Shown here piece after piece: positions 1 to 64,000 of a DNA stretch of 64,000 bases (position 1 is its first letter; each line of letters begins with the position of its first letter). The notes beneath the pieces are model-generated. The model was not told the origin of the DNA, did not search any database, and was given only the letters and a program-made list of their open reading frames with translations. This stretch comes from an uncultured Alphaproteobacteria bacterium (GTDB lineage Bacteria > Pseudomonadota > Alphaproteobacteria > Rhizobiales > Xanthobacteraceae): NCBI GenBank assembly GCA_963720985.1, contig CAVRHL010000001.1, positions 166,994-230,993 on the forward strand. Reading direction: 5' to 3'. Position numbers and translations under genes: made by a program.

Positions 1-46
1 CGGTGAGCGGCCCATGGACGAAACTTTCGAACAGGGTGCGGCGCAT
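1..46 (-). CDS. N-terminus of the NuoB/HyfI-like small subunit of the Ehr complex (partial, runs off window start)
   Basis: ATG at 46 overlaps the TGA of the large subunit (TGATG). Reads MRRTLFESFVHGPLT. Position is the expected last gene of a hyfBCEFG-type operon. Confidence 0.65.
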   Translation of the reverse strand, partial: MRRTLFESFVHGPLT

Positions 47-1504
47 CAGAGGTCATGCCCCGAGTACGAACAGTTGAACGATTTGTTGCAGAGCGGGAAG
101 TCGGCGACGATGTTGCCCTCGATCGCCGTCTCCAGCAGCGGCCACTGGAACCAGGAGGCGTCGCGCAGATGGCAGCGCTCGACGCGGCCGTCGCCGCCGA
201 GCCGCAGCCAGGCCAGCACGTCGCCGCGGAAGGCTTCGGCGAGGCCGAGGCCTTCGCAGGTCTTGCCCGGCGTCTTGACGTCGGCGCGGATATTGCCGGC
301 CGGCAGCGCGGCGAGAATCTGGTCGATCAGCGCCAGGCTCTGCTCGACCTCGCGAATGCGGATCCAGACCCGCGCATTGACGTCGCCGTCCTCGCGCACC
401 GGCACCTCGAAGGTGAGCTTGTCATAGGGCGCATAGCCGACGTTGCGCCGCGCGTCGAAGCCGCGGCCAGAGGCGCGCCCGACATAGCCGCCGGCGCCCC
501 ACTGGCGCACGTAGTCCGGCTTGACGATGCCGGTCGTCACCGTGCGGTCCTGCAGCGAGGCGGTGTTGTCGTAAAGCTCGACCAGGCGCGGGAACGCGCT
601 CCGCATTTCCGCGAGCAAAGCCTTGATCTCCACAATGCCGTCCGCCGCGATGTCGCGGGCGACGCCGCCCGGCACGATCGCATCCATCATCAGCCGGTGG
701 CCGAAGCCGGCGTCGGCCGTGCGCAAGCGTGCGCTCGCGCAGGATGCCGGTCTGCGCGTGCATGATGGCGTACGAAGCGTCGTTGCAGATGGCGCCGATG
801 TCGCCGAAATGGTTGGCGAGCCGCTCGAGCTCGGCCATCAGCGCGCGCAAGTAAACCGCGCGCGGCGGCGGCGCAATTTGCAGCGCGTCCTCGGCGGCCA
901 GCGCGAAGGCAAAGGCATAGGCGACCGTGCTGTCGCCGGAGGTGCGGCCGGCGAGCTTTGCCGCGGCATCGAGACGGCTGCCTGCCATCAATGACTCGAT
1001 GCCCTTGTGCACATAGCCCAGCCGCTGCTCCAGCCGCACCACATGCTCGCCATTGCAGGTGAAACGGAAATGGCCGGGCTCGATGATGCCGGCATGCACG
1101 GGTCCGACCGGAATCTGATGCAGGCTTTCGCCCTCGACCGGCAGAAATTCGTAAGGAGCGGGCTTTTGCGCCGGTTTCTTATCGCCGAGCGGATGGCGCA
1201 CGTCCCAAAAGCCGAGATCGAGCCACGGCCGCGTATCGGGTGAGCCAATTGCGTCCAGGCCGAACAGGCTCGCGGATGGCGCGTTCGAGCCGCAACGCCG
1301 GCGGATGCTGTGCCCCGACGCTCGGGTAGCGTCCGTCGACGCAGGCATAAGTGACGATGGTGATCGTGCCGACCGTTTCGTCGATGGTCGCCATGTGCAC
1401 GTTTGGCGGATCGCCCCACAGGGCGAGCAACGTACATTCGCTCGCCGCCAATTCGGCGATGACCTCATTCCAGCCTTGCTCGGTCACATTGGCGCGTTGT
1501 TCAT
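46..1504 (-). CDS. Ehr (energy-converting hydrogenase-related) large subunit, NuoC/D- and HyfG-like; split by +1 frameshifts near 1270 and 727 (start 1504 or GTG 1487)
   Basis: ORFs 1179-1487, 422-1468 and 46-726 join into one protein with GPVHAGIIEPGHFRF, LGYVHKGIE, AELERLANH and EAFRG. It ends IVADFPLCNKSFNCSYSGHDL. Both NiFe CxxC motifs are absent. Confidence 0.9.
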
Positions 1505-1508
1505 GGCG

Positions 1509-2948
1509 CTATCCCAACAGCTTGGCGACGTTCTGGAAGCCGGTGACCAAAGCCGGCGGCATATAGATGCCCGCCACGAAGACGATGGCGAGATGGGCGA
1601 ACATCGGCACGTAGGACGCTTGTGCCGGCGCGGTCGGTCCGCGCGGCTCGCCGAAGGCAATCGTATTGAGCCGCAGAAACAGACCGCCGAGCGCGACCAG
1701 GATCGCCAAGACCAGGATGGTCGCAAGCCACGGCTGGCGCGCGAAGGTCGACGACACCACCAGGAACTCGCTCATGAAAATGCCGAGCGGCGGCAGCCCG
1801 GCGATAGCGACGACGCCGAGCACCAGGCCCCAGCCGAGCACCGGATTGCTCACGGTCAGCCCGCCCATGTCGGCGATTTTCTGCGTGCCCTTGACCTGGG
1901 CGATGTGGCCGACCGCGTAGAAGATCGCCGACTTGGTCAGCGAATGCATGGTCATGTGCAAGAGGCCGGCGAAATTGGCGAGCGCCCCGCCCATGCCGAA
2001 GGCGAACACGATGATGCCCATGTGCTCGATCGACGAATAGGCGAACATGCGTTTTATGTCGCGCCGCCGGTACAGCATGAAGGCGGCGAACACGCAGGAG
2101 ATCAGCCCCATGGTCACCATCAGCGGGCCGGGCGCGAGTGCCGCCGGGTTGAGTGCGAGGATCATCTTGAAGCGCAGCAGCGCGTAGAGCGCGACGTTCA
2201 ACAAGAGGCCGGACAGCACCGCGGAAATCGGCGTCGGGCCTTCGGCGTGGGCGTCTGGCAGCCAGGCGTGCAGCGGCGCGAGGCCGACTTTGGTGCCGTA
2301 GCCGAGCAGCAGGAAGACGAAAGCGACGTTGAGCAGGGCGGGATCGAATTGCGCCGCCTTGGTCACCAGCACGGTCCACACCATGGCGTAGAGGCCTTCG
2401 CCGATCACAGGCTTGGCCGCCATGTAGACCAAAATGGTGCCGAACAAAGCGAGCGCGATGCCGACGCTGCCGAGGATGAAATATTTCCACGCCGCCTCCA
2501 GCGCCTCGTGGGTGCGGTAGATGCCGACCATCAGCACGGTGGTGAGCGTCGCCATCTCGATCGCCACCCACATCAAGCCGATATTGTTGGCCACCAGCGC
2601 GAGGTTCATGGCGAACATCAGCACCTGGTACATCGCGTGGTAGAAGCGCACGAAGGTCCGCGTCAGCCGGCCGATCTCGATCTCGTGCTCGATATAGCTG
2701 GCGCTGAACACGCTGGTCGTGAAGCCGACGAAGGTGGTGAGAACGATAAAAACCTTGTTGAGGTCGTCGACCAGCAGGTACGGCCCCGTCGTCGGCTGCA
2801 CGACGAACAGCGACGCCGCGGTGAGGAAGGTCGCCAACGCCGCCAGCACGTTGAGGATCGCGGTCACCCGGTAGCCGGGCAGGGCGGCGAGCAGCGCCGC
2901 GGCAATAGCCGGGATCAACAGGACGCCGGTCAGCGCGTCGACAGTCAT
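1509..2948 (-). CDS. hyfF: Hydrogenase-4 subunit F-like antiporter-type membrane subunit
   Basis: 479 aa multi-TM protein with EAAWKYFIL, GYGTKVGLAPLHAWLPDAHAEGPTPISAVLSG and KRMFAYSSIEHMG. Confidence 0.93.
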   Translation of the reverse strand: MTVDALTGVLLIPAIAAALLAALPGYRVTAILNVLAALATFLTAASLFVVQPTTGPYLLVDDLNKVFIVLTTFVGFTTSVFSASYIEHEIEIGRLTRTFVRFYHAMYQVLMFAMNLALVANNIGLMWVAIEMATLTTVLMVGIYRTHEALEAAWKYFILGSVGIALALFGTILVYMAAKPVIGEGLYAMVWTVLVTKAAQFDPALLNVAFVFLLLGYGTKVGLAPLHAWLPDAHAEGPTPISAVLSGLLLNVALYALLRFKMILALNPAALAPGPLMVTMGLISCVFAAFMLYRRRDIKRMFAYSSIEHMGIIVFAFGMGGALANFAGLLHMTMHSLTKSAIFYAVGHIAQVKGTQKIADMGGLTVSNPVLGWGLVLGVVAIAGLPPLGIFMSEFLVVSSTFARQPWLATILVLAILVALGGLFLRLNTIAFGEPRGPTAPAQASYVPMFAHLAIVFVAGIYMPPALVTGFQNVAKLLG

Positions 2949-3607
2949 CGCCGCTCTCCGCGGAACTTGTCGAGCGCCTGCACGTCGACGGTGTCGAAGC
3001 GCTCGCGGATGCGGAACAGGAAGATGCCGATGACGATGAAGGCGATCAGCACCGAGAAGGCGACGGAAATCTCCACCACCAGCGGCATGCCCTTGGCGCC
3101 GGTTGCCGCCAGCACAAGGCCGTTCTCCAGCGACATGAAGCCGATCACCTGGCTCACGGCGTTGCGCCGCGTCACCATCATCAGCAGGCCGAGCAGCACC
3201 ACCGATAGGGCAAATGCCAAGTCCTCGCGCGCCAGCGGGTCGGCTTCCGCCGTCACCCGCAGCATCACCACCATCGACAGCGCCACCAGCCCCATGCCGA
3301 GCAGCATCGCCGGGCCGACGCCGACCACGGTCTCGATCTCGCGGTGGATGCCGAGCTTGACGATGATGCGGTGCAGCGCCACCGGGATTACGATAGCCTT
3401 GAACACCAGCGCGATCATCGCCGTGAGATAAAGATGCGGCGCGTCCTGCACGAAGGCCTGCCAGGCGACCGAGGCCGCCAGGATGAAGGCGTGCAGCGCA
3501 AAGGTATTGAGCAGCGCGTAGAGCCGGTCCTGGTAAAGCTGCATGAAGCTCACCAGCACCAGCGAGCCGGCCAGCATGTGCGCGACGTCGAAGGCGAGCG
3601 TGCCCAT
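2945..3607 (-). CDS. hyfE: Hydrogenase-4 subunit E-like membrane protein
   Basis: 220 aa hydrophobic protein with QVIGFMSLENG. ATGA overlap with hyfF. Confidence 0.92.
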   Translation of the reverse strand: MGTLAFDVAHMLAGSLVLVSFMQLYQDRLYALLNTFALHAFILAASVAWQAFVQDAPHLYLTAMIALVFKAIVIPVALHRIIVKLGIHREIETVVGVGPAMLLGMGLVALSMVVMLRVTAEADPLAREDLAFALSVVLLGLLMMVTRRNAVSQVIGFMSLENGLVLAATGAKGMPLVVEISVAFSVLIAFIVIGIFLFRIRERFDTVDVQALDKFRGERR

Positions 3608-3610
3608 GGC

Positions 3611-4567
3611 CTAGAGGCTCCTCGAGACGAACAGCAGCAGGGTGCCGAGCAAGCCGAGCATCAGCGCCGCGCCGAGGAAGGCCGGCACGCGGAACACGCG
3701 CATCTTGGCAATCGCCGTCTCGAACACGGCGAGCAGGAAGCCGCCGGCGGCAAGCTTCACCAGATAGGCGGCGAGGCCGATGGCGATGGCGCGTGGGTTC
3801 GCGTCGGGCGGCGCGATGCCCCAGGGCACAAACAGGCAGCCGATCACCGAGACATAAAGCAGCAGCTTGAGCTCGGAGGTTAAATCGATCAGCGCCAGAT
3901 GCCGGCCGGAATATTCCAGCACCATCGCCTCATGCACCATGGTGAGTTCGAGATGCGTCGCCGGATTGTCGATCGGGATACGCGCATTCTCGGCGATCGC
4001 TACCATGATCAGCGCCAGCAGCGCCAAGCCCAGCGAAACGCGCAAGCCCTCCGCGCCGGTCGCCATGTAAGCGGCCATGGTCGAGAGCTGCGTGGAGCCG
4101 GCGATCAGCGCCACGGTGAACACCATCATCAACATTGCCGGCTCGGCGAGCGAAGCGATCATCACCTCGCGGCTGGAGCCGATGCCGCCGAAGCTGGTGC
4201 CGACGTCGAGGCCGGCCAGCGCTAAAAAGAAACGCGCGCTGCCGAGCAACGCGATGATGGCGATGAGGTCCGCCGACCAGGAGAACAACAGGCCATTGCG
4301 GAAGGTCGGCACCAGTGCCGCTGCCACCCAGGTGCCGGCGAAGATGATGTAGGGGATGACGCGGAACAGCCAGGACGCGCTCTCCGCCAATACCACGTCC
4401 TTGCGCATCAGCCGGATCAGGTCGCGGTAGGGCTGCAGCAGCGGCGGACCCTGCCGGCGCAGCAGCCGCGCCTTCACCTTGCGCACAAAGCCAGTGAGCA
4501 GCGGTGCGAGCAGCAGCACCAGCAGCATCTCCGCGCCTTGTGAGATAAAATCTCGGATCAGGGCCAT
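3611..4567 (-). CDS. hyfC: HyfC/HycD (NuoH-like) membrane subunit
   Basis: RRQGPPLLQPYRDL, FGGIGSSRE and ENARIPIDNPATHLELTMVHEAMVLEYSG. Confidence 0.93.
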   Translation of the reverse strand: MALIRDFISQGAEMLLVLLLAPLLTGFVRKVKARLLRRQGPPLLQPYRDLIRLMRKDVVLAESASWLFRVIPYIIFAGTWVAAALVPTFRNGLLFSWSADLIAIIALLGSARFFLALAGLDVGTSFGGIGSSREVMIASLAEPAMLMMVFTVALIAGSTQLSTMAAYMATGAEGLRVSLGLALLALIMVAIAENARIPIDNPATHLELTMVHEAMVLEYSGRHLALIDLTSELKLLLYVSVIGCLFVPWGIAPPDANPRAIAIGLAAYLVKLAAGGFLLAVFETAIAKMRVFRVPAFLGAALMLGLLGTLLLFVSRSL

Positions 4568-6567
4568 ATCGCGAGCACCAGCAGCAGCAGCACCAGCGCC
4601 GTGAACACTAGCGAGAGATATTGGCGGATGGTGAGGAATTGCAGGTAATTGAGCTTTTCGGCAGCGTATTCGACGCCCTTGGCGACTGGCGCGTAGGCCG
4701 CCTCCCAGATCAGGTCGTGCAGTTCGACCGTGAGACGCGCCGGCGCCAGCGAGCCGGGCGGCGGCATCTCGCCGATCTCGCGCGCGCGGAACACGGTCGC
4801 GCCATAGACGCGGCGGATCGGCTGGGCAAAGCTCGAGGCGGTATATTGCGTGGCCGTGCTCGGGTCCGGATAGCCGCAGTCCCAGGCCGGCGCGCGCCGC
4901 ATTTTATCCGAGGCGAGACGGTGAATGGCGAAGGCGGCGATCGAGCCCGACAGCGTGACGAAGACGAACACCAAAAGTCCGTTGTAGGAGCTGCGGCTTT
5001 CCGCGATCGGCACGATCGACAGCCATTCGACGCCGGCCTGATGTGGCATGGCGACGCCGACCAAGGCGTTGGTGACCGGGGCCAGCGCATCGATGAAGAA
5101 GCCGGGCAGAATTCCGGCAACGAGACACAGTGCGGCCAGGAAATACATGGCGGCGAGCGAATTGCTGTCGGTCTCCTGCGCCTTGGCGGCGGCGTCGGTG
5201 CGGGCGCGGCCGAGGAAGGTGACGCCGAAGGCCTTGACGAAGCAGGCAGCAGCCAGCGCCGCCGATAGCGCCAGCAGCGCGCCGACCGCCGGCACCATGA
5301 ATTTCAGGCCCCAGGACGCCAAATGTGGGCTGAGCAGGATCGCCTGGAACGTGAGCCACTCGGATACGAAGCCGTTGAGCGGCGGCAGCGCCGAGATCGC
5401 CACGCAGCCGACCAGGAACACGAAGGCCGTCTGCGGCATGCGGTGGATCAGCCCGCCGAGATGCTCCATGTCGCGTTCGCCCGTTGCATTAAGCACGGCG
5501 CCGGCGCCGAAGAACAACAGGCTCTTGAAGACGGAATGGTTGAACACATGGAACAGCCCGGCGGTCAGCGCCAGCGCCGCGGCGAGCGGCATGTCGGCCG
5601 CTTTGAACGCTAGCGCAAGGCCGAGGCCGATATAGATGATGCCGATGTTCTCCACCGTGTGATAGGCGAGCAGCCGCTTGAGATCGTGCTGCATCAACGC
5701 ATAGAGCACGCCCATCACCGCGGTGATGCCGCCGACGCCGAGCACCGCCATGCTCCACCACCAGTCAGGCGGCCCGAGCAGATCGAACATGATGCGCACC
5801 AGGCCGTAGACCGCGACCTTGGTCATCACGCCGCTCATCAGCGCCGAGACGTGGCTCGGCGCGGCCGGATGCGCCAGGGGCAGCCAGGCATGCAGCGGCA
5901 CAACGCCGGCCTTCGAGCCGGCGCCGACGATGGTCAGCACCAGCACCAAAGCGGCCAATCCCGCCGACGGATGCGAGGCGCGAATGGCGTCGAAGGCGTA
6001 GTTGCCATCGGCGCCGGCGAGTAGGCCGAAGCCGAGCAGCAGCGCCAGCGTGCCGAAGCCCGCCATCAACAGATAGATATAGCCGGCGCGCACGTTCTCG
6101 GCGACGCGATGATGCGCGATCACCAGCGCCCACGACGTGAGCGACATGAATTCCCACGACACCAGGAAGCTGAAGGCATCGTCGGCTATGACGACGAGAT
6201 TCATAGCGGCGAGATAGGCGGGATAGAACGGCAGCACGCGCTGCGGCGCGTCTTCGTGGCGGCCGTAGCCGAGCGCGAACAGGCTGGCCGCCGCGCCGCC
6301 GAGATTGACCACCACCAGAAAGAATGCGGAGAGCGCATCGATGCGGAAATGCGCGCCGAGCCATGGCAGGCCGAGCGGCAGTGTCACGACGGACGTATCG
6401 GCAATGCCGAACAGGCTCAATAGCGCGATGATGCCGAGCGTCAGCGTGACGATCAGGCTCGCGCCGTACACCACGCCGGTGCCGCGCGGCGCAGCGCCGA
6501 GCGCGACCGCCAGCGGCGCCAAAACGATCAGCGCGGCCACGCCGTAGAGCGCGTAGACCACCATCAT
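4558..6567 (-). CDS. hyfB: Hydrogenase-4 subunit B-like (NuoL/MrpA-type) membrane subunit
   Basis: 669 aa with KAGVVPLHAWLPLAHPAAPSHVSALMSG, KRLLAYHTVENIG, PPLNGFVSEW and WDCGY...QYTASSF. Confidence 0.93.
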   Translation of the reverse strand: MMVVYALYGVAALIVLAPLAVALGAAPRGTGVVYGASLIVTLTLGIIALLSLFGIADTSVVTLPLGLPWLGAHFRIDALSAFFLVVVNLGGAAASLFALGYGRHEDAPQRVLPFYPAYLAAMNLVVIADDAFSFLVSWEFMSLTSWALVIAHHRVAENVRAGYIYLLMAGFGTLALLLGFGLLAGADGNYAFDAIRASHPSAGLAALVLVLTIVGAGSKAGVVPLHAWLPLAHPAAPSHVSALMSGVMTKVAVYGLVRIMFDLLGPPDWWWSMAVLGVGGITAVMGVLYALMQHDLKRLLAYHTVENIGIIYIGLGLALAFKAADMPLAAALALTAGLFHVFNHSVFKSLLFFGAGAVLNATGERDMEHLGGLIHRMPQTAFVFLVGCVAISALPPLNGFVSEWLTFQAILLSPHLASWGLKFMVPAVGALLALSAALAAACFVKAFGVTFLGRARTDAAAKAQETDSNSLAAMYFLAALCLVAGILPGFFIDALAPVTNALVGVAMPHQAGVEWLSIVPIAESRSSYNGLLVFVFVTLSGSIAAFAIHRLASDKMRRAPAWDCGYPDPSTATQYTASSFAQPIRRVYGATVFRAREIGEMPPPGSLAPARLTVELHDLIWEAAYAPVAKGVEYAAEKLNYLQFLTIRQYLSLVFTALVLLLLVLAIWP

Positions 6568-6806
6568 TTGAGCCGCACCCCGCGGCCACCGCCGCCGCTC
6601 GACGCGCCGTCGCCGATCAGTTCGATGCCGTTGGCGGCGAGCGCGTCGACCAGCTTCATCAGCGAATCGACATTGCCGCGCACCACCCCGTTATTGGCTT
6701 CCATGCGCTGGATGGTCGGCAGCGACAAGCCGGCGGCCTGTGCCAGTTGGCGCTGGTCGAAGCCGAGCAGAGCGCGGGCCGCCCGCATCTGAGGGCCGGT
6801 GATCAT
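6564..6806 (-). CDS. XRE-family HTH transcriptional regulator, first gene of the Ehr operon
   Basis: QMRAARALL..QRQLAQAAGLSLPTIQRME and C-terminal GRGVRL. ATGA overlap with hyfB. Confidence 0.88.
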   Translation of the reverse strand: MITGPQMRAARALLGFDQRQLAQAAGLSLPTIQRMEANNGVVRGNVDSLMKLVDALAANGIELIGDGASSGGGGRGVRLK

Positions 6807-6930
6807 GCTTTAAACATCAGAATCGATAGACGGTATCGTCCTTCTGATAATTATACCGGCAATTTTCTGGGAGCAAGCACCATCGGGGTACCGCTCGGCC
6901 GCTATGAGCAGACGATGACGCACACTCGCT

Positions 6931-6959
6931 TTCACCCTCCCCCTCCAAGGGAGGGTGAA
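6931..6959. repeat. REP-like palindrome / possible terminator downstream of the thioesterase
   Basis: TTCACCCTCCC-CCTCCAA-GGGAGGGTGAA, an 11-bp stem next to the stop codon at 6960. Confidence 0.6.
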
Positions 6960-7358
6960 CTACCGCGCCTTCTTCGCCGCCAGTTTTTTGTCGAGTCGCG
7001 CCATGTCGACCACCATGCGCTCGTGCGTGCCGTTGCCGATCTCCTCGGTCTCGTCGCGCGCCGAGACCTTGAACTCGATGCGCCGGCCGTCGACCTTGGT
7101 GACCTCGGCGGTCGCCGTCACCTGATGGCCGACCGGGGTCGCCGCCAGATGGCGGACGTTGACGATCGTGCCGACCGCGCTTTCGCCGGGGTCGAGGTAT
7201 TCGCGCACGGCGTTGAGCGCGGCGTTCTCCATGATGGTCACCATCATCGGCGTGGCGAACACCTGCGGCAGGCTGACGTCCTTGAACTGGTTGGCGAGGT
7301 GCGCCGGCCTCACCCGCATCGTGAAGCTGCCCTTGGCTCCGACCGGAATGGGACGCAT
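6960..7358 (-). CDS. Hot-dog thioesterase, fluoroacetyl-CoA thioesterase (FlK)-like
   Basis: Starts MRPIPVG. FATPMMVTIMENAA and VNVRHLAATP supply the FlK-type Thr/Glu/His triad; also GTHER. TGATG overlap with the upstream MFS. Confidence 0.85.
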   Translation of the reverse strand: MRPIPVGAKGSFTMRVRPAHLANQFKDVSLPQVFATPMMVTIMENAALNAVREYLDPGESAVGTIVNVRHLAATPVGHQVTATAEVTKVDGRRIEFKVSARDETEEIGNGTHERMVVDMARLDKKLAAKKAR

Positions 7359-8554
7359 CACACATCCTCCTCGGCTTGCCGCACGTGATTGATCGCCGGC
7401 GCCAACACGACCAGCACGATGCCGCAAAGCGCGATCGGCGCAAAGGCCATGGCGGCGACGCCAGAGGCGTCCCACACCAAGCCGCTGATCACGGGGACGA
7501 TCACCGCGCAGCTATAGCTGATGGTGAACATGGCGGCGGTGACGCGGTGCACGTCGTCCGGCTCGCTCAACAGCGGCGGCAACGCCAGAATGAGAATGAG
7601 GATGGCGGCATTGGCAAAGCCCTGCACCGTTCCCGCCACCGCGATCCAGACGCCCGTGCCGAAGACGATGCCAAGGGTCGCCAGCACGCAGAGCAATCCG
7701 CAAACGACATAAGGCCAGGCCCGGAGCTCGAGCCGGTGCGCGAAGGCGAGCAGCAACAGAGACGCCGGCACCTGGCCGATGTTGAGCGCGGTGAGCGCGG
7801 CGCTGATCCATTCGCCCTGGCCGTTGCTGCGCAGATAATCCGGCAGGAAGGCGTTGGTCGCAAAATAAGTGGCGTTGGTGGTGCCGAGCATGATGCCCAA
7901 CCGCCAAATCAGCGGGCTGTTCCATTCCGGCCACCAGCGGCGGCGCGCCGCCGTCGCCAGTCCATTCGCCGGGGCAGGCGCCACCGCCAGAATGAGCAGG
8001 GCGATGACCGCGACCGGCACACTCCAGAACACGAAGCCCCATTGCCAGCTGCCGCCGACCAGCGGCAGCACCAGCGGCAGCATCAGCGCCACGGGGAGGA
8101 TTTCGCCGACCAGCAGGCCATTGGTGTAGACCGCGGTGGTGAAAGCGATGCGCTGCGGCAGCCAGGCGCGCACCGCCGGCGGCATGGTCACCTGCATCAC
8201 CGCGACGCCGGCGCCCATCACGATCGTCATCGCGTAAAGCCACATCACGTCGGGGTAAGCGCCGCGCAATGCGCCGCCGAGCGCGGTGACGGCAAGCCCG
8301 ACCACCAGCGCCGTGCGCACGCCGAGTCGCGCGATCAGCAGCGAGCCCGGCACCGCGGCGAAGGCGAACAGCAGCGACGGCAAGCCGGTGAGGATGCCGA
8401 TCTGGGTGGCGTTGAGCTTGAGCCCGTCGTGGATCAGCGGGATCACCGGCGGCACGGCAAGGATGGTGAGGCGCAGGCCAACGCCGGCAAGCCACAGCAG
8501 AGTGAGCGTGCTAAGAAAGCGGGCCTGTGACGAAGGCTCGCCGGGGCTAGACAT
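7358..8554 (-). CDS. MFS transporter, CynX/NimT family
   Basis: About 12 TM segments with LRLTILAVPPVIPLI and ARLGVR. Likely start MSSPGEP at 8554. Confidence 0.85.
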   Translation of the reverse strand: MSSPGEPSSQARFLSTLTLLWLAGVGLRLTILAVPPVIPLIHDGLKLNATQIGILTGLPSLLFAFAAVPGSLLIARLGVRTALVVGLAVTALGGALRGAYPDVMWLYAMTIVMGAGVAVMQVTMPPAVRAWLPQRIAFTTAVYTNGLLVGEILPVALMLPLVLPLVGGSWQWGFVFWSVPVAVIALLILAVAPAPANGLATAARRRWWPEWNSPLIWRLGIMLGTTNATYFATNAFLPDYLRSNGQGEWISAALTALNIGQVPASLLLLAFAHRLELRAWPYVVCGLLCVLATLGIVFGTGVWIAVAGTVQGFANAAILILILALPPLLSEPDDVHRVTAAMFTISYSCAVIVPVISGLVWDASGVAAMAFAPIALCGIVLVVLAPAINHVRQAEEDV

Positions 8555-8704
8555 GGCGCTTACCGGCATTACGGGCGGGGTGCTAACCTGTTGATCTTGC
8601 AGCGAGCGGGATACCATAGTCCGCCGCGCAATGCCTAACCGCCGGCGCATGGACCGCTGGCACCTGCCGTTTTTGCGCCGGCCGGGAAATAGCGTAAATC
8701 AGCG

Positions 8705-10628
<1,924 letters not shown>

Positions 10629-10639
10629 GGGGGGCGATT

Positions 10640-11221
10640 TTGGATTTAGCAGCTTTTTTCAAAGCCGAATTCGCCGAGCATCACGACGTGGCGCGGCGCA
10701 CCGAAGCGGCGCTGTCCGCCACCTTCGCCGGCCTGGTCGGCGCCTGCGTCAAGTCGATCCGCGGCGGCGGCAAGCTGATGTTCTTCGGCAACGGCGGCAG
10801 CGCGGGAGATGCCCAGCATCTCGCGACCGAACTGACCATCCGCTACAAGACCGACCGCGCCGCCATCGCCGCCATCGCCTTGACCACCGACACCTCCGCG
10901 CTGACCGCCGCGGGCAACGATCTCGGCTTCGACAAGATCTTCGCGCGCCAGATCGAGGCGCTGGGACGCCCCGGCGACGTCGCCGTCGCCATCTCCACCT
11001 CGGGCAAAAGCCCCAACATCATCGCCGCGTTGCGCCAGGCCAAGGCGATGCAGCTCGTCACCGCCGCGCTCGGCGGCAAAGGCGGTGGGGATTTGCTCGG
11101 GCTCGCCGACCACCTTCTGGTTGTGCCGTCCGACACCACGGCGCGCATCCAGGAAATGCACATCACTTTGGGGCAAATGCTCTGCGGCGCGTTGGAAATC
11201 GAGCTGGGCTTGGCAAACTAG
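10640..11221 (+). CDS. gmhA: D-sedoheptulose 7-phosphate isomerase
   Basis: GNGGSAGDAQH, GNDLGFD, ISTSGKSPN and RIQEMHI. Probable TTG start at 10640. Confidence 0.93.
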   Translation: MDLAAFFKAEFAEHHDVARRTEAALSATFAGLVGACVKSIRGGGKLMFFGNGGSAGDAQHLATELTIRYKTDRAAIAAIALTTDTSALTAAGNDLGFDKIFARQIEALGRPGDVAVAISTSGKSPNIIAALRQAKAMQLVTAALGGKGGGDLLGLADHLLVVPSDTTARIQEMHITLGQMLCGALEIELGLAN

Positions 11222-11323
11222 GCCTGATTTTCGCGATTAGAAATTCGGCGTTTGTTATTCTGAAAATTTTCTTGACTCTGTCGTGCCGGGCTACTTCCCT
11301 AGCGGCCCTGGGAGAGCCAATCC

Positions 11324-12181
11324 ATGGACGCAATGAACTTCTCCGGGCCGCGCGCCAAGGCCCGACCGCCGCGCGCGCGCGTCGCCGACGCCCGTCACAA
11401 TATTCAATCGGTGGACCGCGCGCTGTTTCTGCTCGAAACCATCGCCGAAGCCGGCGGCGAGGCCTCGCTGACCGATCTCGCCAACCGCACCGGCCTCAAT
11501 ATATCGACTTGCCATCATCTGCTGGCGACGCTCATTCAGCGCGGCTTCGCCGCCAAGATTCCGGGCCGCCGCCTCTATGCCTTGGGCGCGCGCATCCTGC
11601 ATCTCGGACACGCCTGCCTGCAGGTCGATCTGCCGCGCCGCGCGCAGCCTTATCTCGACGAGATCAATCAAGTGACCGGCGAGACCGTTTATCTGGCGGC
11701 GCTGCAAGGCGACGCGGTGGTCACCTTGGCGGTGCGTGAGTCGCGGCATGCGGTGCGCGTCGATACCGGCAAGCTCGGGCGCTTGGAGGCGCCGCACGCG
11801 ACCTCGGTCGGCAAGGCCATCATGGCCTGGCTGCCGGAGCACGAGATCCACCGCATCGTCGCCGGCAGCATGAAGCGCTTCACCGACAACACCATCACGG
11901 ATTTTCCGGCGCTGGTTGAATCGCTGCGCAACGTGCGCCGCACCGGCTGTGCCATCGACCGCGAGGAATTCCTGCCCGGCGTGATTTGCGTCGGCGCCGC
12001 CATCCGCGATCAGGCTGGCACGGTGATCGGCGCGATCAGCGTCTCGACGCCCAGCATGCGGGCGAACGAGGAGCACGTCACGCTCATGCGCGAGGAGGTC
12101 AGTGCCGCAACGCGCGCGCTGTCCGCCGAGTTCGGCGCTCCGGGTCATGCTGGCGTTTACGCGGTTGCCGGCTCAGCCTGA
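11324..12181 (+). CDS. IclR-family transcriptional regulator
   Basis: IQSVDRALFLLE HTH, HATSVGKA and DREEFLPGVICVGAAI. Confidence 0.93.
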   Translation: MDAMNFSGPRAKARPPRARVADARHNIQSVDRALFLLETIAEAGGEASLTDLANRTGLNISTCHHLLATLIQRGFAAKIPGRRLYALGARILHLGHACLQVDLPRRAQPYLDEINQVTGETVYLAALQGDAVVTLAVRESRHAVRVDTGKLGRLEAPHATSVGKAIMAWLPEHEIHRIVAGSMKRFTDNTITDFPALVESLRNVRRTGCAIDREEFLPGVICVGAAIRDQAGTVIGAISVSTPSMRANEEHVTLMREEVSAATRALSAEFGAPGHAGVYAVAGSA

Positions 12182-12206
12182 GCGTCTCGCGCGTGCGCAT
12201 GAATTG

Positions 12207-12236
12207 AAGCCGGCGGCAATCGTCCGCCGGCTTTTT
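12207..12236 (+). terminator. Rho-independent terminator after IclR
   Basis: AAGCCGGCGG-7 nt loop-CCGCCGGCTT followed by a T run. Confidence 0.8.
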
Positions 12237-12386
12237 CGTTAGGCGCCGCGGCCACTGGATTGCCCGGTAAGGGCGTGTTGGGGCACCGCGGCAAAAGTAT
12301 CGCAAAACGGCGTTGAAATTGATTTTCCTCAAGCGCACCAGGGCCGCGATGCGCGATCTTTCCGCCAAACCGCGTTGGAGGATCGC

Positions 12387-13553
12387 ATGGACGCGCCGGC
12401 CGGGGTCAAGACCAGCAAGGACTTTCCGATTCCGCAGAGCATGAAGGCCTGGGTGCTGGGCGATCCGGGCGAGCTGAAGCTCACCGACAAGCCGGTGCCG
12501 GTGCCCAAGCGCGCCGAAGTGCTGGTGCGCATCGATGCCGCGGCGATCTGCGCCACCGATCTCGAAGTGATCTACCAGGGCCCGCCGGGGCTGATTCAAG
12601 GCGGCCTGCCGTTCAACAAGAATTTCACGCCGGGCCACGAATACATGGGCACGGTGGTGGCGCTCGGCCCCGGCGTCGACGAATACAGCATCGGCCAGCG
12701 CGTCGCCTGCGAGATTCACGCCGGCTGCGGCCAGTGCAAGCGCTGCCGCGAGGGCATGTACACCTCGTGCCACAACTACGGCCTCAATTACGGCGAGCAC
12801 GACAAGGGCCACCGCGCCAACGGCTTCACCACCGACGGCGCGTTCTGCGAATACCAGGTCAACAGCATCAACACGCTGGTCGCGATTCCCCACGACATGT
12901 CGGACGAGGAGGGCGCGCTGGTCGTCACCGCCGGCACGGCGATGTATGCGCTGACCGAACTCGGCGGCCTGGTCGCCGGCGAAAGCGTGGTGGTCAGCGG
13001 TGCCGGGCCGATCGGCCTGATGGTGGTCGCGGTGGCGAAAGCGCTCGGCGCCCAGCCGGTGATCCTCACCGAGATGCGCGACGACCGCATGAACATCGCG
13101 CGCCAGCTCGGCGCCGATGCGACGGTCAATGTCGGTCAGGTGCCGGACGTCGTCGCTGCGGTGAAAGCGCTCAACGGCGGCAATGGCGTCGATTACGTGG
13201 TCGAGTGCTCGGCCGCGAGCAAGGCCGTCAACGACGCCGTGCACATGGTCAATCGCGGCGGCAAGGTCTGTCTTGCCGCCTTCACGCACGAGCCGGCTTT
13301 GGTCGACATCGCGCACATCGTCAGCAACAACATCTACGTCTACGGCATCCGCGGCGAGGGCAAGAGCGCGGTGCACCGCGCCGAGGCCTTCATGCGGCAG
13401 AAGCGCTTCGACGCCACCAAGATCCACACCCATACCTTCCCGCTCGCCGATCTGCCGACCGCGATCCGCTACGCCAAGGACCGCGTCGACGACGCCATCA
13501 AGGTGGTGGTCAAGCCGCGGCTCGACGCCGCGCGCAAGGTGGCGGCGGAATAG
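12387..13553 (+). CDS. Zn-dependent medium-chain alcohol dehydrogenase (threonine/sorbitol dehydrogenase-like)
   Basis: ICATD, PGHEYMG, structural Zn motif CGQCKRC...C and GAGPIG. GGAGG RBS before ATG 12387. Confidence 0.92.
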   Translation: MDAPAGVKTSKDFPIPQSMKAWVLGDPGELKLTDKPVPVPKRAEVLVRIDAAAICATDLEVIYQGPPGLIQGGLPFNKNFTPGHEYMGTVVALGPGVDEYSIGQRVACEIHAGCGQCKRCREGMYTSCHNYGLNYGEHDKGHRANGFTTDGAFCEYQVNSINTLVAIPHDMSDEEGALVVTAGTAMYALTELGGLVAGESVVVSGAGPIGLMVVAVAKALGAQPVILTEMRDDRMNIARQLGADATVNVGQVPDVVAAVKALNGGNGVDYVVECSAASKAVNDAVHMVNRGGKVCLAAFTHEPALVDIAHIVSNNIYVYGIRGEGKSAVHRAEAFMRQKRFDATKIHTHTFPLADLPTAIRYAKDRVDDAIKVVVKPRLDAARKVAAE

Positions 13554-13555
13554 CC

Positions 13556-13581
13556 GGAAACCGACCGCGCCGAAATCCGTT
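13556..13581 (+). promoter_or_regulatory. Candidate EcfG (general stress sigma) promoter for udgX
   Basis: GGAAAC-N16-CGTT ending 21 nt before the ATG. Consensus is GGAAC-N16/17-CGTT, so the -35 is imperfect. Confidence 0.45.
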
Positions 13582-13602
13582 ATCGGTGCAAAGGGCACCG
13601 CC

Positions 13603-14214
13603 ATGGCCGAGATGCCGTCGATCACATCACTGAAAGCGCTGCGCACCGCCGAAGCGGAATGCCGCCGCTGCCCGCTCTACAAGCACGCGACGCAGGTCGT
13701 GCCCGGCGAAGGGCCGGTGCACTCGCGCATCATGCTGGTCGGCGAACAGCCGGGCGATCAGGAAGACAAGCAGGGCCGGCCCTTCGTCGGCCCGGCCGGG
13801 CGCGTGCTGGCGGAGGCCCTGGCCGATGCCGGCATCGACCGCGACACCGTGTTCGTCACCAACGCCGTCAAGCATTTCAAGTTCGAGCCGCGCGGCAAGC
13901 GCCGCCTGCACAAGCGTCCCAACGTCAACGAAATCGAGCGGTGCCATTGGTGGCTCGATTTCGAGCGCCGCATCGTCAAGCCGGCGATCGTCGTCGCGCT
14001 GGGCGCCACCGCGTTGCGCAGCATCTCGGGGCGTCCGCTTGCCATCAACAAGATCCGCGGCCGCGTGCTGCCGGTCGAAGGCGGCCGCATGCTCGCGACC
14101 ATCCACCCCTCGTATATCTTGCGCATCGAGGACGACGCCGACAAACGCGCGCAATACCGAAAATTTGTCGCGGATTTGAAAGCGTGCGCGAACGCTGCGG
14201 CCGACAAGGCCTGA
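13603..14214 (+). CDS. udgX: UdgX-type family-4 uracil-DNA glycosylase / uracil-DNA binding protein
   Basis: CRRCPL Fe-S ligands, GEQPG, PFVGPAG, TNAVKHFKF, R-loop GKRRLHK and HPSY. Confidence 0.9.
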   Translation: MAEMPSITSLKALRTAEAECRRCPLYKHATQVVPGEGPVHSRIMLVGEQPGDQEDKQGRPFVGPAGRVLAEALADAGIDRDTVFVTNAVKHFKFEPRGKRRLHKRPNVNEIERCHWWLDFERRIVKPAIVVALGATALRSISGRPLAINKIRGRVLPVEGGRMLATIHPSYILRIEDDADKRAQYRKFVADLKACANAAADKA

Positions 14215-14234
14215 TTTTCGCCGGGTTCCGTCGC

Positions 14235-14260
14235 GGAACAATTTGCCGGGGGTGGCGGTT
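14235..14260 (+). promoter_or_regulatory. Candidate EcfG promoter for the small acidic protein gene
   Basis: GGAAC-N17-GGTT about 60 nt upstream of ATG 14320. Confidence 0.55.
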
Positions 14261-14319
14261 ATTGTGTCGATAACCGGCCGCCGGAAGGGCGGCCGTTTGG
14301 CAATTTGGAGTGTCCCAAC

Positions 14320-14502
14320 ATGGAACGGCCGAAAATGCAGGTCGACGACGAGCGCAGCCGAATCAAGCGCGACGAAGATCAGGTCGCGGTGAACTCCGAC
14401 GAGAGCTTCCCGGCGAGCGACCCGCCGAGCTGGACGCCGGTGCACGGCGTTGGTTCCGCCGAAAGCAAGAAGAGCAAGAGGAAGCCGGCGAACGCCGCAT
14501 AA
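14320..14502 (+). CDS. Small hypothetical protein with SDESFPASDPPSW motif
   Basis: GGAG RBS. The ESFPASDPPSW motif is recurrent in small bacterial proteins. Confidence 0.75.
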   Translation: MERPKMQVDDERSRIKRDEDQVAVNSDESFPASDPPSWTPVHGVGSAESKKSKRKPANAA

Positions 14503-14533
14503 CTGCGCCGAGAAAATCGAGAAGAAGCAGAAC

Positions 14534-15535
14534 TTAGAAGCTCATTTTGAGCAGCGTCTCGGCGTTGCCGCAGAATAGCTTGCGTTCATCCGCGGGCGAA
14601 AGCCCTAGGCCCTTCACGGTTTTGATGGTCGGCGCGATCGGCCCGAGCGGCGTATCGGTGGCGAACACGACCTTATCCGCGCCGAAAAACTCGTAGCCGC
14701 AACGGGTCGCCGGCACACCGCCGCCGAACATCGCGGTGTCGGCGTAGAAGTCGTGCAGGTAATCCGTGTGCGGCCGCTTGAGGGACGACAGGATTTGCGA
14801 ATAATCCTCGTGCGACGTTCTTTGCCCCAGCACCTTAAGCCCGGGCCCAACCCGTCCGTCGTAATAAGGGATCATGCCGCCGAGATGGTGGGTGATGATC
14901 TTGAGTTTGGGGTAGCGATCGAGCAACCCGTTGAACACCATGCGCACCATGGCGACCGAGGTTTCGTAGGGCCAGTGGAAGCACCACCACATCTCGAAAC
15001 GCGATTTCTTCTCGGCCGGATAGTCCGGCATCGATGCGGTGCCGACCGGATGCAGCCAGATCGGCAGATCGAGCTCGGCCATCAGCTTGAACAGCGGCTC
15101 GAATTTTGGCTGATCGAGCGGCTCGCCGGCAACGTTCGTATAAATTAGCACGCCGCGCGCGCGAAGATCCTTGATGGCGCGCTGCGCTTCCCTGATCGAG
15201 CCGTCGACCTCGGTTAGGCACAGCGCCGCGGCAAAGGACGGAAACCGCTGCGGATATTTGCGGCACAGCTCCGCCATCGAATCGTTGGCGATGCGCGCGA
15301 GTTGAAGCCCGACGTCCGGCTTGGCGATATCCTCGATCGCCGGATTGGGCAGCGAGATGATCTGCCGGTAGTCGCCGAATTCGTCCATTTCCTTGAAACG
15401 GGCGTCGAGATCGAACAGTTTTTTGATGCCGCGCAGCCGTTGCCCGATATTGCTGAGGTTCGGCGCGACCTTGCTCATCTCCTGGAAAAAGCGGTCCGGA
15501 TAGATGTGACAATAAATGTCGATGATCGTGCTCAT
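14534..15535 (-). CDS. Amidohydrolase_2-family protein (ACMSD/aromatic decarboxylase or hydratase-like)
   Basis: IDIYCHIYP, IWLHP, THHLGG, YADTA and FATDTP. ATGA overlap with the ABC permease. Confidence 0.88.
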   Translation of the reverse strand: MSTIIDIYCHIYPDRFFQEMSKVAPNLSNIGQRLRGIKKLFDLDARFKEMDEFGDYRQIISLPNPAIEDIAKPDVGLQLARIANDSMAELCRKYPQRFPSFAAALCLTEVDGSIREAQRAIKDLRARGVLIYTNVAGEPLDQPKFEPLFKLMAELDLPIWLHPVGTASMPDYPAEKKSRFEMWWCFHWPYETSVAMVRMVFNGLLDRYPKLKIITHHLGGMIPYYDGRVGPGLKVLGQRTSHEDYSQILSSLKRPHTDYLHDFYADTAMFGGGVPATRCGYEFFGADKVVFATDTPLGPIAPTIKTVKGLGLSPADERKLFCGNAETLLKMSF

Positions 15536-16551
15536 GGGTGTCCTCCCGATTCATTTTCCAGCACCAGCCGCCGTTGCAGCGGCAACGCCTGCCAGCCGAA
15601 GCGCTCCGCGATCAGGCCCCAGAGCCCCTTCGGCGCCCACAGCATGACCACGATGGCGACCGCGCCCATCATCAGCAAGTAGAGACTGCCGAGATCGGCC
15701 AGCGTCTGGCGCAGCGCGAAGAACACGATGGTGCCGATGATCGGCCCCTCGATGCGACCAATGCCGCCGATCACCGTGATGAAAATCACGAAAGCGGTCC
15801 AGTCGTTAACGCTGAACGCGGTATCCGGCGAGATGCGCAGCTTCATGAGGAAAATCAGCGCGCCGATCATCGCCGTGCCGAAGCCGGTCAGCACGTAGAC
15901 GATAAGCTTGATGCGGGCGACGTCGATGCCGTTGCTCTGCGCCGCCAGCTCGTTGTCGCGGATGGCGGTCAGCGCCAGGCCGTGGCGCGAGCGCAGCAGC
16001 GCGACGATGGCGCCGAGCACGGCGGCGGTCAGCGCCAGCGCCAGCCAATAGATTTCGAATTCGCGGATTTGCCGGCTCGGCGCCATGGCGATCACCGCCG
16101 CGGCCGGCAGGCTGATGCCGGAGCCGCCGCCGAGCACCGAGATTTGCGAGGCCAGCAGGCGGAACACCTCCGCCACCACCCAGGTGCCGATGGCGAAATA
16201 AGCGCCCCGCAGGCGGAAGATCAGCGCCGCGACGGGGACGGCGACCAGCGCGCCGATCGGTCCGGCGATGAAAATCGCCGCGATCGGATGCACGCCGGCA
16301 AGGATCACCAGCGCGAACAGCAGATAACCGCCGAGCCCGACAAAGGCCTGCTGGCCGACCGACACTAGGCCGGCGTAACCGGCGAGCAGATTCCACGAGC
16401 TCGCCAGCGCGACGAAGGTGAAAATCTCGGCGAGCAGGCGCAGCATCGCGCGCTCGCCCCAGAACGGCGCCAGCGCCAGCACGATCAATGCGACTGCGAT
16501 CAGCGTGACGCCAATGCGGCTCGAACGCGTGGCGTGCTCGACGCGCGTCAT
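15532..16551 (-). CDS. HAAT-family ABC transporter permease (LivM-like)
   Basis: WNLLAGYAGLVSVGQ, RLRGAYFAIGT, AIRDNE and IGGIGRIEGP. Confidence 0.92.
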   Translation of the reverse strand: MTRVEHATRSSRIGVTLIAVALIVLALAPFWGERAMLRLLAEIFTFVALASSWNLLAGYAGLVSVGQQAFVGLGGYLLFALVILAGVHPIAAIFIAGPIGALVAVPVAALIFRLRGAYFAIGTWVVAEVFRLLASQISVLGGGSGISLPAAAVIAMAPSRQIREFEIYWLALALTAAVLGAIVALLRSRHGLALTAIRDNELAAQSNGIDVARIKLIVYVLTGFGTAMIGALIFLMKLRISPDTAFSVNDWTAFVIFITVIGGIGRIEGPIIGTIVFFALRQTLADLGSLYLLMMGAVAIVVMLWAPKGLWGLIAERFGWQALPLQRRLVLENESGGHP

Positions 16552-17414
16552 CCCGATACCTTGGGAAACAGGCCCTGCGGGCGCACCGCCAGGATGACGA
16601 GGAACACGATATGGCCGGCGAGCACCTGCCAGCCGGGGTCGATTTGCGCGCCGACCGCCTGCGACACGCCGAGGACGACGCCGCCGATCAGCGTGCCCCA
16701 CATGTTGCCGAGCCCGCCGATGATCACCGCCTCGAAGCCGAAGATCAGCCGCGCCGGGCCGATCGACGGATCGAAATTGGCGCGCACCGCCAGGAATACG
16801 CCGGCGATGGCGACGACGGCAAGCGACAGCGCCATCGCCATGGCGAACACGTGGCGGGTGTCGAGCCCCATCAATTGCGCCACCGCCTGATCATCGGAGG
16901 TGGCGCGGAAGGCGCGGCCGAGCGCGGTGTAATAGAACAGCGCCTGCAATCCGGCGATCACCGCCACCGCGACAGCAAACTGGATGAGCGGCAACACGCC
17001 GACCCACACGCCCTGCAGCGCCTGGAAGGTCTGGATCTCGATGGCGCCAGCCTGCAGCTTGCGGCTGTCGGCGGTGAACCATTCGAGCAGGCCGTTCTGG
17101 ATGATGATCGACAGCCCGAAGGTGACCAGCAGCGGCGGTAGCAAATCGTCGCCCAGCGTGAAATTGAGCAGCCCGCGCTGCAGCGCGTAACCGATGACGG
17201 CCATGATCGGCACCACCAGCAGCAGCGAGACGAGCGGGTCGATGCCGAGCGCCTGCGTCACCACCAACGCGACGTAAGCCGCGAGCACGATCAGGTCGCC
17301 GTGCGCGATGTTCACGAGCCGCATCACGCCGAAGATCAGCGACAGGCCGGCGGCGAACATGGCGTAGAGCCCGCCGATCAGCACGCCTTGCAGGATGACG
17401 TTGAGCCATTGCAT
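16548..17414 (-). CDS. HAAT-family ABC transporter permease (LivH-like)
   Basis: Starts MQWLNVILQG; GLSLIFGVMRLVNIAHG, GRAFRA and IIGGLG. Confidence 0.92.
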   Translation of the reverse strand: MQWLNVILQGVLIGGLYAMFAAGLSLIFGVMRLVNIAHGDLIVLAAYVALVVTQALGIDPLVSLLLVVPIMAVIGYALQRGLLNFTLGDDLLPPLLVTFGLSIIIQNGLLEWFTADSRKLQAGAIEIQTFQALQGVWVGVLPLIQFAVAVAVIAGLQALFYYTALGRAFRATSDDQAVAQLMGLDTRHVFAMAMALSLAVVAIAGVFLAVRANFDPSIGPARLIFGFEAVIIGGLGNMWGTLIGGVVLGVSQAVGAQIDPGWQVLAGHIVFLVILAVRPQGLFPKVSG

Positions 17415-17419
17415 CGCCG

Positions 17420-18124
17420 TCACACCCCGAAATATGCCGCCGAGATCAACTCGCGCGTCAGCTCGTGCGCAGCGCCTTGCAGCGCGATGCGGCCTTCCTG
17501 TAGGCAGTAGACCTGGCGCGCGGCTTCCAGCGCCTGCGCGATGTCCTGCTCGACCACGATCAGCGACAAGCCGTCCGCCACGATTGCCGGCAGTTGCGCG
17601 TAGATGTCGCGCACCACGATCGGCGCCAGGCCGAGGCTGATCTCGTCGCACAGCAACAGGCGCGGGTTCGACATCAGCGCGCGGGCGATTGCCGCCATCT
17701 GTTGTTGCCCGCCGGACAGCGCGGGGGCGGGCAGGCGCCGCCGCTCGGCCAGCACGGGAAAGAGCCGATAGACGCGATCGAGTGTCCACGGGCCGGGGCG
17801 TCGCGATTGGCCGCCGATCAGCAGATTCTCCTCGACCGTCAGCGACGGAAACAATCGCCGGCCTTCCGGCACCAGCGCGATGCCGCGCTTGAGCACGTCG
17901 AACGCCGGCGCACCGCCGGTCGGCTTGCCGTCGAAAAAAATATCGCCGCGGCGCGGCGCCATCATGCCGGCGATGGTTTTCAGCAGCGTACTCTTGCCGG
18001 CGCCGTTGGCGCCGATCACCGCCACCACTTCGCCCGGCTCGACCCGCAGCGAGACGCCGAACAGCGCCTGGAAGTCACCGTAGAAGGCGTCGATGCCGCG
18101 CACCTCGAGCAGTGGGTCAGGCAT
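17420..18124 (-). CDS. ABC transporter ATP-binding protein (LivF-like)
   Basis: GANGAGKST, LSGGQQQ and LLLCDE. Confidence 0.93.
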   Translation of the reverse strand: MPDPLLEVRGIDAFYGDFQALFGVSLRVEPGEVVAVIGANGAGKSTLLKTIAGMMAPRRGDIFFDGKPTGGAPAFDVLKRGIALVPEGRRLFPSLTVEENLLIGGQSRRPGPWTLDRVYRLFPVLAERRRLPAPALSGGQQQMAAIARALMSNPRLLLCDEISLGLAPIVVRDIYAQLPAIVADGLSLIVVEQDIAQALEAARQVYCLQEGRIALQGAAHELTRELISAAYFGV

Positions 18125-18845
18125 CCGCTTCGATCCCCATGTAGATCTCCGCCACCTGCGGGCTCTTGATCACCGCGTGCGGCTCGCCTTCGGCGATGAA
18201 CTTGCCGCCGTGCAGAACCAGCAAGCGATCGACCGTCGCGAGCAACGCGTGCACCACGTGCTCGATCCACACAATCGACACGCCGCCGGCGCGCACGTCC
18301 TTGATCAGCGCCACCAGCGTGGCGCATTCGTGCTCGGTCAAGCCGCCGGCGACCTCGTCGAGCAGCAGCACGCGTGGCTTGGTCGCCAGCGCGCGCGCCA
18401 GCTCGAGGCGCTTGCGGTCGAGCAGCGTCAGACTGCCGGCGCGCCGGTTGGCCTTGTCGGCGAGACCGCAGCGGCTCAGCAACTCCGCGCAAGAATCGTA
18501 AACCGAAGCTTCGCTTGCATTCCCTGCAAAGGCCGCCGCCACCACCACGTTCTCGAACACGGTCATGCCGGAAAATGGCTGCGGGATCTGGAACGAGCGC
18601 GCGATGCCTTTGCGGCAGCGCCGCTCCGGCGGCAGGCGGGTGATATCCTCGCCGGCGTAAACGACGCGTCCGCCGTCGGGTGTCACCGTGCCGGTGGCGA
18701 TGCCGAACAGCGTGGTCTTGCCGGCGCCGTTCGGGCCGATGATGCCGAGCGCCTCGCCCTCGTTGAGCGCGAGGTCGATACCGCCGGCCACCACCACGGC
18801 CCCGAACCGCTTCGAAATATTATCCAGCGTGAGGATCGGGGCCAT
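18117..18845 (-). CDS. ABC transporter ATP-binding protein (LivG-like)
   Basis: Starts MAPILT; [19 protein letters not shown] and IEH. Confidence 0.93.
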   Translation of the reverse strand: MAPILTLDNISKRFGAVVVAGGIDLALNEGEALGIIGPNGAGKTTLFGIATGTVTPDGGRVVYAGEDITRLPPERRCRKGIARSFQIPQPFSGMTVFENVVVAAAFAGNASEASVYDSCAELLSRCGLADKANRRAGSLTLLDRKRLELARALATKPRVLLLDEVAGGLTEHECATLVALIKDVRAGGVSIVWIEHVVHALLATVDRLLVLHGGKFIAEGEPHAVIKSPQVAEIYMGIEADA

Positions 18846-18859
18846 AGGGTTTGGTGCGA

Positions 18860-20137
18860 TCAGGCGATCGGCACCAGTTTGCCGCCGAGCGGAATTTCCG
18901 GCGCGGTCTTGTTCTCGGCGATTACCAGGTCGAACTTGCCGTTCTTGCGCTGCCACTGCCCGGCAACCAGCGGCGTCTTGGTGACATTTTTCACCGGCTG
19001 CCCGGTCCACTGGATGTGGCCGACCATCGACTGGTAGTTGGTGGCGACAATCGAATCCAGCACCGCTTTCGGATCGTGGGGGTCCTTGGCGCGCTTGAGC
19101 ACGTCGATCGCCACCTCGAACAGCGCGTGCTGGAAGCCGATCGGCTGCGTCCACGGCCGATTGGTCGCCTTGGTATAGCCGTCGGTCAATTGCTGCGCGC
19201 TCTGGCCGGTGAGGCCGGACTTGAACGGATGGTGCGGCGTCCACCAGATTTCGCTGGTCAGCCCGTTGCCGCGTTCGCCGAGCGAGTCGATGACCGAGGG
19301 GAACAGCAGCGCCTTGCCGATGGTGACGATCTTCGGCTTGAAGCCCTGCTGCGCCGCCTGCGACCAGAATGTGGCGAAGTCGGGCGGGATCATGTTGCCG
19401 GTGACGATCTCGGCGCCTGCCGCCTTGAACGCCGAAATCTGCGAGGTGAAATCGTTGTTCATCAATTGATAGCGGCCTGGATCGAGCAGCTTGTAGCCGG
19501 CCTTGGCGAGTGCGGGCGGCAGGCCGAGCTTGGCATCGCCCCAGGCATTGCCGTCGGCGTCGTTCGGGAACAGGCCGCCGACCACCTTGTTGGTCGGCAG
19601 TTCGTCCCACAGCACCAAAAACGCGCCGATCACGTCTTCGAGGCCCCAGAAGAAGTGATAAGTCCATGTGAAGCCCTTCTGCGGTTCGCCCTTGCGGCCG
19701 AAGAAATAAGGCTGCCACGGGCAGTTGGTGGTGATGCAGGGCACCTCGTTGACCTCGGCCTGGTCGGCGACCGGGTTGGTGGTGTCGGGCGTCGCCGAGG
19801 CAACGATCAGATTGACCTTGTCGCCGAGGATCAGTTCGGACGCGACTTCCGAGGCGCGGCTGGCGTTCGACTGGCTGTCCTTGGAGATGATCTCGACTTT
19901 GTAGGTCTTGCCGCCGCTTTGCAGCCCTTTGCTCAAGATGCCGCGCACCTGATCGAGGATATAACCGTCGGCCTCGCCGAAGCCGGCGAGCGGCCCGGTC
20001 TTCGGACTGACATGGCCGATCTTGATCACCTGCGATTGCGCGTTCGCCGGAATGGCACGGAGAACCGCCGGCGCGGCCAAGGCACCGAGGCCGGTCTTGA
20101 CCAGAGTGCGACGTGAGATCGTCTTGCTGTCGGTCAT
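18860..20137 (-). CDS. HAAT-family ABC substrate-binding protein, Tat-exported
   Basis: GGAGGAG RBS, SRRTLVK Tat motif and IKIGHVSPKTGPLAGFG. Confidence 0.92.
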   Translation of the reverse strand: MTDSKTISRRTLVKTGLGALAAPAVLRAIPANAQSQVIKIGHVSPKTGPLAGFGEADGYILDQVRGILSKGLQSGGKTYKVEIISKDSQSNASRASEVASELILGDKVNLIVASATPDTTNPVADQAEVNEVPCITTNCPWQPYFFGRKGEPQKGFTWTYHFFWGLEDVIGAFLVLWDELPTNKVVGGLFPNDADGNAWGDAKLGLPPALAKAGYKLLDPGRYQLMNNDFTSQISAFKAAGAEIVTGNMIPPDFATFWSQAAQQGFKPKIVTIGKALLFPSVIDSLGERGNGLTSEIWWTPHHPFKSGLTGQSAQQLTDGYTKATNRPWTQPIGFQHALFEVAIDVLKRAKDPHDPKAVLDSIVATNYQSMVGHIQWTGQPVKNVTKTPLVAGQWQRKNGKFDLVIAENKTAPEIPLGGKLVPIA

Positions 20138-20157
20138 CGTCTCCTCCTTTGCGCGGT

Positions 20158-21066
20158 TTATCTGTCCTGGGCGCGCGCTCTCTTGAGATGCTGCAACACT
20201 TTCAAACGCAGTGCCTGCTGCTGCGCAGGGCTCCACTTGCGGAAGCCCTCGCCGGACTTGAAGCCGAGCTTGCCGGCCTTCACCAGTTTTTTCAGATAAG
20301 GCGACGGGCCCGGCCGGCTGTCGATGTCGCGCAGCACAAACTTGTGGATCGCCAGCGTCAGATCGGTGCCGACCATGTCGGCATTTTCCAAGGGGCCTAG
20401 CGCCGCCAGCCGGCGGCCGAACGACGCCTTGATGACGTTGTCGACGGTCTCGGCGTCGCAGATGCCTTGCTCGATGAGCGCGATGGCCTCGCGCCATAGT
20501 GCGTGCTGCAAGCGATTGCCGATGAAGCCCGGCACGTCCTTCTTCACGTGCGCCGGTTTCTTGCCGGCGGCGGCGTGCAATTTCATGGTGAAGTCGATGG
20601 CGGCCGGGCTCGTCCATTGCGTCTCGATCACCTCGACCAGCGGCACCAGGAACGGCGGGTTCCACCAATGGGTGCCGAGCGCGCGGTCGCGCCGCTTGAG
20701 GCCTTTCATGATCTTGGTGATCGGGATGACCGAGGTGTTGCTGGCGAGGATGGTGTCCGGCCGCACGTGTTTCTCGATCTCGGCGAATAGTTTCTGTTTG
20801 AGCGGCAGGTCTTCCAGCACGGCCTCGACCACGTAATCGGCCTCGCGCACGGCGGCCGCCAGATGAGGCACCGGCGTGACGCGCTCGACCGCGCGCTGAT
20901 CGTCGCCGAGGTCTTTCAAATTCGTGAGGATGCGTGTCTTGGCGCTGTCGAGGCTCGCCATCACCGAATCAAAGATCGTCACCTCATGGCCGGCGAGCGC
21001 GAACACCTGGGCGATGCCGTGGCCCATCAGGCCGGCGCCGATCACCGCGATGCGCGCCTTAGCCAT
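20158..21066 (-). CDS. 3-hydroxyacyl-CoA dehydrogenase-family protein (candidate 3-hydroxy-5-oxohexanoate dehydrogenase)
   Basis: GAGLMG, VEAVLE, ASNTS, THWWNPP and GFIGNRLQ. The specific role is inferred from gene context. Confidence 0.88.
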   Translation of the reverse strand: MAKARIAVIGAGLMGHGIAQVFALAGHEVTIFDSVMASLDSAKTRILTNLKDLGDDQRAVERVTPVPHLAAAVREADYVVEAVLEDLPLKQKLFAEIEKHVRPDTILASNTSVIPITKIMKGLKRRDRALGTHWWNPPFLVPLVEVIETQWTSPAAIDFTMKLHAAAGKKPAHVKKDVPGFIGNRLQHALWREAIALIEQGICDAETVDNVIKASFGRRLAALGPLENADMVGTDLTLAIHKFVLRDIDSRPGPSPYLKKLVKAGKLGFKSGEGFRKWSPAQQQALRLKVLQHLKRARAQDR

Positions 21067-21069
21067 GAT

Positions 21070-21873
21070 TTACCCCGCCGTATAGCCGCCGTCGGCGTAG
21101 AGGATGTGGCCGGTGTAGAAGTCCGACGCTTTCGAAGCGAGGAACAGCAGCGGCCCGGCGAGGTCTTCCGGTTCGCCCAGCCGGCCTTTCGGCACCCGCG
21201 CCAGGAAACCCTTGCGCACAAACTGCGCCCGCTCGGTGTCCTCGTACATCCAGGCGGTAAGTGGCGACCGGAAAACCGTCGGCCCCAGCGCGTTGACGGT
21301 GATGCCTTGTTCGCCCCATTCGCAGCCGAGCGCCTTAGTGATGCCGTCGACCGCAGACTTCGACGCGCAATAAGCGGTGTAGCCGGCCGGATGGCCGAGC
21401 AACCCGCGCGCCGACGAGGTGAGGATCACCTTGCCGCCCTGACCCTGCTTGAGCATCTGCTTGCCGGCGGCGCGCGCCATCAGCCAGGACTGGGTGACAT
21501 TGGCGTCCATCACGTCGAGAAATTCCTGCGGCTTGAGGTCGACGATCTTGGCCACCTTGTTGAGGCCGGAGGCGACCACCAGGATGTCGAGCCGGCCGAA
21601 GGTGTCGACTGCCGCCTTGACGATCTTGTCGCAGCTTTCTTCCGAGCTCGGGCGCAACGCGACGATTTCGGTCTTGCCGCCGAGCTCGGCGCATTCGGCC
21701 GCGACCTTTTTCAGTTCGTCCTGCTTGCTGCCCGCCAGCACGACGTTGGCGCCGGCGCCAGCCAAAGTCTTGGCCGCCAGCGCGCCGAACGCGCCCGACG
21801 CGCCGGTGACGACGGCGGTCTTGCCCTTCACGTCGAACAAAGCGAGCGGATTCTTCAGGAAAGCTTCGGACAT
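21070..21873 (-). CDS. SDR oxidoreductase, phloroglucinol reductase-like
   Basis: TGASGAFG, GGKVILTSSAR, GYTAYCASK, PTVFRSPLTAWM and GRLGEPED. The SDR family call is firm; the PGR-like call is from recalled motif similarity. Confidence 0.85.
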   Translation of the reverse strand: MSEAFLKNPLALFDVKGKTAVVTGASGAFGALAAKTLAGAGANVVLAGSKQDELKKVAAECAELGGKTEIVALRPSSEESCDKIVKAAVDTFGRLDILVVASGLNKVAKIVDLKPQEFLDVMDANVTQSWLMARAAGKQMLKQGQGGKVILTSSARGLLGHPAGYTAYCASKSAVDGITKALGCEWGEQGITVNALGPTVFRSPLTAWMYEDTERAQFVRKGFLARVPKGRLGEPEDLAGPLLFLASKASDFYTGHILYADGGYTAG

Positions 21874-21901
21874 TTGACGCTCCTCACACAACTTTTTTCT
21901 T

Positions 21902-21989
21902 CGTCATGGCCGGGCTTGTCCCGGCCATCCACGCCTTGGTTGCTGCGGTCCGTAAGGCGTGGATGCCCGGCACAAGGCCGGGCATGACG
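21902..21989. repeat. Complete Rhizobiales REP-like dyad element inside the catabolic operon
   Basis: CGTCATGGCCGGGCTTGTCCCGGCCATCCACGCCTT...AAGGCGTGGATGCCCGGCACAAGGCCGGGCATGACG: two inverted arms, each an internal hairpin. Confidence 0.85.
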
Positions 21990-21998
21990 CCTCCGGCG

Positions 21999-22340
21999 TC
22001 ACTTCGGCGGCATCGCCACCGCGACGACGATCGAACACACCTCGTTGCCGCGGTTGATGATCTCGCGCGTTTCGTTCGGCTCGATGACGCAGCAGTCGTT
22101 CGCCTTCAGCACCGTCTCCTTGCCGTTGACGATGACGGTCAACTCGCCGCGCAGCACGAAATAGACCTTCTCCGGCGGCGAGGCGTCCGGGCCGGCGCCG
22201 CCGCCGGGCAGGAAATGCGACAAGCCGCAAATGAGCCCTTTGGTGCCGCCGGCTTCGGCGCCGAACAGGCGCAGTGAGGTGCAGCCGCGGTGATTGGGCG
22301 CATCGTAAGCCTTGGCGTCGGCGAAACGTTTGACGTGCAT
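21999..22340 (-). CDS. Cupin-domain protein
   Basis: 113 aa starting MHVKRF; SHFLPGGGAG, EKVYFVLRGEL and IEPNETREIIN. Confidence 0.85.
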   Translation of the reverse strand: MHVKRFADAKAYDAPNHRGCTSLRLFGAEAGGTKGLICGLSHFLPGGGAGPDASPPEKVYFVLRGELTVIVNGKETVLKANDCCVIEPNETREIINRGNEVCSIVVAVAMPPK

Positions 22341-22345
22341 GGCGT

Positions 22346-23197
22346 TTATCCCTGCTTGAATGTCTTGCCGCGTTCGATGCGGAATTTCTGCGACGGATCG
22401 ACGATGGCGACCAGGCGCACGATGCAGCCATCGCCGCGATCCCAGTTCCAGGGAAAATAGGCGAAGGTGACGCGCTTGCCGGTGACCTTGTCGATGTCGC
22501 CGCCGACGTTCTCTATGCCCATGATGCCGTTCTTGAACAGGATGCGGTGCACCGGCTCCCATTCCGGGTGATCGTCCTTCCAGTCGCGGCCACCGGACCA
22601 TTCGCGATATTCCTCGGCAAGGTGAGGATGCAGCGGTCCGTTGCGGTGCGGGCCAATGGCGGTGGCGAGCGGATGATCGTTGGCCTGCGTATCGTGGCCG
22701 ACCACCTTGACCTTCTTCTTGACGAACCACTCGCCGGCCGACGGCACGAAGCCGGGCGCGCGGCAGAAATAGTCCTCCGAGTCCTCGTAGAACTTGTGCC
22801 AGCCGGTGTTGACAATCACCACGTCGCGCGGCCGCACGATCTTGCCGCAGGCTTTTTCAAGGTCGTCGCCAGTGATCGGCTCCCATTTCTCTTTCGGGAT
22901 CGACACCACGATACCGGAGCCGAAGAAATGCGGCAGCGGCACCTCGTCGATGAAGGGCGTGCCCTGGATCACGTGCGCCGGCGCGTCGATATGGGTGGTG
23001 TTGTGCATCGAGGTGGTGATGCGTTGCGACAGCACCCCCGACTTCGCCATGTAGTGGATACGCTCGATCTTGACGTCCTCGAAGTACGGCCAGTTCGGCG
23101 ACTGATAGCCGAAGCGATGGGACAGGTTGTAGAACTCCAGCCCCATGCTGTTCTTGAGGTTTTCTTCGAACATCACGCCGCGAATTCGTTTTGCCAC
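22346..23197 (-). CDS. Metal-dependent cyclase-family hydrolase (KynB fold; candidate dihydrophloroglucinol cyclohydrolase)
   Basis: MHNTTHIDAPAH metal motif, NTGWH and GIENV. GGAGG RBS before GTG. Confidence 0.88.
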   Translation of the reverse strand: MAKRIRGVMFEENLKNSMGLEFYNLSHRFGYQSPNWPYFEDVKIERIHYMAKSGVLSQRITTSMHNTTHIDAPAHVIQGTPFIDEVPLPHFFGSGIVVSIPKEKWEPITGDDLEKACGKIVRPRDVVIVNTGWHKFYEDSEDYFCRAPGFVPSAGEWFVKKKVKVVGHDTQANDHPLATAIGPHRNGPLHPHLAEEYREWSGGRDWKDDHPEWEPVHRILFKNGIMGIENVGGDIDKVTGKRVTFAYFPWNWDRGDGCIVRLVAIVDPSQKFRIERGKTFKQG

Positions 23198-23253
23198 GGC
23201 ATCCTCCCTTAGTTTCGTTTCGCGTGTTTCGATCGGTGTCGCCGCGGCGTCGT

Positions 23254-24024
23254 TCAGGCCGCGGCGGAATTCATATGCATCTCCATGGCGCGCTTGGTGG
23301 CGAGCAGTCGTTCGGCGATCAGCGCCTGCTGGTCCAGGAAGCGCTGGCTCGGCACCGGCACCGAAATGGCGACGGCATTGCCGAGCGGATCCTGCAGGGC
23401 GACGCCGGCGGCGCAGATGCCGAGCGTGTGTTCTTCACGATCGAAGGCGACGCCGCTGCGGCGCGCCACTTTGATGTCCGCCAGCAGCGTATCGAAACGG
23501 GTGTGCGTCTTCGGCGTGCGCGCTTCGTACGTGCGTCCGATCAACGTCTCGATGGCCGGATCGCTAAGTTGCGCCAGATAGGCCTTGCCGTTGGCGGTGC
23601 AGTAGAGCGGAAAGGTCTCGCCCACCGCCGACACCGTGCGCAGGCGCTGCGGGCCGATCACCTGGTCGATGAACACCAGATGGTCCTTGCCGACGGTCGA
23701 GAGGTCCACGGTCTCGTGCAGTTCCTCGCTCAGGCGCTCGAGGTACGGCCGCGCCAGCGCGATGAAATCGCTGCGCACCGAAGCGGCGAGCCGCAGGATG
23801 GTCGGCCCGAGGCGCACGCGGCCGTTGGGCGTTGCCGCGATCACCAGCTTTTCGGTTTCCAGCGCGGCGACGATGCGCTGAACGGTCGAGCGCGCCAGAT
23901 TTACCCGTTGGGCAATTTGGCCGAGGCTCAGGCCGGCATTCTCGTGTTCCAGCGCGCGCAAGATCGTGGCGGCGCGCGCGATCACCTGCACCTGGCTCTT
24001 GTCGTTGGTGACGTGGCGGTTCAT
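23254..24024 (-). CDS. IclR-family transcriptional regulator of the catabolic cluster
   Basis: VQVIARAATILRAL HTH, YCTANGKA and DREEHTLGICA. Confidence 0.92.
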   Translation of the reverse strand: MNRHVTNDKSQVQVIARAATILRALEHENAGLSLGQIAQRVNLARSTVQRIVAALETEKLVIAATPNGRVRLGPTILRLAASVRSDFIALARPYLERLSEELHETVDLSTVGKDHLVFIDQVIGPQRLRTVSAVGETFPLYCTANGKAYLAQLSDPAIETLIGRTYEARTPKTHTRFDTLLADIKVARRSGVAFDREEHTLGICAAGVALQDPLGNAVAISVPVPSQRFLDQQALIAERLLATKRAMEMHMNSAAA

Positions 24025-24071
24025 CGACAACAACTCGACACTGACGCGGCGGCCGGCCCGCCTTGCATGAT

Positions 24072-24099
24072 GGTACACGTTAGCCCAATATGCGGTACA
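24072..24099. promoter_or_regulatory. Possible IclR operator in the divergent promoter
   Basis: GGTACA occurs twice, 22 bp apart (24072 and 24094), between the divergent IclR and decarboxylase genes. Confidence 0.3.
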
Positions 24100-24136
24100 G
24101 GTAAAAACGAAAAAACGTGACGGTTGAGGAAACTCC

Positions 24137-25081
24137 ATGGTGAAAAAGATCGCGCTCGAGGAGCACTTCATCGATCCTGCCACCGAGGCCTATTGGCGGC
24201 CGACCATGGTCGACGTGGCACCGGCCAAGACCGCTCAACTCTATGCGGCGCTGACTGATTTCGGCGAGCGACGGCTGGCGATGATGGACAAGACCGGCAT
24301 CGCCCGCGCGGTGCTGGCGATCGCCGGCCCCGGCGTGCAGGCGGAGCACGATACCGCGACCGCTATCCGCAACGCGCGGGCCTCGAACGATTTTCTCGCC
24401 AAGGAAGTACAGAAGAAGCCCGACCGCTATTCGGGCTTCGCCCATCTGGCGATGCAGGACGCCAAGGCCGCGGCCGACGAACTGGAGCGCTGCATGCGCG
24501 ACCTCAAGTTCCTGGGCGCCATGATCGACGGGCACACCAACGGCAAATATCTCGACGACCGCTCCTACGATCCGTTCTGGGAACGCGCCGCGGCCTTGGG
24601 CGCGCCGATCTATCTGCATCCGGCCGATCCGCCGGCGCCGTTGAAGTCGATCGAAGGCTACAACGTGCTGGCGCGGCCGATGTGGGGCTGGGGCGTGGAG
24701 ACCGGCTCGCACGCGCTGCGCATCATCTGCGGCGGCGTTTTCCACCGTTACCCGAAGGCCAAGCTCATCCTCGGCCATCTCGGCGAGACGTTGCCGTTCC
24801 AGCTTTGGCGCTTCGACAGCCGCTCGGCGCCTTACGGCTGGAACCTGCCGAAGCCGCCGTCGCAATACCTCAAGGAGAATGTCTGGGTGACGACCTCCGG
24901 CATGTACGACCTCCCGCCGGTGCGCTGCTCACTCGACGCGCTGGGGCGCGACCACGTCATGTTCTCGGCCGACTATCCGTTCGACTGGCCGGGCTGCGAC
25001 TTCATCGACACGGTGCCGCTCGACGAGGGCCTGCGCGCCGATATCACCTACAACAACGCGGCGAAGCTGCTGGGGCTCTAA
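24137..25081 (+). CDS. Amidohydrolase-family non-oxidative aromatic acid decarboxylase (gamma-resorcylate / 2,3-dihydroxybenzoate decarboxylase-like)
   Basis: KIALEEHF (ExH metal ligands), IYLHP, LGHLGETLP and MFSADYPF. Confidence 0.88.
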   Translation: MVKKIALEEHFIDPATEAYWRPTMVDVAPAKTAQLYAALTDFGERRLAMMDKTGIARAVLAIAGPGVQAEHDTATAIRNARASNDFLAKEVQKKPDRYSGFAHLAMQDAKAAADELERCMRDLKFLGAMIDGHTNGKYLDDRSYDPFWERAAALGAPIYLHPADPPAPLKSIEGYNVLARPMWGWGVETGSHALRIICGGVFHRYPKAKLILGHLGETLPFQLWRFDSRSAPYGWNLPKPPSQYLKENVWVTTSGMYDLPPVRCSLDALGRDHVMFSADYPFDWPGCDFIDTVPLDEGLRADITYNNAAKLLGL

Positions 25082-25084
25082 AGC

Positions 25085-26050
25085 TCACTTCGCCTCGATC
25101 ACCCTGATCGGCTTGCCGTCGAGCCAGGCGCGGATGTCCTCGACCACGCCGGTGTAAAGCACACGGTAGTTCCGTTCGCTGACGTAGCCGAGATGCGGCG
25201 TGAGCATGACATTGTCCATCTTGCGGAACGGATGGTTGAGCGGCAGCGGCTCGACGTCGAACACGTCGAGGCCGGCGCCGGCGATCGACTTCGCGTTGAG
25301 CGCCGCGATCAGCGCCTTTTCGTCGACGATCGGCCCGCGCGAGGTGTTGATGAGGTAGGCGGACTTCTTCATCAGCCCGAGCTCGTGCGCGCCGACCAGG
25401 CCGCGCGAGCGCTCGCCGAGCACCACATGAATGGTGAGGACGTCGGCGTTGCGGAACAGGTCGTCCTTCGAAACGTAGTCGACGCCCGCCTCCTTCGCCT
25501 TGTCCGGCGTCAGGTTCGGGCTCCAGGCGACGACCCTCATGCCGAGCGCCTTGGCGATGGTTGCGACGCGCTGGCCGAGCTTGCCGAGGCCCAGCGTGCC
25601 GAGCGTCTTGCCTTCCACATCGTCTCCCATGGTGATCTGCCACGGCGCCCCGGCTTTCATGCGGGCGTTCTCGAAGCCGATGCGGCGGGTCAATTCCAGC
25701 ATCAGGCCGATGGCGATCGAGGCTGTCGGGTTGCCGAAGCCGCCGGTGCCGCAGACCGGAATGCCGCACTCGGCCGCCGCCTTGACGTCGAAGGAATTGT
25801 TGCGGGCGCCGGTGGTGATCAAGAGCTTCAGGTCGGGCAGCGCCTCGATCACCTTGCGCGGGAAGGGGGTGCGCTCGCGCATGCCGACGATGATGGCGAA
25901 GCCCTGCAGCGCCTTGATCGCCGCGTCGGGGCCAGCGAACGGCTTGTCGAACACGGTGATGTCGACGTCTTTGGCGACCGGCGACCAGTCGGCAAGTTTC
26001 AACGCGACGTTCTGATAATCGTCGAGGATGGCTGCCTTGACCATACGCAC
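25085..26050 (-). CDS. D-2-hydroxyacid dehydrogenase
   Basis: AILDDYQ, MRERTPF, GLGKLG, INTSRG and TPHLGY. Confidence 0.92.
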   Translation of the reverse strand: MRMVKAAILDDYQNVALKLADWSPVAKDVDITVFDKPFAGPDAAIKALQGFAIIVGMRERTPFPRKVIEALPDLKLLITTGARNNSFDVKAAAECGIPVCGTGGFGNPTASIAIGLMLELTRRIGFENARMKAGAPWQITMGDDVEGKTLGTLGLGKLGQRVATIAKALGMRVVAWSPNLTPDKAKEAGVDYVSKDDLFRNADVLTIHVVLGERSRGLVGAHELGLMKKSAYLINTSRGPIVDEKALIAALNAKSIAGAGLDVFDVEPLPLNHPFRKMDNVMLTPHLGYVSERNYRVLYTGVVEDIRAWLDGKPIRVIEAK

Positions 26051-26124
26051 GAGCTCCTTGCTTGCACCCGGACAAGTTCCGGGCGCGACAATTTAGAGCC
26101 GGTCGGTCGAAAAGATAGGGGGTA

Positions 26125-26322
26125 TCAGAGCGGGGGCAGGCCGTGCTTAGCGCGGTATTTCGGGCCGGGGCCGCGCATGTAATGACGCTCGGGGCGATAG
26201 GGGCCGCCCATGTCGCGGGTCAGTTCCTGCCAGAAGGCGATGAGCGCCGGCTTGAGCAGGGCAAAGGGACGCGGCAGCAGGGAAATTGCCGAACCGGAAA
26301 ATGCTGCAATCGCTCGTCCCAT
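26125..26322 (-). CDS. Small hypothetical protein with YRPERHYMRGPGPK motif
   Basis: Motif recognised from small Nitrobacteraceae proteins. Start MGRAI follows GGGAAGG. Confidence 0.6.
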   Translation of the reverse strand: MGRAIAAFSGSAISLLPRPFALLKPALIAFWQELTRDMGGPYRPERHYMRGPGPKYRAKHGLPPL

Positions 26323-26500
26323 CGTGCCTTCCCCACCGTCTCGCGGGCGCCTGACGCCCATTGATCCCTCTGTCGCCCGTCGCGACGCCGAGGTTCACGC
26401 CGGACAACCATGACGCGCCAACCGTTAACAAGCCGTAGGCGAACGACCGTCGTCCGCCGAAATTGCGATTAGCGTTTCCAAAATTTTACCGCACGGCCGC

Positions 26501-26522
26501 TTGACCGTTTGCGCCAGGTCAA
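26501..26522. promoter_or_regulatory. Inverted repeat containing a FixK/Fnr-like box
   Basis: TTGACC-N10-GGTCAA, containing TTGC-N6-TCAA at 26509-26522. It lies between the divergent small gene and ettA. Confidence 0.3.
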
Positions 26523-26736
26523 AAACTTAGGGCTTCCCCGGATAAGGACTTGTCCGGATCGGCCGGCGCTCGCGGTATCGGATGACCCGCGACGTCAGCG
26601 GGGCAGCGTCGGCGACCGGCGCCGCGGTCCGGCGGTATCACGACCCTTGCCCTTTGCGCCGCCCGCCGCTACATGAGCGGCAACTTCCCGACATTTGGCG
26701 CCGAATGCGCGTTTCCGCGAGGAGGCAGGTCGATCA

Positions 26737-28389
<1,653 letters not shown>

Positions 28390-28956
28390 ATGCGGTATCT
28401 CGTCGCCAGCGGCTTGCGCGCCGCCGATCTGCCGACCGGCTGCCGCGTCGTCGCCGACGGCGAGGCGGTGTCGCTGGAACAGCCGTGGAGCTTCGGCGCG
28501 CCGCTGATCGCGCAGGTCGATGACGGCGCCGACCTCGATGCCCTCAAATCGAAGCCCGGCGTCACCGCATTCACGGTCGAGGGGGCTTTGCCGCCGGGCG
28601 AGGGCAAGGCCTTCGCCATCGGCGCGCACAAAATGCGCGACGCCGAGGCCTTTAAGCCCTACATCGCTCGCGTGCCCGAGGTCATCGCGCCCTATAGCTG
28701 CCGTTACATCGCGCGCGGCGGCGCGGTCACCCCGCTCTGTGGCGCGTTCACGCCCGACCGGCTGGTGCTGATGGAATTCCCCAGCGCCGACGATGTCGTG
28801 GCGTTCTATTTTTCCGACGCCTATGCGCCGCTGCTGCGCATCCGGCTGACCGCGACCGAGCCGCGTTTTGTCCTGATGATGCGCTCCGGCGCACTGCCGG
28901 ACTCGGCGCGGCGCGCGGTCGCCGACGGTCTGGCTCGCGGCCGCGCGAGCCTTTAG
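28390..28956 (+). CDS. DUF1330-domain protein with N-terminal extension
   Basis: YIARGG, RLVLMEFPS and FYFSDAYAP. Abuts the ettA stop. Confidence 0.75.
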   Translation: MRYLVASGLRAADLPTGCRVVADGEAVSLEQPWSFGAPLIAQVDDGADLDALKSKPGVTAFTVEGALPPGEGKAFAIGAHKMRDAEAFKPYIARVPEVIAPYSCRYIARGGAVTPLCGAFTPDRLVLMEFPSADDVVAFYFSDAYAPLLRIRLTATEPRFVLMMRSGALPDSARRAVADGLARGRASL

Positions 28957-28979
28957 TCTGGCGCCGAACCGCAGCCCGA

Positions 28980-31349
28980 ATGCAGGACAACGCCACGATG
29001 AACAAGCCGCTGCGCGCGTCGGCAAAGCCGTTCCGCCTCGAAGAGGCGACCATCGCCGAATTGCACGCGGCGATCAGAGCCGGCGAGACGACCGTGGCCG
29101 AGGTCGTGCGGAATTATCTCGCCCGCGTGCGCGCCTATAACGGCGTCTGCAGCATGCTGGTGACGCCCGACGGCGCTCCGGTCGCGAAGGCGCAAGGCGT
29201 GGTGCGCGCCGGTGCGCCACTGGAATTCCCGACGCAAACGGTGCCGGCCTCGAGCATCCTGCCCGATCTCGACAAGTACAAAGGCCCGCCGCTCGAATAC
29301 GGCCGTATGGAAGCGACCGCCTCCAAGCCCGACGTGCAGCAGCAGTTCGGCATGATCGTCGGCGTTCCCGATGCCGGCCAGCTCAACGCGCTCGGCACGC
29401 TCAATATTCGCGGCGAGCGCTCGGTCACCTGCTGGGGCGAGTTCGACAAGCATCCTTCGCTCGGCCCGCTGCCGCCGGGCGCGCCGCCGGTGTGCGAATT
29501 CTTCCGCCAACAGCACGACGCGCTGGAGCGCGCCGTCGAGCTCGACAAGGAATTCGGCTGCAACCCCGACCTCGACAAGATGCCGATGTACGGCGTCGTG
29601 TTCGCCTTCAAGGACCCGTTCGACACCACGGACATGCGCTCCACCGGCGGGGGCGACGCCGCCTACGACATCGATTTCCCGGCGCGCGACCATGTGCTGG
29701 TCGAGCAGCTGCGCAACAAGGGCGCGATCATCTTCGCCAAGGCGGTCAACACCGAATATAACGGCCGCGCCGGCGATCCGGGCGGCCGCCACAAGCCGGA
29801 CAAGGTGCTGCCGTCGACACTCGGCTACCAGCGCAGCACCTGGGCCGGCAATCCGTCCAACCCTTACGATACGACGCGCTCGGCTTCGCTCGGCTCGAGC
29901 TCGGGCTCCGGCGTCTCGGTCAGCGCCAACCTGGTGATGGCGGCGCTCGGCGAGGAGACGCGGGCGTCCTGCCGCGGCCCGTCCAACCACAACGCGGTGG
30001 CGCTGATCCTGCCGCACAAGTCGATGCTAGGCTTCGATGGCGGCGCGATCGGCGCCGACATCTATTGCGACCGCTCCGGCATCCATGCGCGCAAAATCGA
30101 GGACTGCGCCAAGATTCTCGACGCCCTCAAGGACCCGGTCGATGGCTACTACGACCCGCGCGATCCCTACACCACGGTGCCGCGCGCGTCGGTGCTGAGC
30201 ACGCCCTATGCGGATCACGCCAAGGTCGCGGGCGCCCAGGGTGCCCTCAAAGGAATTCGTCTCGGCGTGATCCGCGAATCGATGACGATTCCGCCCGGCT
30301 CGAAGGCCGAGGAGCCGATCGTCGGCGCGGCGACGAAGGAAATCAAAAATGTGCTCGGCGCGCACCTCGGCGTCACGCTGGTAGAGTCCGGCGACCCGCT
30401 GTGGACGCCGGATGCCGAACTCGAGCCGATGAAGACCGACTTCCGCGCGGCGCTGGCGCGGCTGGTGCCGGTCTTCATGCCCGACCTGCTGTTCCGGCTG
30501 AAGGCGGACGGCACGCCGGTGTTTCCCGATTTCGCCGCGGCCATCGTGCCGACCGAGTTCATGCCGGGAAAAATCTTCGGCTCCGGCACCATGCAGCCGA
30601 TCGACTATTGCGTCGCCATGGCGGATGGGCGGATCGCGCCGCCGAAAAATCTCGACCTCGCCACCATCCAGAATCAGGAGATGGCGATGGCGTTCCGCTT
30701 TCATATCGCGCAGTACCTGAGCCGGCGCGCCGCCGACTGGCAGGCGCGTGGGCCGCGCGAGACTCTAGCCGATTGGGCCGCGCTCAATGCGCGCTCGAAA
30801 TTCTGGGGCGACGATCAGCGCGCGGCCTTCAAGAATTGGGAGGAGGTGGCCGATCCGCGCAACCCACTTGGGTCGCGGCAGGGCGTCAACGAGCGCATCA
30901 TGCTGCGCGAGCTGCTGCGCCGCGTCGACATGATGGTGATTCTGGAAAACAAGCTCGACGCGCTGGTGCGGCTGCACACGCCGTGGCCGCCGGGGCTGAT
31001 CGGGCAAGCTTATCAATACAATATCGCCAGCAATCTGAGCCCGGAGTCGCTATCCGGCCCGAACGCCGGGCTGACCGAGGTGCTGATCCCGGCGGGCTAT
31101 GTCACGACGGTCTACGATCCGGTGTACCAGCTGACGCCGGACGGCATGCGCTATGTCTCCAAGGCGTCCGACACGCCGACGACGATTGCCGCGCCGGGCT
31201 TGCCGTTCTCTTTGGTGTTCCGCGCCGAACCGGGCAGGGAAGACAGCCTGCTGCGCATCGCGTCGGCCTACGAAGCGGCGTCGCAGCGCCGCATCCCGCC
31301 GCCCGCCTTCGGCCCGCTGCCGGTGGAACAACGCGCCCAATCGGACTAG
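28980..31349 (+). CDS. Large amidase-signature family protein
   Basis: FRLEEATIAELH, FKDPFDT (Lys), GSSSGS (cis-Ser), GEETRASCRGP (nucleophile Ser) and LLRIASAYE. Confidence 0.88.
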   Translation: MQDNATMNKPLRASAKPFRLEEATIAELHAAIRAGETTVAEVVRNYLARVRAYNGVCSMLVTPDGAPVAKAQGVVRAGAPLEFPTQTVPASSILPDLDKYKGPPLEYGRMEATASKPDVQQQFGMIVGVPDAGQLNALGTLNIRGERSVTCWGEFDKHPSLGPLPPGAPPVCEFFRQQHDALERAVELDKEFGCNPDLDKMPMYGVVFAFKDPFDTTDMRSTGGGDAAYDIDFPARDHVLVEQLRNKGAIIFAKAVNTEYNGRAGDPGGRHKPDKVLPSTLGYQRSTWAGNPSNPYDTTRSASLGSSSGSGVSVSANLVMAALGEETRASCRGPSNHNAVALILPHKSMLGFDGGAIGADIYCDRSGIHARKIEDCAKILDALKDPVDGYYDPRDPYTTVPRASVLSTPYADHAKVAGAQGALKGIRLGVIRESMTIPPGSKAEEPIVGAATKEIKNVLGAHLGVTLVESGDPLWTPDAELEPMKTDFRAALARLVPVFMPDLLFRLKADGTPVFPDFAAAIVPTEFMPGKIFGSGTMQPIDYCVAMADGRIAPPKNLDLATIQNQEMAMAFRFHIAQYLSRRAADWQARGPRETLADWAALNARSKFWGDDQRAAFKNWEEVADPRNPLGSRQGVNERIMLRELLRRVDMMVILENKLDALVRLHTPWPPGLIGQAYQYNIASNLSPESLSGPNAGLTEVLIPAGYVTTVYDPVYQLTPDGMRYVSKASDTPTTIAAPGLPFSLVFRAEPGREDSLLRIASAYEAASQRRIPPPAFGPLPVEQRAQSD

Positions 31350-31358
31350 CGTTCGGGC

Positions 31359-32567
31359 ATGATTCGACGCGTCATTATCGCCGCCGCGTGGCTGCTATTT
31401 CTGATCGCTTCGGCAAATGCCGACGCCGCATTCCAACAATGGCTGCAGGCCCTGTGGCCGCAGGCGCACGAACTCGGCGTCACCCGCGCGACCTTCGACG
31501 CCGGCATCCGCGGGCTCGAACCCAATTATGCGCTGCCCGATCTGGCGCTGCCCGGCCGGCCGGAAAAGCAACCGCAGCAGCCGGAATTCGTGCAGACCCC
31601 GGCGCAATATCTACGCGAGCCGACGTTTCAGCGCCTCGCTGCGCAAGGCAAGAAATTTGCCGAGCAATATCGCGATACGCTGGCGCGCATCGAGAAGGAG
31701 TTCGGCGTCCCCGGCAACGTCGTGCTGGCAATCTGGGCGCGCGAGACCGATTACGGCTCGGAGCGCCAGCCCAACGACGCGCTGCAGGTACTGGCGACGC
31801 AAGCCTATGTCGGCAAGCGCAAGGACTTCTTCCGTAACGAATTCCTGCGCGCGTTGAAAATGCTGCAGGACGGCGTGCCGCGTGCAAACTTGCGCTCGTC
31901 CTGGGGCGGCGCCATGGGCCTAACCCAGTTCCTGCCGTCGGAATATTACAAATACGCCGTCGATTTCGACGGCGACGGCAAAGCCGACATCTGGCACTCG
32001 GTGCCGGACGCGCTCGCCTCGGCGGCCAAGCAGCTCAAGGACAAGGGCTGGCAGGCGGGCAAGCCCTGGGCGATCGAGGTGCGCGTGCCGGCCAGCGTCG
32101 ATTGTACCGTCGCCGAGCCGAGCCACGTGCTGCCGGTCGTCGAATGGCTCAAGCGCGGCTACATTCCGGCCTACGGACAGCGCTTGACCAAAACCGAACT
32201 CGCCGCCGACGCGTCCTTGCTCTTGCCGGAAGGCACCTACGGCCCGGCCTTCCTGACGCCGAAGAACTATTACGTCATCAAGGAATACAATTATTCGGAT
32301 CTCTACGTGCTGTTCGTCGGCCATCTCGCCGACCTGATCGGCGGCGGCAGGCCGTTCGAGCATCCGTGGAGCAAGAACGCGCAGCTCCACACCAAAGACG
32401 TGGAGTCGATGCAGCAGCGGCTGACTTCGCTCGGGCTCTACAGCGACAAGCTCGACGGCAAGGCCGGCATGCTGACGCGCGCGGCGCTTGGCGCCTATCA
32501 GAAGAAGAACGGGCTGAAGGTCGATTGCTGGCCGACCGCGGCGGTGCTCGACCACATGCGGCGCTAG
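31359..32567 (+). CDS. Lytic murein transglycosylase (MltB family) with C-terminal peptidoglycan-binding domain
   Basis: Signal peptide, AIWARETDYG, SSWGGAMGLTQFLPS, DFDGDGKADIW and DGKAGMLTR. Confidence 0.93.
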   Translation: MIRRVIIAAAWLLFLIASANADAAFQQWLQALWPQAHELGVTRATFDAGIRGLEPNYALPDLALPGRPEKQPQQPEFVQTPAQYLREPTFQRLAAQGKKFAEQYRDTLARIEKEFGVPGNVVLAIWARETDYGSERQPNDALQVLATQAYVGKRKDFFRNEFLRALKMLQDGVPRANLRSSWGGAMGLTQFLPSEYYKYAVDFDGDGKADIWHSVPDALASAAKQLKDKGWQAGKPWAIEVRVPASVDCTVAEPSHVLPVVEWLKRGYIPAYGQRLTKTELAADASLLLPEGTYGPAFLTPKNYYVIKEYNYSDLYVLFVGHLADLIGGGRPFEHPWSKNAQLHTKDVESMQQRLTSLGLYSDKLDGKAGMLTRAALGAYQKKNGLKVDCWPTAAVLDHMRR

Positions 32568-32600
32568 CCGCCCGCAAATGATCGCTCTACATAAACGTTA

Positions 32601-32630
32601 TCGCCGCGGCCACCGGAGCGGCCGCGGCGA
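32601..32630. terminator. GC hairpin between convergent genes
   Basis: TCGCCGCGGCC-loop-GGCCGCGGCGA. Confidence 0.55.
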
Positions 32631-32659
32631 AAAACTCGTCACCGGCAAGCGCGTGGCGC

Positions 32660-32956
32660 TTAGCGGCAGAACCAGCGCGGCCGACTCCAGCCGACGAAGT
32701 TGCCGTAGCCGTCGTACATGCGCCGGCGAGCCCAGTAGCCGTCGCAGGCGACCGGCGCGGGCGCGTCGTACTCATAGCCGTAGTAGCCCGGGTGACTGGC
32801 GATCGCCGAGCCGATGATGGCGCCGGCAGCGACACCGCCGAGGATACCCAATCCAACGCCGCAGCCATAGCAGCGGGCATCCGCCTGTTGCGGGGCAGCC
32901 AGGGTGCCGAGGCCGATGGTCGCAGCGGCCGCGAGAGCTAACATGGTCTTTTTCAT
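32660..32956 (-). CDS. Small secreted Gly/Tyr-rich protein with glycine-zipper-like segment
   Basis: GGAG RBS, signal peptide ending ADA, GILGGVAAGAIIG and a C-terminal Cys pair. Confidence 0.85.
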   Translation of the reverse strand: MKKTMLALAAAATIGLGTLAAPQQADARCYGCGVGLGILGGVAAGAIIGSAIASHPGYYGYEYDAPAPVACDGYWARRRMYDGYGNFVGWSRPRWFCR

Positions 32957-33086
32957 AGGTCTCCCTCCAGGGTCGGGGCCGGCCGGGGCCGACCGCCAAA
33001 CATTGAACTTAAAGCCTGTCCCGGTTCCTGCAAAACAGGCAGGCTGAAACTATGTCGGAATTTTGATGGATTAGGTTCACCCCCGT

Positions 33087-33129
33087 TTCGAAAAAGCCGG
33101 GAATTGCAGAAATTCCAGACTTTTTCGAA
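33087..33129. terminator. Imperfect hairpin with A/T tracts downstream of the 33160-33471 gene
   Basis: TTCGAAAAAG...GGAATT...AATTCC...CTTTTTCGAA. Confidence 0.5.
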
Positions 33130-33159
33130 TTCATTTCAGGCGCCGTTTCCGCGCTCCGT

Positions 33160-33471
33160 TCAGTCGCAGACCCACACGCGGCGCACGTGCCAGCCCCAGC
33201 CATCCCAGAATCGCTGACGCGTCCAGTAGCAGCCGGGGCCGCCGTAGTAGACCGGTCCTGGGGCATAATTGCCGGGGCCGTAATAGCCGCCGTAGTAGGG
33301 ACCGTTGACAGCCGCGCCGAGGATGGCGCCCGCGGCGAGACCGCCGATGATGCCGGCGGCAACTCCGCCTCCGTGATAGTGGGCTTGCGCCGGTTGCGGC
33401 GCAGCCAAGGTCGCGACCGCAAGGATTGTGGCCGTGCCGATTGCCGTCAGAGTGCTGGTCATCCTGGTCAT
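33160..33471 (-). CDS. Small secreted Gly/Tyr-rich protein, paralog of 32660-32956
   Basis: GGGAG RBS, signal peptide ending AQA, GIIGGLAAGAILG and CYWTRQRFWDG...VC. Confidence 0.85.
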   Translation of the reverse strand: MTRMTSTLTAIGTATILAVATLAAPQPAQAHYHGGGVAAGIIGGLAAGAILGAAVNGPYYGGYYGPGNYAPGPVYYGGPGCYWTRQRFWDGWGWHVRRVWVCD

Positions 33472-33685
33472 GACACGCTCCCTCGCTTCGCTCGCTGGGT
33501 CGTAGCGGTTAAACGAGCGACCCACATATTTCCTGCGGCGATGATCCGCAGCGATAACGTTTACGCGTCAGTGTTCCATTGTGCGCGTGAATGCCCGCTG
33601 AACGCGGCGTTCGGAAACGTTCGCCGAGCGCCTAACGGGCATTAAATCTTGGCAATGGTTGCGGCGGGATTGCGGCGCCGCGGTT

Positions 33686-34189
33686 TTACCGCCGGCGCAT
33701 TCGACGGGCGCGGCGCTTGGCGGAATTGCGCCGTGCGGCGGTTTTGCGTTTGGCGCCGCGGCGCCGCGTCGCTTTGCGCCGCCGCCGTTTGAGGATGCGG
33801 CGGCCGACATGGCGCAAGAACAGCTTCTCCAGCGGATAGCTCAGCCGCCGCACCGCCGCGGCCAGCGGCAGCCACTCGACTGCGACGATGTCCTTCATGA
33901 CGTCGCGGCTCGGGTGACGGTCCGCCTTCATGCGCCAGAATTGCACGACCTTGGGCCGGCCGCGCGCGCGATAGGTGATGGCGCCGAGAAATTCGAAGAC
34001 CTTGACGCGGTGGCCGGTTTCTTCGACCGCTTCGCGGCGGGCGCCGGCGGCGGGATTTTCATCGCGCTCGAGCTTGCCGCGCGGCAGCACCCAGGCGTCG
34101 TCCTTGCTGCGCTGGACAACGGCAATGCGAGGCTGCGCGCCGCCGCGCACCACGATGCCCCCTGCCGCGTGTATCGGATCGCGCGCCAT
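33686..34189 (-). CDS. NUDIX hydrolase with Arg/Lys-rich C-terminal tail
   Basis: AAGGIV, WVLPRGKLE and Nudix box ARREAVEETG. Confidence 0.88.
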   Translation of the reverse strand: MARDPIHAAGGIVVRGGAQPRIAVVQRSKDDAWVLPRGKLERDENPAAGARREAVEETGHRVKVFEFLGAITYRARGRPKVVQFWRMKADRHPSRDVMKDIVAVEWLPLAAAVRRLSYPLEKLFLRHVGRRILKRRRRKATRRRGAKRKTAARRNSAKRRARRMRRR

Positions 34190-34352
34190 GATTGCTCAGA
34201 CCGAATTGGCCAACTCTGATGTAAGCAAAAATGACCGGCACATGAAGTAAAATGCGCGCCCCAGGTGCGCGATTGTGCACAACGTGGCGCCGCCGACGGC
34301 TGTCATAAATCGGTCATGGGGGGTGCGGCGCGGGGGACGAACCGCATATTTT

Positions 34353-34377
34353 GTCCCTCTCCCGGAGGGAGAGGGAC
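34353..34377. repeat. REP-like palindrome
   Basis: GTCCCTCTCCC-GGA-GGGAGAGGGAC. Confidence 0.65.
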
Positions 34378-34400
34378 GCATTGGTCGGTCGGCGGGGCCG

Positions 34401-34654
34401 CTGCCTCCAGCCGGCTTCCCGGTCGCAGGCCTTGCGTTCGGCGACGTGGCTCTTTTCCCACTTCGTGATCGACTGGGTCTTGGTGTCGCTCATCATGCAG
34501 GTGCAATATTTCAGAACCACCTCGTGTGTCGCGCCACCCCAGTTGACGCATTGGTTGATCCACTTGACGTCGTCGGTGGTGGCGGCAAACCAAATGCGGC
34601 GTTTGCCCAACCCAAACCGGCGGCGAGGGTGAAAGCGAGCAGTACGGATTTTAT
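34401..34654 (-). pseudogene. Eroded gene for a small secreted Cys-containing protein
   Basis: AGGGA RBS followed by ATA instead of ATG. Signal peptide KSVLLAFTLAAGLGWANAAF, then an extra GGTTT shifts frame into AATTDDVKWINQC...KYCTCM...WEKSHVAERKACDREAGWR, with CAG where a stop is expected. Confidence 0.6.
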
Positions 34655-34932
34655 ACGGTTTTTCCCTGTAGAGCGCTTATTACTATCGAGGGATGGAGCC
34701 TGGCCGGCGCTGAGGCAAGGCCAAGGGTGAAGATTCCGAGCTCCGTCCGGCGGCCTTAGGCGGGATTTGAAGCTTGTTCACGATCATCGTCGGCCCCTGC
34801 CGACGGGCATCATGGGCGTAAAGAGAATTTTAATCGCGCTGCCTCAGCGTCGGCTGTTACTCGCATACGTACCGCTAGGGGCCGGCGTGGCGGCAAGGCA
34901 TTTGTCCGACCGGATCGCTTGGAGCAGCGGAA

Positions 34933-36690
34933 ATGAGTTTTGGTCCGTCGGCGCGCAAAATTGGCGGCCGCCTCATCCAATTCCGGTATCTTGCTTTCGC
35001 CTCCATCGGCATCGGCTGCGCTTTTCTTCTCGTCTCCTGGCGCTTTTCGGGGCCGGCCTACTTGGAGGACGAAATAGGTTATCTTGCCAATGCCGCGTTC
35101 TTTGCGGGTCATAGGATTGACGCGGCAAGCAGTTATCACGCCGGCTATTCGCTGCTGATTGCGCCCGCTTTTCTGTTATCCGATCCTGAGGGCGTCTGGA
35201 AAGGCGTGCTCACGATTAATGCGATCCTTTGGGCCGCAAGTTTCGTGATACTTCATTCAATTTTGCGCCGCCTGTTGCCAAACGCGAGTGGTTCGAGGCT
35301 GCTGACGGCCACTATCGTCTCGGCGCTGTACCCAACATGGATCGTGTCATCTGGTTACGCGCTCGCGACCACCGCATTTGTCGTCGTATTCCTGGCGAGC
35401 GTTCTTGCGCTTTTCCTTTGGGCACCGAAGCGCCCCTGGACGCTGACGCCGCACTCTGCGCTGGTCGGGTATCTCTATTGGGTGCATCCGACAGGAGCCG
35501 CAGCTGCGCTCTCGTCGCTGCTGGCAGTCTCGTTCGAAGCCTATCGCAGGCGCGACGCCAAATCGCTTTGCTGGCATGTCGTTCTGATCGCGGCGCTCAT
35601 CATAGGCTACAGTTGGGGCATCCAGGATTGGATCGCCAACTCACTGACTCCCCCCGGCTACACCCCGCATTTTCATTATCCAAGCCTCACTTCCGCGTTG
35701 CAAACGGTCCTCACCTGGCACGGTTCGGCCGTCTATGTAACGATACTGGCCGGTCAGTTCGCGTACTTCATTGTCGCCAGTTTCGGGATGGCGTTCGTCG
35801 GCATGATGTTCTGTGCTCATCAATTCATGAACGTTTCCGACCGCGACATGCACGACACTGTTTGTCGAAACGCGCGCACCGTCTATCTCTTTATCGGGGT
35901 GGCGCCTTTGTGCATCATGGCATTGGGCGCAATGTCATTTTTTCAATGGGATCATTTCGAAGGAGATTTCTGGATTTACGGCCGGTACCTGGAAGGGGTC
36001 ATATTGCCCTTGTTAGCAATCGGCTTGGCAGTCTTTCAAGCTAACACAAAGTTCGCCATTCTCTCGATTGTGGTCCTAGCGGCGGGCCTGCTGCTTGAGG
36101 CGATCGCGCCGTTGGGCGCCCAAGCCAACATCGTAAATACTGTTTCTTTTTGGCCGCAATACTTGGCTAAAGGCTACGGGTTTTTCGTTTGGATGCTGTT
36201 AGGCGCGATTGCCATCATGGCTACGGCCCGGTTTGGAAGGAAGCTCGCGATCGGTCTCATGACGATTGCGTTTCCCTTAAGCATCTACCACCAGGTCATA
36301 TGGCATGAGTGGATTCTGACCGATTTCAGTTCGCCGTCGTCGCTGGTCAAAATTATACGAAGCAACTTCACCTCCGGAACCTGCGCCGGAGTCGATCCGT
36401 CGCTCCCCCCAAGCGCGACATTATTCCAGACCGAGAGATACCATCTAAATTCATACTATTTGTTCAACTACGGGTATCGTCGAATGTCGCCCACCGAATG
36501 GATTGCGCAATGCGATGGCCCCTATTTGACCTATGACCCTTCAATCCTGCTCGCGAGCGGGCGCGCTCGATTGGTAGCGCGTGAAATTAGGTCGAGCCTC
36601 GTGCTTGTCCAAAAGTCGGACAGACCGGATCTACTAATTCCAAAGAATGCTGTGGCCGATATCGAACAGCGACTGCAGACGCTGCCTTGA
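34933..36690 (+). CDS. Polytopic membrane protein, GT-C-like glycosyltransferase candidate; atypical AT-richer codon usage
   Basis: 585 aa with EDEIGY after TM1, YHAGYSLL, about 12 TMs, YGRY and a soluble C-terminal domain. Confidence 0.65.
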   Translation: MSFGPSARKIGGRLIQFRYLAFASIGIGCAFLLVSWRFSGPAYLEDEIGYLANAAFFAGHRIDAASSYHAGYSLLIAPAFLLSDPEGVWKGVLTINAILWAASFVILHSILRRLLPNASGSRLLTATIVSALYPTWIVSSGYALATTAFVVVFLASVLALFLWAPKRPWTLTPHSALVGYLYWVHPTGAAAALSSLLAVSFEAYRRRDAKSLCWHVVLIAALIIGYSWGIQDWIANSLTPPGYTPHFHYPSLTSALQTVLTWHGSAVYVTILAGQFAYFIVASFGMAFVGMMFCAHQFMNVSDRDMHDTVCRNARTVYLFIGVAPLCIMALGAMSFFQWDHFEGDFWIYGRYLEGVILPLLAIGLAVFQANTKFAILSIVVLAAGLLLEAIAPLGAQANIVNTVSFWPQYLAKGYGFFVWMLLGAIAIMATARFGRKLAIGLMTIAFPLSIYHQVIWHEWILTDFSSPSSLVKIIRSNFTSGTCAGVDPSLPPSATLFQTERYHLNSYYLFNYGYRRMSPTEWIAQCDGPYLTYDPSILLASGRARLVAREIRSSLVLVQKSDRPDLLIPKNAVADIEQRLQTLP

Positions 36691-36780
36691 GTCATTAGGC
36701 GCAGGCCGCGCCACCGGAGCGAAACAGCGTACGGCCGTTCGCGTATCCTTGTTCTATTCGAGATCACGGCGTCGACGAGT

Positions 36781-38583
36781 TCAGCGTCGCACGCGATAGA
36801 TGATAAGGCCGGTGTCGTCGAGGCTGATCCGTTCCAGAAAGCTCGGGACGTTGCCGCGGCTCAACGCGGCTGCCAGGCCAGCAGGCGCGTCGGCGGCATA
36901 GTGGTAGCTTTCCGGTGCGCCCCGACAGAACACGACATAGGCAATGTCATGTGCGGTCATCAGCCTCTTGGCGTCGTCCAGTGCGCTCAAAAACATGTCC
37001 AACATGGCGAGGTTTCCGGCCTGATTGCGGTGATAGGGCGCCGCAAGCACGGCATCATCGGACTGCATCAAGATGAAGGGGCCGGAATCGATGACGGCCA
37101 GCACGCGTCCGCGCGGAAGCCGGGCGAGCGGCGCATAATCGCGAGCGCGTTGGCAGGTGCCGGTGGCGCCGGCGGAGATGATCCGCTGCTTGGTGACCGC
37201 GTCAGCGCCGACAGCACGGGCGACGCCGTTGCCAAGCGCCAGTAACGCAACCGGATTGAGCAACAACATGGCGATCAAAGCGGCGCGATGCATGCCGAAA
37301 TACGATGCGCGGCCTGCCCGCGCGGGCAACATCTGCAGCAGTGCCGCCGGGACGAGGGCGGCGCCCAGAGCATTGGCGCCGCTAGCGCCGCGTATTTGCC
37401 ACAGCGACACCAATAGAAACGCAGACTGCACGGCAGCACACGCAATCCAGTTCCAGCGACGTTGACCTCGCTCTGCCACACAGCGAGAGATGCCGAGCAT
37501 CACCGCAGCCAGCGGAATACCGAAATAGGCGGGGATCTCGTTCGGCAAGTCGCGCATCATCGAGGACAGGTCGCGCGCCTCCGACACCGACGACAGCCAC
37601 ATGCTGCTCAGGCGCGGGTCGAGTTGGGCGTAAGGGTCGGCAAGACATTGCGGGGCGCCGAGTCCGATCGCGCAAGCGAGCAGTGCAGCCAAACAGCTGG
37701 CAGCAGCCAAACGGCGGCCAATGGAATTCAACTGAGGCATCGCTGCAAGCGCGGCGAGGCCAAAACCGCCGAGGGAAAGGGCGCCGATCTGAGCGATCGA
37801 AATCGCGTCGCAATGAACGGTGAGATAGCCGGCCGGCGCCATCGTCGCGACGCCAAGGACGATCGCGCCTGCTGCCAGAGCGCAGGCATACGCGACGGTC
37901 GTGCGTGCGACCAGTTCGCCCGCTTTGACCCAGTGCAACGCGATAACGATGGCGAGCACGGCCACCGCCGGCGCCATTTCCTGACCGATGGCCACCGACA
38001 ACGCACAAAGAAAACCGGCGGCGGCGGCGTCGCGCGGGCGCACCGGCGTGCGCGCGAATAGCGCCAACAACCAGATCACCAGCACGATCTGCACGTTGTG
38101 GTGATGGATCGCGCCGGCGCGGAAATGCTGCAGTACCGGCGCCATCAGCGCGGCGAAAATCAGCGCTATCCGCGCCGCCGTTTCGCCGGCAAGATCGCGC
38201 GCCAGCCGCACGATCCCGGCGAAGTAGGCGAGCAACAGCGCCGTCGGCCAGATCGCGACGGCGATCCGTTCGGCGAGCGCGACCGGCAGCACCGCAGCCC
38301 CTGCCTTGATCAGCACGGCCAGCGGCAGGTCGATCAGGCGCGACCAATGCGTGACAACCCCGGTCGGAGGGTTCAAACGATACTGCGTCAGGTCGAACCA
38401 GCTTTGCCCGGCAAGAAAATCACGCACCTCGACCAGGCGCATGGCGTCGTCGGTCGACAGACTACCGGTTCCAAACGTGACAACGAGCGTTAGCGCTGCG
38501 ACCGCCCAAATCAGCAGCAGCAGAATTCGCGTCTCGGTTCGCGGATTCCAGGAGACTTCAGAATAAGTCGCTGACACGGTCAT
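36781..38583 (-). CDS. Polytopic membrane protein, GT-C/oligosaccharyltransferase-like
   Basis: STDDAMRL...HWSRLID loop after TM1, HHHNVQ, SVSEA and periplasmic C-terminal domain with APYHRN. Confidence 0.7.
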   Translation of the reverse strand: MTVSATYSEVSWNPRTETRILLLLIWAVAALTLVVTFGTGSLSTDDAMRLVEVRDFLAGQSWFDLTQYRLNPPTGVVTHWSRLIDLPLAVLIKAGAAVLPVALAERIAVAIWPTALLLAYFAGIVRLARDLAGETAARIALIFAALMAPVLQHFRAGAIHHHNVQIVLVIWLLALFARTPVRPRDAAAAGFLCALSVAIGQEMAPAVAVLAIVIALHWVKAGELVARTTVAYACALAAGAIVLGVATMAPAGYLTVHCDAISIAQIGALSLGGFGLAALAAMPQLNSIGRRLAAASCLAALLACAIGLGAPQCLADPYAQLDPRLSSMWLSSVSEARDLSSMMRDLPNEIPAYFGIPLAAVMLGISRCVAERGQRRWNWIACAAVQSAFLLVSLWQIRGASGANALGAALVPAALLQMLPARAGRASYFGMHRAALIAMLLLNPVALLALGNGVARAVGADAVTKQRIISAGATGTCQRARDYAPLARLPRGRVLAVIDSGPFILMQSDDAVLAAPYHRNQAGNLAMLDMFLSALDDAKRLMTAHDIAYVVFCRGAPESYHYAADAPAGLAAALSRGNVPSFLERISLDDTGLIIYRVRR

Positions 38584-38809
38584 CGCGCGCTTTCGCCATG
38601 GGCGGTGCACGGCGAAACTAGTGCGTCAGCGCTAAAAATCAGTGAAAGCCATTATCGCCACGAAGATGCTGTAAATGCCGCCATTCTTGGACCAATCGCC
38701 TGACCGCAGCGCGTCCTTGGCGGTTTCGCGGCAGGAAAGGCGCCCCCGTTGCGCCCAGCCGCCGGCTATGCGCTAAATTGCCGCAAAACCTCGCAACGGG
38801 AGAAACGCC

Positions 38810-39205
38810 ATGGCGAATTATACCTGGGATCACGTTCACCTGCGCACGCCGGATCCGGAGGCAATGGCGCAATGGTTCGAACGCACGCTTGGCGCGCAGG
38901 TGCTGCGCAGCACGCAGCAGGGCAAGCCGCGCATCGACCTGAAGCTTGGCGGCGCCAATATCTTCCTCGCCGAGGTCAAGCCGGGCGACGGCGTCAACGC
39001 CGCGCCGACGACGCCCTATCAGGGGCTGGATCATTTCGGCCTGACCGTCAGCGGCATCGACGCGGTCGCAGCAGATCTCAAGAAGAAGGGCGTCGAGTTC
39101 ACCAAGGAACCGCATTCGCCGCGTCCCGGCATCAAGATCTGCTTCATCCGCGGCCCGCAGGGCATCTCCATCGAGCTGTTGGACCGCGATCCGAAATACA
39201 CCTGA
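38810..39205 (+). CDS. VOC/glyoxalase-family protein
   Basis: WDHVHL, GLDHFG and FIRGPQGISIEL. Confidence 0.9.
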   Translation: MANYTWDHVHLRTPDPEAMAQWFERTLGAQVLRSTQQGKPRIDLKLGGANIFLAEVKPGDGVNAAPTTPYQGLDHFGLTVSGIDAVAADLKKKGVEFTKEPHSPRPGIKICFIRGPQGISIELLDRDPKYT

Positions 39206-39254
39206 GTGCACTGCCTAATAGAACAAGACTCAAACAGCTACTGGGGAGGATTTT

Positions 39255-40247
39255 GTGACGACAATCGGACGGCGGACTTTCATCAAAGGCGCGGGCGGTC
39301 TGGCGCTGGCGGGCGGCATGCTGCCGAAGCTTTCGGGGCCGGCCATCGCGCAAGCGGCGTGGCCGAACAAGCCGGTGCGCATCATTGTGCCGTTGGCGCC
39401 CGGCGGCGCCATCGATTTTGTCGCCCGGCAATGCGCGCAGGTGCTGTCGCAGACCTACAAGCAGCAGTTCTACGTCGAGAACAAAACCGGCGCCGGCGGC
39501 ACCCTCGGCATGGATGCCGCGATGAAGAGCGAGCCGGACGGCTATACGATCCTCATCACCAACGACAACGCGGCAAGCGCGCCGCACATCCTCAAGCTCA
39601 GCTACGATTACACCAAGGCGCTGGTGCCGATTATTCTGATCGCCACCCAGCCGCAGATCTTCGCCGCGCATCCCGATCTCGGCGTCAGCACGGTCGCGGA
39701 ATACGTCGCCAACGCCAAGAAGAACCCCGGTGTCGGCTTTGCTTCTTCCGGCGTCGGGTCCAATCAGCACGTCGTCGGACTGTGGTTCGCCAAGGAGGCC
39801 GCCATCAAGCTCGAGCACGTGCCGTATCGCGGCGCCGGGCAGGCGGTGACCGACTTGCTCGCCGGGCATGTGAAGTCGGCCTTCCTCGGGCCGACCTCGA
39901 TGATCCCGCACTGGAAGGCCGGCAAGCTCAAGTTCTTGGCGCAGACGTCGGCCAAGCGCGCGCCGACGCTGCCGGAAGTGCAGACCATGGAGGATGCCGG
40001 CTACAAGGGTCTGGTGCTGGAAGCCTGGTATGCCGCCTTTGCGCCGGTCGGCACACCGCCGGAACTCGTCAAGACGCTCAACGCGGCCATCGAGAAATCG
40101 ATGACCGACCAGAATTTGCAGGCGAACTTCGTCAAGGGGTCGCTGGAATCAGTCGGCGGCACGCCGGAGAAACTCGACAAGCTGGCCAAGGCGGATTCGA
40201 TCAAATACGAGCGGCTGGTGAGGGAACTGAATATCAGCGCGACGTAA
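39255..40247 (+). CDS. Tripartite tricarboxylate transporter substrate-binding protein (Bug/TctC family), Tat signal
   Basis: GRRTFIK, WPNKPVRIIVPLAPGG..D, VENKTGAGG and HVPYRGAG. Confidence 0.93.
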   Translation: MTTIGRRTFIKGAGGLALAGGMLPKLSGPAIAQAAWPNKPVRIIVPLAPGGAIDFVARQCAQVLSQTYKQQFYVENKTGAGGTLGMDAAMKSEPDGYTILITNDNAASAPHILKLSYDYTKALVPIILIATQPQIFAAHPDLGVSTVAEYVANAKKNPGVGFASSGVGSNQHVVGLWFAKEAAIKLEHVPYRGAGQAVTDLLAGHVKSAFLGPTSMIPHWKAGKLKFLAQTSAKRAPTLPEVQTMEDAGYKGLVLEAWYAAFAPVGTPPELVKTLNAAIEKSMTDQNLQANFVKGSLESVGGTPEKLDKLAKADSIKYERLVRELNISAT

Positions 40248-40289
40248 GCGCCGGTGCAGCGGCGCCGCGCCCATCCACGCGGCGCGCGG

Positions 40290-40535
40290 TCACTCCTTAT
40301 CCTTGATGCGGGTGTCCGGCCGGTCGCTGCCGCGCGCTGTTTCCGTGTGCCACTTGCCCTTCTCGTCTTCGTATTCGATTTCTTCGGTCTGGCCGGGGGT
40401 TCTTTGCTCCGCGGCGGCGGCCTGTGCGGCCTTGAGCGCTGCCGCATGGGTCGGGAACGGCTCGGAGAAGGCGCCGTCGACCTTGTAGGCCCAGCCGCCG
40501 TCGTGCTCGACGATCTCGTAAGTGACTTCGGACAT
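40290..40535 (-). CDS. Small acidic hypothetical protein (DUF2188-like)
   Basis: YEIVEHDGGWAYK, FSEPFPTH and IEYEDEKGKWHTE. Confidence 0.8.
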   Translation of the reverse strand: MSEVTYEIVEHDGGWAYKVDGAFSEPFPTHAAALKAAQAAAAEQRTPGQTEEIEYEDEKGKWHTETARGSDRPDTRIKDKE

Positions 40536-40630
40536 GGCGCACCTATCGCGATTCAGGGGTTCCAGGCGTCAGACTACCCGCAATAATGAACGATCGCACG
40601 GAAAGTTGCGACGCGCATGACCGCCGCGTT

Positions 40631-41023
40631 TCACAGACGCTGCTGTTTTTTCAGGCGATCGATGTAGGCCTCTACCTCCGGCGGCAGCGAGCGCAGGCCC
40701 GCCGGCGACGCGATCGGGAATGCTGACATTGGGCCCCCGACCATTTCGTTGACGAAGACGCGCAGCCGCGCGCCGAGCGCGATGCCCGCCACCACAAAGA
40801 TGACGCCTAGCGCGATCCAGGTCTGCGCCGGCGAGAGCCTGAATTGCGCGCTTAACAACCGCGCCAGTTGCGGCGCCAGCGCCACGACGATGCCCATCGC
40901 CGCCACATAGCCGAAAATGGTCGCGAGACTCCGCAACAGCCCGGTCATGAATCCCATGACCACGGCGAGGAACAGAAAGATATAGATGGCGGCGTCGAAG
41001 GTATTGATCGGCCAGGAGACCAT
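40631..41023 (-). pseudogene. cvpA: CvpA (colicin V production) family membrane protein with internal deletion
   Basis: INTFDAAIY...GFMTGLLRS N-terminus. The conserved DRVAG is in another frame and jumps straight to the C-terminal GLRSLPPEVEAYIDRLK; the helix after DRxxG is missing. Confidence 0.65.
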
Positions 41024-41082
41024 TGCGATTTGTTCCAAGCGGATTAGGCTTTGCGCAGGCGGCGAACGGAGAGGAGAGTACC

Positions 41083-41580
41083 ATGGCGTTCACGGTCTCG
41101 AGCAACAGCTTCAAGGACGGCGATTACCTGCCCAAGGACTTCATCCTGTCGGCCGATTTCGGCTTCGGCTGCGCCGGCGGCAACACTTCGCCGCATCTGA
41201 AGTGGTCCGGCGCGCCGGCCGGCACCAAGAGCTTCGCGGTGACCTGCTACGATCCCGACGCGCCGACCGGCTCGGGCTTCTGGCACTGGCTGGTGGTGAA
41301 TATCCCGCATGACGTCAGCGAGCTTGCCGCCGGCGCCGGCAGTGCGGGCGGCAAAATGCCGGCCGGCGCTTTGCAGACGCGCACCGATTTCGGCAAGCCC
41401 GGCTACGGCGGCCCATGCCCGCCGGAAGGCGACCACCCGCACCGCTATCTGTTCACGGTGTTCGCGGTGAACACCGACAAGCTGCCGGTCGCCGCCGACA
41501 CGGCCGCCGCGGTGGTCGGCTTCAACCTGCATTTCGCCACGCTGGCGAAAGCGGAAATCATGGGCCTGTTCAAGCGCTGA
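41083..41580 (+). CDS. YbhB/YbcL-family (PEBP, Raf kinase inhibitor-like) protein
   Basis: SPHLKW, YDPDAPTGSGFWHW, YGGPCPP and HRYLF. Confidence 0.93.
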   Translation: MAFTVSSNSFKDGDYLPKDFILSADFGFGCAGGNTSPHLKWSGAPAGTKSFAVTCYDPDAPTGSGFWHWLVVNIPHDVSELAAGAGSAGGKMPAGALQTRTDFGKPGYGGPCPPEGDHPHRYLFTVFAVNTDKLPVAADTAAAVVGFNLHFATLAKAEIMGLFKR

Positions 41581-41606
41581 GCGGCGCGAGCGCGTGAGGA
41601 AAAATC

Positions 41607-41834
41607 ATGGCACGAGGACCGATACCACCCGACGCGCGCAGCGCGGCCGAGAAAGCCTTCAAGGCGGTGACCACCAAGCCGGCCGATCTGCCGGCCAAGG
41701 CGGCGTCGATTCCCGGCGTCAAAGAGACGGTGTCGCTGCGCATCGACCGCGACGTCCTGGATTTTTTCCAGGAAGACGGCCCCGGCTGGCAGGACCGCAT
41801 CAACGCGGCGCTGCGCAAGGCGGCGGGCAAATAG
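41607..41834 (+). CDS. BrnA-antitoxin-family ribbon-helix-helix protein (no adjacent toxin)
   Basis: KETVSLRIDRDVLDFF...GPGWQDRINAALRK. Confidence 0.85.
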   Translation: MARGPIPPDARSAAEKAFKAVTTKPADLPAKAASIPGVKETVSLRIDRDVLDFFQEDGPGWQDRINAALRKAAGK

Positions 41835-41849
41835 CGTACCAGAAACGAA

Positions 41850-41872
41850 ATGCCCGGGACGAGCCCGGGCAT
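41850..41872 (+). terminator. Hairpin after the BrnA-like gene (resembles one arm of the 21902 element)
   Basis: ATGCCCGGG-ACGAG-CCCGGGCAT. Confidence 0.6.
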
Positions 41873-41987
41873 CTCAAACAATCGTGCGTTGTGCGACTAG
41901 CCGGCCGCGCGCAGGTCGGCCTGCGAGTTGGCGGCGGTGGTGCCGAGATCGATCCGGATCGCGCTCGCTATCGCTCCGCGCGGTCCA

Positions 41988-42010
41988 CCTTCTCCCACAA
42001 GGGGAGAAGG
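41988..42010. repeat. REP-like palindrome (single arm)
   Basis: CCTTCTCCC-ACAAG-GGGAGAAGG. Confidence 0.65.
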
Positions 42011-42142
42011 AAGTGCGGTTGCGGCTGCCAAAAAACGGGACAATGCCTGCGTTCACCGTTGGCGTATGACCCCCAACTCGTCCATGATCGGCCGGCTGGG
42101 ACGGGCAGGGGCGAACGCCTGCAACATAAGGGAGACACCACC

Positions 42143-42583
42143 ATGCGCTTTTCATCCGGACTGCGGGCGGCTGCGCTCGCGCTGACCTTGCTTGCCGGCC
42201 TCTTCGCGAGCGGCGGCGCGCGCGCCGACGAGGGCACCATCAGCATCCGCATCTTCAAGGCGGGCTTCGTGATCGGCGGCTCGGCCGGCAGCGGCGTGCT
42301 GCATTTCCACGGCCGCAGCTATCCGCTGTCGATCGGGGGCTTAAGCTACGGCTTCACCTTCGGCGCGTCGGAGACCCGTTTCCATGGCCGGGTCTCTAAT
42401 ATCCGCCGGCCCTCCGATGTCCAAGGCGTCTATGGCCAGGCCGGCGCCGGCGCGGCCGTCGTGCGCGGCGCGCAGGCGGTGGTGCTGACCAACCAGAGCG
42501 GCGCAGTGCTCACGCTGGCCGGCGAGCAGGCGGGCCTCATCGTCAGCGCCGACCTCAGCGGTCTCGCGCTGTCGCTGAAATAG
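42143..42583 (+). CDS. Secreted Gly-rich beta-structured protein (DUF1134/EipA-like), copy 1
   Basis: GGGAG RBS, signal peptide ending ARA, KAGFVIGGSAGSG, GGLSYG and LTNQSGAVL. Confidence 0.8.
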   Translation: MRFSSGLRAAALALTLLAGLFASGGARADEGTISIRIFKAGFVIGGSAGSGVLHFHGRSYPLSIGGLSYGFTFGASETRFHGRVSNIRRPSDVQGVYGQAGAGAAVVRGAQAVVLTNQSGAVLTLAGEQAGLIVSADLSGLALSLK

Positions 42584-42597
42584 GCGGGAGAAACGCC

Positions 42598-43039
42598 ATG
42601 CGCCTGTCACGCGGACTCCGCGCCGCCGCGATCGCGCTTGCCATGCTCGCGGGCGCTTTCGCCCCGGGCGCGGCGCGCGCCGACAGCGGCACCATCCGCT
42701 TCGCGGTGTTGAAAGGCGGCTGGTTCGTCGGCGCCTCGGGCGGCGATGGCGCGCTGTTCTTCCACGGCAAGGTCTATCCGGTCTCGGTTGGGGGCCTGAG
42801 TGCTGGCCTGGTGTTCGGCGCTTCGCGCACCAGCTTCCACGGCACGGTGAGCAACATCCGCGAGCCCGCCGACGTCACCGGCGCTTATTTCGCCGTCGGT
42901 GGCGGCGCCGCGGTCATCGCGGGGCGGCAGGTCATCGTGCTGCAAAACGAGAAGGGCGCGCAGCTGAGAACTCACCGGCGAGCAGATCGGCCTGCAGGTC
43001 AATGTCGATCTCAGCGGCTTGGCGATTACGGTGAAGTAG
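42598..43039 (+). CDS. Tandem paralog of 42143-42583; +1 frameshift near 42968
   Basis: Same signal peptide and KGGWFVGASGGDG / GGLSAG / LQNEKGA pattern. The shifted frame gives LTGEQIGLQVNVDLSGLAITVK*, matching the end of copy 1. Confidence 0.8.
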
Positions 43040-43122
43040 GGGGCTTGGGGAGACCGCTATAGCTATCAAGTGCCGGCCTTCCGCAGAGAGCTGACCAACT
43101 CCATGGGATGAGTGTAGAAGCC

Positions 43123-43152
43123 GGCGCGTTACGCTTCGCTAATCCGCCCTAC
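43123..43152 (-). repeat. GTAG-type REP
   Basis: Minus strand GTAGGGCGGATTAGCGAAGCGTAACGCGCC: a GTAG tetranucleotide followed by an imperfect hairpin. Confidence 0.7.
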
Positions 43153-43157
43153 AATAC

Positions 43158-43928
43158 TCACACCGCCCTATACCCGCCATCCGCCATCACGATGGTGCCG
43201 GTGACAAAGGCCGACAGATCCGATGCGAGGAAGATCGCCGGCCCGACGATGTCCTCGGGCTTCCCGGCGCGGCCGAGCGGCGTGTGATCCATGAACACCT
43301 TCACGTTTTCCGGATGATTGGCGCGCGTCGCCGCGTTGAGCGGCGTCTCGATGAAGCCGGGGCCGACGGCGTTGACGCGCACGCCGTCTTTGCCGAGCTC
43401 GGCGGCGAGCGCCTTGGTGAAGCCGAGCACGCCGTGCTTTGAGGCGGTGTAGGCGGCCGACGACGGCGTGCGGATGTGCACGAAGGACTGGATCGAGCCG
43501 AGATTGACGATCCGGCCTTTGTTCGCGCGCAAATGATCGAGAAAGGCCCGCGTCGCGTTGAAGGCGCCGGTGAGGTTGATGGCGATGATGTCGGCCCAGT
43601 CCTTGGCGACGGCCTCGGCGTCGGCCGTGATGGCGTTGCGCCGCGCGATGCCGGCATTGTTGACCAGGATAGAAATCGTGCCGAGCTTGGCCGCGACCTG
43701 CGCCGCGACGGCGTGGCAGGCGGCGCGGTCGGTGACGTCGAGGGTGAGCGCGATCGCCTTGCCGCCTTCGGCCGTAATCTCGGCGGCGGTTTTCTCCGCT
43801 GTGGCACCATTGATGTCGAGCACGGCAAGGCTCGCGTCTTCGCGCGCGTAGCCCAGCGCGATGGCGCGGCCGATGCCGGAGCCCGCGCCGGTGACGGCGG
43901 CGATGTGGTTTCGCAGCAGATTGGCCAT
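43158..43928 (-). CDS. SDR oxidoreductase
   Basis: TGAGSGIG, NNAGI, YTASK and DGG. Confidence 0.93.
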   Translation of the reverse strand: MANLLRNHIAAVTGAGSGIGRAIALGYAREDASLAVLDINGATAEKTAAEITAEGGKAIALTLDVTDRAACHAVAAQVAAKLGTISILVNNAGIARRNAITADAEAVAKDWADIIAINLTGAFNATRAFLDHLRANKGRIVNLGSIQSFVHIRTPSSAAYTASKHGVLGFTKALAAELGKDGVRVNAVGPGFIETPLNAATRANHPENVKVFMDHTPLGRAGKPEDIVGPAIFLASDLSAFVTGTIVMADGGYRAV

Positions 43929-44108
43929 AGTCGTCCTCCCCACCGTGTTTTGCGTCAGGCTAGCAGCCCACCGGCGGGGCGGGAAACCCGTGTCACATTC
44001 GTCATTTATTAGCGCTAAAATTGAACCCGGGAGCGCCCCGCCGACACTATGATAGTGTCGGAATCGCACGCTTTCCGAGTGACGAGACTCTAGCGACGAG
44101 CCCTGCCC

Positions 44109-45311
44109 GTGAACGAGCCCTTTGCCCCGCCAATCGTCCCCGCCCGCGCCGCCACGGAGCCGGTTTTCTTTTACGACGAGCGGCCGCGCTATCGCCGCAT
44201 GGTGCTGCGCGGCGCCATGCTGGAACTGGTCACCGTCGGCTTCTACCGCTTCTGGCTCGCCACCAACATGCGTCGGCATCTGTGGTCGCACACCGCGGTC
44301 GGCGGCGACACCGCGGAATATACCGGCACGGCGCGCGAGCTGCTGATCGGCTTTCTGTTCGCGGTGGCGATCCTGGCGCCGATCTATTTCGTCTATTTTC
44401 TGCTCGGCCTCGAAGCCGAGCGCTACAAGGCCTTCGCCAGCGTGCCGATGGGCCTGTTCTTCTATTTGTTCACCCAGTTCGCCGTCTACCGCGCGCGCCG
44501 ATACCGGCTCACCCGCACGGTGTGGCGCGGCGTGCGCTTCTGGATGACGGGCTCCGGCTGGAACTACGCCTGGCGCGTCGGCTTATGGACGCTGCTGGCC
44601 TCGATCACGCTCGGCATTGCACTGCCGTGGCGCCAGGCCGCGCTCGAGCGCTTCAAGATGCGGCACACGTCCTACGGCCATCTGCAGGGCTGTTTCGTCG
44701 GCGTCGGCGGCGAGCTATTCAAGCGCGGCTGGGGCCTGTGGGCGATCATGTTGGGTCTGGTGGCCTTGCCGTTCATCTTCGGGGTGACGAAACATGAAGT
44801 CCTGACCGGCCTCACGGTGTTCGGCCCGATGATCGCGGCGCCGTTCCTTTACCCGATGTACAAGGCGATCGAATGGCGCTGGTGGGTCGGCGGCATCCAG
44901 TTCGGCGACGTGCGCTACAAATCGGCGCTGCGGCGCGGCGATTTGCTCGGCGTCTATTGGAAGGTCATCGGCTGGAGTCTGCTGATCTTTTCCGCGCTGT
45001 CGATCTGGATCGGCGGCGTGATGGGCGTCGCCTTTGCGCTCACCGGCTTTAAGGGCACGACGGCGCAAGAGGTGACGGCGATGATGCAAAGCGCCAGCGT
45101 CCTGGTGCCGCTCGGCCTCGGCTATGTCATGGCCGTGCTGGCATTCTGGGCGGTGACGCGGATCTATCTGATCCACGACGTGTGGCGGCGCGTAGCCTGG
45201 TCGGTCACCGTGCACAATCTCACCACGGCGGAGGACGTCGTGGCCGAGGGCCAGCCGGTCACCGCGCTCGGCGAGGGCTTCGCCGACAGCCTCGACGTCG
45301 TCGGCTTCTAG
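44109..45311 (+). CDS. YjgN/DUF898 membrane protein
   Basis: VTVGFYRFW, YTGTARELLIGF, RYRLTRTVWRGVRF and ITLGIALPW. Confidence 0.9.
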   Translation: MNEPFAPPIVPARAATEPVFFYDERPRYRRMVLRGAMLELVTVGFYRFWLATNMRRHLWSHTAVGGDTAEYTGTARELLIGFLFAVAILAPIYFVYFLLGLEAERYKAFASVPMGLFFYLFTQFAVYRARRYRLTRTVWRGVRFWMTGSGWNYAWRVGLWTLLASITLGIALPWRQAALERFKMRHTSYGHLQGCFVGVGGELFKRGWGLWAIMLGLVALPFIFGVTKHEVLTGLTVFGPMIAAPFLYPMYKAIEWRWWVGGIQFGDVRYKSALRRGDLLGVYWKVIGWSLLIFSALSIWIGGVMGVAFALTGFKGTTAQEVTAMMQSASVLVPLGLGYVMAVLAFWAVTRIYLIHDVWRRVAWSVTVHNLTTAEDVVAEGQPVTALGEGFADSLDVVGF

Positions 45312-45336
45312 GCCGCGGCCGCAAGGAAACGATGCG

Positions 45337-46677
45337 ATGACCACCGAGCCCGAGACGCCGATCCCCGCGCCGCCTGAGCCGGCGCCGCCGCACCCGGCGA
45401 CGTCGGTGCCGGTGATCCCGCCGCCTGCCGCGCCGGCGCCCGAAACGGCACAGGCCGCGCCGCCCGCCAATGCCGCGACTTTTTTCAACGGCCGCTCCAA
45501 CCGCAAGCGCAGCTCCACGCTCAGCCTGGCGACCGCCGGGCTCGAGATCGTCGAGGACGGCGTGCTGGTTGACGTGTGGCCCTACGCCAGCATGCGCCGC
45601 GCCGACGGGCCGCGCGAACTGCTGCGGCTGCGTTCGGTGACGGCGCTGCCGCTGTCGCGCGTCGAGGTCGCCGATCCGGCGCTGCAGGCGGCGATCGCCG
45701 CGCGCTGCCCGTCGCTCGACTTGGGCGAAGCGCGGCAGACCTGGCGCATCGTCGGCTGGTCGCTCGGCGCGGTCACCTCGATCGTGTTGCTCGGCGTCTT
45801 CGTCGTTCCCATCGTCGCCGACCGCCTGGTGCCGTTCGTTCCCCAGGCCTTCGAGCGGCGTCTCGGCGAGGCGGTCGACAAGCAGGCCGAGGCGATCTTC
45901 GGCGGCAAGCGCTGCAGCGGCGCCGCCGGGCAGGAGGCCTTCTCGTCGCTGGCCGACAAGATCAAGCGCGCCGGCGGCGTCGACATTGAATTGAACGCCG
46001 CGGTGCTGGCTTCGCGTACGCCCAACGCCTTCGCGCTGCCGGACGGCGGGGTCTTCCTGCTCGATGGGCTGATCCAGAAGGCGGAGGCGCCCGACGAGAT
46101 CGCCGGCGTGCTGGCGCACGAACTGGGCCACGTCAAGCACCGCGACCATCTGCGGCAATTGATCCAGACCGGCGGCACCTCGTTTCTGTTTGGCCTGCTG
46201 TTCGGCGACGTCAGCGGCGCCGGCGCCGTGGTCTTCGCCAGCCGCACGCTGCTCAACGCCTCTTATTCGCGCGAAGCGGAACAGAACGCCGATGATTTCG
46301 CCGTCGACGTCATGCACAAGCTCGGCCGCTCGCCGAAGCCGATGGGCGACCTGCTGCTGCGCGTGACCGGCGCGCAGGCCAACAAGAATTACACCATCCT
46401 CGCTAGCCATCCGATGACCGAGGCCCGCCGCGAGGCGATGATCAAGGGGGACCGGCCCTCGACCGGCGCGGAGCTGTTGTCTCCGGCGCAATGGCAGGCG
46501 CTGAAGACCATGTGTGGCGGTGTGGCGGCGCTGCCGGTACGGCCGGCGCCGCCGCGACCAACACCGCCGGTCCGCTCGGGCCAAGGCCCGGAGCGGGGAG
46601 CGGGACGCGACCCCGGAGTATCACCGCGGCAGGCACCGAGCCGAGAGCTGGAATCGGGCGCGGACAACGGCGGCTAG
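45337..46677 (+). CDS. M48-family metallopeptidase, usual YjgN partner; Pro-rich termini
   Basis: NAFALPDG, LAHELGH, YSREAEQNAD and ASHP. Confidence 0.9.
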   Translation: MTTEPETPIPAPPEPAPPHPATSVPVIPPPAAPAPETAQAAPPANAATFFNGRSNRKRSSTLSLATAGLEIVEDGVLVDVWPYASMRRADGPRELLRLRSVTALPLSRVEVADPALQAAIAARCPSLDLGEARQTWRIVGWSLGAVTSIVLLGVFVVPIVADRLVPFVPQAFERRLGEAVDKQAEAIFGGKRCSGAAGQEAFSSLADKIKRAGGVDIELNAAVLASRTPNAFALPDGGVFLLDGLIQKAEAPDEIAGVLAHELGHVKHRDHLRQLIQTGGTSFLFGLLFGDVSGAGAVVFASRTLLNASYSREAEQNADDFAVDVMHKLGRSPKPMGDLLLRVTGAQANKNYTILASHPMTEARREAMIKGDRPSTGAELLSPAQWQALKTMCGGVAALPVRPAPPRPTPPVRSGQGPERGAGRDPGVSPRQAPSRELESGADNGG

Positions 46678-46693
46678 GCGGCGGCCTACTCGC

Positions 46694-47152
46694 TCAGGCC
46701 CGCTCGACCTTCGCCGCGTAGCAGCCGGGCGCGGCGAAATGGACGTGCAGATAGTGCGCGCGCGGCTTGGCGAACTGCCGTTCGATCGCGTCCTCGAGCC
46801 AAATGCCTTCGATCAGCTCGCTGCCGGTCATCATGCCCTCGGCATCGAAGCCACGCACCGCGAGCGTGCGCCGGCGCAACTGATCGGGCACAGTATCGAC
46901 GGCGTCGTAGGTTTCCTCGCCCGGTCGCACGTAAATGGCAAAACACATGCGGTAGGGCGAAGCGACGGCGTGATGCTCGAAGTTGGTGAGGATCACGTCG
47001 TCGCCCGGGGCGGCGTCGGTGAGGCTCACGCGGCAGGGGCTCGGCCCGTCGGCTTTTCTGCGCACCGCGCCGAGCGCGACGAGCTCGGCGTTGGTGAGGG
47101 CGAACAGGTGCGCGAATTGGTCGGCCGGCAGGCCGGTGATGCGGAAATTCAT
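46694..47152 (-). CDS. DUF1203-domain protein
   Basis: AGGAGG RBS, MNFRITGL, PCRVSLTDA, SPYR and YLHVHFAAPGCYA. Confidence 0.88.
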   Translation of the reverse strand: MNFRITGLPADQFAHLFALTNAELVALGAVRRKADGPSPCRVSLTDAAPGDDVILTNFEHHAVASPYRMCFAIYVRPGEETYDAVDTVPDQLRRRTLAVRGFDAEGMMTGSELIEGIWLEDAIERQFAKPRAHYLHVHFAAPGCYAAKVERA

Positions 47153-47264
47153 GGCGTCCTCCTGTTGTTGCGGAGGACATGGGCCTTGCGGCCCCGCCGG
47201 GACACCCGGTTTGGGCACCCGATTCCTGCGGTCTTTGGACGGCCGATGCGGCTGCCAGCCGCCG

Positions 47265-47532
47265 TCAATGATAGATCCGCTCCTCGCGCAGGAACGGCTC
47301 CGGCCGTTTCCCGGTCTTTTGCATGACGCAGGTGTTCACCGCCTACATGCGGCTCAGCATGTTGTTGTCGGTGCCGGTCATTTTCCAGCGCTTGGTCTCT
47401 GCGTCGTAGAACGCGCCCTGCTGCTTGAAGCACTCAAGCTGGATGGCGGTGAGGCTTGGCGGCGTAAGACGGCGCCGCGAGAGCGAACAAAGCAACGGCC
47501 GCGACGATGGCGGCGCACGACGTGCGGTTCAT
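47265..47532 (-). pseudogene. Disrupted gene for a small secreted two-Cys protein (not in the ORF track)
   Basis: MNRTSCAAIVAAVALFALAAPSYAAK, +1 shift, LTAIQLECFKQQGAFYDAETKRWKMTGTDNNMLSRM, TAG at 47343-47345, AVNTCVMQKTGKRPEPFLREERIYH*. GGGGGAAG upstream and host-like codon usage. Confidence 0.65.
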
Positions 47533-47595
47533 GGCTTCCCCCGATGACCGGTGTGCAAGGCCGGTCTGCAAGCATAGGTAGCATAGCGCGCGTCG

Positions 47596-48522
47596 CTAAA
47601 TCCTCGCCCCGCGATTATAGGCCTCGACCAGCTGGTTGTAGTCGCGCAAGAGCCGCGGCGGCGAGCCCTCGACCATCCAGCCCGAGCCGGCGTTGAGCAT
47701 CATCTTGTCGCCGGTCGAGTACGGCACGTGATCGCGGAGGCGGCGCATCAGGAACTTCGCCGTGGCCAGGAACGACTTGGCGTTGCTCATGAAGAACGAG
47801 CCGATCTTGGCGCCGCCGGCGGCGCTGGCGAACGGCTCGGCGCCCTTGAGGGTATCTTCGTAGTCCTTGATCGCCTCCGTAATCTCGGCGAGGTCGGGTT
47901 TCTCGGCGCCTTCGAAGCGCAGCACGCGCTTGGCCCGGATCATCGTCGCTTCGACGAAATAGAGCGCGTTGCGGCCGTCGCTTTGCTCGATCGACGCGAG
48001 CTTCTCCAGCGCGCGCCGGTCGTTGATGGCCTCGACGCCGCCGCGCAGCTTTTTGTCGGCACTTTCGAAGGCGTCCCAGGCGGCGACCAGCAGCGGATGC
48101 AGGGCGCGGCCCTTGGCCATCTTGTCGTCCTTGTAGTCCTGCTGGGTGTAGTAGTCGTCGGCTTCCTTGAGCAGCGTCTCGAGCTTGCTCACGGCCTTGG
48201 CGTAGGCCGTGGCCGCGGCTTCGAGCTCGGCGTCGTGCGGCTCCAGCGCATTGGCCTTCTCGACATTGTTGCGGCAATCCGTGGTGTCGTAGATGGTATA
48301 GGTGCCGTAGATGATGCGCTCGCGGCCGGTCGGCCCGCTTTTCGCGGCCCAACTGAAATAGCGCGAGCGCGATTGGTAGGAGCGCTCCGACAGCCGGTTG
48401 ATGCAGCCGACATAGGCGTTGAGCTTTTCGGTGAGCGAGGACGTCTGCGCGGCGGCGCGGTCCGCGGCGAGCGGCGCGAGCAGAACGGTTGCTCCGAGGA
48501 CGGCTGCGGTAAACGGCTTCAT
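47596..48522 (-). CDS. YiiG/DUF3829-like secreted protein
   Basis: Signal peptide, EKLNAYVGCIN, YYTQQDYKDDKMAKG and C-terminal YNQLVEAYN. Confidence 0.8.
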   Translation of the reverse strand: MKPFTAAVLGATVLLAPLAADRAAAQTSSLTEKLNAYVGCINRLSERSYQSRSRYFSWAAKSGPTGRERIIYGTYTIYDTTDCRNNVEKANALEPHDAELEAAATAYAKAVSKLETLLKEADDYYTQQDYKDDKMAKGRALHPLLVAAWDAFESADKKLRGGVEAINDRRALEKLASIEQSDGRNALYFVEATMIRAKRVLRFEGAEKPDLAEITEAIKDYEDTLKGAEPFASAAGGAKIGSFFMSNAKSFLATAKFLMRRLRDHVPYSTGDKMMLNAGSGWMVEGSPPRLLRDYNQLVEAYNRGARI

Positions 48523-48523
48523 G

Positions 48524-48575
48524 ATCTTACCCCCAATGCCAATGGCGGCATCTTACCCCCAATGCCAATGGCGGC
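48524..48575. repeat. Perfect 26-bp tandem duplication covering the RBS of the YiiG-like gene
   Basis: ATCTTACCCCCAATGCCAATGGCGGC at 48524-48549 and 48550-48575. Confidence 0.95.
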
Positions 48576-48652
48576 GTCGCCGCAACGGGTCCGGCGACAA
48601 CACTTGGTCGCACGAAGCCTATCACGGGTTCAAGCTTCGTAGAACGGGTTAG

Positions 48653-48680
48653 GCTTGTTCCCGCGTTCGCGGGGACGAGC
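48653..48680. repeat. REP-like palindrome
   Basis: GCTTGTTCCCGCGTTCGCGGGGACGAGC, an imperfect hairpin. Confidence 0.6.
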
Positions 48681-48984
48681 GGACTGTACTTGCCGGCAGC
48701 GCCGACCAGTCCAAATGCGCGCTTCGCCCGCTGACACAATATGCAGGGCGCCCATAAAAAAAGTATGCGAGAGGTTTTCCAAAGACCTTGCAGTCCACCA
48801 GGTCCACAAACCCGACTTAGCAATATCAGCGGCCACAAGCGCGTTTGCGATGCGTGTGAGAGGCAGGGGCGGCCAATTCGGGTTAGGATGCTTATCGACC
48901 CGGTCACGAAAATCTGAGCGGCCGTCCTCGATCGGACTCATGCGAGTGCCTGCTTTGCCAGTAGACCTTGCAACGTGAACTAAT

Positions 48985-51271
<2,287 letters not shown>

Positions 51272-51284
51272 GGGCGGTTGTCCT

Positions 51285-51357
51285 GTCCCTTCGCCGGCAT
51301 GACCCGGATCAGGTTCTAAGGGTTTTTCTCAGCCCGTACCCGGGCACCCCTCGGAAC
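51285..51357 (-). ncRNA. TPP riboswitch (THI element)
   Basis: Minus strand GTTCCGAGGGGTGC...GCTGAGA...ACCCTTAGAACCTGATCCGGGTCATGCCGGCGAAGGGAC, with all conserved boxes, upstream of thiC. Confidence 0.95.
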
Positions 51358-51445
51358 TCAATTTAATGTAGGCTTGGCGGCAGGGGTGTCAATGCGCGCG
51401 GTGCATGGCTGCGCGGCGGTATTCTTTATGCTCCACCCACAAGCG

Positions 51446-52168
51446 CTAGGCCTCGCGCGGGATCGGCGCCAGCGCTTGCGGCTGGTAATGCGCCAGCGTC
51501 TGGATGGCGTCGAAATCGAGGAATTCAATGACGCGGTCGCGGTCGGCGATCAGCTTCTCGCCGCGCAGCTGCTGCATCATGCGATTGACGTGCGGCACGC
51601 TCAAGCCCAGCACGTCGGCGATCACCTCCTGCGAGAAGGGCAGGGTGAAGTGCGCTTCCTCCGCGCGTCCGACCGCGCGCAGCCGGTCGTGCAGTTCAAG
51701 CAGAAAATGCGACAGCCGTTCGACCGGCGTGCGCCGGCCGACGTCGATGACGTGCTCGGCGTAGGTGGTCGCCTCCTGCACGGCGATCCAGCTCAGCGCC
51801 AGGCCGAATTGCGGATGCCGGTAGCACAGCTGGACGTAAGCATCGAGCGCGCAGACGTTCATGCGCAGATCGGTGATGGCGGTGACCGAATAGACCGCGC
51901 GCTCATAGAAGCTGCCCGGCAGACCGACGATGTCGCCGGGCACGATGACGTTGAGGATTTGCCGCTTGCCGTTGCGCAGCAGCTTGTAGCGGACGGCGTA
52001 GCCGTCCTTGACGAAGCAGAGCTTGCGATACTCGTAGCCGTCGGCGATCAGGTCGCGCCGTTTGCGGATCGTCAACTCGCCGTCGATGATATCGTCGAGG
52101 CCCTTGAGGCCCGCGGCCTTCAAATCGACGAGCTGCGACAGCCGCGCGACGAATGGATGCCGATCCAA
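51446..52168 (-). CDS. Crp/Fnr-family transcriptional regulator (no Fe-S Cys cluster)
   Basis: GKRQILNVIVPGD, GRRTPVERLSHFLLEL and SQEVIADVLGLSVPHVNR HTH. Confidence 0.92.
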   Translation of the reverse strand: MDRHPFVARLSQLVDLKAAGLKGLDDIIDGELTIRKRRDLIADGYEYRKLCFVKDGYAVRYKLLRNGKRQILNVIVPGDIVGLPGSFYERAVYSVTAITDLRMNVCALDAYVQLCYRHPQFGLALSWIAVQEATTYAEHVIDVGRRTPVERLSHFLLELHDRLRAVGRAEEAHFTLPFSQEVIADVLGLSVPHVNRMMQQLRGEKLIADRDRVIEFLDFDAIQTLAHYQPQALAPIPREA

Positions 52169-52406
52169 ACCGTTGCCTGGGGCTTGCGCGCGCGTGGGTT
52201 AAATCCAGCAGCCAGCCTAGCGCCGTTCAATAATCTGAATCCATAATCCAGCTGAAAGCGCCGGCAGGGCGCGCCCGGCAGACTGGGCCTTGCCGTTCGT
52301 TTCCCCTCTGGAGCGGATGGCATAGACCCAAACTGAAACTTATGGCCGCACCGCTCGCGGGCGGCCATTTTTGGCCGCGGCGCGAAAACGGGGCGCTGGT
52401 CCAGCA

Positions 52407-52526
52407 ATGAGCGAAAATCGAGACGATTGGGCCGACCCGATCGGCCGGCGGGTAGCCACGGCGTTCATCGCGCTTTTGGCCGCGATGTTCGCCTATGGCT
52501 ATCTCGGTTGGTTGGTCGGCGGCTAG
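52407..52526 (+). CDS. Candidate 39-aa single-TM small protein (below ORF-track cutoff)
   Basis: MSENRDDWADPIGRRVATAFIALLAAMFAYGYLGWLVGG*. It fills the gap between Crp/Fnr and tctA; RBS is weak. Confidence 0.5.
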   Translation: MSENRDDWADPIGRRVATAFIALLAAMFAYGYLGWLVGG

Positions 52527-52530
52527 CGCG

Positions 52531-54084
52531 TCACTCCGCCGCTTCCGCCGCCTTGTGATGGTCGGTCGGCAAGGCCATCTCGGTCGGCAGCGCCTTGGGC
52601 GCGCGCAGCCGCACCACGATCTGCATGACGATCAGCAAGGCGCACAGGCCGATGAACACGGCGCTGATCGGATGCTTGACGAACACCAGGATGTCGCCGC
52701 GCGAGATCAACATGGCGCGCCGGAAGTTCTCCTCGAAGCGCGGTCCGAGCACGAAGCCGAGCAGGATCGGCGCCGGGTGGAAGTCGAGCAGCAACAGGAT
52801 GTAGCCGACGATACCAATGAGGATGACTTCGCCGACCTGGAACATGTCGTTGTTGGTCGAGTAGACGCCAATCGCCACGAAGAACATCGCCGCCGGGTAG
52901 AGATACTTGTAGGGGATGGTCAGCAGCTTCACCCACAGGCCGATCATCGGCACGTTGAGCACGACCAGGATTATGTTGCCGATCCAGAAGCTGGCGATGA
53001 GGCCCCAGAAGATGTCCGGGTGTTCGCTGATCAGTTGCGGGCCCGGAACCACGCCCTGGATCATCAGGGCGCCGAGAATCAACGCCATCACCGCGTCGCC
53101 CGGAATGCCGAGGCTCATGGTCGGGATGAAGTCGCCCTGCACCGAAGAGTGCGTGGAGGCTTCGGGGCAGGCAACGCCCTCGATCATGCCGGTGCCGAAC
53201 TTCTCCGGCGTCTTGGAGATCTTCTTCTCGGTGGCGTAGGAGATGAACGAGGCGATGGTCGGGCCGGTGCCAGGGATCAGCGCGCACAGGCTGCCGATGA
53301 TGGTGCCGCGGAACATAGCCGGGATCGAGCGGCGAAATTCGTCGCGGGTCGGCCGCAAGTCCTTGAACTTCACGTTCGTGTACTTGGTGTCGACCTCGGA
53401 CAGTTGATTGACGCTCTTCATGAACTCGGCGATGCCGAACAGGCCGAGCGCCAGCGCCACGATTTCCACCCCGTCGAACAGATTGGGGATGCCGAAGGTG
53501 AAGCGCGGCGTGCCGGTTTCGATGTCGCTGCCGACGATGCCGATCAGCAGCCCGCAAACGGTCATGGCTACGCCCTTGAGCGGCGAACCGCGCGCCAGCG
53601 TCGAGCCGGCTAGCAAGCCGAGCAACATCAGCGAACAGATCTCCGCCGGCCCGAATTTCAATGCCACCACCACCAGGATTGGCGACAAGAAGATCATCTC
53701 GGTGATGCCCCAGGAGGCACCGACGAAAGACGAGATGACGGTGATGCCGAGCGCCGCGCCGCCGCGGCCCTGCTTGGTCAGCGGGAAGCCGTCGAGACAG
53801 GTCACGGCGTGCGGTGGATGGCACGGCAGGTTGAGCAAGATCGAGCAGATCGCCCCGCCGTATTGCGCGCCGTAGAACACGCCGGCGAGCATCAGGATGG
53901 CGCCGACCGGCTTGATGCCGAAAGTCAGCGGCAACAGGATCGAGATGGTCGCCAGCGGGCCCATGCCCGGCAGCACGCCGACCATGTTACCGACGAACAC
54001 GCCGATGAAACACCACATCACATTGTGCGGCTCGAGCGCGACGCCGAAGCCGTACCAGAGATCGGTAAGCGCGGTTTCGAACAT
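52531..54084 (-). CDS. tctA: Tripartite tricarboxylate transporter large permease
   Basis: VGVLPGMG, YGAQYGG, TCLDGFP, ALIPGTG, SLGIPG and GPRFEENFRRA. TGATG overlap with tctB. Confidence 0.95.
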   Translation of the reverse strand: MFETALTDLWYGFGVALEPHNVMWCFIGVFVGNMVGVLPGMGPLATISILLPLTFGIKPVGAILMLAGVFYGAQYGGAICSILLNLPCHPPHAVTCLDGFPLTKQGRGGAALGITVISSFVGASWGITEMIFLSPILVVVALKFGPAEICSLMLLGLLAGSTLARGSPLKGVAMTVCGLLIGIVGSDIETGTPRFTFGIPNLFDGVEIVALALGLFGIAEFMKSVNQLSEVDTKYTNVKFKDLRPTRDEFRRSIPAMFRGTIIGSLCALIPGTGPTIASFISYATEKKISKTPEKFGTGMIEGVACPEASTHSSVQGDFIPTMSLGIPGDAVMALILGALMIQGVVPGPQLISEHPDIFWGLIASFWIGNIILVVLNVPMIGLWVKLLTIPYKYLYPAAMFFVAIGVYSTNNDMFQVGEVILIGIVGYILLLLDFHPAPILLGFVLGPRFEENFRRAMLISRGDILVFVKHPISAVFIGLCALLIVMQIVVRLRAPKALPTEMALPTDHHKAAEAAE

Positions 54085-54554
54085 CAGAAGCCCCACCGGA
54101 ACATTGGAAATGGAATCTTCAGCACGTAGACGAACAGCGCCACACCGACGACGGTAACGCCGGCTGCGAGAATCGCCGAGCCTTTCAGCGTCGCGGTGCG
54201 GTCACCGAGCGCGGGGATGAGGACGCAGGCGAAGGTCGCCGGCACCAGGCCGAAAAATTCGCCAAGGATGATGAACGCAACCGGACCGGCCAGGATGCAG
54301 CCCCAGGCAAACCATTCCGGTTTTTCCGGCAGGATACGCTCGTCGTCGCCGAGCGGCGTGACGATCGCGGTACCGAGGATCAGCACGCCGACGAAGGTGA
54401 GCGTGACCCCGAGCATCATGGGGAACATCCCCGGTCCCATATGGGTGAGGGTGCCGAGGGTATAAGTGAGGGAGTTGAGCGTGACTGCGGCGCCGAGCAG
54501 GGTCATCAGACCGCCGGCGTAGAAGTCGCGCTTTTTTAGGAGCGTGCCGAACAA
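54084..54554 (-). CDS. tctB: Tripartite tricarboxylate transporter small permease
   Basis: RDFYAGG, GTLTHMGPGMFP and 4-5 TMs. GGAGGAG RBS. Confidence 0.92.
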   Translation of the reverse strand: MFGTLLKKRDFYAGGLMTLLGAAVTLNSLTYTLGTLTHMGPGMFPMMLGVTLTFVGVLILGTAIVTPLGDDERILPEKPEWFAWGCILAGPVAFIILGEFFGLVPATFACVLIPALGDRTATLKGSAILAAGVTVVGVALFVYVLKIPFPMFRWGF

Positions 54555-54935
54555 GGGTGTCTCCTCCAGGGCAGTTTTCTTGTCATTTATTCGGGGTGCG
54601 GTTTGGCATCCCCTATCTTTAGTCTAGTGCTAACCGTTTTTCTATATCCGCCGGCGACCGCTGCACGGTTGTCATCAGCTGCTCCGGTATTTTGTCGCAC
54701 GAACAACAAGCCCTGCCAATCCTGGCCCCATGATAACAACTCCGTTCCCGGTCGGTTCTTTCACAGGCGATTGATGGCGCGCGGCTATCCCGGGCGCGGG
54801 AAACTTGCGGTGTTTTCATGGTCTTAGCGAAGTGGCCCGTGCAATACCGCAGTGCCGCGACCGCCGGTTGTCCGCCGCGCCGGCCGAGATGTACCGTCAT
54901 ACCGGCCGGGTCCGAGGTCGGTCCGGTCGCGGTCG

Positions 54936-55856
54936 CTACGGACGCGATCCCATGCGGTTGAGCTTGAGCACGGTATAGACCGTGTCGCTCGCCGGCGTCG
55001 GGATGTTGTACTCGCGGCCGAGCGCGCGCACCTTGCCGGCGAGCCAGTCGAGTTCGATCCGGCCGCCGCGCTCGAGATCGTGCGCCATCGACGCCTTCAT
55101 GCCGGGCTCGATCGTGTCCAAGAATTTCATCCGGCCGTCGATGAAATCTGGCGCCAGCGCCACGCCCTTGGCTTTGCCGACAGAGTAGGCCTCCTGCATC
55201 AGCGCGCGAAAGAAGCCGCGCAATTCGGGATCGCTGCGGATCGCGCCAATGGCTGAGCGCATGCTGCCGGTCGAGCCCGCCATGGCGGTGAGGAAGATGA
55301 ATTTCTCCCACAGCTCGACGTCGATATCCGGCGAGATGTCGACGTCGAGCTTGGCCGCCTTGCCGGCCTCGGTGAAGGCCCGCAGCACGGCGTCGGCTTT
55401 CTTGTCGGGGCGGCCATAGCGCATCTTGGCGAAATGGCTGGTGTGTTTGATGACGCCGGGCGAGGCAATGGTGGTGGCGATATAGGCGGCGCCGCCGGCG
55501 GTTTGTTCGGCGCCGAGAATCGGCGTGATGCGCTCGCTGTCGACGCCGTTCTGCAGGGTGATGACGCGGGTGTTGGCGCCGACCAGCGGCCGCGCCTGAG
55601 CGGCGGCAGTCTCGGTGTCCCAAAGTTTCACCGCGAACAGCACGATATCGACCGGGCCGACGCTTTTCGGGTCGTCGGTGACGTTCGGAATGGGCAGATG
55701 CAGGTCGCCGTGCACGCTCTCGAGCTTGAGGCCGTTCGCTTTCATCGCCGCGAGATTGGCGCCGCGGGCGATGAAGAACACGTCGTGGCCGGCCGCCGCC
55801 ATGCGCGCGCCGAAGTACCCGCCGACCGCGCCCGCCGCCATTGCCGCTATCCGCAT
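54936..55856 (-). CDS. panE: Ketopantoate reductase-family protein
   Basis: AGAVGGYFG, LFAVK, LQNGV, WEKF and ASMAHDLERG..IE. Confidence 0.88.
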   Translation of the reverse strand: MRIAAMAAGAVGGYFGARMAAAGHDVFFIARGANLAAMKANGLKLESVHGDLHLPIPNVTDDPKSVGPVDIVLFAVKLWDTETAAAQARPLVGANTRVITLQNGVDSERITPILGAEQTAGGAAYIATTIASPGVIKHTSHFAKMRYGRPDKKADAVLRAFTEAGKAAKLDVDISPDIDVELWEKFIFLTAMAGSTGSMRSAIGAIRSDPELRGFFRALMQEAYSVGKAKGVALAPDFIDGRMKFLDTIEPGMKASMAHDLERGGRIELDWLAGKVRALGREYNIPTPASDTVYTVLKLNRMGSRP

Positions 55857-55957
55857 GAAGCCGCTCCTCGTTTGCTCAGGCGGGCGTTATAGCAAAAAAT
55901 TGCCGGGCGCGATTGCCGAGGTTAGGTTGCGCGCCGACCGGAGCAAGTAAAGCAGCC

Positions 55958-57166
55958 ATGGCCCGTGCATTGATCATCGGCGGTTCGCTCGGCGGGCTGT
56001 TCGCCGGCCTGCTGCTGCGCCAGGCCGGCTGCGACGTCACGGTGTTCGAGAAGAGCACCGGCGATCTCGCCAGCCGCGGCGTCGGCATCGGCACGCATGT
56101 CGAGATGTTCGACATCATGCGCCGGCTCGGCATCGTCGTCGACCAATCGATCGGTCAGTCGTTCTCGTCGCGCTTTTGCCTCGCCCATGACGGGTCGGTG
56201 GTCGCCCGGCTGCCGTTCGACAAGATCCTCACCTCGTGGACGCTGCTCTACCGCGCGCTGCGGCGGCGCCTGCCCGATGCCTGCTATCGGGCTGGCATGC
56301 AGCTTGACGACATCGCGCAACGCGACGGCGGCATCACCGCGATCTTCGCTGACGGCACACCCGTCGACGGCGATCTACTGATCGGCGCCGATGGCGTGCA
56401 TTCGACCGTCCGGGCGCGCGCGTTTCCGGGGTCGCCGGCGCCGGTCTATGCCGGCTACGTCGGCTGGCGCGGCGTCATCGACGAGAACGCCGTGCCGCAC
56501 GACGCGCGCGGCGAGCTGTTCACGTCCTACGCCTTCTATCTGCCGCCGCGCGAAATGTTCCTGTCCTATCTGCAGCCGGGCGCCGACGACGACCTCACGC
56601 CCGGGCGGCGGCGCATGAACTGGCTGTGGTATCACCCGGTGAATGCGGCGGCACTGCGCGACATGTGCACCGATGCGGAGGGCCATCATCACGCGGCCAT
56701 TCCGCCGCCGCTGATCCGGCCCGAGGTGATCGCCGCCTTCCGCGCCGACGCACACGCGCTGCTGCCGCCGCAATTCATCGCGCTGACCGAAGCAACGCCG
56801 GCGCCGTTCTTCCAGCCGATCTTCGATCTGGAATCGCCGCGGCTGGTCGCCGGACGTGCGCTGCTGTTGGGCGATGCCGCCTTCGTCGCGCGGCCGCATG
56901 TCGGGGCCGGCGTCACCAAGGCGGCGCTGAACGCGGCCTGGCTGACCGATGCGCTCAAGGCGCAACCCGACATCGACGCCGCGCTCGCGGTCTATGACGC
57001 GGAGGCGCGCGGCTTCGGTGCAGCGTTGGTGGCGCGGGCGCGCTATCTCGGCGCCTACCTCGAAGACCCGCCGCGCGCCGGGCTTACGCCCGACCCGGTG
57101 ACGCTGATGCAGGCGATCGGCGTGCCGCTGCGCGAGATTCCGGAGGTCGCGGCGACGCTGAGTTAA
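55958..57166 (+). CDS. FAD-dependent monooxygenase (2,6-dihydroxypyridine hydroxylase-like group A)
   Basis: IIGGSLGGL, GADGVHSTVR, YAGYVGWRG, NWLWY and GDAAFVARPHVGAG. Confidence 0.88.
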   Translation: MARALIIGGSLGGLFAGLLLRQAGCDVTVFEKSTGDLASRGVGIGTHVEMFDIMRRLGIVVDQSIGQSFSSRFCLAHDGSVVARLPFDKILTSWTLLYRALRRRLPDACYRAGMQLDDIAQRDGGITAIFADGTPVDGDLLIGADGVHSTVRARAFPGSPAPVYAGYVGWRGVIDENAVPHDARGELFTSYAFYLPPREMFLSYLQPGADDDLTPGRRRMNWLWYHPVNAAALRDMCTDAEGHHHAAIPPPLIRPEVIAAFRADAHALLPPQFIALTEATPAPFFQPIFDLESPRLVAGRALLLGDAAFVARPHVGAGVTKAALNAAWLTDALKAQPDIDAALAVYDAEARGFGAALVARARYLGAYLEDPPRAGLTPDPVTLMQAIGVPLREIPEVAATLS

Positions 57167-57184
57167 GTTAGCCGCGCGTCGCCG

Positions 57185-58488
57185 TCAGGTGGCGGCAGCT
57201 TCCTTCTCGACCGCCGACTTGCCGGGGTCGAGCCAGAACGCCCAGACCGCCGAGCCGAGCACCAGCAGGCTGGCGGCGACGATGAACGGCGCCTGCCACG
57301 AGCCGAACTGGACCAGCACGCCGAACACCAGCGGCGACAGCGCGCCGCCGATATTGCCGGCCATGTTCATCATGCCCGACACCGTGCCGGAATGCTCGCC
57401 GCCGATGTCCATCGGCACCGCCCAGGACGGGCCGATGGTGCATTCGAGGAAGAACATCGAGGCGGTCAGGCAATAGACTGCGGTGTAGGCGCTCTCGGTC
57501 ATCGCGGCAGGCACGATGAACACCGCGCAGCCCAGCATGCCGGTGATGGCGACGGCGCGGCGGGAGAACTTGATGTTGCCGGTCTTTGCCAGCAGCCAGT
57601 CGGTCGCCAGCCCCGACGGTGTCGCCGACGACGCCCGCCCACAGCGGCAGCGAGGCGAAGATGCCGACCTTGATCAGCGTGAAGTGCCGGAACTCGATCA
57701 GATAAGACGGCAGCCAGCTCAGGAAGATCCAGAGGCAATACACGTAAGTGAAGTAGGCGCACATGATCGCCCACATGTTGGGCGAGCGCAGCATCGATGC
57801 CCCACGGCACGCTCGGCTTCTTGCTGATGTTGGCTTTGAGCGCATTGCCCTGCGCGTCGGTGCCGCGGATGTATTTGAGCTCGTCGGCATTGACCAAGGC
57901 GTGGTCTTCGGGAAGGTCGCGATAGGCGAAATACCACAAGATCGACCAGACCAGGCCGACCGCGCCGCAGATGTAGAACACCGAGCGCCAGCCGAGCGTC
58001 GTCATGATCAGCACCACCAGCGGCGGCGCAATCGCCGCGCCGAGCCGGCTCGCGCTGTGGGTGATGCCTTGCACGAAGCCGCGCTCGTGCTTGGGATACC
58101 AGAGCTGCATCGCGCGCGTCGCGCCGGGGAAGGCGCCGCCTTCGCCGACGCCGAACAGGAAGCGCAGCACCACGAACGAGGTCGCGCCGGTCGCCCAGGC
58201 CGTCGCCGCGGTCATCACCGACCAATAGGCGACGATGACCGTGAGCACCTTGCGCGGGCCGAAACGGTCGCCGATCCAGCCGCCGGGAACCTGGAACAAT
58301 GCATAGGCCCAGACGAAGGCGCTGAAGATCACGCCCATGGTGATCTTGTCGAAGCCGAATTCCTTGCTGATGGCGGGGGCCGCGGTCGAGATGTTGACGC
58401 GGTCGAGATAGGTAATCAGGTACATCAGGCTGATCAGAACCAGGATGTACCAGCGGCCCATGCTGGGCCTCGCCTTTGGCTGTTCCAT
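57185..58488 (-). CDS. MFS transporter, ACS family (galactonate/glucarate-like); frameshifts near 57795 and 57612
   Basis: TYLDRVNIS, GDRFGPR, GEGGAFP, WLPSYL and SGMMNMAGN across three ORF pieces. Confidence 0.88.
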
Positions 58489-58638
58489 GTCAAGGACTCC
58501 CGGTGAGTTGGCAACCTGTAAGCCGGCCGCCCATCGTTCGACAAGGCGCGGGCGCAAAAATAGAGCCCTACCTCGATAGAGCGGCTGCGATTGCCCGACG
58601 ATAACTCAGATCAATACAAGCGCCTTTTGCGTCGGCGC

Positions 58639-58667
58639 AAAAAAATGCCCGGCGCAAGCGCCGGGCA
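58639..58667 (-). terminator. Rho-independent terminator of the L,D-transpeptidase gene
   Basis: TGCCCGGCGC-AA-GCGCCGGGCA preceded by A7 (U-tract on the minus strand). Confidence 0.8.
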
Positions 58668-58691
58668 AAGTTGTTGGAGGTTACGCGAAAA

Positions 58692-59410
58692 TCAGTGGAG
58701 GCTGGACGGGCGATCGACGTTCAACGATAGCCGTTCGGTATGGACGGGAGCCGGCGCGTGCTGCGCGGTCTGCGCCGGCGCGCTCTGCGGCAGCACGATC
58801 ACCTTGGCGCCGACCTGCACGCGGCTGTAGAGATCGGTGACGTCCTCATTGGTGAGGCGGATGCAGCCCGACGACACGTGCTTGCCGATGGTGGTCGGGT
58901 CGTTGGTGCCGTGGATGCGGTATTCGCTGCCGCCGAGATACATGGCGCGCGCGCCGAGCGGATTGCCGGGGCCGCCGGCGACCATGCGCGGCAGATAAGG
59001 CTGGCGCGCGATCATCTCGGCCGGCGGATACCAGTCCGGCCACTCGGCCTTGCGCGCGACCTGCTTGACGCCGGCCCAAGTGAAGCCCTGCGGCCGACGC
59101 CGATGCCGTAGCGGATCGCCTTGCCGTTGCCGAGCACGTAATAGAGGAAGGTGTGCGGGGTATCGATGATGACGGTGCCGGGCGCCTCGTGGCTGGCGTA
59201 GTTGACGATCTGGCGCTGCAGGCGCGGATCGAGCTGCGCGTCGGCGTCCGGCGCAGCCTGGTCATCCGGCGCATATTGCGGCTGGACCTGCGGGGCGACC
59301 TGCGCCTGGCCCGGCGACAGGAACGCGAACAGCGGATCGGCCTGCGCGGTGCCGCACGACAAAGCGGCGGCGGCGATCAGCGAACCGGCGATGAAGTACT
59401 TGGCGGACAT
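58692..59410 (-). CDS. L,D-transpeptidase (ErfK/YbiS/YkuD family); frameshift near 59091
   Basis: PGTVIIDT, RYGIGVGR, GGPGNPLGARAMYL, YRIHGTN and SSGCIRL. Confidence 0.92.
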
Positions 59411-59548
59411 GTGCAGCCTCCCCGATGGATCTCGTGATCCATCATTCGTCGAGGCAAGCGCCGGGAGGTTCAAAGGTTCCGGAAATCCGGCTTCCTCAAA
59501 TTTCCGTCATCGGTCGGAACCAATTGCGAATATTGACGTTTTTTGCAG

Positions 59549-60047
59549 CTAGTCGGCGCGCTTGCGCCAGCCCACCACCGCCTCCGGCACGCTGTCGGTG
59601 GAGGCGAAATAGGGCTTGATGTCGAGCAGCGGCGTGCCGTCCAGGCAGTCGAGCCCGACCACCGACAGCGTGCCGTCCTCGATGCCGAGCAGCTTGACGA
59701 CGCTCATGGCGATCGGGTTGGGGCGGGCCGGCGAGCGCAGCGCAAAGGTGCCGTGCTGAGTGCCGTAGTGGCTGGGCACCTGCAGCACTAGGTCGCGCTG
59801 CGAATTGTCCATCCAATAAAGCAGCACCAGATGGCTGCAGGTTTCGACGTCCTTGAGCGCCTGCGCGCCAGCGCGGATCGACCTCGACCGTGCAGACCGC
59901 GTCGGATTCGCGGGCGTTTTTCGGGCAGTCCTTGCGCTGCATCCAGGGCGTGCGGATGCGGCCGATGAAGTAAAGGCCAGCGTCGTAATTCTCGGGCAGG
60001 TCGACTGCGACCTCGCCGTCGCGGACGCCGAATTCACTGCTGCGCAT
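59549..60047 (-). CDS. tsaA: SAM-binding YaeB/TrmO (TsaA)-family protein, single-domain form; frameshift near 59868
   Basis: IGRIRTPW, GTFALRSPARPNPIA and LDCLDGTPLLDIKPY. Confidence 0.88.
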
Positions 60048-60148
60048 GGCCGTTGATCCCTGTCGGTAGGATGTTGCCACCGGCACGCTTTTCGTAACCA
60101 CTCCGGAAAATGCCTTACGCGACGGGCTTGCCGTTATTCGTTTCAACG

Positions 60149-60166
60149 TATAAAGATATCTTTATA
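60149..60166. promoter_or_regulatory. Perfect 18-bp palindrome, probable SahR operator
   Basis: TATAAAGATATCTTTATA, about 40 nt upstream of the ArsR-methyltransferase regulator in otherwise GC-rich DNA. Confidence 0.8.
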
Positions 60167-60206
60167 TAGTGGGAACACGCCCATACCGACCAGCGCTAAA
60201 GACCCT

Positions 60207-61206
60207 ATGAGCAGTGCCAGACTTCGGTTTCGATGCCCTCAACGCGGCCCTCAAGGCCGCGGGCGAGGAGACGCGCCTGCGCGTGCTGGCGCTGCTCGCC
60301 GAAGCCGAACTGACGGTCTCCGACCTCACCGACATCCTGCGCCAGTCGCAGCCGCGCATCTCGCGCCATCTCAAGCTGCTGGCCGAAGCCGGGCTGATCG
60401 AGCGCTTCCGCGAGGGCACCTGGGCGTTCTTCCGCCTGGCCGAGCATGGCGGCGGCGCCGAGCTCGCGCGCGCGCTGCTCGAGCGGCTCGATCCAGCCGA
60501 CCAGACCATCGCCCGCGACCGCGCCCGGCTTGCCTCGGTGCGCTCGGCGCGCGCCGCCGCGGCGCAGGCCTATTTCCGCGCCCACGCCGCCGAATGGGAC
60601 CGCATCCGCAAGCTGCACGTCGCCGACGACGCGGTCGAGGACGGCGATCCGCGCAGCGCTCGCCGGCAAGCCGTTCCGGTCGCTGTTCGATCTCGGCACC
60701 GGCACCGGCCGCATGCTCGAATTGTTCGGCGCCGAGATCGAGCGCGGGCTCGGCCTCGATCTGTCGCTCGACATGCTGCTGCTGGCGCGCGACCGGCTGG
60801 AGCGCGCCGGCCTGAGACATTGCAGCGTGCGCCAGGGCGACATCTACGATCTGCCGCTCGCCAACGACAGCTTCGACGTCGTCATCATGCATCAGGTGCT
60901 GCACTTCCTCGACGACGGCGCGCGCGCGATTCACGAGGCGGCGCGCGTGCTGCGCCCCGGCGGGCGGCTGCTGGTGGTCGACTTCGCGCCGCACGAGCAG
61001 GAATTCCTGCGCGAGCAGTACGCGCACCGCCGGCTCGGCTTTGCGCCGGAGACCGTGACGCAATGGATGACGGCGTCCGGCCTCGAACCGGTGCTGCACA
61101 AGAGCCTGGCGCCGGAGCCGGATCGGGCAAGATCGCGGTGTCGCTGTGGCTCGCGCGCGACGCCCGCGCGCTGATGGCGCAGCCGCCGCAGCGGGAGGTG
61201 GCGTGA
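60207..61206 (+). CDS. sahR: ArsR-HTH + SAM-methyltransferase-fold regulator of methionine recycling (SahR type); frameshifts near 60643 and 61118
   Basis: QSQPRISRHLKLL HTH, DLGTGTG and HQVLHFL. Directly upstream of and coupled to metF. Confidence 0.85.
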
Positions 61207-62113
61207 TGAACGATCCGCGCCAGCCGGTTCGCGCGCGGCGAGGGCCGCCGCATCGACGTGTCGTTCGAATTCTTCCCGCCGCAGACGGAGGAGATGGAAA
61301 AGATCCTGTGGGAGTCGATCGAGCGGCTGGCGCCGCTGGCGCCGAATTTCGTCTCGGTCACCTACGGCGCCGGCGGCTCGACGCGCGAGCGCACCCACGC
61401 GACGGTCAAACGCATCCTGGCCGAGACGCCGCTGACGCCGGCCGCGCATCTCACCTGCGTCGCCGCGACGCGCGAGGAAGTCGACGCCATCGTGCGCAAT
61501 TATCGCGACGCCGGCGTGCGCCATATCGTGGCGCTGCGCGGCGATCCGGCCGGCGGCGCCGGCACCAAATACGCGCCGCATCCGGGCGGCTACCAGCAAC
61601 GCCGCCGATCTGGTCGCCGGCATCAAGCGGGCGCATCGGCGACTTCGAAGTTTCGGTGTCGGCCTATCCGGAGAAGCATCCCGACAGTCGCCGACGGTCG
61701 ACGCCGACATCGACATGCTCAAGGCCAAGGTCGATGCCGGCGCGGCCCGCGCCATCACGCAATTCTTCTTCGAGAACGATCTCTATTTCCGCTATCTCGA
61801 CCGCGTGCGCGCGCGCGGCATCGATATCCCGATCGTGCCGGGCATCCTGCCGGTGCAGAATTTCAAGGCGGCGACCAATTTCGCCGCGCGCGCCGGCGCG
61901 TCGGTGCCGGCCTGGCTGGCCGAGCGCTTCCACGGCCTCGATAACGATGCGGCGACGCGCAAGCTGATCGCCGCGGCGGTCGCGGCCGAGCAGGTGGTCG
62001 ATCTGGTCGACCGCGGCGTCACCACGTTCCACTTCTACACCATGAACCGCGCCGATCTCGTCTACGCCATCTGCCATCTGCTGGGCTTGCGGCCGGTGGC
62101 GCTGGCAGCCTGA
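61206..62113 (+). CDS. metF: 5,10-methylenetetrahydrofolate reductase; several +1 frameshifts
   Basis: VSFEFFPP, SVTYGAGGSTR, AHLTC, ALRGD, AYPEKHP, ITQFFF and HFYTMNR. Confidence 0.93.
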
Positions 62114-62130
62114 ATTCGGAGTCCATTGTT

Positions 62131-64000
<1,870 letters not shown>

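Follow-up and report, generated by a model that had tools for sequence, protein, structure and literature searches.

A probable operon that takes up phloroglucinol-type compounds and opens their ring without oxygen in an uncultured Xanthobacteraceae bacterium

The analysis of the window (the whole stretch of 64,000 nucleotides) revealed a compact locus at positions 14534-25081 that probably represents an IclR-controlled operon through which phloroglucinol-type compounds are taken up and their ring is opened independently of oxygen. A preliminary description had proposed a reductive phloroglucinol pathway with its own importer, and this reading is supported by three reciprocal best hits to clostridial pathway enzymes, by the homology of a linked decarboxylase, and by the conservation of the importer. 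The operon would handle an imported product of plant-polyphenol breakdown, whose ring would be opened without oxygen by the phloroglucinol pathway originally elucidated in Clostridium.

Organization of the locus

The locus comprises twelve tightly packed genes, eleven on the minus strand and one divergent gene on the plus strand (Table 1). The gene families and their order, as previously described, were recovered in the ORF listing and in Pfam and NCBIfam scans, and the close spacing was confirmed: according to the coordinates, the gaps in the operon range from -8 to 125 nt, and the final four junctions overlap by 1-8 nt. Family scans of 14534-25081 found no oxygenase, CoA ligase or thiolase, in agreement with the earlier claim, and no beta-keto-acid cleavage enzyme (BKACE) either. 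The linked importer, announced as a Tat-dependent binding protein with four ABC subunits, also held up. The N-terminus of the binding protein, read directly from the sequence, contains the twin-arginine type motif SRRTLVK, and this protein is 64-70% identical to its counterparts in the common form of related clusters (variant A) where these carry a binding protein, and 80-92% identical in the Pseudolabrys-type clusters (L029-L031). In relatives, the ABC importer is retained within the operon. The IclR gene flanks the cyclase gene in every single-cyclase cluster compared, with the sole exception of the decayed cluster L021.

Table 1. Genes of the locus and its convergent neighbour, with window coordinates.
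Gene product	Coordinates	Strand	Remarks
IclR-family regulator (P0007)	23254..24030	-	First gene of the minus-strand run; HTH_IclR + IclR_C
Cyclase-family protein (P0002)	22346..23197	-	PF04199; DPGC orthologue
Cupin_2 protein (P0004), 113 aa	21999..22340	-	PF07883
SDR (P0001)	21070..21873	-	PGR orthologue
3-hydroxyacyl-CoA-dehydrogenase homologue (P0003)	20158..21066	-	3HCDH_N + 3HCDH; TfD orthologue
Periplasmic binding protein, LivJ-like	18860..20137	-	Peripla_BP_6; twin-arginine signal
ABC ATPase 1	18117..18851	-	PF00005; position conserved in relatives
ABC ATPase 2	17420..18124	-	PF00005; position conserved in relatives
ABC permease 1, LivH-like, BPD_transp_2	16548..17420	-	PF02653; position conserved in relatives
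ABC permease 2, LivM-like, BPD_transp_2	15532..16551	-	PF02653; position conserved in relatives
Terminal Amidohydro_2 protein (P0006)	14534..15535	-	PF04909; DxYxH first motif
Divergent Amidohydro_2 protein (P0005), gamma-resorcylate-decarboxylase-like	24137..25081	+	PF04909
D-2-hydroxyacid dehydrogenase	25085..26050	-	PF02826/PF00389; convergent with the divergent decarboxylase gene

The D-2-hydroxyacid dehydrogenase gene is a conserved neighbour that may or may not belong to the system; L030 has an 86% identical copy at the corresponding position, and weaker copies lie near clusters L021, L022, and L046.

Core enzymes

The reference proteins were the Clostridium thailandense orthologues, which are near-identical to the characterised C. 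scatologenes cluster and are not the assayed C. scatologenes proteins. The C. thailandense cluster was retrieved with the published qPCR primer for dihydrophloroglucinol cyclohydrolase (DPGC), the remaining C. scatologenes primers match with 1-3 mismatches, and the cluster agrees with the published primers and printed sequences. Its DPGC gene is frameshifted in the draft assembly and was compared as two pieces.

Comparison of the C. thailandense genome with this genome showed that the SDR, the cyclase, and the dehydrogenase are, with wide margins, the reciprocal best hits of phloroglucinol reductase (PGR), DPGC, and the triacetate-forming dehydrogenase (TfD), as the preliminary description anticipated. 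Along its whole length the SDR shares 44% identity with the reductase encoded next to DPGC, and the pairing holds in both directions (212 versus 150 bits and 211 versus 124 bits). Its best PDB match is 5g4k/5g4l (E 3.9e-50; next match E 7e-42), and 5g4k, despite its generic PDB title, is presumably a phloroglucinol reductase. The SDR motifs previously listed are present and align with 5g4k and with the C. thailandense reductase. However, at the place of TR(S/N), the NADPH-phosphate motif reported for PGRs, the window SDR has AGSK, unlike the clostridial enzyme.

The cyclase is about 41% identical to C. thailandense DPGC (39% in the N part and 53% in the C part) and keeps WPY (Trp20/Tyr22 of CsDPGC) and HxxxHxDxPxH, matching Fig. 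S4 of Zhou 2023; it lacks an insertion of roughly 30 residues of the clostridial enzymes. The dehydrogenase shows 48% identity to C. thailandense TfD (E 2e-104), and this pairing is the best among 14 paralogues in C. thailandense and among 6 here (296 versus 130 bits). The NTSV, GTHWWNPP, and GNRLQHALWREA catalytic blocks of TfD are retained and match the printed alignments, and the best PDB match is 4om8, a CoA-independent FHMPC dehydrogenase. Judging from these comparisons, the three proteins are orthologues of PGR, DPGC, and TfD ((S)-3-hydroxy-5-oxohexanoate dehydrogenase).

The best NCBIfam names are of a more generic kind, and JGI calls the cyclase homologues kynurenine formamidase. Following such names, the genes could be generic neighbours without a shared aromatic pathway, that is, a gluconate/ketoacyl-type SDR, a kynurenine formamidase, a 3-hydroxybutyryl-CoA dehydrogenase, and a branched-chain amino-acid ABC transporter. 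This reading seems very improbable and is already disfavoured by the sequence comparisons: every such NCBIfam match falls far under its curated cut-off (the cyclase scores 41 bits against an arylformamidase cut-off of 223), the specific PGR, DPGC, and TfD matches are much stronger, and the genes are kept together as one block in different families of the order.

The divergent decarboxylase and the substrate

The best PDB match of the divergent P0005 is gamma-resorcylate decarboxylase (3s4t/4qro, E 5.6e-65, residues 3-312). It aligns end to end with the enzymes of Polaromonas sp. JS666 (3s4t/4qro) and Rhizobium (2dvt), retaining EEHF, YLHP, LGHLGE, and SADYP, and the ExH, His, His/Glu, and Asp positions are preserved. 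P0005 is a full-length homologue with an intact metal site, which bears out the ExH-type aromatic decarboxylase claimed at this position. It is proposed as a non-oxidative hydroxybenzoate decarboxylase that would convert 2,4,6-trihydroxybenzoate to phloroglucinol. Gamma-resorcylate decarboxylases supply resorcinol to the oxygenase-dependent hydroxyquinol route, whereas P0005, with its putative substrate, adjoins reductive phloroglucinol enzymes. A divergent copy is conserved in L029-L031 (63-89% identity), and in cluster L046 a 51% identical copy is found after BKACE.

Regarding the substrate, identities of 41-48% to the characterised enzymes do not fix specificity, and substituted phloroglucinols are possible. 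Another 1,3-dihydroxy aromatic or a substituted phloroglucinol could therefore be the true substrate instead of phloroglucinol itself, for example acyl- or methyl-phloroglucinols, or resorcinol from 2,6-dihydroxybenzoate. The relation of P0005 to gamma-resorcylate (2,6-dihydroxybenzoate) decarboxylase and the link of mycobacterial cluster relatives with phloretin and acylphloroglucinol handling would fit this option. Nevertheless, it is quite unlikely, since the resorcinol route would lead to 5-oxohexanoate and leave the TfD orthologue with no 3-hydroxy substrate, the substrate-recognition residues Trp/Tyr of DPGC are retained, and each of the three enzymes pairs with a phloroglucinol enzyme as reciprocal best hit.

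The terminal amidohydrolase

The gene encoding P0006 overlaps that of permease 2 by 4 nt. In L029-L031 the same gene fills this slot, which in the other clusters belongs to BKACE. This is the local peculiarity of the operon: its last slot holds a YxH amidohydrolase in the Pseudolabrys lineage, which also has the divergent decarboxylase, and BKACE (TAL family) in most sampled relatives. The best PDB match of P0006 is the uncharacterised 3ij6, which shares the DxYxH motif; LigW2 and gamma-resorcylate decarboxylase come next. Homologues with 46-52% identity were retrieved at six loci, and the neighbours scanned at four of them encode TAXI-TRAP transporters, FAD ring hydroxylases, hydroxyquinol dioxygenase with maleylacetate reductase, or UbiD; no phloroglucinol genes were found around these four.

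P0006 is more likely a second feeder aromatic-acid decarboxylase than a TAL substitute, because its homologues occur in aromatic-acid decarboxylation contexts. The alternative is a triacetate-processing enzyme: with the same core pathway, it would stand in for the missing TAL through CoA-free cleavage or decarboxylation of triacetate, either as a C-C hydrolase yielding acetoacetate and acetate or as a beta-keto-acid decarboxylase yielding acetylacetone. The slot is exactly the one held by BKACE in 16 of the 18 other single-cyclase clusters, linked BKACE is absent from all four clusters carrying the terminal amidohydrolase, the gene overlap mentioned above points the same way, and PF04909 includes the C-C hydrolase LigY (weak match, E 4e-7). 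Moreover, the source genome and P. taiwanensis have a stand-alone BKACE that is paralogous to the cluster-linked type; Muricoccus possesses both. Even so, this substitution is unlikely, considering that the closest characterised relatives are aromatic decarboxylases and that the other decarboxylase was gained in the same lineage, which suggests that the variant concerns carboxylated substrates.

Proposed pathway

For the favoured reading, a reductive phloroglucinol pathway, the Tat-exported binding protein and the ABC transporter would bring phloroglucinol and/or its carboxylate into the cell. Decarboxylation of 2,4,6-trihydroxybenzoate or a similar acid would fall to the gamma-resorcylate-decarboxylase-like enzyme and probably also to the YxH amidohydrolase. 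PGR would then reduce phloroglucinol to dihydrophloroglucinol with NAD(P)H, the Mn-type cyclohydrolase would open the ring to (S)-3-hydroxy-5-oxohexanoate, and TfD would oxidize this compound to triacetate. Phloroglucinol and, more tentatively, 2,4,6-trihydroxybenzoate are inferred substrates. A close homologue of pyrogallol-phloroglucinol transhydroxylase in the genome (E 4e-290) could provide upstream supply.

Since there is no linked TAL gene, the fate of triacetate is also inferred. It could be cleaved by an unlinked BKACE (contig C9) or by another enzyme, and the resulting acetoacetate could enter CoA metabolism via several CoA-transferase pairs encoded in the genome. The C9 BKACE groups with the stand-alone paralogue, apart from cluster-linked BKACEs, and no TAL orthologue was found in the genome (81% complete), whose two BKACEs share 32% and 29% identity with the TAL candidate of Clostridium.

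The cupin companion

The cupin P0004 belongs to the Rv1717 family, its match to NCBIfam NF050094 scoring under the cut-off. All 27 clusters compared carry it, and several close relatives have it as a fusion with the cyclase; the alignment revealed no conserved His/Glu metal site. This small cupin consistently accompanies the cyclase. The related M. tuberculosis region Rv1714-Rv1717 was compared by description. Its SDR, fadB3, and cyclase share about 40% identity with the Clostridium cluster (PMC5894108), Zhou et al. (PMC10470551) count it as a phloroglucinol cluster, and its 113-aa-class cupin falls into the NCBIfam family of P0004. A beta-galactosidase role was reported for this mycobacterial cupin (PMC7873859), which is at odds with the conserved context found here.

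Relation to known systems and distribution

The PGR-DPGC-TfD-TAL system of C. scatologenes (PMC10470551) contains the same three core enzymes, the identities given above having been measured via C. thailandense, and the window retains its PGR motifs, the Trp/Tyr and metal motif of DPGC, and the Ser/His/Asn blocks of TfD. In contrast, the window has no linked TAL (BKACE), thiolase or CoA-transferase, it has an ABC importer instead of an MFS transporter, and it adds IclR control, the cupin, and two Amidohydro_2 genes.

The cluster is not new as a kind. The preliminary description was right in reading a phloroglucinol system, but it overstated how new the find is: Zhou et al. 2023 (mBio, PMC10470551) predicted it in many Alphaproteobacteria, listing clusters in Mesorhizobium, Bradyrhizobium, Agrobacterium, Roseibium, Ruegeria, and others, and their DPGC table contains the Pseudolabrys taiwanensis cyclase A0A346A4B6. 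No enzyme or growth data for any alphaproteobacterial member were found in the literature searched.

Among the 401 genomes sampled from the order, 25 carry the operon together with its importer. Its gene order is shared with P. taiwanensis and two MAG contigs, and all but the last gene recur in 16 further clusters of the order; therefore, the grouping is more than chance. P. taiwanensis (CP031417, 2642632-2663636) has the identical 12-gene architecture, including both Amidohydro_2 genes, with a UDG gene downstream as in the window; the operon proteins share 79-88% identity, and the divergent decarboxylases 63%. P. taiwanensis differs from the source at the species or genus level and, being cultured and with a complete genome, is the practical organism for testing.

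The common alphaproteobacterial form occurs in Muricoccus/Roseomonas nepalensis, Pseudoruegeria sp. SK021, and 14 further genomes of the same order, with proteins 53-82% identical to those of the window. As in the window, every cluster has IclR, cyclase, cupin, SDR, and 3HCDH genes, and in the 13 that share the transporter type the genes for the binding protein, both ATPases, and both permeases come next in unchanged order. The common form ends with or contains BKACE, whereas the window has the terminal amidohydrolase in that slot and the divergent decarboxylase; neither Amidohydro_2 gene is present in this form, except for a decarboxylase homologue after BKACE in genome G793. Outside this group, a Chloroflexota homologue with 43% identity lies in a cyclase-BKACE-SDR arrangement. 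As to habitat, metagenomes of soil and rhizosphere from 18 studies contain DNA near-identical to that of the source.

Gene content and boundaries of the operon

ORF listing, translation and Pfam/NCBIfam scans recovered every gene of the preliminary description at its place. The family scans also agreed with its claim that the interval holds no oxygenase, CoA ligase or thiolase. The NCBIfam names gluconate 5-dehydrogenase, arylformamidase and 3-hydroxyacyl-CoA dehydrogenase were all far under their curated cut-offs.

Features of the operon and its divergent neighbour (window coordinates)
Feature	Coordinates	Strand	Basis and remarks
IclR regulator	23254-24030	-	Pfam/NCBIfam
PF04199 cyclase (P0002)	22346-23197	-	Pfam
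113-aa Cupin_2 protein (P0004)	21999-22340	-	Pfam
SDR (P0001)	21070-21873	-	Pfam
3HCDH_N/3HCDH protein (P0003)	20158-21066	-	Pfam
Peripla_BP_6 binding protein	18860-20137	-	Pfam and sequence; SRRTLVK twin-arginine signal
Two ABC ATPases and two LivH/LivM-type permeases		-	Pfam
Terminal Amidohydro_2 protein (P0006)	14534-15535	-	Pfam; 4-nt overlap with last permease
Second Amidohydro_2 protein (P0005)	24137-25081	divergent	Pfam

A uracil-DNA glycosylase family gene (13600-14214) is convergent with the operon end, and since this neighbour is shared with Pseudolabrys taiwanensis the operon boundary is conserved. The cyclase and cupin are separate genes in the window, 5 nt apart and in different frames. 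Several very close relatives carry a cyclase-cupin fusion of 390-404 aa with PF04199 and PF07883 (proteins P0009, P0011 and others), and others again show a 1-nt overlap of the cyclase stop codon with the cupin start codon.

Reference enzymes

Zhou et al. (2023, PMC10470551) worked out the phloroglucinol pathway in Clostridium scatologenes. A reference locus was found in Clostridium thailandense PL3 by scanning the genome collection with the published qPCR primer for dihydrophloroglucinol cyclohydrolase (DPGC). In this locus the phloroglucinol reductase (PGR), the type of enzyme that converts phloroglucinol to dihydrophloroglucinol with NAD(P)H, adjoins the cyclase, whose N-terminus is nearly identical to that of CsDPGC printed in Fig. 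S4 of the same paper (PMC10470551), and the genome also encodes a near-identical counterpart of the printed triacetate-forming dehydrogenase (TfD), CsTfD. The other published primers, for PGR, DPGC, TfD and the triacetate-cleaving BKACE-family enzyme (TAL), match C. thailandense genes with 1-3 mismatches; the TAL primers had no exact match in the fetched loci, and fuzzy matching succeeded. The references are orthologues of the assayed C. scatologenes proteins, not the assayed proteins themselves. In the draft assembly the C. thailandense DPGC is frameshifted into pieces of 224 and 126 aa (L009:2541-3480), and the cause may be a sequencing error, or the gene may be a pseudogene.

The three core enzymes

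In the reciprocal comparison, the SDR, the cyclase and the dehydrogenase of the window match PGR, DPGC and TfD of C. thailandense, respectively. The SDR (adh_short and adh_short_C2, E 1e-42 to 1e-47) keeps the Ser-Tyr-Lys set, with the catalytic and dinucleotide motifs TGASGAFG, SSAR and YCASK present in its sequence. It is 44% identical to the C. thailandense PGR over the full length (E 1e-72). When PGR was searched against the genome of the window, the SDR scored 212 bits and the next paralogue 150, and in the opposite direction PGR was the first of 14 SDR matches (211 vs 124 bits). The best solved structure is 5g4k/5g4l (E 4e-50; the next at 7e-42), which we take to be the clostridial phloroglucinol reductase structure from Conradt et al. 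2016. The SDR motifs named in the preliminary description all align with 5g4k and the C. thailandense PGR, and the PGR blocks PTVFRSxLTxWM, GRLxEPED, GGK...S..R and GYTxYC are present in the window SDR.

One motif departs from this pattern. TR(S/N) touches the 2'-phosphate of NADPH and is conserved among PGRs according to Zhou et al. (PMC10470551); in the alignment it is absent from the window SDR, which has AGSK at this position, while the Clostridium enzymes have TGRG/TGRN. Since this motif bears on the cofactor and not on the substrate pocket, the SDR is classed as a PGR orthologue whose preference for NADH or NADPH is uncertain.

Regarding the cyclase (PF04199, E 6e-33), its HNTTHIDAPAH aligns with HTGTHCDAPRH of CsDPGC at the metal motif HxxxHxDxPxH. 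The Trp20/Tyr22 residues of DPGC (WPY), which separate it from isatin hydrolase (Zhou et al., PMC10470551), are also kept, with NWPYF in the window vs RWPYF. The cyclase is 39% and 53% identical to the two pieces of the frameshifted C. thailandense DPGC, and a DPGC search of the window's genome gave it 127 bits vs 48 for the next paralogue. In the window it is also found in adjacency with the PGR and TfD orthologues. Similarity at 36-40% was rejected as a pathway marker: a search of protein representatives for distant cyclases returned mostly fragments, and two distant full-length ones lie in unrelated contexts, so identity at this level does not imply the pathway.

The dehydrogenase carries 3HCDH_N and 3HCDH_C domains and is 48% identical to TfD (C. 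thailandense, E 2e-104), whose Ser, His and Asn blocks correspond to NTSV, GTHWWNPP and GNRLQH in the window protein. A mark of TfD is the loss of Lys56/Asn221, which contact CoA in 3-hydroxybutyryl-CoA dehydrogenases. It is the best of 6 paralogues when TfD is searched against the window's genome (296 vs 130 bits), TfD is in turn the first of 14 3HCDH matches in C. thailandense, and the best PDB match is 4om8, a CoA-independent member. The assignment of the three proteins as orthologues of PGR, DPGC and TfD is thus supported by sequence comparison. The core pathway proposed in the preliminary description, in which the ring would be dearomatised without O2, is probably correct, and the decarboxylation that it places before this step is plausible.

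Distribution and forms of the cluster

An even sampling of the class (401 genomes) gave cyclase orthologues in 4 of them; for the order the figure was 25 of 401, from 14 of 150 genera. The distribution is patchy, since the 12 other members sampled from the window's own family all lack one. Sixteen single-cyclase clusters from the order were compared together with those of Muricoccus/Roseomonas nepalensis and Pseudoruegeria sp. SK021. The common form consists of IclR, cyclase, cupin, SDR, 3HCDH, binding protein, two ATPases, two permeases and a BKACE gene; the adjacent BKACE is present in 16 of these 18 clusters and the terminal amidohydrolase in none. The preliminary description had pointed out the importer and the IclR regulator. 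Their recurrence shows that these two, like the cupin, are standard parts of the proteobacterial version and not special to this window.

The window form has the divergent decarboxylase and, in the BKACE slot, a terminal YxH amidohydrolase. P. taiwanensis (CP031417) and two MAG contigs share this form, with 79-96% identity of the operon genes. A third form presents two tandem cyclases followed by SDR, 3HCDH and cupin (loci L027 and L051-L054, from genomes G111, G698, G778, G523 and G576). Its cyclases are 41-51% identical to P0002, it has no linked importer of the window type, and some of the genomes also carry the common form. In a further ENA MAG contig (L021, 11313-13018) the SDR and 3HCDH genes are in pieces and the importer is missing, with a cyclase 89% identical; this may be a decaying cluster copy or an assembly artefact.

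The last step and the terminal amidohydrolase

The cluster was defined by Zhou et al. as co-located PGR, DPGC, TfD and TAL (PMC10470551). The Pfam scan gave no match to the TAL/BKACE family PF05853 in the window, and thus none inside the operon interval, so the operon is a three-enzyme core and not the full four-gene set. In the genome, which is 81% complete, the only BKACE copies found are at C9:884765 and C1:141524, the latter around 25 kb outside the window. Identity to the Clostridium TAL candidate is 32% and 29%. The C9 copy reaches 56% against the cluster-linked alphaproteobacterial BKACEs, but in the tree it groups with the stand-alone copies of P. taiwanensis and Muricoccus with strong support; Muricoccus carries both kinds, stand-alone and cluster-linked. 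For this reason the idea that the C9 copy is a relocated cluster TAL was rejected as unproven, and a dedicated TAL orthologue appears to be absent from the lineage. A stand-alone BKACE paralogue might serve in the last step.

It could also be proposed that the Pseudolabrys-lineage operon swapped the CoA-dependent triacetate lyase for P0006, a YxH amidohydrolase-2 that would cleave or decarboxylate triacetate without CoA. The positional exchange with BKACE and the translational coupling of P0006 to the last permease are consistent with this, and triacetate cleavage or decarboxylation by P0006 would, if true, give the family an activity new to it and the pathway a new final step. However, the best solved relative of P0006 is the uncharacterised 3ij6, which has the same DxYxH first motif, followed by aromatic decarboxylases, and no close orthologue was found elsewhere in the order sample. 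Six loci with homologues of 46-52% identity were fetched and the neighbours were scanned in four. All four adjoin TAXI-TRAP transporters and IclR/LysR/MarR regulators, an FAD ring hydroxylase is found in two, accompanied in one of these by hydroxyquinol 1,2-dioxygenase and maleylacetate reductase, and a UbiD decarboxylase adjoins one of the four. As these surroundings are a hydroxybenzoate-decarboxylase setting, a putative role for P0006 as a second feeder decarboxylase is rated above that of a triacetate enzyme, which we consider unlikely.

Among the homologues, a 46% identical one in locus L060 (G625, 388-14639) is flanked by an IclR gene on one side and an FAD ring hydroxylase on the other. 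The vicinity also encodes a TAXI-TRAP transporter, hydroxyquinol 1,2-dioxygenase and maleylacetate reductase, together with an ABC transporter that has a binding protein 54% identical to that of the window. This locus looks like a resorcylate-type pathway using the uncharacterised decarboxylase subfamily of P0006. Moreover, contig C9 of the window's genome encodes a P0006 paralogue of about 48% identity (C9:39609-40586; L055:9574-10593), which adjoins a 757-aa molybdopterin oxidoreductase and a LivJ-type ABC transporter.

The predicted divergent decarboxylase and other possible inputs

P0005, encoded divergently from the operon, matches gamma-resorcylate decarboxylase (3s4t/4qro) end to end (E 5.6e-65, residues 3-312). 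It retains the ExH, His, His/Glu and Asp positions, with EEHF, YLHP, LGHLGE and SADYP aligned. Orthologues of 63-89% identity are likewise divergent from the operon in P. taiwanensis and the two MAG contigs, and a homologue of 51% identity is placed after BKACE in another genome. A role as feeder, converting 2,4,6-trihydroxybenzoate to phloroglucinol, is plausible for P0005, being chemically reasonable and supported by context.

Outside the window, contig C4 (24581-27655; L062:6582-9656) encodes a 1024-aa protein matching the large subunit of Pelobacter acidigallici pyrogallol hydroxytransferase over nearly the whole chain (PDB 4v4c, E 4e-290), followed by a beta-subunit-like Fe-S protein (L062:10498-11334). 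With this transhydroxylase homologue in the genome, pyrogallol, and hence gallate or tannins, may also feed the pathway. For acetoacetate, several CoA-transferase pairs are encoded in the same genome. The surroundings of the C4 gene include acyl-CoA metabolism and xanthine-dehydrogenase-type genes, and a similar transhydroxylase gene is found around 7 kb from the broken cluster of the relative L021.

The cupin

The family of P0004 bears the NCBIfam name 'beta-D-galactosidase', after Mycobacterium tuberculosis Rv1717, and P0004 reaches 88 bits against a cut-off of 175. The cupin accompanies cyclase, SDR and 3HCDH in all 27 fetched clusters. In an alignment of 21 orthologues, the His/His/Glu/His metal ligands are not conserved: the His42 position is Gln in most of them and an invariant Arg occupies the motif-2 position. 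Y12, H17, R24, Y60, R92 and N96 make up the invariant set. With no conserved metal site, a Dke1-like diketone dioxygenase or similar metal-dependent type was rejected. The cluster context suggests that the cupin takes part in phloroglucinol catabolism, and it calls into question the 'beta-galactosidase' name of the Rv1717 family.

Prior knowledge, habitat and significance

Bioinformatic occurrence of the cluster has been described in marine alpha- and gammaproteobacteria, Mesorhizobium loti, Bradyrhizobium, Agrobacterium, Burkholderia and Mycobacterium, and the table of DPGC-family UniProt entries in the same work includes the P. taiwanensis cyclase (Zhou et al. 2023, PMC10470551). The likeness of Rv1714-Rv1716 to Clostridium genes was noted in an earlier paper (PMC5894108), and a 2026 preprint records PGR and the transhydroxylase in the aerobic SAR116. 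Since this kind of cluster was already predicted in related bacteria, the window adds another member. Our literature search found no experimental test of the pathway in an aerobic alphaproteobacterium and no earlier description of an operon that combines two amidohydrolase-2 genes with the lack of a linked TAL. One preprint on phloroglucinol/triacetate (bioRxiv 2022.10.28.514148) concerns biosynthesis and was set aside as irrelevant.

Near-identical DNA occurs in soil and rhizosphere metagenomes from 18 studies. Metatranscriptome X20 was not accepted as evidence of expression: its contigs cover only parts of the ABC and dehydrogenase genes, at around 90% likeness, DNA carry-over is possible, and at best they belong to relatives of this organism.

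Phloroglucinol is the hub for the mineralisation of the A-rings of flavonoids and of many tannins. That its ring can be opened without oxygen speaks against the idea that phenolics persist wherever oxygenases cannot act. A rhizosphere and soil lineage of Xanthobacteraceae now joins the predicted degraders, with an operon form displaying predicted built-in feeder decarboxylases. The closest named relative, P. taiwanensis (Xanthobacteraceae, Hyphomicrobiales, Alphaproteobacteria), is a cultured strain that carries the same operon.
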